A stretch of 63,479 nucleotides of DNA, counting the filler, from Octopus bimaculoides (lineage: Eukaryota), in the NCBI RefSeq assembly GCF_001194135.2. It is 3 parts of 3 records of this genome, joined end to end, with 100 filler letters (N's around TTAATTAATTAA, not from the genome) between each part and the next. Parts side by side here need not be neighbours in the genome. Positions count along the whole stretch, not along the records: positions 12,857 to 37,945 come from NC_068988.1; 2 more parts are not named here. One strand, 5' to 3'. Numbering within the stretch: position 1 is the stretch's first letter; the number at the start of each line of letters is the position of its first letter. The position numbers and the translations under genes are program-made. This document shows, one piece after another, positions 1 to 63,479 of the stretch. The notes under the pieces were generated by a model. It saw only the letters and a list, made by a program, of their open reading frames with translations. It had not been told where the DNA came from and did not search any database.

Positions 1-540
1 TATATGTATATCCATCCATGATTGGCTTTCACACAGTTTCCGCCAACCAAATTCACTCATAAAGCATTAGTGTTCAGTCTCACAGTGTGTGTAATTGAAC
101 CTGAAACCGCGTAGTTGCAAAGCGTACTTCTTAATCACAGCATTGTTTATATGAATACGCTGTAACATGTAGCAAAAACTGCGTAATATACTGAAAAGTT
201 AATGTTGGTTACATATTTTGTTGTCTACTCATTCATACGACATATCTATTGTTATTAGGAAAATTTGGGTTTTACAGTATAGTATCATACGGTCACAGTT
301 AATATCTTGAAGAAGCTGGTTGATAAATTATTTTATGAATGTCAGATGCATTACAAACAGTGCTAATTATGGTGATATTTCAATTTAGGATTTAATATTG
401 CTACAAAATTTTTAACTAAAATGTTAGGGCCTAGGCCAATTTTTCCTTTCATTCTTTCAAGTTCAATAAAATAAAAGTATGGAGTCGATGTCATTGTCCA
501 TACCTTTCCTCTGAAAATTACTTATCTTCTGCCTAATGAA

Positions 541-928
541 GTTGTTGTTGGCACTCCGTCGCTTACGACGTCGAGGGTTCCAGTTGATCCAATCAATGGA
601 ACAACCTGCTCGTGAAATTAACGTGCAAGTGGCTGAGCACTCCACAGACACGTGTACCCTTAACGTAGTTCTCGGGGAGATTCAGCGTGACACAGTGCGA
701 CAAGGCCGACCCTTTGAATTACAGGCACAACAGAAACAGGAAGTAAGAGTGAGAGAAAGTTGTGGTGGAAGAGTACAGCAGGGTTCGCCACCATCCCCTG
801 CCGGAGCCACGTGGAGCTTTTAGGTGTTTTCGCTCAATAAACACTCACAACGCCCGGTCTGGGAATCGAAACCGCGATCCTATGACCGCGAGTCCGCTGC
901 CCTAACCACTGGGCCATTGCGCCTCCAC
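541..928 (-). mobile_element. tRNA(Arg)-derived SINE, family A (OR-like), full length
   Basis: Head GTGGAGGCGCAATGGCCCAGTGG (A box) and GGTTTCGATTCCC (B box), tail GTGCCAAC(AAC)n; TSD gcctaatgaa/gccaaatgaa (531-540, 929-938). Confidence 0.9.
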
Positions 929-1740
929 GCCAAATGAAGAAACAAGTATATAAGTGAAATCGTTTCGTCACTTTACATTTTGAATTAAAATCCCGCCAAT
1001 ACAGCCTTGCCTTTCGTCCTTCCAGGTTCCACCAGTCCTAGCAGTCAAGAATTATCCATCCATCCATCCATCCATCCATCCATCCTTCCTTATCTATCCA
1101 GACCCTTTTTCTAATAATTTGTGTACTTATGTCTATGTTAGAAATTATAATATAAGAAAACTCTAAACAAATTACCGTTTGAATATTGCTTTGTATTTGA
1201 ATAGATATGGGTTTGTAAGCGTCTGATTATAAGTCTGTAGCTGTGATTATGTGTAGTTGATTTTGTACTCGCTGCAGCATTTGTTAGCAAATTGCTTCTC
1301 TTGTTTTTGGGCCGAGTTGCTTTGAATTGTTACAATGATGACCTGAATTAGAATACAATTCTTTACTGGATATCGCGTCGGTCTTTTCCTCTTTAGACGA
1401 ACAATCATATTGGACTTCATGGCGCAGAGCTTTATTCATGGCTTTTCTCTCTATGCTTCCTCTCTCTTTTCTTTCACACACACATACGTATACCCAGACA
1501 GTGGGGGAAAGCGAAGGAGAGAGAGAGAGAAGGAAAGAGAGAGTAAAGTAATACAGTTTGAGAGTAGGAATACTGTTTAGCCAGTTAAACGGCGAGGGAA
1601 CATCTATGTGATACCATATCTGGTAGAAATAGCTGTCAATTCTCTCTTATATCACATAATCTTATTTTTAACAAGGAAGGACACATCGGCCAATGCAGTC
1701 ATATAAATATATAAAGCAGAATTCATTGAAAGTGTCTGCT

Positions 1741-1866
1741 AATCTATCTATCTATCTATCTATCTGTACTTATATATGTATGTCTGTATGTATGTATGTA
1801 TGTATGTATGCAGGCATGCATGTATGTATGTATGTATGTATGTATGTATGTATGTATGTATGTATG

Positions 1867-1917
<51 letters not shown>

Positions 1918-1956
1918 ATATCTATCCTCATCTATCTGTCTGTCTGTCTGTCTGTC
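1741..1956. repeat. Compound microsatellite (ATCT)n(ATGT)n(ATCT)n(GTCT)n
   Basis: Directly visible. Many other SSRs occur, e.g. (CT)n 4457-4678, (CTA)n 7773-7835, (TAA)n 7949-7998, (GATA)n/(GGTA)n 45080-45203, (CT)n 50909-50995, (CTT)n 53341-53420. Confidence 0.95.
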
Positions 1957-2575
1957 TTTGTGCCTAATCTGCACATTATAACTGTAGTTATTACTTTTGC
2001 TGTTTAGCTCCAAGTCAGCACTCACCCAACAAACCAAATAAAATCTTTCATGGATTTTTTTGTTCCGGCAGAGTGTACCTTGGACATCTGCATGCAACTT
2101 GCCAGTTTCTTTACGATTATAAAGAGTAATTTCAAAGTGATATGGCCGCTTATTCTCATAAATCGAGGGATAACGTCGAGGCTTTCTCGTTAGCTTCTAT
2201 CGCTGCAAAAGGGCGTTTGAAAAAAATTACCATACATTTGATAACTTGGTCAAAATTGTGTATCTTACCGAGTCGTGTGTTTTATATGAGAAAAATTCCC
2301 CAAAGTCTTGCTTTTGACGATGAGCATCCAGTTTTTGGTACCCTTAACGTAATTCTCACTCAAATCCTTTGAATAACAAGCACGGTACACCAGCATGGCC
2401 GCCGCCCAATGACTGTAACAAGTAAAAGATAAGACCTAGTCTACCCACAGATAATGTACATGACTCCATGATATAAACACAATGCACTTGAGCTTATGTA
2501 AACAATATAAATGCTTTCTACATACATTTTTCGTTAGCAAATATTTGAATCTTTCGTTGTTTTATATTCATACAG

Positions 2576-2710
2576 GCGCCTTTCTTATCCCATATATCAT
2601 TATGCTGGTGTTTGGCGGCTTACCATTATTCTACATGGAACTGGCACTGGGCCAGTATCAGCGTTGCGGTTGCTTTACAGTCTGGAATAGAATATGTCCA
2701 ATGTTCAAAG
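2576..2710 (+). CDS. SLC6A4: Internal coding exon of an SLC6 serotonin transporter (TM2 to IL1 region)
   Basis: Acceptor ttcatacAG at 2574-2575 and donor AAAG|GTtggt at 2711; 135 bp, phase 1-1. Encodes (G)[44 protein letters not shown](G). The [17 protein letters not shown]...W..ICP..KG pattern matches SERT orthologues as I recall them (fly RCGC, human RNGC) better than DAT/NET. Confidence 0.9.
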
Positions 2711-4471
2711 GTTGGTGAAAATATATTTTACTACAATAATTATTTATTTGATCTGACTAAACACAGTACCTAAATGCTATTAACACATGAGATATACCTC
2801 AGCTGAATCGACCTATTTCTGGTATTCTATATCATGGGGTAGCTGCAGTCGGCGTAGTGACAGTCACAACATTATCTGCAGGTACTCCATGGCTGACCAC
2901 TAGACGAGGGATCTAATAATTGCATCATTTCACCATGGTCAACATAACTGACTTAGGTAATATTATGGAATACAGTCTAAAATTAACTGATGTACAAAAG
3001 CCGTAGTATCTTGACTGTGTATGATTTAAGCATCATTAATTACGATTCTGCAAAGAAAAAAAAATATTTGAGGATAAAAAACTTCGTTGCCCCTTCTACT
3101 AGTAATTTTTTTGCTTTTGACATTTCGTTTTTGATTTTTTTTCAGATTTAGGCTTTTAAACATAAAATTATTATTGTTATTATTAAGATAAATCTAAATT
3201 TAATTTCTTTCCATTTTTTTTTGTTTTCTCCTTCATTTTCATTACTACATTTTTGTATATTTTTTCCTTTTTCTGTATTTTTATTCTTTACAAATTTACT
3301 ATTTTTTTTTTAAATATTGGAGATTACTATGAAATAAATAGGAACAAACTCGTCACTAAATTTGTGAAAATTTTATTTTTTGTGTAATCGCAATTTGCTA
3401 TGTATAAATAAATGCAAATTCGAAAAACTGTTTTCGAAAACGTCAAAACTGAAAAGATTACAAAAAGGAAGCGTATAAAAACAAAAATAAAATAAAGAAA
3501 CAAAATTTAAATTTAAATTAGAAATATTCTTAATGGTAGACTCTTCATCTCAGATGTCTAAAACATAAATGGGAAAAAGATTTCAAAGGAAAACGAGGGC
3601 AAAACTGTAAAAAGGAGGGAAGAATCCTTCTTCCTTTTTATGTTTTTTCCAACAGAAATATTTTTAATTTGAAGAATTTATATTAAGTTCAGTTCTTCCA
3701 ATGAGCTTGACAAAAACAGAAGCACAAAGAACGGAACCTTACTCTCAGTTGCATTACTCTAAGTAGGAATTCATTTGCTGAATACATTAGCTGAATGTAA
3801 ATGTGCATTTGCTGAGAGGAGAACATGGGAACCAAACCTAAATACTATAATATTTACTTTCTCAAAAGTAGCATATCCGAAGCTTTATATGGAAATTTGT
3901 AATAATAAAATTAATTGAAGGCTTGAAGAATAGTATAGACATATACTTGAAAACTGTTTATTTTTTTCTGACTAAGAATAACGGCTCACTGTTTTTAAAA
4001 GATTGGAAATGAAAGTTTTGGACATGTATAACATTTCTAAGGGTGTTAGTGATATAAATTGGAGATAGAATTACTTCAGGTGGAAATCAAAATCGTATCC
4101 TAGAGGCGGCATATGGGAACACTTCCTTTTATTTTACTATGCATGCAACTAAGTTTGAAAGTACTGGAAATATTTCAGCCTTTACATAGAATTACATTGC
4201 ACTGTACAATATGACGCTACAATACACTTTTAGATAAATACGTCAATGTCTACCGCAGGAAGCTAAACCGCTTACGTTTGTTGACTTCACAGTATTGTAA
4301 ATATAAAACACTAAAGAAGAAAAACTTGTAGCATTATCAGATTGATGAAGAGATGAACTCTCAGCAAGCCAGACCGCAACACCGTTTCACTCAACAATTA
4401 AATTCAATTCGTTTACAATCTTAACACTCTTAGGGAAGGTAATAAGGTCACATTTCCTCTGTCTCTCTCTT

Positions 4472-4513
<42 letters not shown>

Positions 4514-5273
4514 TCTCTCTCTCTCTCTCTTTCCCTCTTCTCCCTCTCTTCCCCCCCTCTCTCTCTCTCTTTCCCTCTCTATCTCTCTTTCCCTCTCTAT
4601 CTCTCTTTCCCTCTTCTCTCTCTCTTTCCCTCTCTCTCTCTTTCCCCTCTCTCTCTTTCCCTCTCTCTCTCTCTCTTTNNNNNNNNNNNNNNNNNNNNNN
4701 NNNNNNNNNNNNNNNNNNNNNNNNNNNNNNNNNNNNNNNNNNNNNNNNNNNNNNNNNNNNNNNNNNNNNNNNNNNNNNNNNNNNNNNNNNNNNNNNNNNN
4801 NNNNNNNNNNNNNNNNNNNNNNNNNNNNNNNNNNNNNNNNNNNNNNNNNNNNNNNNNNNNNNNNNNNNNNNNNNNNNNNNNNNNNNNNNNNNNNNNNNNN
4901 NNNNNNNNNNNNNNNNNNNNNNNNNNNNNNNNNNNNNNNNNNNNNNNNNNNNNNNNNNNNNNNNNNNNNNNNNNNNNNNNNNNNNNNNNNNNNNNNNNNN
5001 NNNNNNNNNNNNNNNNNNNNNNNNNNNNNNNNNNNNNNNNNNNNNNNNNNNNNNNNNNNNNNNNNNNNNNNNNNNNNNNNNNNNNNNNNNNNNNNNNNNN
5101 NNNNNNNNNNNNNNNNNNNNNNNNNNNNNNNNNNNNNNNNNNNNNNNNNNNNNNNNNNNNNNNNNNNNNNNNNNNNNNNNNNNNNNNNNNNNNNNNNNNN
5201 NNNNNNNNNNNNNNNNNNNNNNNNNNNNNNNNNNNNNNNNNNNNNNNNNNNNNNNNNNNNNNNNNNNNNNNNN

Positions 5274-5324
<51 letters not shown>

Positions 5325-6399
5325 ATAGGCTGAAGGTAATTATTCTTTCTTGAGTTGAGAGACATAATCAACAGAATCTGCGTTAGCATATTTATATTTT
5401 TCATCGACTTCCCCGAGGAAGGGAAAGTAAATCAACCTGGCTTGGCATGACTTAAAACAGAGGAGAAAGAAATGAAAATCCCAACACTTGTGTTGCCATC
5501 TTGGCCATTCTATCGATGCGTGGCCCTTACAACCTGTTTATAAGGAAACACTAACGATGTATGAGGCATGAGAATCAACAGACATTTTTCCACTGAGTTA
5601 TTATGACTCCTAACTACCGATAGATACAACAATGTCTCTTTTGAATATAAAAACACTAAATTTAGTGACTATAACTGGATACGAACTTTGAGTGTGATAC
5701 TTCTCAACCAGTTCAATCTAATAATTCGAATCATGAAAAGAAAAACGTTTGTGCCAGCAAGTTTCCGTTAACGACTAGAGAATCATTTCAGTTTTTTTCA
5801 TAGTTTTCAGAAAGTCTAAATATCTCAACTTCAGTTTTAATATTGATGCATCATTTTTATAAGTTGTGATTCCACTTTAAGATGTCAAGTTATGATTCTG
5901 GGGTACAATCAAGTGATCTATTCTTTTGTAGTAGAAATTTTCTATAATTAGATAAAAAAATATTTTACAAGAATGAATGTTTAGTGTATTGAATCGCTTA
6001 AGTTTATGTTCGCTAGCTTGCGAACAGGTTTTGACAACTCGCATTTATATCGGGCAACGACTTTATTTTGTGTGTTCTGATCAGCGTTACTTCACTCTTA
6101 ATAATTCAGTCAAAATAGCTACAACTAGGTAGTTACCATTAAAAGATGAGTTCAGTTTTTTTAATGTAAATCTGTTTTTATGGTCGCTATAGAGGATAAG
6201 TATTTTCTAGTTTCTAAGAGTACAGATGTGTTGCTTCCATGGGTCTTGGAGAAAGCAAGGAAGAAACTACTGCTGCTGTACTCCCACTTTTTTTTATAAA
6301 TCCATAAATGTAAAGGACAGCTTCAAGGCTACCGGCACTACTACTATTATTATTGAAGCATATTTATGATAAATTTATTCAGCCTCTGCAGTCTTGCTA

Positions 6400-6900
6400 C
6401 TCTCTTCCACTTTCGTTAAACACAACAAAAGGCAACGTCCCTCTTTAACCTCATATTTCTCTTCAAGTAACAGTTTGGCCAGAGAGAGAAATATCTGTCT
6501 TCAAGCCGTTTTGAAAGAGTCTACCACATAACTTCTTTCGCTCAGGAAGACTAACTACTCTTCTCTGCAAAAGAAAAACGAATCTTTCATTTTTCCTTCT
6601 AGACTCGACTTAAAACCAGAATCGTTCAACACGCAACAGCAATTATTCAACATAAGCCACCATAAGCCTCGTTGCTAAAGCTTTCAGATTTGCTTCTCTA
6701 ATTTTTGCTTGTAGCAAAACCCATCACCTATTATTGATGATGGACCCCGTCAATTCCCGTTTATCTAATTCGATAATCTTCTCCCTAAAATCCTTTCGCT
6801 TTTGAAAGGATGTCTTAATCTCCAAATAACCACACCCCTTTCGAAAGTCGATCCGAAACTAATCGAAACCGTCGCCGACTAAGCGTACTGCTGGTATCCC
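6400..6900 (-). mobile_element. Diverged Tx1-like LINE ORF2 fragment
   Basis: GCGYLEIKTSFQKRKDFREKIIELDKRELTGSIINNR*W aligns by eye to RSGYWNLNKSLL...RALTGSIINNKWW of the 31.7-37 kb LINE. Confidence 0.55.
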
Positions 6901-7772
6901 GGTAAAAACTTTAAGGACGACCGAGATGACCCTTTGCGATTTGACAAGGTCCACTTTAGCGCATTAGGGAAATCTAGGCGAAATCTGTCTGAACGTTGGA
7001 AGTCCTGAACAGGTTTACGAAGCTTTTGCACATGTAGGACCCAAGGTGATTTTGTTCGGGTAAAAAGTGCGTCTTATATGCCATCAAATAAGGTCCTTAA
7101 TAATTTACCATTTCCGTGTTAAGGTAGCATGATGATAAGGCAAAAAGTAATCTGGTAGGATTTGAACTGAGAACGTAAAAGTGTGTCTTAGACGCCATCA
7201 AATACTGTGCTTAATTTACCATTTCTCTGGGTGGGGTAGAATGAAGGTAAGACAAAAAGTAAATCTAACAGGGTTTGAACTCAGAATTCAGAATGCACGA
7301 AGCAAGATATTTTGTTCAACTCTCTATCAATTTCATCATCTGTTACTGCTACAGCAATAGAAATAACGATAGTAACAACAAGAACAACAAAAATGAAAAG
7401 ATTGTTGATGGCTGAGAGGAAATAACTAGTTTTTCACGCTGTATTGAATGCGGTGTTTGATGACATGATCCCTGTTGGCTTGCCTCAGTTTCTCGCAACC
7501 ACCACCATCATCATCTCCACCACCAGCATTACTTCATTCTTTCTCTCCGACTATCTCTATTAACATCAGCATCTTTAGCACCCTCATTCCTACCACCACC
7601 ACCACCACCACTGCCTCTAACAACTCTATAAGCAGTAATACGTATGCCATTACAATTACCGTTGCCATTAATCAAAACCTTCTTCTCTTCAATAGGGTGG
7701 ATCTACATTTAAATACGTTTTTCCGCTATCACGTGAAATTGCCTTAATCAATGTTCTACTTTCATTTTATTT

Positions 7773-7835
<63 letters not shown>

Positions 7836-7947
7836 TCTGTTCAAACTCAGTCTGTCAACGCCCACTTCTACCACTTTAGCGTAACACGCACACGGCTGCC
7901 ACTTTCTGAAAACTCCAGACTCCATATAGGAAAATTGAATGAATGAA

Positions 7948-7998
<51 letters not shown>

Positions 7999-9014
7999 TT
8001 AAACAAAAAATAGAGCCACGCCCACTTCCACCACATGAAAACCGACTGCTACTGCAACAATCACACTTCTTTAAGTTATTATTTTCTCTAATTCAAGGAT
8101 GATATTAGGATGTTGAATGAGATATACATATNNNNNNNNNNNNNNNNNNNNNNNNNNNNNNNNNNNNNNNNNNNNNNNNNNNNNNNNNNNNNNNNNNNNN
8201 NNNNNNNNNNNNNNNNNNNNNNNNNNNNNNNNNNNNNNNNNNNNNNNNNNNNNNNNNNNNNNNNNNNNNNNNNNNNNNNNNNNNNNNNNNNNNNNNNNNN
8301 NNNNNNNNNNNNNNNNNNNNNNNNNNNNNNNNNNNNNNNNNNNNNNNNNNNNNNNNNNNNNNNNNNNNNNNNNNNNNNNNNNNNNNNNNNNNNNNNNNNN
8401 NNNNNNNNNNNNNNNNNNNNNNNNNNNNNNNNNNNNNNNNNNNNNNNNNNNNNNNNNNNNNNNNNNNNNNNNNNNNNNNNNNNNNNNNNNNNNNNNNNNN
8501 NNNNNNNNNNNNNNNNNNNNNNNNNNNNNNNNNNNNNNNNNNNNNNNNNNNNNNNNNNNNNNNNNNNNNNNNNNNNNNNNNNNNNNNNNNNNNNNNNNNN
8601 NNNNNNNNNNNNNNNNNNNNNNNNNNNNNNNNNNNNNNNNNNNNNNNNNNNNNNNNNNNNNNNNNNNNNNNNNNNNNNNNNNNNNNNNNNNNNNNNNNNN
8701 NNNNNNNNNNNNNNNNNNNNNNNNNNNNNNNNNNNNNNNNNNNNNNNNNNNNNNNNNNNNNNNNNNNNNNNNNNNNNNNNNNNNNNNNNNNNNNNNNNNN
8801 NNNNNNNNNNNNNNNNNNNNNNNNNNNNNNNNNNNNNNNNNNNNNNNNNNNNNNNNNNNNNNNNNNNNNNNNNNNNNNNNNNNNNNNNNNNNNNNNNNNN
8901 NNNNNNNNNNNNNNNNNNNNNNNNNNNNNNNNNNNNNNNNNNNNNNNNNNNNNNNNNNNNNNNNNNNNNNNNNNNNNNNNNNNNNNNNNNNNNNNNNNNN
9001 NNNNNNNNNNNNNN

Positions 9015-9072
<58 letters not shown>

Positions 9073-9210
9073 CAATTACAACGAGTACGGAGACTGGCAC
9101 ATTTTAAAAATTTAACAATTAATTATACCGCATAATTAGTTACTTAATCAGTAGTGGTACCCGCCTAGATAATGTATCCCTGTATACGCATCATATAATG
9201 TGCGTGTGTT

Positions 9211-9250
<40 letters not shown>

Positions 9251-9779
9251 CGCGCGCGTATGAAGTATGCTTTATATATATATGTGTGTATGAGAAGGTT
9301 GTTCCGAAATTAATGCAAAAGAATGGTTCAAACATTTTTATTAACAGACACAAGCCGTTTAAATTGCACACGTTGGTAGGGCAACTCTTCAATGATAGTA
9401 ACTCTTCTTCCTACTCTTCTCCATTGAAAGCAAATAAAAAATTTCAAACAGAATCTACGTGCCTTCATTAAGTTATTGACGAAGGATAAGTGCAAGCTGT
9501 ACGATATTCACAGAAGATTACATGTTGTTTACGGAGATGACACAATTGACAAGATCAATATATACAAATAGATGAGGAAGTTCAAAGAAGGAGAAACCAA
9601 CTTGGAAAAAACAAAAACAAAAAAAACATTCTGTGAGAGACCATCAAATGCTACTCTAGACATGAATCTCAAACGAATAAACGAATGGTCAAACGTATCC
9701 ATAGTTCGTGGGTTTGCCGCACAATTCGACCATAGTTACAATACATTAAAGAAAATGGTGTAAGACTTTGGGTATTAGA

Positions 9780-10010
9780 GAACGTACACAAAGTAAGTAT
9801 CTCGGCAGTTTATAATCGATTTGAAGGGGGAAAGAGTGATAATCTATTTTGATCTATCAGACGCGTTTGAAGCCAATGAAGACACTTTTTATGATCTGAA
9901 AAATGAAAAATGATATGAAAAATGGCTGAATTTTTATGATGCAAAAACGAAGGCCCAGTTTATGGAATGGCGTTATACATCTTCCCTGAGGCTTAAGAAG
10001 TTTGAGAACT
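9780..10010 (+). mobile_element. Old mariner transposase fragment
   Basis: EKWLNFYDAKTKAQFMEWRYTSSLRLKKF resembles mariner DEKW..YDPETK.QSMEW...SPRPKK. Confidence 0.5.
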
Positions 10011-10362
10011 AACGATCAGCATAAAATGTCATTGTGACTGTTCTTTCTTTTTTCAGAACCTAGTTACGTCGGGAACAGCAAAGGGTGCAATGAGACACTC
10101 AGAAAATTAGGAGGAACGGACTGAATAAGAATTTTTAAACAATCTATATTCACCATGACAACGAGTGACCATCCAAAGTTTTAGCAACTAATCAAGCAGT
10201 CAGCAAATTAGGCTAGTCAGAAGACCCATCCCCCGTTAAACTCGACGCTGACATCCTCCGACATCGGGGAGTAAGATTTGAAGACACAGATGTAATGGAA
10301 GTGATTGTTAAGATATGAGCGCAACAATTCACGTCTGGATCTTTTAGAGAATTCAAGAGTTA

Positions 10363-11637
10363 CGAAGGTCGGCTGAAAAGTTCATAGGCCGATCGAGGTA
10401 CTCTCGTGGAATGTGACCAAATGAGGTTTATTTTCCAGTATAGTCTCCCTTGCAGTTTACATACTTCTTCCATCGGTGTTTCAGTACTTCGATCACATTG
10501 GAGAAGAATCTTTCATCCTGTCACTCAAAGAAATCCTCGATAGCAGGTGTAACGACATCACGACACCGATACTGGTTCCCAGTTAAGTATTTTACCGTGT
10601 TGAGAAACAGATAATAGTTAGAATGGGGCCAAATCAGGAGAATAGGAAAGGTAGGCAACCAATTCAAAACCACAGTCACGCACAGCAGCCATTGAAACCA
10701 AGGACTGGTGTACTGATTAAACAAGTCCTCTTTTGTCAGTTTTCTGGGTGTTTGGTTTTGATAGCCCTTTGTAACTGTCTCAGCAAGTTGGCATAGTACT
10801 TTCCATTGATGATGTGCTCTTTTCAAAATAGTCAATAAACACAATGCCTTTTGCATCCCAAAAGACTGAGGCCGTCATCTTCCTTGCAGACGAACGACCT
10901 TTGCTTTCCTTAAAGCAGGCGAGTAGGGGTGTTTCCATTTCATGGACTGTTTCTTTGCATCTGGTTTAAAGTGATGAACTCAAGACTTATCTTGGGTGAG
11001 GAAAAGTTCAAGGAAGCCAGCTGGATCTGCCTTAAACAATGTCAAATTTTCTTGTGATGTGATCAGCCTGATACGCTTTTGACCAGGCATCAGATGACGT
11101 GGCACTCATCGAGCAGAAACCTTCGCCTTGACAAGTTCATTGTGCAGAATATTCTCAACCCTCTCATGAGATACGTCAATAGCATTAGTTATTTGATTTA
11201 TAGTCAAGCGTCTGTCTTCTATCACCATGTGGTGAACACGATCAATGTTTTCCTCGGTAGTGGCAGTTGCAGGACGTCCATGTCTCGGGTTACCTTCAAG
11301 ACTCTCCTTTCCCCTCCTAAATTCAGCTGCCCGCTTTTGCACTGTTAATAAAGCTGGAACGTCATCTCCTAATGTAGCAACCTTGTCAGCATATCCTTGG
11401 AAGCTAACCGTTTTTCTGCAGATACTTGATAACACCACAACGCCAAATTTTGCCCATTTACAACAGAAGTCGCTGCTTGTTACTTTTGAAGTCTTATATG
11501 AATAGTCAAATCTGACTTAACCTGGAAAGAGACAGTACAGTTATTAATAAGTAGAGTTGAAATTAATTCATGGAAGATTTCATAGCACTAGTTTTATTCT
11601 TTCATAGTCACCCTGTGGACTTTTCAGACCACTCTTG
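10363..11637 (-). mobile_element. mariner element, about 1.27 kb, decayed transposase
   Basis: TA-flanked imperfect TIRs (cgaaggtcggctgaaaagttca / caagagtggtctgaaaagtcca); peptides AAEFRRGKESLEGNPRHGRPATATTEENI..AKVSAR and YSPDLAP. Confidence 0.9.
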
Positions 11638-11844
11638 TAGATTCAACGTTAGTGCCAATACATATATTTTTATTGGAGATTATGTCGAGCTGTACATTTT
11701 TATGTAGGAAAAATTAGTCTTGCAATATGTGCAGTTTGTAAGATCTATGTCAGGTTATAAATATAGGTATGCCCATTTTGCATTACACACACACACCTAC
11801 AAGTATGTAAGCATAAACATGTACATTTATACATACATACACAC

Positions 11845-12227
11845 GTTGGCACTCCGTCGGTTACGACGACGAGGGTTCCTGTTGATCCGATCAACGGAAC
11901 AGCCTGCTCGTGAAATTAACGTGCAAGTGGCTGAGCATTCCACAGACACGTGTACCCTTAATGTAGTTCTCGGGGAGATTCAGCGTGATACAGAGTGTGA
12001 CAGGGCTGACCCTTCGAAATACAGGTACAACAGAAACAGGAAGAAAGATTGAGAGAAAGTTGTGGTGAAAGAGTACAGCAGGGTTCGCCACCATCCCCTG
12101 CCGTTGCCTCGTGGAGCTTTAGGCGTTTGCGCTCAATAAACACTCACAACGCCCGGTCTGGGAATCGAAACCGCGATCTTATGACCGCGAGTCCGCTGCA
12201 CTAACCGCTGGGCCATTGCGCCTCCAC
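11845..12227 (-). mobile_element. Family A SINE, full length
   Basis: Near-identical to 541-928; TSD atacatacacac (11833-11844, 12228-12239). Confidence 0.9.
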
Positions 12228-12237
12228 ATACATACAC

Positions 12238-12274
<37 letters not shown>

Positions 12275-12706
12275 AACACACACACACACACACACACAAA
12301 CACACATATACGCACACACATATACATACATACATACATACATACATATACATACATGCACATGTTTAGGCATGCAACTAAATGCATGAGAATACATATA
12401 TAAAATAAAACATACAAATCTGCACGTGCACTGAATCCAAATATTGCACATAGACACGAACATGCACAAATACCTTGTTGATGTTTAAAATTCCCACCAC
12501 GTAACGTTGGATATCGGTTTAGAAATCGGGTCTTTTTCTATTGGTGAGAAATCTTGAAATAAAACTAAAGAATATACATACATAGTAGAGTTCAAGAGAT
12601 ATAATCTCTTGGGCACTACTAAGTGTATTCTATACGGAGAATTCTGATTCTCATCTATTGACTATATACATACATTCATACATATTCATTATTTATAATG
12701 TACAAT

Positions 12707-12756
<50 letters not shown>

Positions 12757-12959
12757 NNNNNNNNNNNNNNNNNNNNNNNNNNNNNNNNNNNNNNNNNNNN
12801 TTAATTAATTAANNNNNNNNNNNNNNNNNNNNNNNNNNNNNNNNNNNNNNNNNNNNAAATAGCCAAACCACACACACACACACACACACGGACTCGCGCG
12901 CACGCACTCACGCGCACGCACTCACACACATACTTACCTCCCTCTTGCAGTCTCCTGTC

Positions 12960-13225
12960 TTAGAAAGAACTTTTCCTCCACCCCTTCCCCTTCCGGTCCT
13001 TCCACAATGTAACCTCGTGGACATCGGTGGCGATATTTTCTTCCTCCGTTTTCCCCTTCTTTGGACTTTCCTTGTTTCCGACGAAGAGCTCCGCTCGAAA
13101 CGTCATATTCTCTCTCTCTTTTTCCTTTTCCGAGCGTCTAGTAACACAATCTGTATCACGTCCTCACGTTGTTGTTTTTTGTTGTTGTTTTGTCTTTTTC
13201 CTTTTTTGAACTTATATATATAGAT
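12960..13225 (+). mobile_element. Penelope-like element end with hammerhead-like motif
   Basis: ccgacgaagagctccgctcgaaacgtc at 13078-13104 followed by a pyrimidine-rich stretch and (TA)n. The PLE call is inferred from the motif. Confidence 0.5.
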
Positions 13226-13260
13226 ATAGATGTATAATACATCGTGCATACATACATAAC

Positions 13261-13630
13261 GTGGAGGCGTAATGGCCCATTGGTTAGGGCAGCGGACTCG
13301 CAGTTTCGATTCCCAGACCGGGCATTGTGTGTGTTTATTGAGCGAAAACGCCTAAAGTTCCACGAGGTTCCGGCAGGGGGTGGTGGCGAACCCTGCTGTA
13401 CTCTTTCACCACAACTTTCTCTCACACTTTCTTCCTGTTTCTGTTGTACTTGTATTTCAAAGGGCCAGCCTTGTCACACTGTGTCACGCTGAATATCCTC
13501 GAGAACTACGTTGAGGGTACACGTGTCCGTGGAGTGCTCTGCCGCTTGCACGTTAATTTCACGAGCAGGCTGTTTCGTTGATCGGATCAACTGGAATCTT
13601 CGTCGTCGTAACCGACGGAGTGCCAACAAC
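13261..13630 (+). mobile_element. Family A SINE, full length
   Basis: Same head, body and tail; TSD atacataac (13252-13260, 13631-13639). Confidence 0.9.
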
Positions 13631-13840
13631 ATACATAACACATATACATATATATATGTGTGTGTGTATATTTGAAGAAAGATTTTCTCAACTTAAAAAA
13701 TGATTNNNNNNNNNNCGCGGGTTAGGGATAGGGTTAGGGTTAGGGTTAGGATCGACCACTCAAGACTAGCTAGCGCGGACGCGCGACTGCGCGTTCGGGT
13801 CCGCGCTGCTTTAGTAGTACCCATATTTACATTCCCATAT

Positions 13841-14089
13841 GTTGTTGGCACTCCGTCGCTTACGACGTCGAGGGTTCCAGTTGATCCGATCAACGGAACA
13901 GCCTGCTCGTGAAATTAACGTGCAAGTGGCTGAGAATTCCACAGACACGTGTTCCCTTAACGTAGTTCTCGGGGATATTCAGCGTGACAAGGCTGGCCCA
14001 TTGAATTACAGGCACAACAGAAACAGGAAGTAAGCGTGAGAGAAAGTTGTGGTGAAAGAGTACAGCAGAGTTCGCCATTGCGCCTCCAC
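13841..14089 (-). mobile_element. Family A SINE with internal head deletion, inside the pogo element
   Basis: TSD attcccatat (13831-13840, 14090-14099); about 126 bp of the head is missing at a GCCA microhomology. Confidence 0.85.
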
Positions 14090-14394
14090 ATTCCCATATA
14101 ACAGTTAAGAACATCACCATTACTGTATTACGCATGCTTAAAAGTGTTTGTTCGACTTGATGCTGCTGGCTTAATTACGCACGAATTGTACTTAAATAGT
14201 TTAGAGCTAAGTAGTTCATCGTGCTGTTTGTATTGGCAGTTTGCATCGTTACCGTGGCAAACAATAGATACTTAATTAAATACCGGTATTAAATGTTTGA
14301 ACTACTGTGGGTCTTTACTAGGGTTTTTATAAGCGGGACTTAAACCTGTACATTAATCTCAAATAAAACATTCTATACATTACATGCCCATAAA

Positions 14395-16305
14395 ATGCGT
14401 CGTTATTCAGCTATGTTTAAACTTGAAGTTATATCATATTCTTAAGAGCATGGTAATAGGGCCGCCGGAAGAAAATTTGATGTTGACGAAAGCAATATCA
14501 GGCTATGGAGAAGAAATAAAGACGAAATTAAACAGATACCAAAGATAAAGAAGGGGAGGAAAAAGCCAAACATCTTGAGCTTGAAAAAAATTTGCTTGAA
14601 TGGGTAGAGGAAAGAAGGGATCTTTTTTAAAACGGGGGCCACATTTTTCATTAATGTTTTACGTAGTGTTTTTGGTACCGAAAGACTTTCAAACTTCGTA
14701 TACTTATCTATTTTGTATTATAGAACAGAAAAATATTTTTGTATTCGAATTTATTTCATGTAAAAAATTGTCTTATTTCGATAATTTCAACCAATCACTG
14801 ACAAGTATTCAGTTGTTTATATTTACTCCTTTGGCTGATTAAGCCATAGCTTCGTTTTATTTGCTTTTTTCATTTTAANNNNNNNNNNNNNNNNNNNNNN
14901 NNNNNNNNNNNNNNNNNNNNNNNNNNTTGCTTTTTTCATTTTCTTTTTTTTTCTTCGTTTTATTTGCTTTTTTATTTTTAAATTTGCTGTTTTACCCTAA
15001 CCCTAACCCTATCACCGATAGAATTGTTTCAGAATCGTTTGTTTATGTAGTCGGCACTTAATGTATATCGGCTGAATGGACGTCAGTGATTGGTTGAAAT
15101 TACAGAAATACGACAACTTTAACATGGAATAACTTAGGGAGTTCTTTTTTTTTAAAGAAGACTAAGAGAAAAAGATGTTTTATATGACATATTCTACCAG
15201 TGTTCCAAGTTTCAAAGTGTTTCGTTAATGAAAAATGTGGCCCCCGTTTTAAAAAAGATCCGAAAGAAGACTTGGTGGAATAACCATTAATACAGTACAT
15301 TTGAGGCTACAGGTAAAACTCATTGCTAAAAAGATAAAACTTAATGAGTCAGAATTTAAAGCATCGCGTGGTTGGGCCAGTAACTTTATGTCAAAGCATG
15401 ACTTGTCTATTAAGAGGCGAACCTACATTTCACAAAAGTTACCAGTTATTGAAGAGAAGTTAATGAACTTTCAAAAGTTTATTAAAATGCGACGGGAAAA
15501 GGATTACCCATTGTCATTGATTGTTAATGCGGACCAGACCCCCATTAACTTTTGATGTCTACAGATAGCACAATAGATTTCAGTGGTACATCGTCAATTA
15601 CAATTAAAACCACGGGCATGAAAAAAAAGATCGTTTTACCATCATGTTAGCTTGTATGGCTGACGGTACCAAACTTAAACCTTATATAATATTCAAACGT
15701 AAAACAGCACCCAAATATATAAAATTTCCAACAGGGATTATTGTTGGATATCAACAAAAGGCTGGTTGGATGATGAGTTATTTAGAGATTGGATTGACAC
15801 TGTATGGGGAAATCGTCTTGGTGGAGCAATTAAACAGCACAACAGCTTGCTTGTACTAGATGCTTTTAGATGCCACAGAGGTGAAGATAAAAATGAAGCA
15901 TTTAAAAAAACATCACAAAACAGATGTTGCTATCATTCCATATTGCAGCCATTAGATGTCTCTATTAACAAACCAATTAAAAACAAATTGCGTGATTTAT
16001 GGACTGAATGGCTGTCGACTGGAGAAAAGTCGTTCACTAAAGGTGGAAGGGTTCACGCTCCCGACCTGACTTTGATATGCAAATGGATCGTGTATGCATG
16101 GAATGAACTTGATCCCCAGATTATTGTGAAAAGTTTTATCAAATGTTGTATATCGTCTGCACTGGATGGTACTCAGGATGACGTTGTATGGAAAGATGAA
16201 ATAAATGAAAGTGAATCTTCTGATGTTGACTATGAATCTGATGATGACGGAAATTTACACTACAATGATGCTGACATGTTTATGGAGGAACAAATGGAAC
16301 AGTGA
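14395..16305 (+). pseudogene. pogo-family transposase (N-terminal HTH, CENP-B HTH, DDE_1), frameshifted and split by a MITE
   Basis: MRRYSAMFKLEVISYS*EHGNRAAGRKFDVDESNIRLWRR..LEKNLLEWVEERR | FKASRGWASNFMSKHDLSIKRRT; catalytic motifs VNADQTP, LLVLDAFRCH, LQPLDVSINKP. Confidence 0.9.
14618..15261. mobile_element. Non-autonomous TIR element (MITE) with GGATC termini and 8-bp TSD
   Basis: 37-bp perfect TIR ggatcttttttaaaacgggggccacatttttcattaa; TSD gaaagaag (14610-14617, 15262-15269); removing it restores the transposase reading EERR. Confidence 0.9.
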
Positions 16306-16435
16306 TTTGATGCTGAAGGTAACGTTGAATTTGAATAAATGTTTTTGCGTTTGCTTTTGTAACTGATAGTGAGAAATATGTAAAGGCAATTTACTTAATA
16401 TTTATTTTTTAATGGCGTTATTAAGTGCATAAAAA

Positions 16436-17326
16436 GGATCTTTCTGATTTGGCGGACACCATTTTTTATTTAGTGTGTTTTGTACCGAAACACTTTAAAA
16501 CTTCGTATACGTGTATATTTTGTCTTATAGAACAGAGAAAAATTTTTATATTCGAAGTTATTTCATGTTAAAAATTGTCGTATTTCGGTAATTTCAACCA
16601 ACCACTAACGTATTGAGGTGAAAACAATTACTACTGTGGTTTGTCAACAACACGTTGTGGCGGTGTAATGAGATCTTTTCCCTTGAATAAAATTAGTGCC
16701 GTTGTTTGTCAACAGCAACTATCGGCGGTACTGTTATTTATGACATCGTTCGTGCGTTTGTACTGGTTTTAGCTTTAGGGTTATGAGTATTTTTGCCAAA
16801 TTTGGTGAAACATTTGTGGCGGTGTATTGAACAGATTTTCACCAAATTTGGCAAAAATACTCATAACCCTAACCCTAACTCTAAAACCCTAACCCTAACC
16901 CTAACTCTAAAACCCTAACCCTAACCCTAACCTTAACTCTAAAACCCTAACCCTAACCCTAACCCTAATCCTAAAACCGTAAAGCTAAAGCCAGTACAAA
17001 CGCACGAACGATGTCATAAATAACAGTACCGCCGATAGTTGTTGTTGACAAACAACGGCACTAATTTTATTCAAGGGATCCCATTACACCGCCATAACGT
17101 GTTGTTGACAAGCCACAGCAGTAATTGTTTTCACCTCAATAGACGTCAGTGATTGGTTGAAATTACCAAAATACGACAACTTTAACACAAAATAACTTTA
17201 AAAATATAAACTTTTCTCAACAACATTAAGAGTAAAAGATGTTTTATATGACACATTCTACCAGTGTCCCAAGTTTGAAAGTGTTTCGTTAGAAAACAAA
17301 TGGTGTCCGGCATATCAGAAAGATCC
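16436..17326. mobile_element. Related foldback-like MITE with GGATC termini and 8-bp TSD
   Basis: TIR ggatctttctgatttggcggacaccatt (2 mismatches); TSD cataaaaa (16428-16435, 17327-17334); long internal inverted repeats and a central (CCCTAA)n-like array. Confidence 0.9.
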
Positions 17327-19029
17327 CATAAAAAAGCTACACGTTTGCATTATGTTATATATACAATAATAGTAGAGGACATTACCATATATATGTTTAC
17401 AAACCAAGGACGTTATATAGACTTCCTTGACTCAAGTTAGAGAAGGGGTGTGTATTATACACAAGGTTTCGGTTTTTCAGAGGTACAGCCCCCTAAAAAT
17501 CTCCTGCATATCATACTTAAGGGCAGACTATACTCAAGGATTTACGGTATATGAAAAACTGATTAAAATGCAGACTGACATGAATCTTTTAGAAAGAAGT
17601 GTTCATACTGTGTAAACACTTTACGTCATTATTATTTGCATTCACTTTCAATCATCTCGATTCAAGTCCTTATTTGAAGTTACAACCCTTTTAGGCAAGT
17701 CAGAGGACCACGTCTCACCCAACCATTCTGGTTTTTGGCATGGATGCCCTTCCTAACACCACACCTTCTCATTGCCAGGGAAATTTGTAGATGCTACCAC
17801 CTCAGTGCATGCTTATGTACCATCATCCACAGCATACTGAGCTTTCCTTCCAAAGGATTCTTGCAACAGAAAGACTACTTACTTAAACATTGGTAAGTGT
17901 TACTTCTACAAGCTGTAAAAGTGCAGATGCTCCAATCTGGTAAAACAAAAACTAGGGCAACACATAACAGAGTGTATAACAGCAGTGATGTGTACATTCA
18001 CTACCTCTTATTGGCCTTTCAAGGATAGCTTCTCCTTGGATGAGACACTGTTCAAAACCTCATCTTAATTCTTGTCCATGTGTGAGTCCAGACCAAACAA
18101 AAACTAAAGTACTTTGATTGGTTTATCTGTCCAGTGCTTCATGATGCTATGAACTTGCTTTATATTCAGCTGGTACCAGTTAGACAGAATTATCTGAGCA
18201 AGCTTGAGTCTTTCACACTTTCTCTCCAAGTAGTTAGCTGCATGCAATCCTAACATGCATCTAAATTGCTATCCCAATTTTCTACTAGCATCAAAGATGG
18301 AAATGTTTTCATGAAAACTTATAGGCAGTTGAAGAAATACAGATTTCTTACCTGCTTCAAGCCTTAAACATTCACTAGTCACTCGTTGCTCATGTCTTGT
18401 ACCACTTGCATCTCAAAATTCAGACCTTTTCAAAACATTACCAACAATCCCTATAATCCAGAGTAACTAAGAGATGTGTACACTACATAGTTGTCAAAAA
18501 AGAGTGTGATTGAGTATATTCAGGAAATCCTTGTCTTGTTGATGGCTACCAGAGCTATATCTAGTAATTTAAGGTCGTTAAACATGTGACTTGCTTCCAA
18601 GCTGATGCCAGACATCATGCATTTATGCATCCTACTCTAAATACAGCCATTTTGGTCAGAGAAGAGAAAGAGAGAGAGGTTGCTCATATTAGATGTGGAG
18701 AAGGGCAGGTAATTTGCTCTTTTTTAGCAGTTGAAGAAGGTTCCTCAAAAAGTCTCTCTAAAATGTTTATGTTGAGTTTTTTCAGTAGAAGCCCTGTGTT
18801 AAATGAGTGTCAGTACATGCTTGTATGAGTAGCCTTTTTGGAGGTATTTTGTACAGGAGTGTTTCAAAACCCTATCCTTGTATATTTTGATTAATTGTTA
18901 CCTCCTCCAACAAGTCATTGTTATTCTTTTGAACAGAAGTGAAGTTGATAAAGGTAAACTTGTGTATTTGCTTGTTGATTTTGTTGTTGTTCTTGTATTT
19001 GGTTTTTGTTTTCAATTTTTGCTGTGAAA

Positions 19030-19320
19030 GCATGTGGCCGAGTGTTTAAGATATTCAGCTCATGGTCATAAGATTGTGTGTTCAAAACCTGCCAGCACAT
19101 TGTATCCTTGAGCAAGACACTATATTTCCCGTTGCTTCAGTCTACTCAGCTGGTAAAAATGAGTAGAATCTATATATTCAAAGGGTCAGTCTTGTCACAC
19201 TCTGTGTCACACTGAATCTCCCAGAGAGTTACATTAAGGGTATATGTGTTGGTGGAGTACTCAGCGACTTACACGTTAATTACACGAGTAGACTGTTCCA
19301 TTGATTGGATCAGCTGGGAC
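19030..19320 (+). mobile_element. Diverged CORE-type SINE sharing its 3' half with family A
   Basis: tRNA-like head TGGCCGAGTG..., CORE-like gtatccttgagcaagacact...gttgcttcagtctactcagctg, then the family A 3' half (caaagggtcagtcttgtcacactctgtgtcac...). Confidence 0.65.
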
Positions 19321-19807
19321 GTAATGGGGATGTTGCTAGTAGGGGTTACTTTATTCAGCTATTACAGTGGAGGAAGCAGTGGTGATGGTGGCAGTGCTAT
19401 TGTCATTGTTTTTGCTATTCTACCTCACCCCTCCTCTTCATTTTCACAGGTATTCTTGTCTTTCTTGCTATTGTTGTGACTATTGCTGTGTCATAAAACT
19501 GAAGTTGTCAGGAAGCTCTTTCTATTAAAAGTAAGGAAAAGAGAGTTGCTGCCATTGCTGGTCCCTTTATTTTGGTCTTTATTGTTGTAATTCTTCTTTT
19601 TCTTTTTTTGCTGTTGTTGCTGTACAGAATCCCGTTTTGGCAAGTGATGGCTTGTGAGGGATTGCTCCTTGCTCAGTCAGTGTTGCCTCTCACCACTCCT
19701 GTTGCTGGAATAGTTAACATTGTTGACATTTTTATAGGATGTTTGTTTGCTAAGCACAGACAATGGCTGTGTTTTCCTTAATTAGTGAAGTGTCTTTAAA
19801 CCCTCAC

Positions 19808-19868
19808 TTTTCTGAGTATGTTGTGAACAAACTCAAATCATTAAATCCAAATTCGTATGAGAAAAAGT
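19808..19868 (-). CDS. Candidate small minus-strand exon, unassigned
   Basis: Acceptor ttgtttcttcAG and donor AAA|GTGAGG; 61 bp; one open frame (FFSYEFGFNDLSLFTTYSE). No homology recognised. Confidence 0.25.
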
Positions 19869-20188
19869 CTGAAGAAACAATTATAGACATGTTGACTTAT
19901 GATAGGCATGATTTCTGTTACTTGAAGATGATGATGATGATGGTGGTGTTAACAACAACAACATTTATAAAGTTAATAAAGTATTTTTCTTTTTAGTGAA
20001 ATATTTTAATGAAATTATTTTAGAAATAAAAAAGAAGATACTCTGATACCAGTAGTCATACTTGCTGTTGATGGTCTGGCAATAAATTTTTAACGAATAG
20101 AATATTGTGGGATAAAATGATGCAGCTGCCACTGCTACTGCTGCTATTACTACTGCTGCTGCTGCTGTTGTTATTGCTATTGTTGTTG

Positions 20189-20226
<38 letters not shown>

Positions 20227-20228
<2 letters not shown>

Positions 20229-20432
20229 GGTGGTGAGCTGGCAGAATTGTTTGCACACCAGCAAAATGCTTAGCAGCATTTTGTCCCTCTTTGTTCTGAG
20301 TTCAAATTCTTCCTCAGTTGACTTTGCCTTTCATCCTTTCAGGGTCAATGAAATAAGTACCAATTGCATACTGAGGTCAATATAATCGACTAGCCCCTCT
20401 CCAAAAATTTCAGGCCTTATGCCTTTAGTAGA

Positions 20433-20471
<39 letters not shown>

Positions 20472-20481
20472 GATTATTATT
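20227..20481 (+). mobile_element. Family B SINE (Meta-domain-like core gcctttcatcctttcggggtcgataaaataagtaccag), (ATT)n tail
   Basis: Head aaggcggtgagctggcagaatcgttagc and B-box-like gagttcaaattcc. Further copies at about 21077-21328 (+), 21540-21705 (-), 21708-21927 (+), 22250-22520 (-), 44096-44325 (+), 52946-53160 (+). The Meta assignment is from memory. Confidence 0.75.
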
Positions 20482-21889
20482 GAGTGAGAGAGCAGTACAT
20501 GTCATCAAATTGACACTGGGGTACAAATATATGAAGCCCAATATATGCATGATGACTACCCGTCTGATAAGGGTACATCAGGCACATGCATCACAACCAT
20601 ATGTACACGACATGGTGATCTCATATCAAGGTAAATAGTGCATGACCTTGCAGGTGGGGCCCAGTTAGAATTTTCTTCAGTTCAAGTAGCTCATCTCACT
20701 CGATAGGTTCCTGAATAAGAGTTGTTAAAAGGTGTTGAATGAAATACCAATGTTTCCATAGGTAAATTATTCAAATCCCAAAGAATTCCTCTCAACACAT
20801 GGCTATGATGCTCTCCCACTACTTCTGCTCATGATCAGAGATGCACATATCATCAACCACTAAGGGACATGCTCAACTGGTTATAGTGAAACAACTGACA
20901 GGCAAATCTGTGGTATTGAACAGAATATTTGCTATAACCCCTCTTTTATACCAAGAAAAAACATGTACATGATAACACTTGCAATCAGTTAAGATCAGAA
21001 GCCATGAGAGCCAGTGCCTGGTACTTTATCATCATCATCATCATCATCATCATTATTATTTTTTATTTTTTTCTTCAAATCAGCAAGCTGGTAGATTTGT
21101 TATCATGCCAGACAAAATGCTTAATGGCATTTCTTCTGGCTCTTAATGTTCTGAGTTCAAATGCCACTGAGGTTGATTTTGCCTTTCATCCTTTCAGCAT
21201 CAATAAAATAAGTACGAGTAAAATATTGGGGTTGATGGTATTAACTTGCTATCTCCTCAAACTTGTTGGCCTTGTGCCTAAATTAAAAAAAAATATCATG
21301 ATCATGATAATCATTATTATTATTATTAACACACCTTAGCATGTGTAGAAACTAAAACTTCAATGAAATTATTGGTGATGTGCTATCACCTTGGTACATA
21401 TAACACCATGTCTAGAGCAGGCATCAATATTTGACTTGGACAATGCTGTCAGTGCATCGTTAATAATTTTCTTGTTATTACTTCTTGCGAACTTCACTAG
21501 GAAATGTAATAATACCAATAGCAACAGTAATAATAAAATAAATGTTTCAATTTTAGGTACAAGGGTAGTAATTTTAGGGGTAGGGAAATAGGTGATTATA
21601 TTGACCCCACTGTCTGACTGACTGGTATTTAATTTTATCAACCTTGAGGAGATGAAAGGCAAAGTTGACTTTGGCAGGCTTTGAACTTGGAATATAAAGA
21701 GATGTTATTCTTAGCAGCATTTCAACCATCTTTATACTCTGAGTTCAAATTCCACTAGAGTAGACTTCGCCTTTCATCCTTTCAAGGTTGATGAAATAGG
21801 TATCAGTTGAATACTGGGGTTGATGTTATCAACTTACATTTCTGAAATTTCTGGCTTTGTGCCAAAATTTAAAAGCATTTTTACTATTG

Positions 21890-21926
<37 letters not shown>

Positions 21927-22644
21927 TTTTATCATTATTATATGTTTGACTTTTGCTTTGTATTTGTACAAGTTGGCACCAAGTCTCACCCAGAGACCTC
22001 AAGAGACAACAAGTTAGAAGTTCATGTTGGTGTTATACCTAGGGTGTCATATATTTGGTTTTTTACATAGTATTGTTCTAGAGAATGTTTAAGAAAACAT
22101 AAGAAAATTATCAGTTTGTTTTAAAATTTGAGTTACATAGACAGTATTTTACATAGGATATGGGCAGTTCCCATGAGCACTGTTTTTTAAATTTCTGCCA
22201 TTTTTGGGGTTTCCTGGTATCTGAGTTAGGTAGCAATCAGCCCCTTTTTATTATTATTATTATTAAGCAATTTTGGGGAGGGGGTATGTTGATTACATCA
22301 ATCCCAAATTTATTTTTAGAAATTAGGCGAGGAGTTTGCGACGACGGCTGCTGCTTATTTTATCCACCCTGAAAGGATGAAAGGTGAAGTCAATCCCAGC
22401 GGAATTTGAACTCAGAATACAAAGATGGTCAAAATGCCACTAAGCATTTTACCCAGCATGCTAACAATTCTGCCAGTTCACTGCCTTATCAACAGTGATA
22501 ATAATAATAATAATAATCGTTGTTCGTTCACTTTTACATACTGGCATGGATTAGAAAACTATATAATTTAGGATATTGTTGGATACTTTTTCTTTTGCTG
22601 ATACTTGCCCGATTTTCAAGTAAGGAATCACATATCTTTGAAGG

Positions 22645-22987
22645 TGTAGTGACGTCATATGGCGCCAAAGGTACAGTCGCCATTACTGCATTTTTATCCA
22701 CGCATGCGTGGAGTTCAACATCTAAGCGTTTCCGTTTTTTTCATTCTCTTTTCTCGCCAGCCTGCGAAGAAGCAAGACGGGTCCTACAAGCTCTCTCATT
22801 GAGCGTGGTCGTACCAAGCTGTCTCTCCAACAATTCAACTCTGGGGACAGCTCACAACTACATTCCAGCATCTCAGCAACCAGTTTAAGGCTGCCTATTT
22901 CATCCATAAATAAATATTGTTGTGTTGATAGGTTCAGAGTTCTGCGTTCCGTTTATTCCGAATTTAATATAGGAAAGCAGGTGTACA
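22645..22987. other. CpG-rich island inside the CpG-poor block; solo-LTR-like or regulatory
   Basis: Begins TGTA and ends TACA; contains TGACGTCA, ATGGCG, ACGCATGCGT and AATAAA near 22909; 7-bp direct repeat aggtgta at 22642 and 22979. Confidence 0.35.
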
Positions 22988-23521
22988 CCTAATGGTGTAT
23001 AACCACTATTCTTAAAAAGGTGTGAAGCCAGCAGATGATTTATTGACTGACAAAGTAACAGCAACATCACTACTCACTGATGACCAAGAAGTGCAAATAT
23101 AAAAAAAAACACACACACACATACAAACACCCATCCATCTTCATACAAATGCACACAAATATGTACTTATATTATTTATATACTAGCAGAGATACCCGGC
23201 ATTGCTCATGATTAAAATGGCATAAGTTTTTATTGTTTTACTTGTTTCAGTCACGTGACTGCAGCCATGCTGGGGCACTGCCTTTAGTTGAGGAAATTAA
23301 CCCCAAGATTTATTCTTTGTAAGTCAAGTACTTATTCTATCAGTGAACTTTTGCTGAACCACTAAGTTACGGGGATGTAAACACAGCAACATCAGTTATG
23401 AAGTGATGGTGGGGGTACAAACACAGACACAGACACACACAAATATACGTATATATATATGACAGTCTTCTTTCAGTTTCCATGTACGAAATCCACTGAC
23501 AAAGCTTTGGTCAGCCTATAG

Positions 23522-23556
<35 letters not shown>

Positions 23557-23679
23557 GTACGTGTATATGTTTATATATATATGCATATATATGTAAATAT
23601 ATATACGTGTGTATATATATATATATATATATATGAATATTTTTTTTTTTTACTGTTCCATCCACAGATTGCACTTGTA

Positions 23680-24028
23680 ATGTACGAATCAGCCGGTCGA
23701 TTTCTCTGTGAAAGCATTTGAAGAGGCCAGGATGATGCAAGCAGGGCTCAAGAGACATTTAAGGAAAAAGGTGAAGACTGAGAAGGTGAATGACAAGGAC
23801 CTTTTTGTGTGCACAGTCTGTGACAGACCATGTCTGTCCTTGGCTGGCCTCAAATCTCACCTGCGAACCCATGGAAAACAAACCTCACCCAGCTATTCTG
23901 ATTATATGTCTGTGCACACGTTTGAATGTGGTGTGTGCCAGAGGGTTTGCAAATCCAATGGGGGTCTTAAAAGACATGTTAGGATCCACAATGAGCAGAA
24001 CTTACTTGCAGGTATTGGTAGTGCAAAT
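23680..24028 (+). pseudogene. Two tandem C2H2 zinc fingers, probably the C-terminus of an RTE-type ORF2
   Basis: FVCTVCDRPCLSLAGLKSHLRTH and FECGVCQRVCKSNGGLKRHVRIH preceded by [13 protein letters not shown]; no TGEKP linker; runs into a gap. Confidence 0.6.
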
Positions 24029-24846
24029 NNNNNNNNNNNNNNNNNNNNNNNNNNNNNNNNNNNNNNNNNNNNNNNNNNNNNNNNNNNNNNNNNNNNNNNN
24101 NNNNNNNNNNNNNNNNNNNNNNNNNNNNNNNNNNNNNNNNNNNNNNNNNNNNNNNNNNNNNNNNNNNNNNNNNNNNNNNNNNNNNNNNNNNNNNNNNNNN
24201 NNNNNNNNNNNNNNNNNNNNNNNNNNNNNNNNNNNNNNNNNNNNNNNNNNNNNNNNNNNNNNNNNNNNNNNNNNNNNNNNNNNNNNNNNNNNNNNNNNNN
24301 NNNNNNNNNNNNNNNNNNNNNNNNNNNNNNNNNNNNNNNNNNNNNNNNNNNNNNNNNNNNNNNNNNNNNNNNNNNNNNNNNNNNNNNNNNNNNNNNNNNN
24401 NNNNNNNNNNNNNNNNNNNNNNNNNNNNNNNNNNNNNNNNNNNNNNNNNNNNNNNNNNNNNNNNNNNNNNNNNNNNNNNNNNNNNNNNNNNNNNNNNNNN
24501 NNNNNNNNNNNNNNNNNNNNNNNNNNNNNNNNNNNNNNNNNNNNNNNNNNNNNNNNNNNNNNNNNNNNNNNNNNNNNNNNNNNNNNNNNNNNNNNNNNNN
24601 NNNNNNNNNNNNNNNNNNNNNNNNNNNNNNNNNNNNNNNNNNNNNNNNNNNNNNNNNNNNNNNNNNNNNNNNNNNNNNNNNNNNNNNNNNNNNNNNNNNN
24701 NNNNNNNNNNNNNNNNNNNNNNNTGGAGCCCGGTGCAGCCATCTGGTTCACCAGTCCTCAGTAAAATCGTCCAACCCATGCTAGCATGGAAAGCGGATGT
24801 TAAACGATGATGATGATGATGATGATACATACATACATACATACAC

Positions 24847-24905
<59 letters not shown>

Positions 24906-25525
24906 TACATACATACATATATATATAGATATAGATATAGACATATATATATATATACATACATACATACATCTATATATATAAAAGTGAAACGATAACT
25001 GTTACTCTGTCGAAGATTTCATTTTATTTCTTTGAGTTTTGAGACATAATATGGAACCAGTGCCAATGTTGCATTGCTTTAATAAAAAAAATTTTACATG
25101 TTGACACTCCTGGGGTCTCATAATATTACAATGTAAAATTTGATTTGATTTGGTTGAGCTGTTTGAGAATGCATTGGGAACAGACAGAGATACACAGGAT
25201 TATATTTATATATATATAGATGATGGGCTTTTTTCAGTTCTTGTTTATCAAGTCAACACAGAGGGCTTTGTTTGGTCTGTGGCTGTAATAAAGTCATTTG
25301 CCCGAAGTGCGGTACTGAATCAAAGGTCATTTTGTTGGGAAGCAACCTTCTTAACCATACTGCTATGCTAGAGCATTGCCAATGATTTTTTTATTATTTA
25401 TAGTGAACCTTGCAGAGAGAATAAGTGAGACCAACAACAATAATAACAACAATAATAATGATAATAATATTACTACTAGTAGTAGTAGTAGCAGCAGCAG
25501 CAATAGTTATAACGACAAAATTATT

Positions 25526-25659
25526 TCATCCAATAATTTTTTCGCCTATATTGTCTTGTTTAAACAAGATATTGTTGATGCTGTGTATAACTCCATTGAG
25601 GACAGAAAAATCAGTCCCAGAGACCTTTGCTTCAGTTTCACCATCGCTTATAATGAAAT
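25526..25659 (-). CDS. Coding exon completing the FAS1 domain (H2 motif), ending in TGA
   Basis: Strong minus-strand acceptor ttttctttttgttttcgtccAG. Reads (D)FIISDGETEAKVSGTDFSVLNGVIHSINNILFKQDNIGEKIIG*. AKV...D....NGVIH.I..IL is the conserved FAS1 H2 motif. Confidence 0.75.
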
Positions 25660-26043
25660 CTGGACGAAAACAAAAAGAAAATAGAGAAAACAGTTATAAC
25701 CAAATCAGTGAATGCAATTGAAACAATATCAAATAGCCATCTCTGTGTCATGCTAGATGTATATACATCATTGAAAGGCAAGCTGCCATAATTTTTGTCT
25801 GAGAGAAAATCTTTCCATAGAGATGGTGTGTTAAAAAGAAAATATATATCAAAATTAAACACAATCATTGCAACAGTGATTTGCGAGACCATTAGACATC
25901 TTGGACCTTGTGAAAAAATGTACTCATTTGTCACCTGCCTTAACAAAAGATGGTTACTTTTATTTCGTGCTGATTGAAGTGCATATATGAATATATATAA
26001 GTACATATATACATGCATATACATGTGTGTGTGGGGGTGTACT

Positions 26044-26089
<46 letters not shown>

Positions 26090-26985
26090 TGTGATTAAGA
26101 AGACATACCAAGTTACTTATGTACAAGGTTGTCCTTACATACAGGCATGCCTTTTGCATACAGGCATTCCTTTTGCATACAGGCATATCACCTGTATCAG
26201 CTGAATATTCCTAATCATAAAAAGCACCTGTGCCATGTAAAAGCATCCATGCCAGTGCTGCATAAATGCATCCAGTACACTCTGTAAGGTGGTTGGCATT
26301 AGGAATGGCATCCAGCTGTAGAAACCATACCAAAATAGATATGGAGCCTGGGCAACTCTTCAGCTGGCCAGCTCCTGCCAAACTGTTCAACTCATGCCAG
26401 CATAGAAAACAGACATTGAATGGTACTGATGATACTGAAATTGCCCTCCAAATTTCATAATTCTTTGCCTTTCATATAACTTAGTAGGTATGAGAAATTA
26501 CAGAATATATTCTGGATATGCGCATTACCTATGTCAGAACAAGTTGGGTAGTATTTATGATAATAAATTAATAACTGGAAAGTAATAAAATTGAAAAGAA
26601 ATTGCAACTGTGCAAAATAAAATAAAATTGACTAAATAATGTACAACAGCTTAAATCCATGCATATCTCTCTCTCTCTTTCTCTCTCTACACACATAGAC
26701 ACATATTCAAAAGAATCTTGCACACACATAATGTGTGTGTATGCATATATATATATAAACATATACATACATACATGCATGAATGCAAATACACACATAC
26801 ACAAATACACACTCATAATCACACAAAAAGGTGAGTAAGCCGAAACTGTAAAATCAGTCAACTATTCATTGTGAAAGTTTAGTAAGCATGTATTCTACTA
26901 ATGTTAACCTGGATTACTCAGTACTTTTTAGTAGAGTGTATGCTTATTAAACTTATATAATGAAAATTTGACTGATTTTTATAAT

Positions 26986-27048
<63 letters not shown>

Positions 27049-27735
27049 CAAGGTGGTATCAAAAAGTTCCCAGACTAGTGCTGTAGCATGCCAACAGATG
27101 GTGCAGTTGCATGCACAATGAGAGCTAGCAGTGACCTTCATGAGACAGTGTGCCAAGTGACATTGCTGTGTTTACTTTGCAAGTTGTGAAATTTGTGTTT
27201 TTGTAACCATGTGTATGCTGTAGTCTACGATTTTGTCATGGGAAGGAAGTTGGAACAAAGAGCCAATGCGAAATTTTCCATTAAACTTGGGAAGTCTGCT
27301 ATAGAGACATTGAATATGCTTTGGCAAGCTTACAGCAATGAGGCAATGGGTTGTATGCAATGTTTCATGAGGCACGAATGCCTCAAAAGTGGAAGAACAT
27401 CTCTGGAAGATGATGAGCGATCAGGAAGACGTGCCATGAGTATCACCCCTGGAAATGTGGAGAAAATTCATCAGCTTGTGCATGAGGACCTTCAGAAGAC
27501 GATCAACAATATTGCTGATGTTGTTGGTCTGTCATATGGGTCTGTGCAAGCAATCCTAATGTCTGAATTGAACATGCGGCATGTCTCTGCCAAGTTTGTC
27601 CCCTGCTTGCTGACCACTGAGCAGAAAGAATATCATGTCGAAGTCTGTCAAGATCTCCATCAGTGTGCTGCTGACAGCCCATCCTTCATGTCAAGGATCA
27701 TCCCCAGTGACAAGAGTTGAGTCTACGGTTACAGC
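27049..27735 (+). mobile_element. mariner 5' half, truncated by a family C SINE
   Basis: TA|caaggtggtatcaaaaagttcccagact terminus in (TA)n; ORF ...EQRANAKFSIKLGKSAIET...LEDDERSGR...VSAKFVP...IIPSDKS*VYGY. Confidence 0.85.
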
Positions 27736-27968
27736 CCGTCATATGTGTGTGTGTGTTCATGTGTCTGTTTTTGTCCCCCACCATCGATTGACAACTGATA
27801 TTGGTGTGCTTACATCCCGTAACTTAGCAATTCGGCAAAAGATACTGATAGAATAAGTACTAGACTTACAAAGAATAAGTCCTAGGGTCGATTTGTTCGA
27901 CTAAAGACAATGCTCCAGCTTGGCGACAGTCAAAAAATGACTGAAACAAATAAAAGAATATATATATA

Positions 27969-28001
<33 letters not shown>

Positions 28002-28247
28002 NNNNNNNNNNNNNNNNNNNNNNNNNNNNNNNNNNNNNNNNNNNNNNNNNNNNNNNNNNNNNNNNNNNNNNNNNNNNNNNNNNNNNNNNNNNNNNNNNNN
28101 NNNNNNNNNNNNNNNNNNNNNNNNNNNNNNNNNNNNNNNNNNNNNNNNNNNNNNNNNNNNNNNNNNNNNNNNNNNNNNNNNNNNNNNNNNNNNNNNNNNN
28201 NNNNNNNNNNNNNNNNNNNNNNNNNNNNNNNNNNNNNNNNNNNNNNN

Positions 28248-28302
<55 letters not shown>

Positions 28303-28309
28303 ATGTATA

Positions 28310-29183
28310 GCTCCTACCTCTGCTGGTAACAAAGGACCTGTCGGTCAGAGTGAAAGGTGAAAGGCGAACAGCCATGCACCGGCAGTGAAACATGGGCTGT
28401 AACTCTGAGGACATGCGTAGGCTTGAAAGAAATAAAGCTAGTATGCTCTGCTGAACGTGTAATGTCAGTGTGCAAACATGACAAAGTGTAAGCACCCTGA
28501 GAGAAAAGTTGGACATAAGAAGCATCAGATGTGGTGTGCAAGAGGAACAACTGTGCTGGTATTGTCATGTGTTGAATATGGATGAGGACAACTGTGTGAA
28601 GAAGTGTCACACCCTAACAGTGGAAGGAACCTGTGGAAGAGGTAAACTCAGGAAGACATGGGATGAGGTGGTGAAGCACAACCTTTGAACGTTGGGCCTC
28701 ACAGAGGCAATGATAAGCAACTGAGACCTTTGGAGATATGCTGTGCTTGAGAAGACCTCGCAAGCCACGTGAGATTGTAGTTGTGGCCAATGCCAGTGTC
28801 ACATAACTGACCCATTTAAAAGCACTCTTCAATCGTCGGGCAATATGCTGTGCTTGTGAAGACCTGTTGAACCAAGTGAAACTGTAGTTGTGACTGATGC
28901 CAGTGCTGCCTGAGTGGCACCAGTGCTAGTGGCATGTAAAAAACACCATTCGAGCAAGGCCAATGCCATTGCTGCCTGACTGGGTCCCATGCTGGTGACA
29001 GGTAAAAGGCTCCTACTACACTCTCAGAGCTGTTGGCGTTAGGAAGGGCATCCAGCTGTAGAAACCTTGCCAAATCAGATTGGAGCCTGGTGCAGGCCCC
29101 TGGCTTGCCAGTCCTCAGTCAAACTGTCCAAGCCATGTCAGCATGGAAAGCGGACATTAAATGATGACGACGACGACGATGAT
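28310..29183 (+). mobile_element. RTE-clade LINE 3' end with 3' UTR and (GAT/GAC)n tail
   Basis: MRRLERNKASML...QLCWYCHVLNMDEDNCVKKC...GRGKLRKTWDEVV; the UTR carries ggaagggcatccagctgtagaaac. Confidence 0.8.
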
Positions 29184-29439
29184 ATTCAAGAGTTAAGGAA
29201 TGGAGTAGATAAAATCCAGACTGCATATGAAAGTGGTTAATGTCCAGGCAAGGTGTATACCACAGGCTACTCTTCAAAGTCAAGGTTATCTTGATTAAAT
29301 GAAGTTTACACTATCATAAGGAGGCCCATGTTAACACACAGAGGATTTGATCAGAATAAACCACTATTGTTCAATAGGAGCTAAGCCTGGACAGTATAAT
29401 ATGGAAGACAGGTTGCTACCAATGCAATATATCCCACCT

Positions 29440-29740
29440 CTCCATATTACTAATGGATCCAAAGAAGCATTACAATTCAGTACCAGCATCTTTGTAGGAA
29501 TTGCCAGGGGCTCCAAATCGTGGTATTTTCTCAGAGTTTACTCCTGAAGCCTTTCCCATGACTGGGTATAGCTGCAAGGCAGCAGAGATTTAGAGTCAGG
29601 GTTCTCCTGGCCCTAGATGGGCCAAGGTGCTTCCCTGGCCCATCTAGATGGGTGCTGCCCTGGCCCATCTAGATGGGTGCTGCCCTCACTACCCAGGCTA
29701 ACGAGTTCCATCTGCCAGTTTGACTTGCTAATTAATCCAC
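29440..29740 (-). mobile_element. RTE-like 5' UTR fragment with a 25-bp tandem duplication
   Basis: ctgccttgcagctatacccagtcatgggaaaggcttcaggagtaaac resembles RTE 5' UTRs as I recall them; the unit ccctggcccatctagatgggtgctg occurs twice (29633-29682). Confidence 0.4.
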
Positions 29741-30251
29741 AGCTGTGACTCTGGGTTTGAGTAGACCTGAGAACAGTAGTGACTAGGATTGGTTCCATAC
29801 TCCTCAAAACCATGGAACTTCTAGATCAGGGTCCCACTACTAGATATGAGCAGGAACCCAAAAGTAACTGGAAATGTTCTCTGTGGGACAAGTCCATTGT
29901 AGTTTAGGCTTCCACTCCTAGAAGCCACTTGATGCTACCCTCAGACAGCAGTCTGTCGACCAGCACCATTGATTGAGGTTGTACTGCCACATCGTGCAGA
30001 GCCTCTCCCCAGTTCGTCAATGACTGAAATGAAGAAACAGCATGCTTCCATGGTCCAATGCATTGTTTCAGAGAATACTCTGAAGGCAATAAAAGTGTAA
30101 ACATGTAAAACTAAGTGAATAAAAATAATACTGCAAAATTCCAGTTTCTTTGCGCACCCTCTCATATAGTCATAACCAGGACAAAAGCAGCAAAATATAA
30201 ACTAAATAAAACAGGACAATGAAATAAAAATAATTAAATGAAATGGCTTAC

Positions 30252-30363
30252 CATGCTGATGAAATGTTAGATGTATGATGTTTTGGGCTATTCCAATTAA
30301 ATTCATACCATCCATAAAGCCGGCCTCGTAATATATGTTAGATATAAAGGTCTTGATAAGTAT
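30252..30363 (-). CDS. Coding exon of a FAS1 (fasciclin)-domain protein, candidate nested antisense gene
   Basis: Minus-strand acceptor ttctgttccAG and donor CATG|GTAAGC; 112 bp, phase 0-1. The only open frame reads ILIKTFISNIYYEAGFMDGMNLIGIAQNIIHLTFHQH. Joins in phase to exon 25526-25659 (G+AT = Asp). Confidence 0.7.
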
Positions 30364-30681
30364 CTGGAACAGAATTTGTGATGCAATTGAAAAAATATTT
30401 ATGTGTGTGGTGTGTATGTGTATGTAAATGCATGTATGTACACACATACACACACACACATGCACACAAGAGTATTCTTATTTGTTTAAAGTGATAAATG
30501 CAGATGTAAAGTTAAGTGAAATATGTATGGTGATGTTGCTAAATGCAAAAGAGAAATCTTATTCTATTACCTTCATTGATTGTTTAATGATCCTATAATA
30601 TTTCAGGAAAGATTCCTCTTTACAAAAGAGAAGAAAGAAAGTAACCAAAGAGTTCAAAGGTACATGTTGTTACCGATATAC

Positions 30682-30749
<68 letters not shown>

Positions 30750-30801
30750 CATTTTTGGATTTGGTTTGCAAGATTTTTTATGTGATTTCGTGTGTTGAAG
30801 C

Positions 30802-31062
30802 ATATTCTGTTTTGTCTGGGGAGAGTCATTTTCTTATTGTGCCTTAAAATTTAACACACTCACCGGTAAAATTTCCACTTATTTCTTATTTTTATTTTCC
30901 TAAAATTTTCGTCTTGCAACCTTATCAATAGTCTACACTATTGAAAAGGTTGCAAGAGGCAACGAAAATTTTAGGAAAATAAAAATAAGAAATAAGTGGA
31001 AATTTTACTGGTGAGTGTGAAGGCACAATAAGAAAATGACTCTCCCCAGATACAACAGTATA
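30802..31062. repeat. Long near-perfect palindrome (MITE or inverted PLE junction)
   Basis: tctggggagagtcattttcttattgtgcctt...tgcaacctt.tcaatagt is mirrored around a centre near 30934. Confidence 0.8.
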
Positions 31063-31113
31063 TATATATACATATATATATATATAATCCAGATAATAGG
31101 ACAAAGATATACT

Positions 31114-31394
31114 TTAACACATCTTTAATGGTCAGTTACAATTGTTTCTGTATCACCTCTGCTTGCAACACCAGCTTATGCAATATTCAAAAAGAAAATT
31201 AACGTAATATTTGCAGTTTTAGACATTAGAGTGGCCCAATCTAAGAGTGTACCTTCAATGCAAGTCTGATAAAGTGCCACTCTAATATCTAAAACCACAA
31301 ATATGTAAATTTTCACTTCAAATAGTGTGTTAACTGGCATTGGAAGCAGAGTTGGTAAAAAAACAATTGTATCTGATTATTAAAGATATGTTAA
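31114..31394. repeat. Diverged palindromic MITE-like element
   Basis: Outer arms ttaacacatctttaat.gtcagttacaattgttt / aaacaattgtatctgattattaaagatatgttaa; inner arms 31217-31235 / 31276-31294. Confidence 0.7.
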
Positions 31395-31460
31395 AATATT
31401 TCTTTGTTTTATTATTTGGATCATATTTTACTCTTAGCTACACCCACACAATAGTTTTAC

Positions 31461-31577
31461 CTTCATGTAACTAAGATTTTCTATACCTGTAGAATTTTGG
31501 TATTCACTTGAAATCCAACAGTGCTCATAGTCCAGAACTAAGGTTGAGTGCTTCTCTGGCAATACCGTATTTATACC
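31461..31577 (-). CDS. Probable upstream exon of the same FAS1 gene (degenerate H1 region)
   Basis: Donor ATGAAG|GTAAAA gives phase 0, matching exon 30363. Reads GINTVLPEKHSTLVLDYEHCWISSEYQNSTGIENLSYMK; spacing fits FAS1 GL..TL...FTVFAPTNEAF...LK but residues are degenerate. The acceptor is weak (alternative start 31555). Confidence 0.4.
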
Positions 31578-31588
31578 CTACTAGGACT

Positions 31589-31624
<36 letters not shown>

Positions 31625-31740
31625 AAAAATGGGTAGAGATGGCTTCTTGGAGGGGATAATTTTTATTTTAATCTTAATAATAATGTTTACAGTTAGTTAC
31701 TCTGATATGAGTTTCAAGCTTAAAATAGCTGTTTTCAAAC

Positions 31741-34700
31741 TCTTTTCTTTATTCACCATGCAAGAGTTAAAAAAATGAAGAGAAGACGAAGCAAGGACAG
31801 ACAAACAGACAAGGTGTCGGGGATCGAATGAGAGTAACAGAGTGAAGGATGAACATTAAAAATTCAAGACAATAAATAATGATAAAGTAAAACAATGGAT
31901 GATTAACAAAATGAAGCAGAGGACGTGGTTGACACAAACCACGTTCTTACACTGAAGACTTTATTTCTCCTTTTATGTTCTCGCTCAAACAGGTTCTTTC
32001 CCTCTCAACATATTTGCTACAGACTTCCATCTTTTTTGAAACACACTGTGTGACAGGCATTTCTTCTCCAGCCTTATTTTTCTTTCTATGTGGAAAACGA
32101 AAAAGTTAACTAACCCAAGGCTGGAGATAAAAATGCCTGTCATGATCCCTTTCACTCTTGTCTTCCATACTACCTCTTTTGCAATAGTTACTACCGAGAG
32201 AAAACAAGCCTGCTTTTCCCTTTTCGGGGAGGGTGGCAGAACAGTCTTAATTATAGATTTGGTTGACAGTTGTACTCTTCTCAGATGTGACAGCAGGTGT
32301 TCGACATAAGCCCAGAGTTCTGAAATCTTTGGACATTGTACAATTGCGTGCAGAACAGTTTCACTGTCCTGCCCGCATCTTGGACAAGTCAGCGAGGACG
32401 AAGAACCATGCCTAAAGAGCTTATCCTGAACAGGTAAAGCATCTCTGTAACACTGCCATGGCAGGGACATCTGGTAATTGTCCATAGGCCCTGGCCTAAA
32501 TGTTCTTTGGAACAGGCTGACGTGTTGACCTTCATCAAAGTCCAGGTCGTCTACCAACCCTCTATAGAAGGACGAGGTGGAACCCCCATCACCAGCATTG
32601 CCCTACTGGGAAAGAAGCATGAGTGCCTGACTACATTCTGCATGCCAAGCCCCCAACCTTGGTCTATGCTTAATCCATGGTTCCAGTTCAGTAAAGGATG
32701 TGAACCGTGGAAATAACAGTTTGACAAATGGAGACCACACCTGTTCACTGTTCAGGTAAAGCCAGAGGTGCCTAAGCCTCAACACATGTCTGTGCATTTT
32801 TAGCCATGGCATCCCTAGCCCACCATTCTGTGGTTTTTGGCAGCAGATAGAGTGCCTTACAAGAGGTCCCTCCACAAAAAGCAGAAGAGCATGCATTCCA
32901 ACTTGTTCATCCATGAATCAGGGCAAGGTATGACGGTCAGGCGGTAGGTAATTACAGATGCGATAAACACACGTGCAACCTCTGCCCTCCCTTTCAGCGA
33001 CAGCTTCTGCTCAGACCAAGTCTGAGTTAGGAGAGCAACTTTGCTCGCTACCTTGCTCCAGTTCTTCTCTATCTGAAGATCTGGACCTAATCATATTCCA
33101 AGCATTTTCACCGGACCGTCCGTCCAACGTCCCATGATGCTGTTAGACAGCATCAACTTGCTCCTCCAGGTTCCGAGTTGCAAGCTGACCGATTTATCCC
33201 AGTTAATTTTTGCTCCTGCCACCGCTTCATAATCCCTTATAGCCTCACCTATCCACTGTAGGCCTCGTCTACCCAGGATACGATGACAATGATGTCATCT
33301 TTGTATGCTGAAACTGACTTTCTGCACCCTAGATCTTGTGGAGTGCCCCTCATAGCCTCCAACTTCTTCAGCAATGGCTCGAGGGCCAAAACATACAGAA
33401 GCGGAGAGAACGGACACTCTTGGCGCACCAATCATTTAATGCAGAATGGCTCCAAAAAGAAACTGTTCACCTGAACTATCCATTCAATGTGGCTATATAA
33501 AGTGGTGAGCCACCCATGGAAGGTCGGGCTGAAACCAGCCACCACAAGGACCACCGCCAGATACTGATGGTCAATCCTATCAAATGCTTTTGATTGTTCT
33601 AAATGGACCATAGCTCCACCCTTGCCAGGAATTCTATTTACCCTCTCTAAGGCATAGCGGAGAAAGTGGAGATTGTTGCGAATGCTCCTGCCTGGGATGG
33701 CACATGTTTGTGCCTCCCCAACAAGTCCACTCATGACCCGTGCCAACCTTTTTGCTAAAACCTTGGCCAAAATCTTCATCTCTGTATTAAGCAGAGTGAT
33801 GGGCCTAAAATTATCAGTTATGTCTCCCTTGTTTGGATCCTTTCTTAGCAGCATCACAACTCCCCAGTTCACAGACTTGGAAATCCTCCCATTTTGCTGG
33901 CAGTTGGTATAGACGCATGCAAGTAGGTGCCCAAACAAGTCTGGCATACTACAATACAGTTCATAGAGTAGACCATCTAGTCCCAGCGACTCATTCCTGC
34001 CGCAATCTGATAACACTTCCTCCACCTCCATAGCTGTGATCGACCCTTCACAAAATTCTGCTTCCTACCCTGAGAGACATGGCGATCTGGCAAGGAAGTC
34101 TGCGGGGTCCTCCCTGTGTTCTGGTCCACCACCCCTCCCATAAAGCTGGGTGAAATGCTCATGAAACACCTTGCATATCTCGGGTTCATTTACTGAATGA
34201 CCATGTGGGTCCATCAAAGACAGTATGGTTGAGCTGTTACCATGTTGGCTTTCTACCACTCGAGCCCATCTGGCCAAGTTGATTCTTTCTTGTCCCATTC
34301 ACGTATCTTAGTCCTGACAATGCACCTTCGGGTTTAGCTTTGAGATGTTACTTGAGCGCCAACCTCACTGCTAAAACCTTGGATGCAGAGCCTGACCTCA
34401 TTACCTCTTCAAGTGCCTTAGCTAGCTCTCTTTCTACTCTATTTCTAGTACTAGCTAATTCCTTACTGAACCTAATTGACTCAAATTTTATGGCTCTAAG
34501 ATTTGAGGGCTTACCACCATTTATTATTTATAATGGATCCGGTTAATGCCCTCATAACTAGCTGTCTAATCCGGTTCCTGTAGGCTTGACAGTTCAAGAG
34601 CGACTTGTTTAGATTCCAGTAACCTGATCTCTGTCTACACATGCTATCTAAGTCAAGAGTACAGGTCACAAATTCGTGATCACTGTAGTTGACAATGTGG

Positions 34701-37150
34701 TGTTGTGGACAACTAACTATTTTCTTATCCTTACTTCTTACAATAATCCTGTCTAAATAAAATCTGGACGACTTATTGTTTTTTGCCCATGTCCACAAAA
34801 GAACGTCTGGGTGGCCCAGTCTGAATCAGTCTGCCACCTGAAAATGACTTAGCAGACTGCTGAGGCAAGGGTTTTCCCCTCCTATCTGGGTTTGAGACAA
34901 CACAATCTATACATGCATCACAGATTGTGTTAAAGTCACCTAACACTACTAAAATGTGCAACGTCACTAGAAAATTCTCTAGGCTTCTGAAGTAGTCTGA
35001 CTGTCCAGCTCCACAGGGAGCATAGACAGCCACCAACCTGAACACTTTACCACTGCTGTGTGTCAAATCCAAAATGACCAACCTGCCTTTTGGATCTACA
35101 AAGACAGTTCTTATCTCTAAATCCAGATTTTTCCTGAGTAGAACTACAACACCTCCTCCCCATCCAGGTTGGCTTGGAGAAATAAATTTCTCATAGCCAT
35201 TTAAGAGGGGTGAAAATGCCTGCAGCCCACTCTGTCTGGTTTCGGTAGCGACTATTAAATCTAAACTATGCAACCTGAGGTCGTCAAGGAGGCAGCTTTG
35301 CTTCCAATCCGAACCCAGGCCATGTACATTTATACAACCTATTTTGAGCAAGAAAATAAAAGTTGACTTACTGTTTTAAGAGGAGGGAGGATGTTAAACC
35401 CTCCTCTTTCCTGTCTTCAGGTGCTGTAGTTTGTGGGGTTACCCTTAAAAATTGTCTGTATAGATGGTTCGAAAAATTCATTTACAAAGGCCACATGTCC
35501 TCTGAAAATAATTTATTTATTTCGCTATACTCCACATTATCAATGGTGAAAAATTCGATATATGGAGAGACCAGTAAATTTTCAGCTATTTTATATATTT
35601 TTGCTGATTTGGCCTGTTTTATTTTTTTCCTTTAGAAAGGCATTTTTTGAATTTATAGCAGTTATATTTTTTAGTCTTTTCTTTGGTGATTGGTGGGGAG
35701 TGTGTGCGTGCTTGTGGATGAGTGTGTGTTTGTGGGTGCTTGTGTGTTTGTGGGTGCATGTGTAGGTGTGTGTGTGCTTGTGAGTATCTCTGTGGGTGTG
35801 TATGTACTAGTGGTTGGTGTATCAGATGAGGAGGGTCTTTTCTCTTTCTCCTTCTTTTTGGTAGGCCAACAGTGACCCACTCTTGGTTTTCTGTCCCCTC
35901 CCGCAGTGCTGGCTGTTCCTTGACTGGTGGGGGCACCGCAGTTGTTGTCTCTAGTGGTGTGGTTGTTTTCTCTTCTTTTTCCTTCCTCTTTTCGCATTCA
36001 GCTCGAATGTGGCCCTTTTTTCCACATTTGTAGCAATGGGGCTTACATCCTTCTACAAGGACCTTCAAGTTAACAGCTTCCCCAATTATTATGGAATTGG
36101 GGATCTCTTCTAAGTCTAGGGGCATGGCTTGAATTATTACGTGTCTAGCCTATCCAATTTTGGAGGTGGTATTTGGTGGCATGGAGGATAGTAATTTTAT
36201 CCTCCAGGCTCATTATTATGGTGGCCACTAGCCAAGCTACGTCAATTTCTGGTGGTATCTCCGCCACCCTTACCTTAGATGTTCCTCTTCCAAGGTAAGT
36301 CAGCAGGGGAACCACTTCTGTTGATTTTAGTGTGGCTGTGGAGTGTTCCCTAGCTTTCTCATCGCTAGGAAAATGAAACTCCACAGTTCCAAAACGTCTG
36401 CCCCGACAATATAAGTTGTCTCTTGCCAGATGGGCCTCAGACATTTTTCAGTTTTCTCTCTTTGTTAACAAAGTCGATCTTTTTAGTTTTCCTTTGGGTA
36501 ATATGTGAAATCTCAGTTGGAGGGACCAATTTAATATCATGTCCCTCCTAGAGTAACAGACCTTTGTATTTTCCCAGTTCGTTTTTGTCAAATTTTAGGT
36601 CTTCCTTGGTACAAGTTGAAGCAGCTGCAAAATTCACAGTATTTCTTGACATTTCCACCTGTTCAACAAGCACATTTTTTCCTTTTGCCTGTTTAAAAGG
36701 TACATTTCTTTCCTCAGCCTGTACAACAGGCACATTTCCTTCTTCTGCCTGTACAACAGCCATGTTTATTTCTTCCACCTGTTCGACAGGCATATCTTTC
36801 TTTTCCATTTGTTCCATTGGTACACCTGTCAATAAGGCTTCCAAAATGTTTCCATAGATTAGCTCTTCCTCAGAATAAATGAGTGACAAATTCATATTTG
36901 CAAGATTATTTTCCCCTTTGAAACGAGTGGGAAGGGAAAAAATAAATCTGCTACAAAGCAGAAAACAAGTAGTGTTTTAGAAAAACACAAAACAAACAGT
37001 TCACAGTAACAATATCAACAATATCATTAAACTTTCACCGGCGCGAGAAAAAACATGCCTGAACAATGCCATAGCCGTTTTCAAACTGAAAAATGTATGT
37101 TTTAGTGGTTGCTTAAATAGAAAAGGTATTTTTCTTACAAGTATACAGAC
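31741..37150 (-). mobile_element. Near full-length Tx1/L1-clade LINE with decayed ORF1 and ORF2
   Basis: ORF1 zinc knuckle CYKCGKKGHIRAEC (about 36060-36000); ORF2 APE start MLKIGCINVHGL (35351); RT motifs NFRPITLLNTEMKILAKVLAKRL, VRQECPFSPLLYVLALEPL, AYKDDI; C-terminal CPRCGQDSETVLHAIVQC; AATAAA at 31753-31748. The 5' boundary is approximate. Confidence 0.9.
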
Positions 37151-37689
37151 AAAAAAAATATACACAAAAAAGGGAAAAAATAAATCTGCTACAAAGCAGA
37201 AAACAAGTAGTGTTTTAGANNNNNNNNNNTATATATAAAATACAAAAGCATGTGTGAAGAAGAAGAACAAGAACAACAACAACATGGAAGAAAAAGGCAA
37301 AGAAGTAGAAGAAGAAAGTAAATGAAATAAAGAAAAACTGAAAGTAAATATATGAATAAAAATAAAGATAAGAGTAAAGATAAGGCTAATAGTAATTGAA
37401 AACAGTGAGGAGGAGAGTTAAGTCTATCAAGAATAAAGTAATGGAATATTTTGGAGGGGATAATGTTGTGTTCTTGTTGAATGGTGACCTGTGTGGTGCC
37501 TATTGATTTGAGGTCACCTATTCAGTTCTCACAGGTGGTATGGTGTGCAAACACGCACACACATACAGACACTCACACACACCGACACACACACACATAC
37601 ATATATTGAGAAAAAGGAGACAGTCAGAATTTTGGATAATACTTTATTAGTGCTTTCGTTCATTTATAATATTGGATAATACTTTAACA

Positions 37690-37945
37690 TTTTCGTTCAT
37701 CATCATCATCATCATCATCATCGTTTAACGTCCGCTTTCCATGCTAGCATGGGTTGGACGATTTGACTGAGGACTGGTGAAACCGGATGGCAACACCAGG
37801 CTCCAGTCCGATTTGGCAGAGTTTCTACAGCTGGATGCCCTTCCTAACGCCAACCACTCAGAGAGTGTAGTGGGTGCTTTTACGTGTCACCCGCACGAAA
37901 ACGGCCACGCTCGAAATGGTGTCTTTTATGTGCCACCCGCACAAG
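37690..37945 (-). mobile_element. Family D repeat (RTE 3' UTR or partner SINE)
   Basis: Matches 28990-29183 with (GAT)n tail; related copies at about 17690-17835 (-), 24724-24826 (+) and 26230-26440 (+). Confidence 0.75.
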
Positions 37946-38106
37946 NNNNNNNNNNNNNNNNNNNNNNNNNNNNNNNNNNNNNNNNNNNNTTAATTAATTA
38001 ANNNNNNNNNNNNNNNNNNNNNNNNNNNNNNNNNNNNNNNNNNNNTATATATATATATATATATATTAGTTTTCAGTATTCTGAGAAGGCAGGAAATGTA
38101 CATTAC

Positions 38107-38900
38107 CTTTTCCCAGGGCCCCCTAGAAGAGGTGACTGTTTTTATCCTCAGACTCGTGAAGTATCTAGAATGGTAGAACAGACAAATCTCCGCTGAAGCC
38201 AACAAAGAACCAAGTTGTTGTGTTAAACTGAACGACCGAATAAGTGCGCCTCGAAGAACAAGAACATTGCACCCAATCGGCTTCCACGCTGTTTTGTTCA
38301 ATTAACTTCATTCGCACGTTTTCAATCGACTTGAGGTCATCTTGGGTAATGTGAAAAAGGACGAAGACAACGATATTTGTAGGACAGAACAAAAGAAAGC
38401 AATCTTAAAGGAGGTAGATGAACAGAAGCACGTAAAATTTTCAAGTGTATAGGACAAATAAACCAGGAAGCTCTCTATGAAGGTACTGAACAAATTAATA
38501 AGGTTAAGACTACATTTATAATAAAGCAAAAAGATTTTCACCACGAAAGACAAAACACTGCACAAAAAAAAAAGAAAACAAACTGAGACGAGTAAAGTTT
38601 TGACAGTTGCCTTCTATGGACAACGTACAGAGCAAAAAGAAAAATTTGTAGATGCCTTTGAGATGTAGATCTTCCTAGATTAAGCAGAACTAGTTGCAAA
38701 GTCAGGGTTTAAAATGTTGTCGCTCACTAGCATCGACCCCGAAATTAAACAGCAGCTAAGCCAGCTTCGCAACCATACAACCATGCATACGCCCCAAGGT
38801 AAAATGTATGCGACTAATCTTACCAAACCCACAGCACGGTATAACATTTAAAACATTTATATGAGAATTTGTGTTTCTTTCCTGTTTAGAATTGTTTTAG
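38107..38900 (-). promoter_or_regulatory. Candidate 5' exon or promoter of the minus-strand gene
   Basis: Unique CpG-retaining sequence just beyond the edge of the CpG-poor block, with donor GAAAAG|GTAATG at 38106-38105. Confidence 0.25.
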
Positions 38901-39001
38901 ATCAAGACTAAATATCTCTGTTTTGTGTCGAACTAATTAATTCATGGGTTCTGCAGTGTTATGCATAAATGCCACTGCGTGTGCGCATCTGAATGTTTGT
39001 A

Positions 39002-39058
<57 letters not shown>

Positions 39059-39615
39059 NNNNNNNNNNNNNNNNNNNNNNNNNNNNNNNNNNNNNNNNNN
39101 NNNNNNNNNNNNNNNNNNNNNNNNNNNNNNNNNNNNNNNNNNNNNNNNNNNNNNNNNNNNNNNNNNNNNNNNNNNNNNNNNNNNNNNNNNNNNNNNNNNN
39201 NNNNNNNNNNNNNNNNNNNNNNNNNNNNNNNNNNNNNNNNNNNNNNNNNNNNNNNNNNNNNNNNNNNNNNNNNNNNNNNNNNNNNNNNNNNNNNNNNNNN
39301 NNNNNNNNNNNNNNNNNNNNNNNNNNNNNNNNNNNNNNNNNNNNNNNNNNNNNNNNNNNNNNNNNNNNNNNNNNNNNNNNNNNNNNNNNNNNNNNNNNNN
39401 NNNNNNNNNNNNNNNNNNNNNNNNNNNNNNNNNNNNNNNNNNNNNNNNNNNNNNNNNNNNNNNNNNNNNNNNNNNNNNNNNNNNNNNNNNNNNNNNNNNN
39501 NNNNNNNNNNNNNNNNNNNNNNNNNNNNNNNNNNNNNNNNNNNNNNNNNNNNNNNNNNNNNNNNNNNNNNNNNNNNNNNNNNNNNNNNNNNNNNNNNNNN
39601 NNNNNNNNNNNNNNN

Positions 39616-39651
<36 letters not shown>

Positions 39652-39656
39652 CACAC

Positions 39657-39699
<43 letters not shown>

Positions 39700-40292
39700 T
39701 ACATATATACATGAAATGTATATATATATATATGCATATATACATGGAATGTACATATATATATATTGAATGTATATGTGCATATATATGTGTGTGTGTG
39801 TGTACATACATAGTACATACATACATACAAACATACATACATACATACATACATACATACATACATACATACATACATACATACAGGAGTTGGCTTGGCA
39901 AAGTAACTTTGTCTGACATCGCATGTTGGTTGAAACTGAAATAATTACATCGTGGAAATGTTAGCCATTTAAAATTCACACATGCTCCTATATTCAGTTA
40001 AGTATACTTTCTTATTCTAATACAGTAAACTATAAAATGTGAAAAGGTTTTGTCGTATATCGGCGGCCCCACACAATTCCGTTGTATTTAATGTCTATAT
40101 GAATCATTCACGATACAATTGCTATGCATGTGATCTTGTCTGTGCGCGCCCGCGTGTTTACGTGCATGAATGCTGATGCAAATATATACATACACAAATG
40201 CATGTTTGCATATATTACTATTTAATAAGAGTTTGATTCGGTTCCATGCAACGTAGACACACCGACAGCGGTTGTCAAGGACACACAAATAA

Positions 40293-40327
<35 letters not shown>

Positions 40328-41234
40328 NNNNNNNNNNNNNNNNNNNNNNNNNNNNNNNNNNNNNNNNNNNNNNNNNNNNNNNNNNNNNNNNNNNNNNNNN
40401 NNNNNNNNNNNNNNNNNNNNNNNNNNNNNNNNNNNNNNNNNNNNNNNNNNNNNNNNNNNNNNNNNNNNNNNNNNNNNNNNNNNNNNNNNNNNNNNNNNNN
40501 NNNNNNNNNNNNNNNNNNNNNNNNNNNNNNNNNNNNNNNNNNNNNNNNNNNNNNNNNNNNNNNNNNNNNNNNNNNNNNNNNNNNNNNNNNNNNNNNNNNN
40601 NNNNNNNNNNNNNNNNNNNNNNNNNNNNNNNNNNNNNNNNNNNNNNNNNNNNNNNNNNNNNNNNNNNNNNNNNNNNNNNNNNNNNNNNNNNNNNNNNNNN
40701 NNNNNNNNNNNNNNNNNNNNNNNNNNNNNNNNNNNNNNNNNNNNNNNNNNNNNNNNNNNNNNNNNNNNNNNNNNNNNNNNNNNNNNNNNNNNNNNNNNNN
40801 NNNNNNNNNNNNNNNNNNNNNNNNNNNNNNNNNNNNNNNNNNNNNNNNNNNNNNNNNNNNNNNNNNNNNNNNNNNNNNNNNNNNNNNNNNNNNNNNNNNN
40901 NNNNNNNNNNNNNNNNNNNNNNNNNNNNNNNNNNNNNNNNNNNNNNNNNNNNNNNNNNNNNNNNNNNNNNNNNNNNNNNNNNNNNNNNNNNNNNNNNNNN
41001 NNNNNNNNNNNNNNNNNNNNNNNNNNNNNNNNNNNNNNNNNNNNNNNNNNNNNNNNNNNNNNNNNNNNNNNNNNNNNNNNNNNNNNNNNNNNNNNNNNNN
41101 NNNNNNNNNNNNNNNNNNNNNNNNNNNNNNNNNNNNNNNNNNNNNNNNNNNNNNNNNNNNNNNNNNNNNNNNNNNNNNNNNNNNNNNNNNNNNNNNNNNN
41201 NNNNNNNNNNNNNNNNNNNNNNNNNNNNNNNNNT

Positions 41235-41455
41235 TTTGTCTTGAAGACCTCAACATCCGTGTCTTGCAGGTCTCTCAAATGTTTTGGCAGGGCATTGAAG
41301 AGCTGAGGTCCTCTGAAACCGAGGCTGCTGCAGTATCTTGTTCTTATGTGAGATGCAGTGGACGGTACCTTTGGCACCATGCAGTGGCGACCCGTGCGGA
41401 CATTCCTGTAGTACTTGATGCCAAAGTTCGGCACCAGTCCTTCCAGTATTTTCCC
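41235..41455 (-). mobile_element. CR1/L2-type LINE ORF2 C-terminal fragment
   Basis: LEGLVPNFGI...SLGFRGPQLFNALPKHLRDLQDTDVEVFKTK. Confidence 0.7.
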
Positions 41456-41480
41456 TATGTATATTATTACATATCTCTCA

Positions 41481-41516
<36 letters not shown>

Positions 41517-42379
41517 TGTATGTATGTATGTATGTATGTATGTATGTGCGCAAGTGAGACTATATATATTCTTTTATTCTTTTATTCTTTTACTTATTTC
41601 ATTCATTTGACTGCGGCTATGCTGGAGCACCACCTTGAAGGGTTTTAGTCGAAACAAATCGACTGAAGGACTTAATTTTTATGCCTTGTGCTATACTATC
41701 GACCTCTTTTGCCGACCAATGTGTGTACATATATATATGTATGTATATATATATNNNNNNNNNNGTGCATATGTATATATGTATGTGTTTGTATGTACTC
41801 GACTATCCATATACCAACATATCTAAATAGCAGTGTTTGAATGAGAAAGTGAATGCGCCTACAAATAGAAGACAAAGGGTTCAATACTAAATATCGATTT
41901 CTGTAGCTGCCTCAGTGTAATTTTGTCATAGTGATTGGATGAGAAGATAAGGTGGAATGGCTTCTTGTTAATATTGTGAAGAAACAGGTTAAGAGTGGAA
42001 ATGTCATGTTTGTATGAAAATAGTAAATTGATGTTTAGTTGTTGAAAGACGGGCAACGGAAATAGTTTGAAGTGATGGGTGTATGTTAGCTCGGTGAAAC
42101 GGCTAGCCGGAAGTTTAACACAGTTTACTACATTATTACTTTTTCTACGCAACTACATTCTTCGCTTTTAACTTCACATCAGCACGTACATATGTTTGTG
42201 TGTGTATGTGTGTGTGGGGGGGGGGTAGAAAGGTATGTGCTTGACGCTTAATCACAAGGATGTGAGTTCGAGTCTCATGGATTGCCGGTAACGAATTCTT
42301 CTGCAATATATGGATAGTTTATCCTGTTCATGGTATTGTATTAGCATTATCATGCGTTTGAGAATAAATTATTTCTGTA

Positions 42380-42785
42380 TCTATCAATACATCTCAACGC
42401 TTCTAAAGCAAACTTTGTTTACTTTCATCTAAGTTGAATACACACGCACACGTCAAGGTCACCAGCCCTCTTCCACACTCACATACATGCTCTGTTATAC
42501 ACACGAACGCGCACCTTCGTTTTGGGATCACCACTACTTTATTATCTCCCCTTCTTCCTAGCTCTCCTCTGTGACTTCTCTGTCCGGCATTCGCCATGAT
42601 AGATCACTAGCCACGACACATTCTTTATTTTCTCTCCTTGTTTCTTTCTGTGTTCCTTTCTGCGGAAGAGCGTAGGCTCGAAACGTTAAAGATTTTTCAC
42701 TTCCCGAGCGTTAAACTAATACATCTGTTTGTTGTCTACGCCACCTGTCTTCGTCTTTTGTTATTTTTTGTGAATTCTCCCCTAC

Positions 42786-42786
<1 letters not shown>
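42380..42786 (+). mobile_element. Penelope-like element end with hammerhead-like motif
   Basis: ctttctgcggaagagcgtaggctcgaaacgttaaag at 42656-42691; ends in (TA)n; shares ttcc(c)gagcgt..a.taa.aca.tctgt with 13125-13160. Confidence 0.55.
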
Positions 42787-42841
<55 letters not shown>

Positions 42842-44862
42842 TAAAAGTTTAAAATTATGAATTAGAAAAACATCTTTAAAAGTTTCAATTTTAACAAATT
42901 AAAATGTTCATAACAGACAAATTTAGAATTATGAATTAGGAGGACAGGTACAGGAATTTCAATGTTGACAAGTTTAAATGTTCATAGAAGTCAATAATAT
43001 TAAAACTGTACATCAATTTATTTGAATGTACAAAGCTCATTAATCGATCACTACAAATATTAATGAGCTTTGTACAAAAAATATTGTTGAAACTAGCTTG
43101 GTACATATGTAAATAAATGTATGTTAAACAATTACAAGTTTTCCAAATTTAGGTGCATTTTCAACAACAAATTTGCCTATATTTTTTCCTGTGTGGAAAC
43201 ACACCTCCTCTTTTATTTTATATATATATATATATACTCTCACATAAATACATAAATATACTTACATATATATACGTACATACACACATGTATGTATTAT
43301 GTATGTATGTATGCATGTATTACCTGTACTTATACAATTGAAGCGGTAAGTAAAATCCAGGCGATCACCTCAGTACCATTTCATGTAGGAACTTGGCTTA
43401 GATCAACTATTAAAGGGACACTTCGCCAAATAAAGGTATGTATTTCAAGTAGGTATGTTATAATCCTCAGAGATTGAAAAGCAATAATTTTAGTTGAGGA
43501 AAAGATAACTTGAACCAATGTTACGTAAACGAACGACACCATTTCCATTTACATATAACGTCGTACAATTCATGCAATAAACTTAGTGTTCAGTCACTCC
43601 TTCAGACATCATAATTTGAATCACAATCATGATTGTGGTATATATAATTACTTTCGGTCAAAATTTCCGGCCATGCATTTTTATTTGTTTTATTGGTTTC
43701 GTCAGCAGGTCAGTGGGTTAATGGAGAGTATTCCACAGAAACCTGACCCTTGAGGTACACTATTTTTTTTCACACGTTTTCACAGTTCTGTTAATGGTTT
43801 GTTACTGTAATTACCTAATTGATACTGTTAGTTGCTTAATCAATTATCTTTATAATCACAGATAAAAATCTATAATTATAGTCAGAATATAGTATCAACC
43901 TATTTCTCATTAGTTCGTCGTAGATGTTTTCTTTCTCACTTATCTTTGGCACTACGCTAACATATACTAGGCAAATGATTTCTACTACATTGCGAGTGCT
44001 CTCCTTTCAGTCTATAATCAATGTGTGTGGACTGAAACGCATACAGTTTGCCGAAGATTTTGACAGGATCTTTCAATCGTTATTATTTCATATTATGAAA
44101 GGCGGCTAGCTGGTAGAATCATTAGCACACCCTGGCAAAATGCTTAGCGGTATTTCGCCCATTTGTACATTCTGGGTTCAAATTCCACCGGGGTCGCTTT
44201 TGCCTTTCATCCTTTCGAGGATTATAAATAAATTACCAGTGGCACAATGGGATCGATGTAATCGACTAGTCTCCTTCCCGCAAATTTCAGGCTTTATGCT
44301 TTTAGTAGAAAGGATTATTACTTCATATTATGATTATACTGTATATGCTCTTCGCATTAGTATAACTTTTCATAATTTTGCCTTCATGACTTTCAGAAGA
44401 TTGCATTATATAACGTTTTGTTCTAGGCATCGTGACTCATACGTAAATAACATTGTGATTACATTTTTGAACAACTGATTATAATGTGGGTGGAATTTCT
44501 GGTGTTAATCAACAGAGAGTTGTTACTTATCTATCCTTCTTTCAACGTACTGTTATCATTTATTGTGCATTAGATATTTTGTTGCTCTATCCTCTTCTTG
44601 GATTGCGAAAGCTTACACTTAAAGTATTCCATTAATGGCTTGTATATGTAATCTTCTAATTAGCTTTCTCCTTTCTGATTTTCTGAAGCCTAATTTCTCA
44701 AGATTGATGGTTAGGCAGTTTAAGTATTCTAGTGCCCAATAACTACAGGTATTATAAACCTTAGCTTGCAATTCGGGTAGATTTCTCAATAATCCAGCGT
44801 AGGTGTTTTCTTTGTCGCTGATCTTTAGCTTTATGTTGACATCCGCTGAGCAACTGACTTTC

Positions 44863-44894
<32 letters not shown>

Positions 44895-45079
44895 GCGTGT
44901 GCGCGTGTGTGTGTGTGAATGTGCGTGTGTGCACGTAGATATGTATGTATGTATGTATGTATGTGTGTGTCCACGCGCGCATACATGAAGGTAAGTTTGG
45001 CATGTAGGTTGGTACAAATGTATGTCTATGTCTATCCAGGTGCGTAAGTATATACGTAGAAAGAGAGATAAGTAAGTAA

Positions 45080-45127
<48 letters not shown>

Positions 45128-48100
45128 GTTGTTAGTTGGTAGCAGTTAGGTAGGTAGGTAGGTAGGTAGGTAGGTAGGTAGGTAGGTAGGTAGGTAGGTA
45201 GGTAATGTAAGGTCGTAGCAGTAGGAAAGTGAAAAATTAACTACCAACGGAGTAAAATAATCTTGAAATGGCTCAGTCCACATAGCTTTACATAGTATAC
45301 ATTCGTACATGTCACTAGGGTAGCACGGGAGCACTGTATAATTCATGCGTATTTCTTGCGTTACTAAGTTCAAGTTTTCCTTTAAACATGGATAACGAAA
45401 CTCCATAATGTTGCAGTAATATAACTCAGACCTATAAAACCGTATCAATTTCTTTAATGGATGACGTGAGAACTTTAGTGAAGTTCTTCGCCTCGAAGGA
45501 AAAGTACTGGGGTCAACGTAAGATCGATGAATTGGCAGGTAGGCGGCTTCAGACGCTGCAATACGATGGCCTCTATTTAGAATGCTAGGCTACCTTTGTT
45601 GTAACTTGACGATTAAAGCAAATAAGTTACCAAAATATCACAAAACTTTTGACTCCACACAATATATAGTGCAGATACAATGCGGAATAAATGGACATTA
45701 CAGGAGAAACAACGTTTGACAAGCAAGATATTAGATTAATGAATTAATGGACAGTAAAAAATCACAACGTTTCGGTCATTAGACTCCGTCAGAAGAAAGG
45801 AAATGAAAAGCACAGGGGGAGTGAGAAAGGAAAATAGACAGGAAAAACGGGCGAAGTTTTTGAAATTGGGGGAGAATGCTCTTCTCTGGGGGAGCTAAGA
45901 TGCGAGAAAGAGGCGAGAAGGTAGATGCAATTATATACATGTTATTTGAGGATGTATCTTTGTGTGTGTGTGTGTGTATGCATGCATGTACGCATACGTA
46001 GACAGCGTGAGAGAGGCAACTGATGCTGCAGCAAATTTTGAAGTTTATTTACTGTTAATATATATTTAGTTTTAAAACATGAACGATGTTTTTTTTACTG
46101 ATTGCAAAGAGAGCGCTTGCTTTTTCCTTCTTGACATTGATACTATACTAGGTGTATGTTAAGTATTTAGTGCATGTTGATGTTTGTAAGCGTTCTGATG
46201 ACATTTTCTCTTTGTTAACTTCATGACTTATAAATCCACTTATAAAACGGGTCACGGCTAACGTGACCCAGACAGTTAAGTATATATAATAAAACTTCTT
46301 AGAAAACTGGGTTAGCCTTTTGCGGTTGTGTATAAGTCGAATGAGGAATCGATACTGATCATTATTCAAAAATCCAGCAAGGAGCCAAATTCAGAGTAGT
46401 CCGTCAACTTTTGATTTAATAAGCGTATCTATTCACTTGAGTGAACGTATTGAGTTCTATGTTAGTCAATATTTCCATTATGCAATATATGTTTGATTCA
46501 ACGATTGCATCACGATATCTTTTAGCATTTATGTGTTTCCTTGAACTGCAATCATACGGGGCATCGTATTATGCATATGCGTATGTATATATATATATAT
46601 ATATATATATAACGAAGTAAAGTTGTAAGATACGAGTAGAAATATATATGAAAGAAGGTTTGAAAACGCAATTTTAAGGATGTTTATTCACTTTACCGGT
46701 TTCACTTTTTTAGAAAAAAATTGTCAAAAGTGAAATATAAAGCTTTATATAAACTTTGTAGTGTTAAGTACAGGTTGTCACAAAAGTATTAAAATACATA
46801 CATACATTCTCTGATAATAATAAGAAAATGTTAAAAACAGTTTAACTATTAAAATACATATATTTAAGAATTTACAAAATATTGGAGAGGAACTGACCCA
46901 TCTTTTTTGTGTGTAGCTATATATATATAAACGTAAATGTCGAACAACGAGAATGAGTGCTCAACACCGCACCAATAGTTAAAATTTCTCTATTTGTCTA
47001 TTAAGTCTACCATCGGTTTCATATTAAGAAAATTAAATATCTTAACAATTTTTCAAGCAGATANNNNNNNNNNNNNNNNNNNNNNNNNNNNNNNNNNNNN
47101 NNNNNNNNNNNNNNNNNNNNNNNNNNNNNNNNNNNNNNNNNNNNNNNNNNNNNNNNNNNNNNNNNNNNNNNNNNNNNNNNNNNNNNNNNNNNNNNNNNNN
47201 NNNNNNNNNGAGAGAGGCAGAGACACAGAGAGAGAGAGAGAGGTAGAGATAGAGAGAGAGAGGTAGAGATAGAGAGAGAGAGAGAGGCAGAGACAGAGAG
47301 AAAGAAGTAAAACACAAAGAATGGAGAAGTAAATATTCTTTAATTAGCTTACACACATGTCAGATAGATTAGCATTTTAAAATTCTGTGAAGCAGTAATC
47401 ATGCATATTAATTAGTCCCATATTTTTTGCAACTAGGATTCTACAGAGAAAGAGAAATTTAACATCATCCTATCCTTATCAAAGTTATACCACACTGCTG
47501 AGAATAAAGAATATTTTAATGGAGATAGATAATAGAAAAGCTAACAATATTTGATCGCAGTAAGAGGTAATAGAGATATTTCAGCAGGCCTACTTAGGAA
47601 TAGCATTTATCACATCATTCTGGAAATATATATTACTTAGTTTTCTACATTCCACCTGTTAATTTGAAAGCTTATGGCAAAGTTCCAACCGCATTCAAAC
47701 TATTATTTGGTCATTCAATAGACAGAGAAGGCATGTAGGACCAAGCTATTCAACAGATAACAATGGAAATGTCATTTGATCAGTAGAAAGTCGAAATATT
47801 AGTCGAAGACAGCAGAATTAATGAGAACTCTCAAGTAAAATAACCGATAAATTATTTACTAAGGAAGCTATTCTATTTCAAGAGAATTATTTTCCTTAAA
47901 ACAATAAATATCAAAAATTAAAATATGATTAAAACAAATTAAGATATAAAATTAACAAAAAATAAAGCAAAAAAGAAATAAAGATTGATAATAAAAAACT
48001 AATTAGAAGGTAATTGGAACATATTAAAAATAAATGAAGTAATTAAAAAATTAAGCGATCTACGTGCTGAATTTAAAAGGCAAACCCAACCTATTATATT

Positions 48101-48749
48101 GGGATACACTAATCCATGCTCCATTTAATTGGGAAAGTTTTAAACGTTCTTCTATGTAAATGTGTACATATTAATATTAATTTAATTTAAAGTCTTCATG
48201 GGGTATAAGTTGTATTTTACTTTACTCCCATTATACGGTAGTGTACAAATTATAGACCATAAAATATCGTACCTAATATTCTTCACTTTGAGGCTCCAGA
48301 CAAATTTATTAAAAGAAATGGAGTTTTTTTTTCCTATGTTTAAAAGAAGACACGTAATTATATCATCGTGACTAAAAGTTAGTTGCGCAACCACATACAT
48401 AATAATTAGTATATTTTCCTTTTGTTACTGTACATCTGTAAACTGTCTTTTTTCTTAAAATATTGGTTATCTGACGGGTATTTTAGATAATTTTTACAAT
48501 TACGTAAGCCTATTCTGGAGAGATTCTTCATTGGATTTCCCATTCCATTTATTGTCAATATCATTTGCTGAGCTAGGACGTTCTTCTGTATTAAAATATG
48601 ATACATTTGATATATACATGTTTTCTCTATTCGAACTACATATTTCAGATTCATTAAATATAAACTTAATTTGTTTCATATTACTATAGTTGATATTTTC
48701 ATTGTTTTTATGATTATTATTATAATTATTATTACCATTATTGTTATTG

Positions 48750-50835
48750 CCTTTGCACAGCTTCGAACGCTGGAGATGTACTACAGTGTCAGCTGTTCAC
48801 TACCAATGAACTAAGGTAACACCTCTTATTTTTCGGGCACCTTCGGGAGTATTCGAGTAGTTCCAAGCAGTGCTGTTTTCTACAAGTGGTCCACCCTTAT
48901 TGCAGCCCCTATTTGTTCCACGTACTTCTCGAGACTTTTGCTCACTGTTTCCAGGGCTCCGACTATTATTGGTACTACTGCTACAACTGCTTAACTTCCC
49001 AAGCTAACCTTTCATATCTCTCGACTTTTCTTTCTTCCTTATCGCATACCTTGTTGTCAGCTGGGCATGCTATATCTATGATCCAGCATAGTTTGCTTTC
49101 TTTCTCAATTAAAACTATGTCCGACTTCCTATTCTCTATCATATGGTCGCACTGAATCATAAAATCCCATAGGATCTTTGCATTTCTGTTTTCCACGATG
49201 CCTTCAGGTTTGTGGTGGTACCAATATTTTGCTCTCTCAAGTCCATACTTGTTGCAAAGTGTCCAATGGACAAGCCTGGCTATATTGTCGTGGCGTCTCT
49301 TATAGTCCTTCTGGGCTAGTGGCGTACANNNNNNNNNNCAAGCCTGGCTATATTGTCGTGGCGTCTCTTATAGTCCTTCTGGGCTAGTGGCGTACATTGG
49401 CTGGTAATATGCCATACGGTTTCACCGTTTTGTCCACAGATTCTGCATTTATCACTCTCTGCTGTTGTCTATTCTGCTTTATCTTTGCAATCTTTCATCC
49501 TACACAAGCCCGACCTGGCATTTTTACACACCATGCTATGTTGTTTTCTTCTGCTCTAATGCTGTGTTCGCATCCAATAAGTCCTCTTCCCCGTCATTAT
49601 CTTGCTTCATACAGTGTGTCTGTGTCACTTTTTGTGTGGAGTGACCCATATCTAGTTAGCAACTTCCTTGTCTTTCTTTCTAAGCTGTTTAGTTAGTCTA
49701 CTGTCCATATGATTACCCCTGCTCCATATCTAAGGAGCGAAACCGCCCAGGTGTTGATAGCTTCGATCTTATTCCGTCCATTTAATTTCGACTTAAGGAT
49801 CAGTCTCAATCTGCGCAAGTACTTCACCTTAAGTTTTTCTGTCATTTCTTTCTCCATCAATTTATCCATTTCCAAAATCCCCATGTACTTATAACCCGTC
49901 TCTACTATCTGCTTCATAACCTCCCTCGACGGTATCGTTAGCCCGTCCATACATTTGATTTTGCCTTTCTTCAAGACTAACACACCACACTTTCTCAGTC
50001 CGAACTTGATTCTGATATCAGCAGTGAAGGTATATATCGTATGAACAAGAAAACTGGCTTGGGCTTCATCTTTACCATAAAATTTGAGATCATCCATGAA
50101 TAACAAATGGTTGATTTTTTGTTGGCGGCTTTTGAATACATACCCAGCTTTTGCTTTCCTCAGAATCAGTGTTAGTGGTATCAAGCGCAGTACAAAGATC
50201 AGTGGGGACAGGCAGTTCCCTTGGAAGATGCCCTTCCTAATTTCTACTGTCCTTAAACTTCTTCCGTATGCTGTCAGATCTGTCCTCCAATTCGCCATAC
50301 TTTTTCCAAGCAATCGCTCAACATTCGATGCAATACCAAATAGGTTCATACACTCCATAATCCAAGAATGTGGGATCATATCGTACGCCTTACGATAGTC
50401 GATCCATGACATGGCTAAGTTACTTTTTCTCCTCTTGCAGTCTCTAAGTACAGTTTTGTCTATCAGGAGTTGATCCTTGGTACCTCTGCCCTTACGCTTG
50501 CAACCCATCTTCTCATGTGGCAGGACTCCATTTTCTTCCAGATGTTCGTACATTGACTCTGCGAGTACTCCAGTCAATAACTTCCACATAAGTTGCAATC
50601 AGGATATCGACCTGTAATTGTTTACCGATGTTTTTCAGACACAGCACTATCCTACGCAATGTCAACCCCTCTGGTGCTACTTGGTTGGCATTCAATAAGG
50701 TGTTGAGTTGCGCAGCTACCAAATCTTTTTATCCAGTAGCCTTGAGCTCCATCTGGTCCGGGGCCTTCCAGTTGCTCATTTTTTGCTAATTTCCTTCACA
50801 TCCCTAACTGAAATGACTAGTTCTGTCTGTTTGGC
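48750..50835 (-). mobile_element. R4/Dong-clade non-LTR retrotransposon (RT, CCHC, restriction-like endonuclease), 5'-truncated
   Basis: WKAPGPDG; [13 protein letters not shown]; [10 protein letters not shown]; [11 protein letters not shown]; CRICGQNGETVWHITSQC; RKSDIVL..IIDIACP..KVERY; 3' end abuts a degenerate (TAA)n. Confidence 0.9.
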
Positions 50836-50907
50836 TTAGCTTATCCTTATATACAACATCCATCTCTCAGGTTTGAAAATGGAGACCGCATCATCGCTAC
50901 ATATGCT

Positions 50908-50997
<90 letters not shown>

Positions 50998-51042
50998 ACT
51001 TACACACATCCCAACAGGCTTATCACAAAATTCACCAGTCTC

Positions 51043-51385
51043 TCTCCTATAAACTCTCACACTTCCTCCTGCTTTGCTTTCAGTTATGTTCACTCTATCA
51101 ACAGATTTTTACTCAGATGAATTGTTTGAGCTACTGGAATTATTTGAGAAACATTCACAAAGTCTTCATAGCAACACAGTATTTTTTCCTGTTATTCTGT
51201 ATTCTTGACACTTCCATAATGTTCAGTTTATCTAAACATAAATATTGTTAGAAAACATTTGTTTTACCATCTACGGCAATGATGCTTATATTATCTTCAC
51301 TGGAATTATTAAAGACAAAACAGTATTGTTTCTGTTTAATATCTTCTATGTCTTTCTAAACAGTCCGAATATTGTAAATCCATTT
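51043..51385 (-). repeat. Unclassified interspersed repeat, second copy at 53510-53812
   Basis: Shared ctctcctataaactctcaca...ctaaacagtccgaatatt.taaatcca; each copy lies next to a pyrimidine microsatellite ((CT)n or (CTT)n), consistent with a purine-rich retroposon tail on the minus strand. Confidence 0.6.
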
Positions 51386-54309
51386 ATACGTTAACAACTT
51401 TTTTCACGTCTTAATTATGGCAAATTAAGTGTTGAAATTTTGTATTGATATTTAATTGCTAACGATAATAGCATTCGTCATTCCACTTTAATCTTCAGCA
51501 GACATACTCATCAACAAGTAATCCAACTGGTAAACACCAAACGGTGCATTTCCTTCATGATCAGAGACCTCAGAAACATCCGCCGGTAGAATGTGACTGG
51601 AATCTATGAGTTTACTGCTATTAAGGAAATCGGATATTCTTGATTTCATCATGCTCCAGCCTCTGACTTTTCTACTTCACGGGTAATCACTATTCCTCGG
51701 AGCAGCTAGTCATGTGCGATCGTCACCCAAGCCTGCTCGACTCACTCTCCATTACACTCGTCACTCATATTCCTTTTTTTTTTTTTTTTTTTTGACACTC
51801 CACTGACATTTTGACAGCTCTTTCTTCCTCATGACGTCAGTCCCATAGCAAAGTAAATAAGAAAGTAAAACATGTTTGTATTTCTCCTGAAGCTTTTTTG
51901 TTGCAAGAAGACCATCAAGGAAGTTTATCCCACCAGTCACGCAAGAGATTTACAAAGGCCATGGCACACCACCACTTACTCTAACTTAAGCTACTACATA
52001 TGTGCGCATGTAAATGCAAATGTGTGTGTTTGCGTGTGTGTATGCGAGTGTGTGCGTGTTTGTGTGCATCTGTGTCTGTGTGTATGTATATATGTATGTA
52101 TGCATATATGTATGTATATATGTATGTATGTATGTAAGCATATATGTATGTATGTGTGTGTATGTACGTATTATGTATGTATGTATGTATGTATGTATGT
52201 ATGTATGTATGTATTATAAAGATAATGTGAGATAAGTGAGAGTAACTAGAAGGAAGATGCATTGTTGATCTGAGATGTGAATATGATCGATCTATATGCA
52301 CGATATTTATTTTTTTTGCGAAAACTGAAGCAACAGTTACCGACAAAAAAAAAAGAGAGAAAACTCTTACGTACTCGAAATCTGTTTATTTTTCAGCCGA
52401 ATATGAGATAGTTGAGCAACAATTGAGAACAGGAATTATATAAGGAGCATGTTAAGAAAATGTATACAAACCATCTGCTTAATGATGTTTATGATGTTCA
52501 GATTAACAAATGAAATTATATTGTTGAATAACTGTTTTTCTTTTCTAGCTTCAGCAATGATGTCTGCTTTATCTTCACTTATATTTATTAATGACAGAAT
52601 AACTGGCTCTGTATGATTTCTTCCATGTCTTTCTGTATTAGTCCGTGCAATGTAATTCTAGTCATACGTTGATAGCTTTCTCATGGTTTCATACTTTTAT
52701 TTAAAATACTTTATTGCAAATTTGAAGATAAATATTTCGTGTTGAATCTGTATTAATAATTAATTACTAATGATAGCGGTTAATAATAATTATTTATAGA
52801 ATTTTGAAATAGCAATTTTATAATAAAGCAGACTAATGAAAGTTAATGGACTTACTGCTCTAATGACTGCTATCTAATATGCGAATGCTTGAATGAGACG
52901 CTAAAAATCGAAGCCAAATCTTCTTGTAATGATATACTAAATTCTTGAACTGGCAGAATCGTTAGAGCGCCGGGCACAATGCTTAGGAGTATTTCATCCG
53001 TCTTTACGTTCTGAGTTCCAATTCAACCGAGGCCAACTTTGCCTTTCATTATTTCGGGGTCGATAAAATAAAGTACCAGTTGAGCACTGGGGGTTGATGT
53101 AATCGACTTACCCATTCCCCACAAAAAAATTGCTGGCCTTGTGCCAAAACTTAAAGCTATTATAACATTGTGGTACAACAAGTAATCTTATGGGATACAG
53201 CTCCACCAGTTTTGCAGAAACTATCCATGTAAGTATAAGAGACAGTTAAGAAAGTGACCGAAACCGTTCTTTCGTCCATGGCCCTTTACAACATCACGAA
53301 ATCTACTAAAGAAGGAGTTCATATGCATCTGTACCAAATCTTTCTTCTTCTTCTTCTTCTTCTTCTTCTTCTTCTTCTTCTTCTTCTTCTTCTTCTTCTT
53401 CTTCTTCTTCTTCTTCTTCTTCTCTTCCTCCTCCTTCTCCTCTTTCTCCTCCTCCTTCTTCTTCTTCAGAAGTCTTTCTCCCATTTCTTCTTTCTTTTAT
53501 AGGAATCTTTCTCCTATAAACTCTCACAACTAACAACACTCTCTCCTGCTTTGCTTTTAGTTATGTTCACTGTATCTACAGATTTTTACTCAGAGATGAA
53601 TTATTTGAGGTACCTGAAGCTACTGGAATTATTTGAAAAACATTCGCAAGGTTTTCACAGAAGTTTTTCGTGTTATTCAGTATTCCTGACACTTCCATAA
53701 TGTTCAGTTTATCTAAACAGCAATGATGTCTATATTATCTTCACTGGAATTAAGTATTGTTTCTGTTTAATATCTACTATGTCTTTCTAAACAGTCCGAA
53801 TATTATAAATCCAAAATGTTTCGAAAATGCTTATTTCCAATATCTACAATGCTGAGAAGCATCTAGAGTGGGTTTTAAGAATTGTTTTAATTCAGCCCGG
53901 ATTTCGGATTGTTGGGTTTTTACAGCAGTGAAAGGTGTTGGTGAGTGCAGACACACCCATAATTACTAACCACTATGAACACCACCAATCCCCACGACGG
54001 TTAAAATCACTACCACTCATACCAACTGGTACTAAGTCATTATCACCATCACTACTACAGCCACAACCAACCACGATCAGCCACCACCAATACCATCATC
54101 ACCACCACCAAGACCACCGTCACTGCAGCCAACACCTTCACAACATCTTCACCGCAGACTCTGTCAAACAGGCAAACCAACAAGGACACCTACACGTAGT
54201 CTTTCAATGTGCTAAAATAGCAACTAAATCTCTCTCACAATACATCCTACCACTTTGAAAAGGAAATGGACCATACTAGATGATATCTTACTATCTTACA
54301 TCAGGCATG

Positions 54310-54694
54310 GTGGAGGCGCAATGGCCCAGTGGTTAGGGCACCAGACTCGCGGTCATAGGATCGTGGTTTCGATTCCCAGACCGGGCGTTGTGAGTGTTTA
54401 TTGAGCTAAAACACCTAAGGCTCCATGAGGCTCCGACAGGGGATGGTGGCGAACCCTGCTGTACTCTTTCACCACAACTTTCTCTCACTCGTTCTTCCTG
54501 TTTCTGTTGTACCTGTATTTCAAAGGGGCCAGCCTTGTCACACTGTGTCACGCTGAATGTCGCTGAGAACTACGTTATGAGTACACGTGTCTGTGGAGTG
54601 CTCAGCCACTTGCACGTTAATTTCACGAGCAGGTTGTTCCGTTGATCGGATCGACTGGAACCCTCGACGTCGTAAGCGACGGAGTGCCAACAAC
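54310..54694 (+). mobile_element. Family A SINE, full length
   Basis: Same structure; TSD atcaggcatg (54300-54309, 54695-54704). Confidence 0.9.
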
Positions 54695-55087
54695 ATCAGG
54701 CATGGTCGATCGTTTTCGAGAAACAGGCCGCATAATACATAGTTCATTGTCAGGCGGCGGTGGTGGTGGTGGTGGTGGTGGTCTTGCAACTGCCTTTGTT
54801 GTTGCAAGACCAACTGCCTTTGTTGTTGTTGTGTTGGTGGTGTTATCGAAAGTGATAGTGATGGTAATGGTGGCGGTTGTCATGTAGAGGTGGTGGTGGT
54901 GATGGCGGTGACGGTGCCGATGGCGATAGTGGTGGCTGCTGGGAGGTGGACGAGAAATCGTAGCGGTTCTTTTAGCCATAAGAGCAACGGTTGGAATGGG
55001 GGGGGGATAACAACAGTAACAACAACAATAACCAAAGGTAAGCAGCAGCAAAGGTGAGGTGAGTCAACAAAGACATCAACGACGATA

Positions 55088-55682
55088 ACAAGAACAATAT
55101 TTGTTTCAAATTTTGGCACAAGGCCAGTAATGTTCGGGGAGGGGAATAAGTCGAGGGGAATAATCGACCCCAGTCCTCCACTGGCACTTATCTTATCGAT
55201 TCCGAAAGGATGAAAAGCAAAGTCAACCTCAGCGGAATATAGACTAGCAAGAAGAAGAAGAAGAAGAAGAAGAAGAAGAATGGGTTTCAAATTTTACCAC
55301 AAGGGCAGCGATTTTGTGGGTGGGGATAAGTCACTTACATCAGCCCCAAAGCTCAACTGCTACTTATTTTACCAACCTCGAAAGGATAAAAGACAAAGTC
55401 GACCTCGGCAGAATTTGAACACAGAACGGACGAAACATTTTGCCCAGCATGATAACGATTCTTCCAGCTCGCCGCCTTATGGCAAGATCAATATTCTTTT
55501 CTACTCTAGGCACAAGGCCCGAAATTTTTGGGGGAAGGGGCTAGTAAATTAGATTGACCCCAGTACGCAACTGGTACTTAATTTATCGACCTCGACGGAA
55601 TTTGAACTCAGAACATAAAGACAGACGAAATGCTGCAAAGCATTTTGCCTGGCATGGTAACAGTTCTACCAGCTCGCCGCCT
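55088..55682 (-). mobile_element. Chain of three family B SINEs
   Basis: Copies at about 55088-55235, 55250-55477 and 55493-55682; the last is flanked by the 15-bp direct repeat tatggcaagatcaat. Confidence 0.75.
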
Positions 55683-55957
55683 TATGGCAAGATCAATGTT
55701 GATAAACAGATGAACCTGTTTCCAGTACAAAAATATTAAAAAGAAAGTCAACTGGTCACTTGTGGTGTCAGGTAATCACTACAAGCTCAATGAAAATAGT
55801 ACCTTCCTTGTCACTGCATTACTTCGCCGTCTTATTACTAAGTATTAAATTAACTCAGGTGCGGAGGGATTTCTTTCGTTTTCCTCCATTTACATCAGTG
55901 TGTGTGTATGTATGTATGTATGGATATATATACATACATATATATGTGTGTGTGTGT

Positions 55958-56014
<57 letters not shown>

Positions 56015-56032
56015 GTGTGTGTNNNNNNNNNN

Positions 56033-56073
<41 letters not shown>

Positions 56074-56403
56074 GTAGGGGTAGATGTTATATAGGAAGGA
56101 GAGAAAGAAAGCAAATGTAAACTTTAAAGGAGATTTTATAAGTGAAGAAGTAAGAAAAAGGCAATGTGGAGAAATGAAAATAGAAAGAAATAGATATATT
56201 GTAAGGGGAAGGATAAAATGAAAACTGAGAAGCGGCGTGGGTGGGGAAAGAAAACAAATTATACTTAATAATTATGTCTTAAAACATATCTGTAAAAGCG
56301 GAGATTAAAATAACAGAACGAGAGAATTAGATATATNNNNNNNNNNNNNNNNNNNNNNNNNNNNNNNNNNNNNNNNNNNNNNNNNNNNNNNNNNNNNNNN
56401 NNN

Positions 56404-56490
56404 GAGTAGGAGGGAGAAGGAGAAAGAGTAGGAGGGAGAAGGAGAAAGAGTAGGAGGGAGAAGGAGAAAGAGTAGGAGGGAGAAGAAGGG
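56404..56490 (+). repeat. 22-bp minisatellite gagtaggagggagaaggagaaa, about 4 copies
   Basis: Directly visible next to a gap. A 16-bp cgtacgtacacacaca repeat follows at about 56786-56890. Confidence 0.85.
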
Positions 56491-56614
56491 GAGTAGAGGT
56501 GATAGTAAGTGGAAAGGGCGTGGGGGAGGAGACGAGAGAAAAACCGCGTGAAATTGATAGCAAGGGAAGGGAAAATAAAACCATTTGCGTGTGTGTTGTA
56601 TGTGTGTGTGTATG

Positions 56615-56647
<33 letters not shown>

Positions 56648-57865
56648 ATTTTTTTTATAAGTGTGTGTGTGTGTATACCCTATATTTGTATTTAAATGTG
56701 TGCGCGTGTGTGTAAATGAAAAGGGTATCTCTATGCACTATACACATACGCACACATATTCAGATAACAACCCTACATTGCACACGCGTACGTACACACA
56801 CACACGTACGTACACACACACACGTACGTACACACACACACGTACGTACACACACACGCGTACGTACACACACACGTACGTACACACATACCAAATTTGT
56901 CAATGGTTTGTAAACTAAAAATAAACATAAAACGAAATAAACAAACAAACATATAAATAAATAAAAGTTCTGACAGGTTCAGCGGACATACAAATCAGTC
57001 GTTCCTTTACGGCGGGGTGTTAGACGGGTGAGCGGGTACCGCAATTAACAATTCTTATTACACTTACAAGCATGTCAGCCAGTTGTGATTTGGAGTTGTT
57101 GCGTGAAGGCGCAAGAGGCAGAAATTAAGAAAGAAATTACATTTAATTTCTTTGTTGTTTGCTGCGATATTATAGACAATAAACAAATAAACGGATTTAG
57201 ATATTAAATAACGCTGAAATATTAAATCGAAAGAAGAGAAATACGTTGTTTTATAAACGTATGAAAAGTGTGGATTTACAAATTAGCGTGATACAGAAAA
57301 GAAAAAAAATAAGTACTAGGTATGTATTTATTTGTCATTAGCTTTATTAGCTTTTTTTGTTTGTACTTTCTGTGAGATTTTTTTTCGTTTTCGTTTTATT
57401 TGTACATTGTCGTCCAGATCATGACAATCGATCGTGAATATCGAATGCTGTAATGAGTAATGATCAGACATAATCATGCACAGTTAGTTCGTTGACGTTA
57501 TTCTGATCCTTCGAATACCGATGCACACATGCAGACATATCCAGCCGTGTGTGTGAGTGTGCGCGTGTGATACACACACACACACACATAAATATACATA
57601 TTTACAGATATAAATATATACACATATGAAAATATATGTATATACACACAAATATATACATATATATATATGTAGAGACATACAAACAAATATATGTATA
57701 TACATACAAATATATATATATACATACATACACACATTCACACATACATATGTAAATATATTTGTATATATGCGTGTTTGTAAATTTGTGTGTGTATCTG
57801 GTATATATACATACATACATAGACATACATACGTGCATACATACGTACATACATACATACATACA

Positions 57866-57896
<31 letters not shown>

Positions 57897-58189
57897 GTAC
57901 GTACATACATACATNNNNNNNNNNNNNNNNNNNNNNNNNNNNNNNNNNNNNNNNNNNNNNNNNNNNNNNNNNNNNNNNNNNNNNNNNNNNNNNNNNNNNN
58001 NNNNNNNNNNNNNNNNNNNNNNNNNNNNNNNNNNNNNNNNNNNNNNNNNNNNNNNNNNNNNNNNNNNNNNNNNNNNNNNNNNNNNNNNNNNNNNNNNNNN
58101 NNNNNNNNNNNNNNNNNNNNNNNNNNNNNNNNNNNNNNNNNNNNNNNNNNNNNNNNNNNNNNNNNNNNNTATATATATATATATATGTA

Positions 58190-58410
58190 TGTGTGTATGT
58201 TTGTATGTGTGTGTTTGTCCCCCCAACATCGCTTGACAACCGATGCTGGTGTGTTTATGTCCCCGTAACTTAGCGGTTCGGCAAAAGCGATCGATAGAAT
58301 AAGTACTAGGCTTCTAAAGAATAAGTCCTGGGGTCGATTTGCTCGACTAAAAGGCGGTGCTCCAGCATGGCCACAGTCAAAAGACTGAAACAAGTAAAAG
58401 AGTAAAAGAG
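58190..58410 (+). mobile_element. Family C SINE 3' part with (GTAAAAGA)n tail
   Basis: gtccccccaacatcgcttgacaaccgatgctggtg...gactgaaacaagtaaaagagtaaaagag. Other copies at about 1-141 (-), 23228-23520 (-), 25215-25367 (-), 27735-27960 (+), 41570-41720 (-), 59378-59690 (-). Confidence 0.8.
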
Positions 58411-58650
58411 TATATATATATATATATATGCGTACACACACATGCATGTAGATATATATTGGAGGGTCTGCATGCACTGGTATATGGTGTAGAATTATTA
58501 CGATAAAGATATGTGTGCATTTAATAAGTATGAAAAAGTTTCCTTATAATTAAAACTCGAAATGAGTAGCATAATACAAATGCAGATTACAAGATGAAAC
58601 TCTCTATACCACTGCAGATGCGTGTATATATATATATATATATATACATT

Positions 58651-58684
<34 letters not shown>

Positions 58685-58691
58685 AAGCTAA

Positions 58692-58761
<70 letters not shown>

Positions 58762-60515
58762 TCGTATATACATGCTCACACTGACACACAAATACGCACA
58801 GACGGCACATGGATCTCTTGTCTGTATGTATACGTTGTCTAGGTAAATATTTACAATATATGTGTGCTGGGTGCTAGTAAGTTTTATGTCAAATAACCAG
58901 AGGATATTTTGAGATAACGCTTCAAACTTATTTGCCCTGTCCTAAATTATTTTACATTATTTTCATTTTTCCGTTTGGTTTATCATCTTCTCGCTAGTTT
59001 CATTTCTCATTTCACTAATTCACGTTTATTTTATGCATTTTTTTTTTTTACTAAATACTTTTAAGATCTCACTTGTATGCTTGAATTTGTGTAAGTAAGG
59101 TTTTGGCATGCAGTAAGTACTATCTCGAGATCTAGGACTCATTCATAAGTTACATGGTTTTCATGACGTATAAGTAACTGAGAGCAAAACACAGCCCTTC
59201 AACGTGACCCAAGTCAATCACAGGGTTATTCATTTGCAGCTGAGTGGACTGGAACAACGAGAAATGAAGTATTTTACTTCAGTGGTTCTCAACCAGGGTC
59301 CATATGGCTCTTGGTTCGGGTGGAGGAATCCATACAAGATTTTCTATTAAAATTTATTGGTTACAATTCCACAAACTCTCTCTTTTACTCTTTTACTTAT
59401 TTCAGTCATTTAACTGCGGCCATGCTGGAGCACCGCCTTTCGTCGAGAAAATCGACCCTAGGACTTATTCTTTGGAAGCCTAGTACTTATTCTATCGGTC
59501 TTTTTTGCCGAACCGCTAAGTTAAGGGGACGTAAACATACCAGCATCGGTTGTCAAGCGATGTTGGGGGGACAAACACAAACATATACAAGCACATACAT
59601 ATATACATATATACATATATACGACGGGCTTCTTTCAGTTTCCGTCTACCAAATCCACTCACAAAGCTTTGGTCGGCCCGAGGCTATAGTNNNNNNNNNN
59701 NNNNNNNNNNNNNNNNNNNNNNNNNNNNNNNNNNNNNNNNNNNNNNNNNNNNNNNNNNNNNNNNNNNNNNNNNNNNNNNNNNNNNNNNNNNNNNNNNNNN
59801 NNNNNNNNNNNNNNNNNNNNNNNNNNNNNNNNNNNNNNNNNNNNNNNNNNNNNNNNNNNNNNNNNNNNNNNNNNNNNNNNNNNNNNNNNNNNNNNNNNNN
59901 NNNNNNNNNNNNNNNNNNNNNNNNNNNNNNNNNNNNNNNNNNNNNNNNNNNNNNNNNNNNNNNNNNNNNNNNNNNNNNNNNNNNNNNNNNNNNNNNNNNN
60001 NNNNNNNNNNNNNNNNNNNNNNNNNNNNNNNNNNNNNNNNNNNNNNNNNNNNNNNNNNNNNNNNNNNNNNNNNNNNNNNNNNNNNNNNNNNNNNNNNNNN
60101 NNNNNNNNNNNNNNNNNNNNNNNNNNNNNNNNNNNNNNNNNNNNNNNNNNNNNNNNNNNNNNNNNNNNNNNNNNNNNNNNNNNNNNNNNNNNNNNNNNNN
60201 NNNNNNNNNNNNNNNNNNNNNNNNNNNNNNNNNNNNNNNNNNNNNNNNNNNNNNNNNNNNNNNNNNNNNNNNNNNNNNNNNNNNNNNNNNNNNNNNNNNN
60301 NNNNNNNNNNNNNNNNNNNNNNNNNNNNNNNNNNNNNNNNNNNNNNNNNNNNNNNNNNNNNNNNNNNNNNNNNNNNNNNNNNNNNNNNNNNNNNNNNNNN
60401 NNNNNNNNNNNNNNNNNNNNNNNNNNNNNNNNNNNNNNNNNNNNNNNNNNNNNNNNNNNNNNNNNNNNNNNNNNNNNNNNNNNNNNNNNNNNNNNNNNNN
60501 NNNNNNNNNNNNNNA

Positions 60516-60797
60516 CACCTAAAGCTCCACGAGGCTCTGGCAGGGGGGTTGTGGCGAACCCTGCTGTACTCTTTCACCACAACTTTCTCTCACTCTTTCT
60601 TCCTGTTTCTGTCGTACCTTTATTTCAAAGGGTCAGCCTTGTCACACTCTGTGTCACGCTGAATATCCCCGAGAACTACGTTAAGGGCACACGTGTCTGT
60701 GGAGTGCTCAGCCACCTGCACGTTAATTTCACGAGCAGGCTGTTCCGTTGATCGGATCAACTGGAACCCTCGTCGTCGTAACCGACGGAGTGCCAAC
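60516..60797 (+). mobile_element. Family A SINE, 5' end lost in the N gap
   Basis: Body and GTGCCAAC tail match the other copies. Confidence 0.85.
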
Positions 60798-61224
60798 AGC
60801 ATTTTACCTTCTGAGTTCAAATGGCACTTTGCTTTTGAATCCTCCTGGGCTCGATAAAATAAAGTATAAGAGCAGGATAGTGTATTCGAAGAATGGTTAG
60901 AGCTTCGGGCAAAATGCCTTCTGATATGCGCTTCACTTCTTAACGATGTGATTCCCCAAACCGTTCTTATTCTTGCTATTCATTAGAACAATAATGATTG
61001 AGTGGAAAAGGTTAACATGCTGCTTGATCAACACAGCTAAAAGGACCTTGCCAGCCAAGCCTGCATTCTAGACAGGAACTTTCGAGCTACAAGTGATTGG
61101 TCAAGCGTGATTGTAGTGTGGTGGGGAGACCTTAAAATTAAATTTCTATCGGTATGTGCAGCTGCTAGTGCGTGTTTGTATGAGCGTGTGTGTGTACATG
61201 TGTGTATGTGTGTGCGTGTGTGTG

Positions 61225-61256
<32 letters not shown>

Positions 61257-61289
61257 AACGTACGCTGATGTATACTGTTGTTATTATTT

Positions 61290-62435
61290 TTGAATCATGA
61301 GCACGCCGGGCAAAATACTTTGTGGTATTTCGTCCGTCCTTACGTTCTGAGTTCAAATTCTGCCGAGGTCGACTTACCCTTTTGTCCTTTCGAATTCGAT
61401 AAAATAAGTACCATTTACGCACTGGGTTCGATGTAAACGACTAGTTCCCTCCCCAAAATTGCTGGCCTTATGCCTTTGGTAGATTATTTATGAATCGTTA
61501 GCATGCCGGATAAAATGTTTCGCGGCATTTCGTCCGTCTTTATGTTCTGAGTTCAAATTCCGCGGAGGTTAACTTTGCCTTTCATCATTTCGGCATCGAT
61601 AAAATAAGTACCAGTCGAGAACTAGGGAGCAAGGGTCAATGCAATCGACTCACCTCCTCTCCTTAAATTGTTGGCCTCGCGCCAAAATTTGAAACCATTA
61701 TTTTGACAAATTCGTTGGAACGTCAGGAAAATATTTAGCGATTTTTCTTCCGACACCTTACATTCTAATCCAAACCCTGCTGAAGTCATCTTTACCTTTA
61801 ATCATTCTGGTATCGATAAAATAAGCACCAGTCTAGTATTGGAGTCGATGGTATCGACTACTGCTCCTCCCCTCAAAACTACTGGGCCTGTATCTAAATC
61901 AGAAAGCATTACTTTGGCAAAGTCGTTAGGGCGCCAGGAAAATGCTTTGCAGTCTTTCTTCCAGCTCTTTGCATTCTAGTTCAAATACTGCCGAGGCTAG
62001 CTTTGCCTTTCATTCCTCTAAGGGACGATAAAATAAAGTACCAGTTAAGTACTGGAGTCGAGGTAATCGATTAAACTCCCCTCAAAATTACTGACTTTGC
62101 GATTAAATTGCAGACTAATAGGCTGGTGGATTGACAGAATCGTTAGCACACCGGAGAAAATACCTTACGGTGTTTCTCCAGTTCTTTGTACTCTGGGTTC
62201 GAAACCCAACCGGGGTCAGCTTCGTCTTTCATCCCTTTGGGGGTCGATAAACTAAATTACAAGTCAAGTATTGGAGTCAATGTAACTAGCTAACCCCTTC
62301 TTCTCAACTATTGCTGACTTTATACCTAAATTTTTTTTAAATAATTTAGCAAAATCATTAGAACGTCGATATAACTACCTTTACCGATGCCCCAAATTTT
62401 TTGGCCCTATACCTATGTTCGAAATCATTATTTCA
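61290..62435 (+). mobile_element. Head-to-tail array of five to six diverged family B SINEs, period about 210 bp
   Basis: Recurring units gaatcgttag...gttcaaat...tcgataaaataagtaccag...gcct...aaa.ttgaaa..att starting near 61290, 61490, 61703, 61913, 62131 and 62347. Confidence 0.75.
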
Positions 62436-63479
62436 CTGTCGGGGAGCCATAACCAGACAGATTTCTATTCAGAGACGTTCCAACCATGACCATTTCGAGT
62501 TTCTAGTGCTTTTTCTACGACCGTAATATTTAGTCTGTCTTTTCCATTATAAAGACAGTATGTAGATTTCATTACAATCAACCGTTTAAAGGCCTCCTTT
62601 TTTATTGTTGTTGTTATTGCTCCTATCGTTGTTTCGCTCTAGGCCAGTCTTGATTAATCAAATCTACCATCTAAGGCTGTTACTGTGACTGCCTTGTGTT
62701 TTCTTTTATTTTCCTTTAGCAGTGACTTGGACCACATTATAATCAACATGACTATCATCTCTTTTTCCTGTACAGATAAAACTTTGCAACGCTTTGACGT
62801 TCTAAGGGAAATGTTGCGATCTTGATCACTTATACGCTATGGAAACTAAGGACCAGCCCTTTGAGTTCTGGGACTGGAGACGGTAAATCAAGGTTTGATG
62901 ATGACAAAACCTAAGCTGACATTATCGGTCTCATTTATATAGTGAGAGAGGATTCATTACTGTTTCTAAAAATATCAGGGGTTCACATAGTGGCTCCCTA
63001 ATTTATGTAGTCAATTGGTGGAAACTAAAGCTTCAAACAAACACACTATTACTTCGATTAAATATATAAATGAACTCCATGCCGTGTCTTAAATATTCTG
63101 TTTTCATTTTCACAAATCATAATAATGTATATTGTTTAATCTTCTATTCTCAAATGGGAAATATGGCTCCGACGATCCGACGCCATTCAGACCAAGTCTT
63201 TAACAACTTTTTATAATTTACATGTAAGATTCATTTCTCTCGGCTTGTATACAAGTGATCGTCTACGCAAAGTGATCTTTGACTATCCAGGCTTTTACTT
63301 TCCAGGTGGTGTCTATTTTCATACTACCTTTGATAACCTGTCCCACTGGATGTTGACTACGCGGTCTTGCATATAGAGCCGCCGGCATTTTAATTTAAGT
63401 ACTATACTATTACAACCATTTACCAGAATACAGCTCCACACATACACACATACAGTCACAGACATATATATATGTATAT

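What the first reader, a model, noticed from the sequence alone, without database searches (positions are those of the whole stretch)
25526..31577. Candidate FAS1-domain gene nested antisense inside the serotonin transporter intron
Seen in sequence: minus-strand exons 30363-30252 and 25659-25526 have canonical AG/GT sites and matching phase (CAT G + AT TTC). They splice to ILIKTFISNIYYEAGFMDGMNLIGIAQNIIHLTFHQHDFIISDGETEAKVSGTDFSVLNGVIHSINNILFKQDNIGEKIIG*. The supplied ORF track shows the first exon only inside a noise ORF and misses the second. Established knowledge: NGVIH.I..IL is the H2 motif of fasciclin/FAS1 adhesion domains (Fasciclin I, TGFBI, periostin, stabilin). A third exon (31577-31461) may supply a degenerate H1 lacking the usual APTNEAF. 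Inference: SERT needs many more exons downstream of 2710 and none is visible before 25.5 kb, so this gene sits within a SERT intron on the opposite strand, which raises possible transcriptional interference or co-regulation. I do not know whether this arrangement has been described.
Basis: partly seen in the sequence, partly recalled or inferred. Interest (0 to 1): 0.75.

Follow-up and report, generated by a model that had tools for sequence, protein, structure and literature searches.

The report
Last exons of octopus FAS1 gene
The two minus-strand exons are real, but they are the last two coding exons of an already annotated Octopus bimaculoides gene for a small secreted protein with two fasciclin (FAS1) domains, and nothing supports the claim that it sits inside a serotonin-transporter intron.

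Summary
They have AG/GT sites and a phase-1 junction, and they give 81 aa ending in TGA. That peptide is 100% identical to the C-terminus of RefSeq XP_014769687.1 and XP_014769686.1 of Octopus bimaculoides ("TGFBI ig-h3 / periostin-like"; UniProt A0A0L8HSV9, "FAS1 domain-containing protein"). The window piece is 100% identical to chromosome CM046608.1.

The gene has 7 coding exons over 52 kb; the piece holds only exons 6 and 7. The full 356-aa protein has a hydrophobic N-terminus read as a signal peptide, followed by two FAS1 domains (Pfam 124 bits; AlphaFold model matches TGFBIp and periostin).

The true exon 5 carries a canonical TIFAPTNEAF motif and lies beyond the piece's edge, about 15 kb upstream.

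The assembly gap (28002-28247) lies in intron 6 within a (TA)n run. Its two flanks are colinear with the gap-free O. sinensis ortholog.

The SERT nesting is not supported. The SERT exon came from an unrelated piece, the plus strand of this piece has no SNF-family match, and no enclosing gene is annotated in three octopod genomes.

Verdict: an ordinary, already known gene.

The parts
30252..30363 (-). Coding exon 6 of 7 of the O. bimaculoides two-FAS1 gene (residues 276 to the first base of codon 313 of XP_014769686.1). It encodes the middle of FAS1 domain 2, including ISNIYY at the usual 'YH' position.
   Evidence: Read directly. tblastn of P0001/P0034 gives 100% identity within the exon. It equals L001 57144-57255. 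The splice sites are conserved in O. sinensis.
25526..25659 (-). Coding exon 7, the last one (residues 313-356 plus stop TGA at 25528-25526). It encodes the C-terminal strands of FAS1 domain 2 with the H2 motif NGVIHSINNIL.
   Evidence: Read directly. tblastn gives 100% identity. The end of the gene range on record, L001 61981, equals window 25526.
25660..30251 (-). Intron 6 (about 4.6 kb; the length is uncertain because of the estimated 246-N gap at 28002-28247). It contains (TA)n and (CA)n microsatellites, SINE-like repeats and an HTH-bearing transposase-like ORF (27193-27720, +).
   Evidence: GT at 30251-30250 and AG at 25661-25660. The gap is flanked by (TA)n on both sides. The intron is colinear with O. 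sinensis intron 6 across the gap.
30364..37945 (-). The 3' part of intron 5. The whole intron is about 15.3 kb in L001 (41790-57143). Exon 5, which carries TIFAPTNEAF, lies beyond the piece's edge.
   Evidence: Exon 5 maps to L001 41625-41789. The piece ends at L001 49562, next to a 1786-N gap. There is no Fasciclin hit in any minus-strand frame of 30200-37945 apart from exon 6.
31985..36895 (-). Decayed non-LTR retrotransposon (LINE) in intron 5, in the same orientation as the gene. It has a CCHC zinc-knuckle ORF1, an AP endonuclease, a reverse transcriptase and zf-RVT, broken by frameshifts and stops. It is not part of the gene product.
   Evidence: Pfam: RVT_1 62.7 bits, Exo_endo_phos 26.8, zf-RVT 31.8, zf-CCHC 17.3. 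ORFs. It is absent from O. sinensis intron 5, which is 2.2 kb.
31461..31577 (-). It is rejected: this is intronic sequence.
   Evidence: It is not in the gene model, is not conserved in O. sinensis and adds nothing to the Fasciclin score.
25390..25395 (-). AATAAA 131 nt downstream of the stop codon. It is a candidate polyadenylation signal; this is inference only.
   Evidence: Pattern scan. No transcript data were available.

Best explanation
Window 30363-30252 and 25659-25526 (minus strand) are coding exons 6 and 7, the last two, of an annotated Octopus bimaculoides gene on chromosome CM046608.1. Window position w corresponds to record position w + 85,056,267. The gene has 7 coding exons over about 52 kb. 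It encodes a 356-aa protein (XP_014769686.1; isoform X2 XP_014769687.1 is 234 aa) with a hydrophobic N-terminus read as a signal peptide, followed by two FAS1 (fasciclin) domains and nothing else. The two exons encode the C-terminal 55% of FAS1 domain 2, including the H2 motif. Shown here: the identity to the gene model, the exon map, the domain content, the fold, and conservation of exon structure in Octopus sinensis and Argonauta hians. Inferred: the product is a soluble secreted extracellular-matrix or cell-adhesion type protein. It would act as other FAS1 pairs do, through protein-protein or ligand binding at the FAS1 beta-wedge and helical surface. It is a stand-alone gene in a repeat-rich region, not nested in another gene.
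For: The exons and junction were read directly. The peptide is 100% identical over 81/81 residues to P0001 residues 154-234. P0001 is XP_014769687.1 and P0034 is XP_014769686.1 / A0A0L8HSV9, 'FAS1 domain-containing protein'. The piece is 100% identical to L001 (CM046608.1) and has the same gaps. The seven exons are mapped. Pfam Fasciclin on P0034 gives 124 bits, E 5e-36, two domains, with domain 2 at residues 220-344. PDB sequence hits: periostin E 6e-20, TGFBIp E 1.5e-19. The AlphaFold2 model has pLDDT 87.7. Foldseek matches TGFBIp (TMq 0.66, E 7e-21), periostin (TMq 0.68) and the Fasciclin I pair. Orthologs: O. sinensis 85% identity with the same 7 exons and splice sites; A. hians 52% identity with the same exon ends. 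The loci are colinear across the gap. N-terminal 20 aa have mean hydropathy +1.6; the C-terminus is not hydrophobic and there is no RGD.
Against: No transcript or junction-read data could be consulted, so expression rests on the RefSeq model and on conservation. Constraint is weak: dN/dS against O. sinensis is 0.66 for the whole CDS and 0.57 for exons 6-7. That fits a fast-evolving secreted protein but would also fit relaxed selection. The 81 aa alone are below Pfam's threshold. The function of the protein is untested.
Confidence: 0.96

Rival explanations
1. One reading: the FAS1 gene lies antisense inside an intron of the serotonin transporter (SLC6A4-like) gene, with possible transcriptional interference.
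For: In my copy 1-12800 is N.
Against: The scan program's note on the finding says the window was joined from unrelated pieces, so the adjacency is artificial. No SLC6 signature motif occurs in any frame of the piece or of the 72-kb locus L001. Pfam on all three plus-strand frames of 12857-37945 finds only a pogo-type transposase and a C2H2 finger, with no SNF match. The gene lists for the orthologous loci show no overlapping gene in O. bimaculoides (72 kb), O. sinensis (52 kb) or A. hians. In A. hians the only neighbour is a downstream same-strand LIM/Ig-like_KY gene.
Confidence: 0.02
2. The two exons are a chance ORF pair or a dead pseudogene fragment that gene predictors picked up because of the NGVIH motif.
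For: The Pfam score of the 81 aa alone is weak. dN/dS is rather high, 0.57-0.66. The surroundings are full of decayed transposons.
Against: The reading frame, all seven exons and the splice sites are intact in three octopod genomes, including Argonauta at 52% identity. The full protein gives 124 bits to Fasciclin and a confident two-domain model. dN is lower than dS.
Confidence: 0.02
3. One reading: exon 31577-31461 supplies a degenerate H1 lacking APTNEAF, making an unusual FAS1 domain.
For: AG and GT sites and an open frame exist at those coordinates.
Against: The gene model uses a different exon 5 with a canonical TIFAPTNEAF. With the true exon 5 it is 63.9 bits and covers profile 9-121. 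The stretch is not conserved in O. sinensis.
Confidence: 0.01

Closest known systems
The gene itself: O. bimaculoides XP_014769686.1 / XP_014769687.1 (RefSeq 'transforming growth factor-beta-induced protein ig-h3 isoform X1/X2', earlier 'periostin-like'; UniProt A0A0L8HSV9 'FAS1 domain-containing protein')
   Same: Identical sequence and the identical splice junction. The window piece is the same DNA as CM046608.1.
   Different: Nothing differs.
Vertebrate TGFBIp (beta ig-h3) and periostin
   Same: The FAS1 fold and a tandem FAS1 pair. They are the best sequence and structure matches in the PDB. The H1 (FAPTNEAF) and H2 (NGVIH.I) motifs are shared.
   Different: Those proteins have an N-terminal cysteine-rich EMI/CROPT domain and four FAS1 domains, and TGFBIp has an RGD motif. 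The octopus protein has only two FAS1 domains, no other Pfam domain, no RGD and 3 cysteines. Identity is about 22-23%. The RefSeq name reflects similarity, not orthology.
Insect Fasciclin I
   Same: The FAS1 domain pair architecture (1o70, Foldseek E 1e-17), and an extracellular location.
   Different: Fasciclin I has four FAS1 domains and a GPI anchor. The octopus C-terminus is not hydrophobic, so no GPI signal is apparent. The inter-domain geometry differs (rmsd 15 A over the pair).
Short two-FAS1 'periostin-like' / 'sll1483-like' proteins of bivalves, gastropods and echinoderms, and bacterial fasciclin-domain proteins
   Same: About 290-330 aa with two FAS1 domains and 25-34% identity. They make up most of the homolog list and align over the full length.
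   Different: Outside Octopoda identity drops to 34% or less. No close ortholog outside Octopus and Argonauta appeared among the top 120 hits.

Membership tests
FAS1 / fasciclin domain (Pfam PF02469) | Profile match above the curated threshold | tested here: met
The full protein P0034 scores 124 bits (cut-off 22) with two domains. Exons 5-7 alone score 63.9 bits.
FAS1 / fasciclin domain (Pfam PF02469) | Conserved H1 motif (T.FAPTNEAF) near the domain start | tested here: met
   TIFAPTNESL (domain 1) and TIFAPTNEAF (domain 2) are present in P0034. T100, F102, P104, T246, F248, A249 and P250 are invariant in the 30-sequence alignment. The domain-2 H1 lies in exon 5, outside the window piece.
FAS1 / fasciclin domain (Pfam PF02469) | Conserved H2 motif (NGV.H.ID.VL) near the domain end | tested here: met
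   NGVIHSINNIL lies in exon 7. N334, G335, V336 and H338 are nearly invariant. Domain 1 has a variant, LSVVHLIDGL, with H197 invariant.
FAS1 / fasciclin domain (Pfam PF02469) | FAS1 fold (alpha-helical arm plus beta wedge) | tested here: met
   The AlphaFold2 model has pLDDT 87.7. Foldseek matches TGFBIp, periostin, Fasciclin I and single FAS1 domains with TMt up to 0.89.
TGFBI / periostin orthologs | Four tandem FAS1 domains | tested here: not met
   There are only two Fasciclin stretches in 356 aa. The orthologs in O. sinensis (355 aa) and A. hians (366 aa) also have two.
TGFBI / periostin orthologs | N-terminal cysteine-rich EMI/CROPT domain (and RGD in TGFBIp) | tested here: not met
   No Pfam family other than Fasciclin matches. 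The protein has 3 cysteines in all and no RGD. The modelled N-terminus is a long helix.
Nested antisense gene within a host-gene intron | Host-gene exons on the opposite strand on both sides of the nested gene, on one continuous sequence | tested here: not met
There is no SNF/SLC6 match on the plus strand of the piece. No overlapping gene is on record at the locus in three octopod genomes.
Expressed protein-coding gene | Transcript or junction-read support | not testable with these tools
   No RNA-seq data are available here. The indirect support is the RefSeq model and the conserved exon structure.

The most novel reading that the evidence does not exclude
The gene may be an octopod-restricted, fast-evolving branch of the short two-FAS1 secreted proteins. 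Identity is 85% to O. sinensis and 52% to Argonauta, then 34% or less to anything else. dN/dS is about 0.66. Its name 'TGFBI' would then hide a lineage-specific extracellular function, for example a specialised matrix, adhesive or ligand-binding role. This rests only on the hit list and one pairwise dN/dS. It says nothing about nesting.
Probability: 0.25. Interest if true: 0.2.

Novelty: already known. Interest (0 to 1): 0.07.

Why it matters
It matters little beyond quality control. The gene is already in RefSeq and UniProt. The interesting part of the claim, antisense nesting in the serotonin-transporter gene, came from joining unrelated pieces into one window. The case is a useful caution in two ways. 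Adjacency in a composite window is not synteny. A motif-guided search for 'the next exon' in repeat-rich cephalopod introns can pick a spurious AG...GT open frame: the real exon 5 is about 15 kb upstream, beyond a LINE insertion and two gaps.

Tried and rejected
1. The word-indexed protein search with the 81 aa found nothing. The exhaustive HMMER search was needed to find the gene model.
2. The PDB sequence search with the 81 aa gave only marginal TGFBIp hits. The top hit was a spurious designed Kelch-like repeat protein, caused by the 'VLNG.I..' similarity. The Kelch reading is rejected because the full protein is unambiguously FAS1.
X-masked frame translations were used instead.
4. The look-up of encoding contigs with isoform X2 (P0001) was not on record. 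Isoform X1 (P0034) worked.
5. I searched the upstream minus strand of the piece (30200-37945) for further FAS1 exons and found none, only LINE domains.
7. The SLC6 motif regex and the Pfam plus-strand scans were both negative.
8. Rfam and tRNA scans of the piece found nothing.
9. The literature search found no paper citing the accessions, and the 'octopus' plus 'fasciclin' search listed no title on an octopus FAS1 gene.
Full report
**Observation**

On the minus strand, 30363-30252 is preceded by ttccag and followed by gtaag. 25659-25526 is preceded by gtccag and ends in TGA at 25528-25526. The junction is phase 1 (CAT G|AT TTC). The proposed third exon, 31577-31461, also has AG and GT sites and an open frame. 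The piece occupies 12857-37945 and has 38% G+C. It contains N runs at 13706-13715, 14879-14926, 24029-24723, 28002-28247 and 37220-37229.

**Is it more than chance?**

- The 81 aa alone give a sub-threshold Pfam Fasciclin hit: 16.7 bits, E 0.009, cut-off 22, covering profile positions 67-121 of 123. The hit spans the splice junction.
- The word-indexed protein search found nothing.
- The exhaustive HMMER search over 1.84 billion representatives returned P0001, 234 aa. It is 100% identical over all 81 residues in one stretch, at its residues 154-234. Many multi-FAS1 proteins followed.
- P0001 is RefSeq XP_014769687.1 of Octopus bimaculoides ([quoted passage not shown], earlier "periostin-like").
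- Its cluster mate P0034 is isoform X1, XP_014769686.1, 356 aa, also UniProt A0A0L8HSV9 "FAS1 domain-containing protein".

**Locus**

- P0034 is encoded on CM046608.1 (assembly GCA_001194135.2). L001 is 85,071,793-85,143,773, reversed, and the gene range is 10001-61981.
- The window piece is 100% identical to L001 in reverse orientation and has the same gaps. Window 28248-37945 equals L001 59259-49562, 24724-28001 equals 62783-59506, and 15526-24028 equals 71981-63479.
- It follows that window position w is record position w + 85,056,267.
- tblastn maps seven coding exons in L001: from 10001; about 26574-26711; from 34051; about 39139-39279; 41625-41789; 57144-57255; 61848-61981.
- Exon 5 encodes ...KQNLTIFAPTNEAFYNLPAGTLEKLENNVPLLTQ. 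It lies about 15.3 kb upstream in L001, beyond the edge of the piece, which ends next to a 1786-N gap.
- tblastn of P0001 against the piece finds only exons 6 and 7.

**The third exon**

- It is not in the gene model.
- Nothing in O. sinensis intron 5 aligns to 31461-31577.
- A direct control was run. The true exon 5 plus the 81 aa scores 63.9 bits, E 2e-17, covering profile 9-121.
- The idea of a degenerate H1 is therefore wrong. The domain has a textbook H1.

**The assembly gap**

- 28002-28247 lies inside intron 6, so frame continuity does not matter. What matters is whether the two sides belong together.
- Both edges of the gap are (TA)n, which suggests an assembly break within a microsatellite. 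The same 246-N gap persists in the chromosome-level assembly.
- The O. sinensis ortholog locus L002 has no N at all and carries the same seven exons.
- The window minus strand is colinear with L002 across the gap:

| Window (minus strand) | L002 (O. sinensis) | Identity |
|---|---|---|
| 30600-28513 | 34349-36416 | 85% |
| 27737-27376 | 39318-39679 | 90% |
| 27352-26507 | 40397-41218 | 81% |
| 25735-25465 | 41537-41804 | 91% |

- The join is therefore supported.

**What the gene encodes**

- Pfam on P0034 finds Fasciclin only: 124 bits, E 5e-36, two domains, the second at residues 220-344.
- A PDB sequence search finds periostin (E 6e-20) and TGFBIp (E 1.5e-19), aligned over residues 97-346.
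- An AlphaFold2 model built from a 30-sequence alignment has mean pLDDT 87.7 and pTM 0.76.
- Foldseek matches TGFBIp (E 7e-21, TMq 0.66, rmsd about 3 A over 286 columns), periostin (TMq 0.68), the Fasciclin I FAS1 pair, and single FAS1 domains with TMt up to 0.89.
- The N-terminal 20 residues are hydrophobic (mean hydropathy +1.6) and the C-terminus is not. There is no RGD and there are only three cysteines.
- From this I infer a soluble secreted protein made of a signal peptide and two FAS1 domains.
- It is a member of the FAS1 superfamily. It is not an ortholog of TGFBIp or periostin, which have an EMI/CROPT domain and four FAS1 domains. The RefSeq name is a similarity label.

**Conservation**

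- The orthologs are O. sinensis P0035 (85% identity, 355 aa) and Argonauta hians P0005 (52%, 366 aa). The next hits drop to 34% identity or less and come from crustaceans, bivalves, gastropods, echinoderms and many bacteria.
- The splice sites of exons 6 and 7 are conserved in O. sinensis.
- Argonauta keeps the same exon ends, LLTQ|ILIR and KKNG|F.
- Nei-Gojobori estimates against O. sinensis give dN 0.076, dS 0.115 and omega 0.66 for the whole CDS, and omega 0.57 for exons 6-7. Constraint is present but weak, as is common for fast-evolving secreted proteins.

**The nesting claim**

In my copy 1-12800 is N. The SERT exon near 2710 is therefore not adjacent in the genome.
- Independent checks agree:
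  - No SLC6 signature motif occurs in any of six frames of the piece or of L001.
  - Pfam on all three plus-strand frames of the piece (ORF segments of 28 aa or more) finds only DDE_1, HTH_Tnp_Tc5 and BrkDBD, which mark a pogo/Tigger-type transposase, plus C2H2 zinc fingers. There is no SNF match.
  - The gene lists of the three orthologous loci show no overlapping gene. In Argonauta the only neighbour is a downstream, same-strand LIM/Ig-like_KY gene.
- The nesting is not supported.

**Surroundings**

- Intron 5 holds a decayed LINE in the same orientation as the gene, at about 31985-36895. It carries RVT_1, Exo_endo_phos, zf-RVT and zf-CCHC. O. sinensis lacks it: its intron 5 is 2.2 kb, against 15.3 kb here.
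- Intron 6 holds microsatellites, SINE-like repeats and an HTH-bearing transposase-like ORF.
- Downstream of the gene lie a pogo-type transposase remnant and a C2H2 ORF that runs into a gap.
- There are no Rfam families or tRNAs in the piece.
- No paper cites the accessions.

**Verdict**

The FAS1 interpretation is right and the nesting interpretation is unsupported. The gene is already annotated, so the finding is ordinary and interest is low.

Noticed in passing
window 31985-36895 (minus strand): Decayed non-LTR retrotransposon in intron 5, in the same orientation as the gene. It has a CCHC-knuckle ORF1, an AP endonuclease, RT and zf-RVT, with frameshifts and stops. It is absent from the orthologous O. 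sinensis intron (2.2 kb against 15.3 kb), so it is an insertion on the O. bimaculoides side or a deletion in O. sinensis.
   Followed up: partly
window 36548-36895 (minus strand): ORF with a 30/60-nt tandem repeat (36653-36799) encoding repeated ...VEQVEE/VVQAEE... units, just upstream of the LINE ORF1. It may be the element's 5' region. No Pfam match.
   Followed up: no
window 15301-16305 (plus strand): Remnant of a pogo/Tigger-type DNA transposase (BrkDBD, HTH_Tnp_Tc5 and DDE_1 spread over two frames), about 9 kb downstream of the FAS1 gene's stop codon.
   Followed up: partly
window 23708-24028 (plus strand): ORF with C2H2 zinc fingers (zf-met and zf-C2H2 hits) that runs into the 695-N gap at 24029-24723, so it is cut off. 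It may be a transposon-borne or a cellular zinc-finger fragment.
   Followed up: no
window 27193-27720 (plus strand): 175-aa ORF inside intron 6 with only weak HTH matches (HTH_32, E 0.03). From memory it resembles the N-terminal DNA-binding part of mariner-type transposases; this was not confirmed.
   Followed up: partly
window 24724-24827, 29005-29184, 26230-26410, 37697-37942: Copies of a roughly 200-nt interspersed repeat (SINE-like) in both orientations. It has many copies in the O. sinensis locus too. ARAGORN finds no tRNA-like part.
   Followed up: partly
window 27960-28001 and 28248-28300: The 246-N gap sits inside a (TA)n run followed by (TG)n. (TA)n tracts recur through the introns (26980-27048, 30676-30747) and probably caused the assembly breaks.
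   Followed up: yes
L001 10001-61981 versus L002 10001-41743 versus L003 10001-20480: The same 7-exon gene spans 52 kb in O. bimaculoides, 32 kb in O. sinensis and 10.5 kb in Argonauta hians. Intron size differs about five-fold among octopods.
   Followed up: partly
P0034 versus P0035 (whole CDS): dN/dS is about 0.66 between the two Octopus species, and identity drops steeply outside Octopoda (34% or less). This is a fast-evolving secreted FAS1 protein whose 'TGFBI' name is only a similarity label.
   Followed up: partly
P0001 (isoform X2), residues 1-30: RefSeq isoform X2 starts at Met123 of isoform X1, inside FAS1 domain 1. It would lack the signal peptide and half a domain, so it looks like a prediction from an alternative or truncated 5' end rather than a functional variant.
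   Followed up: no
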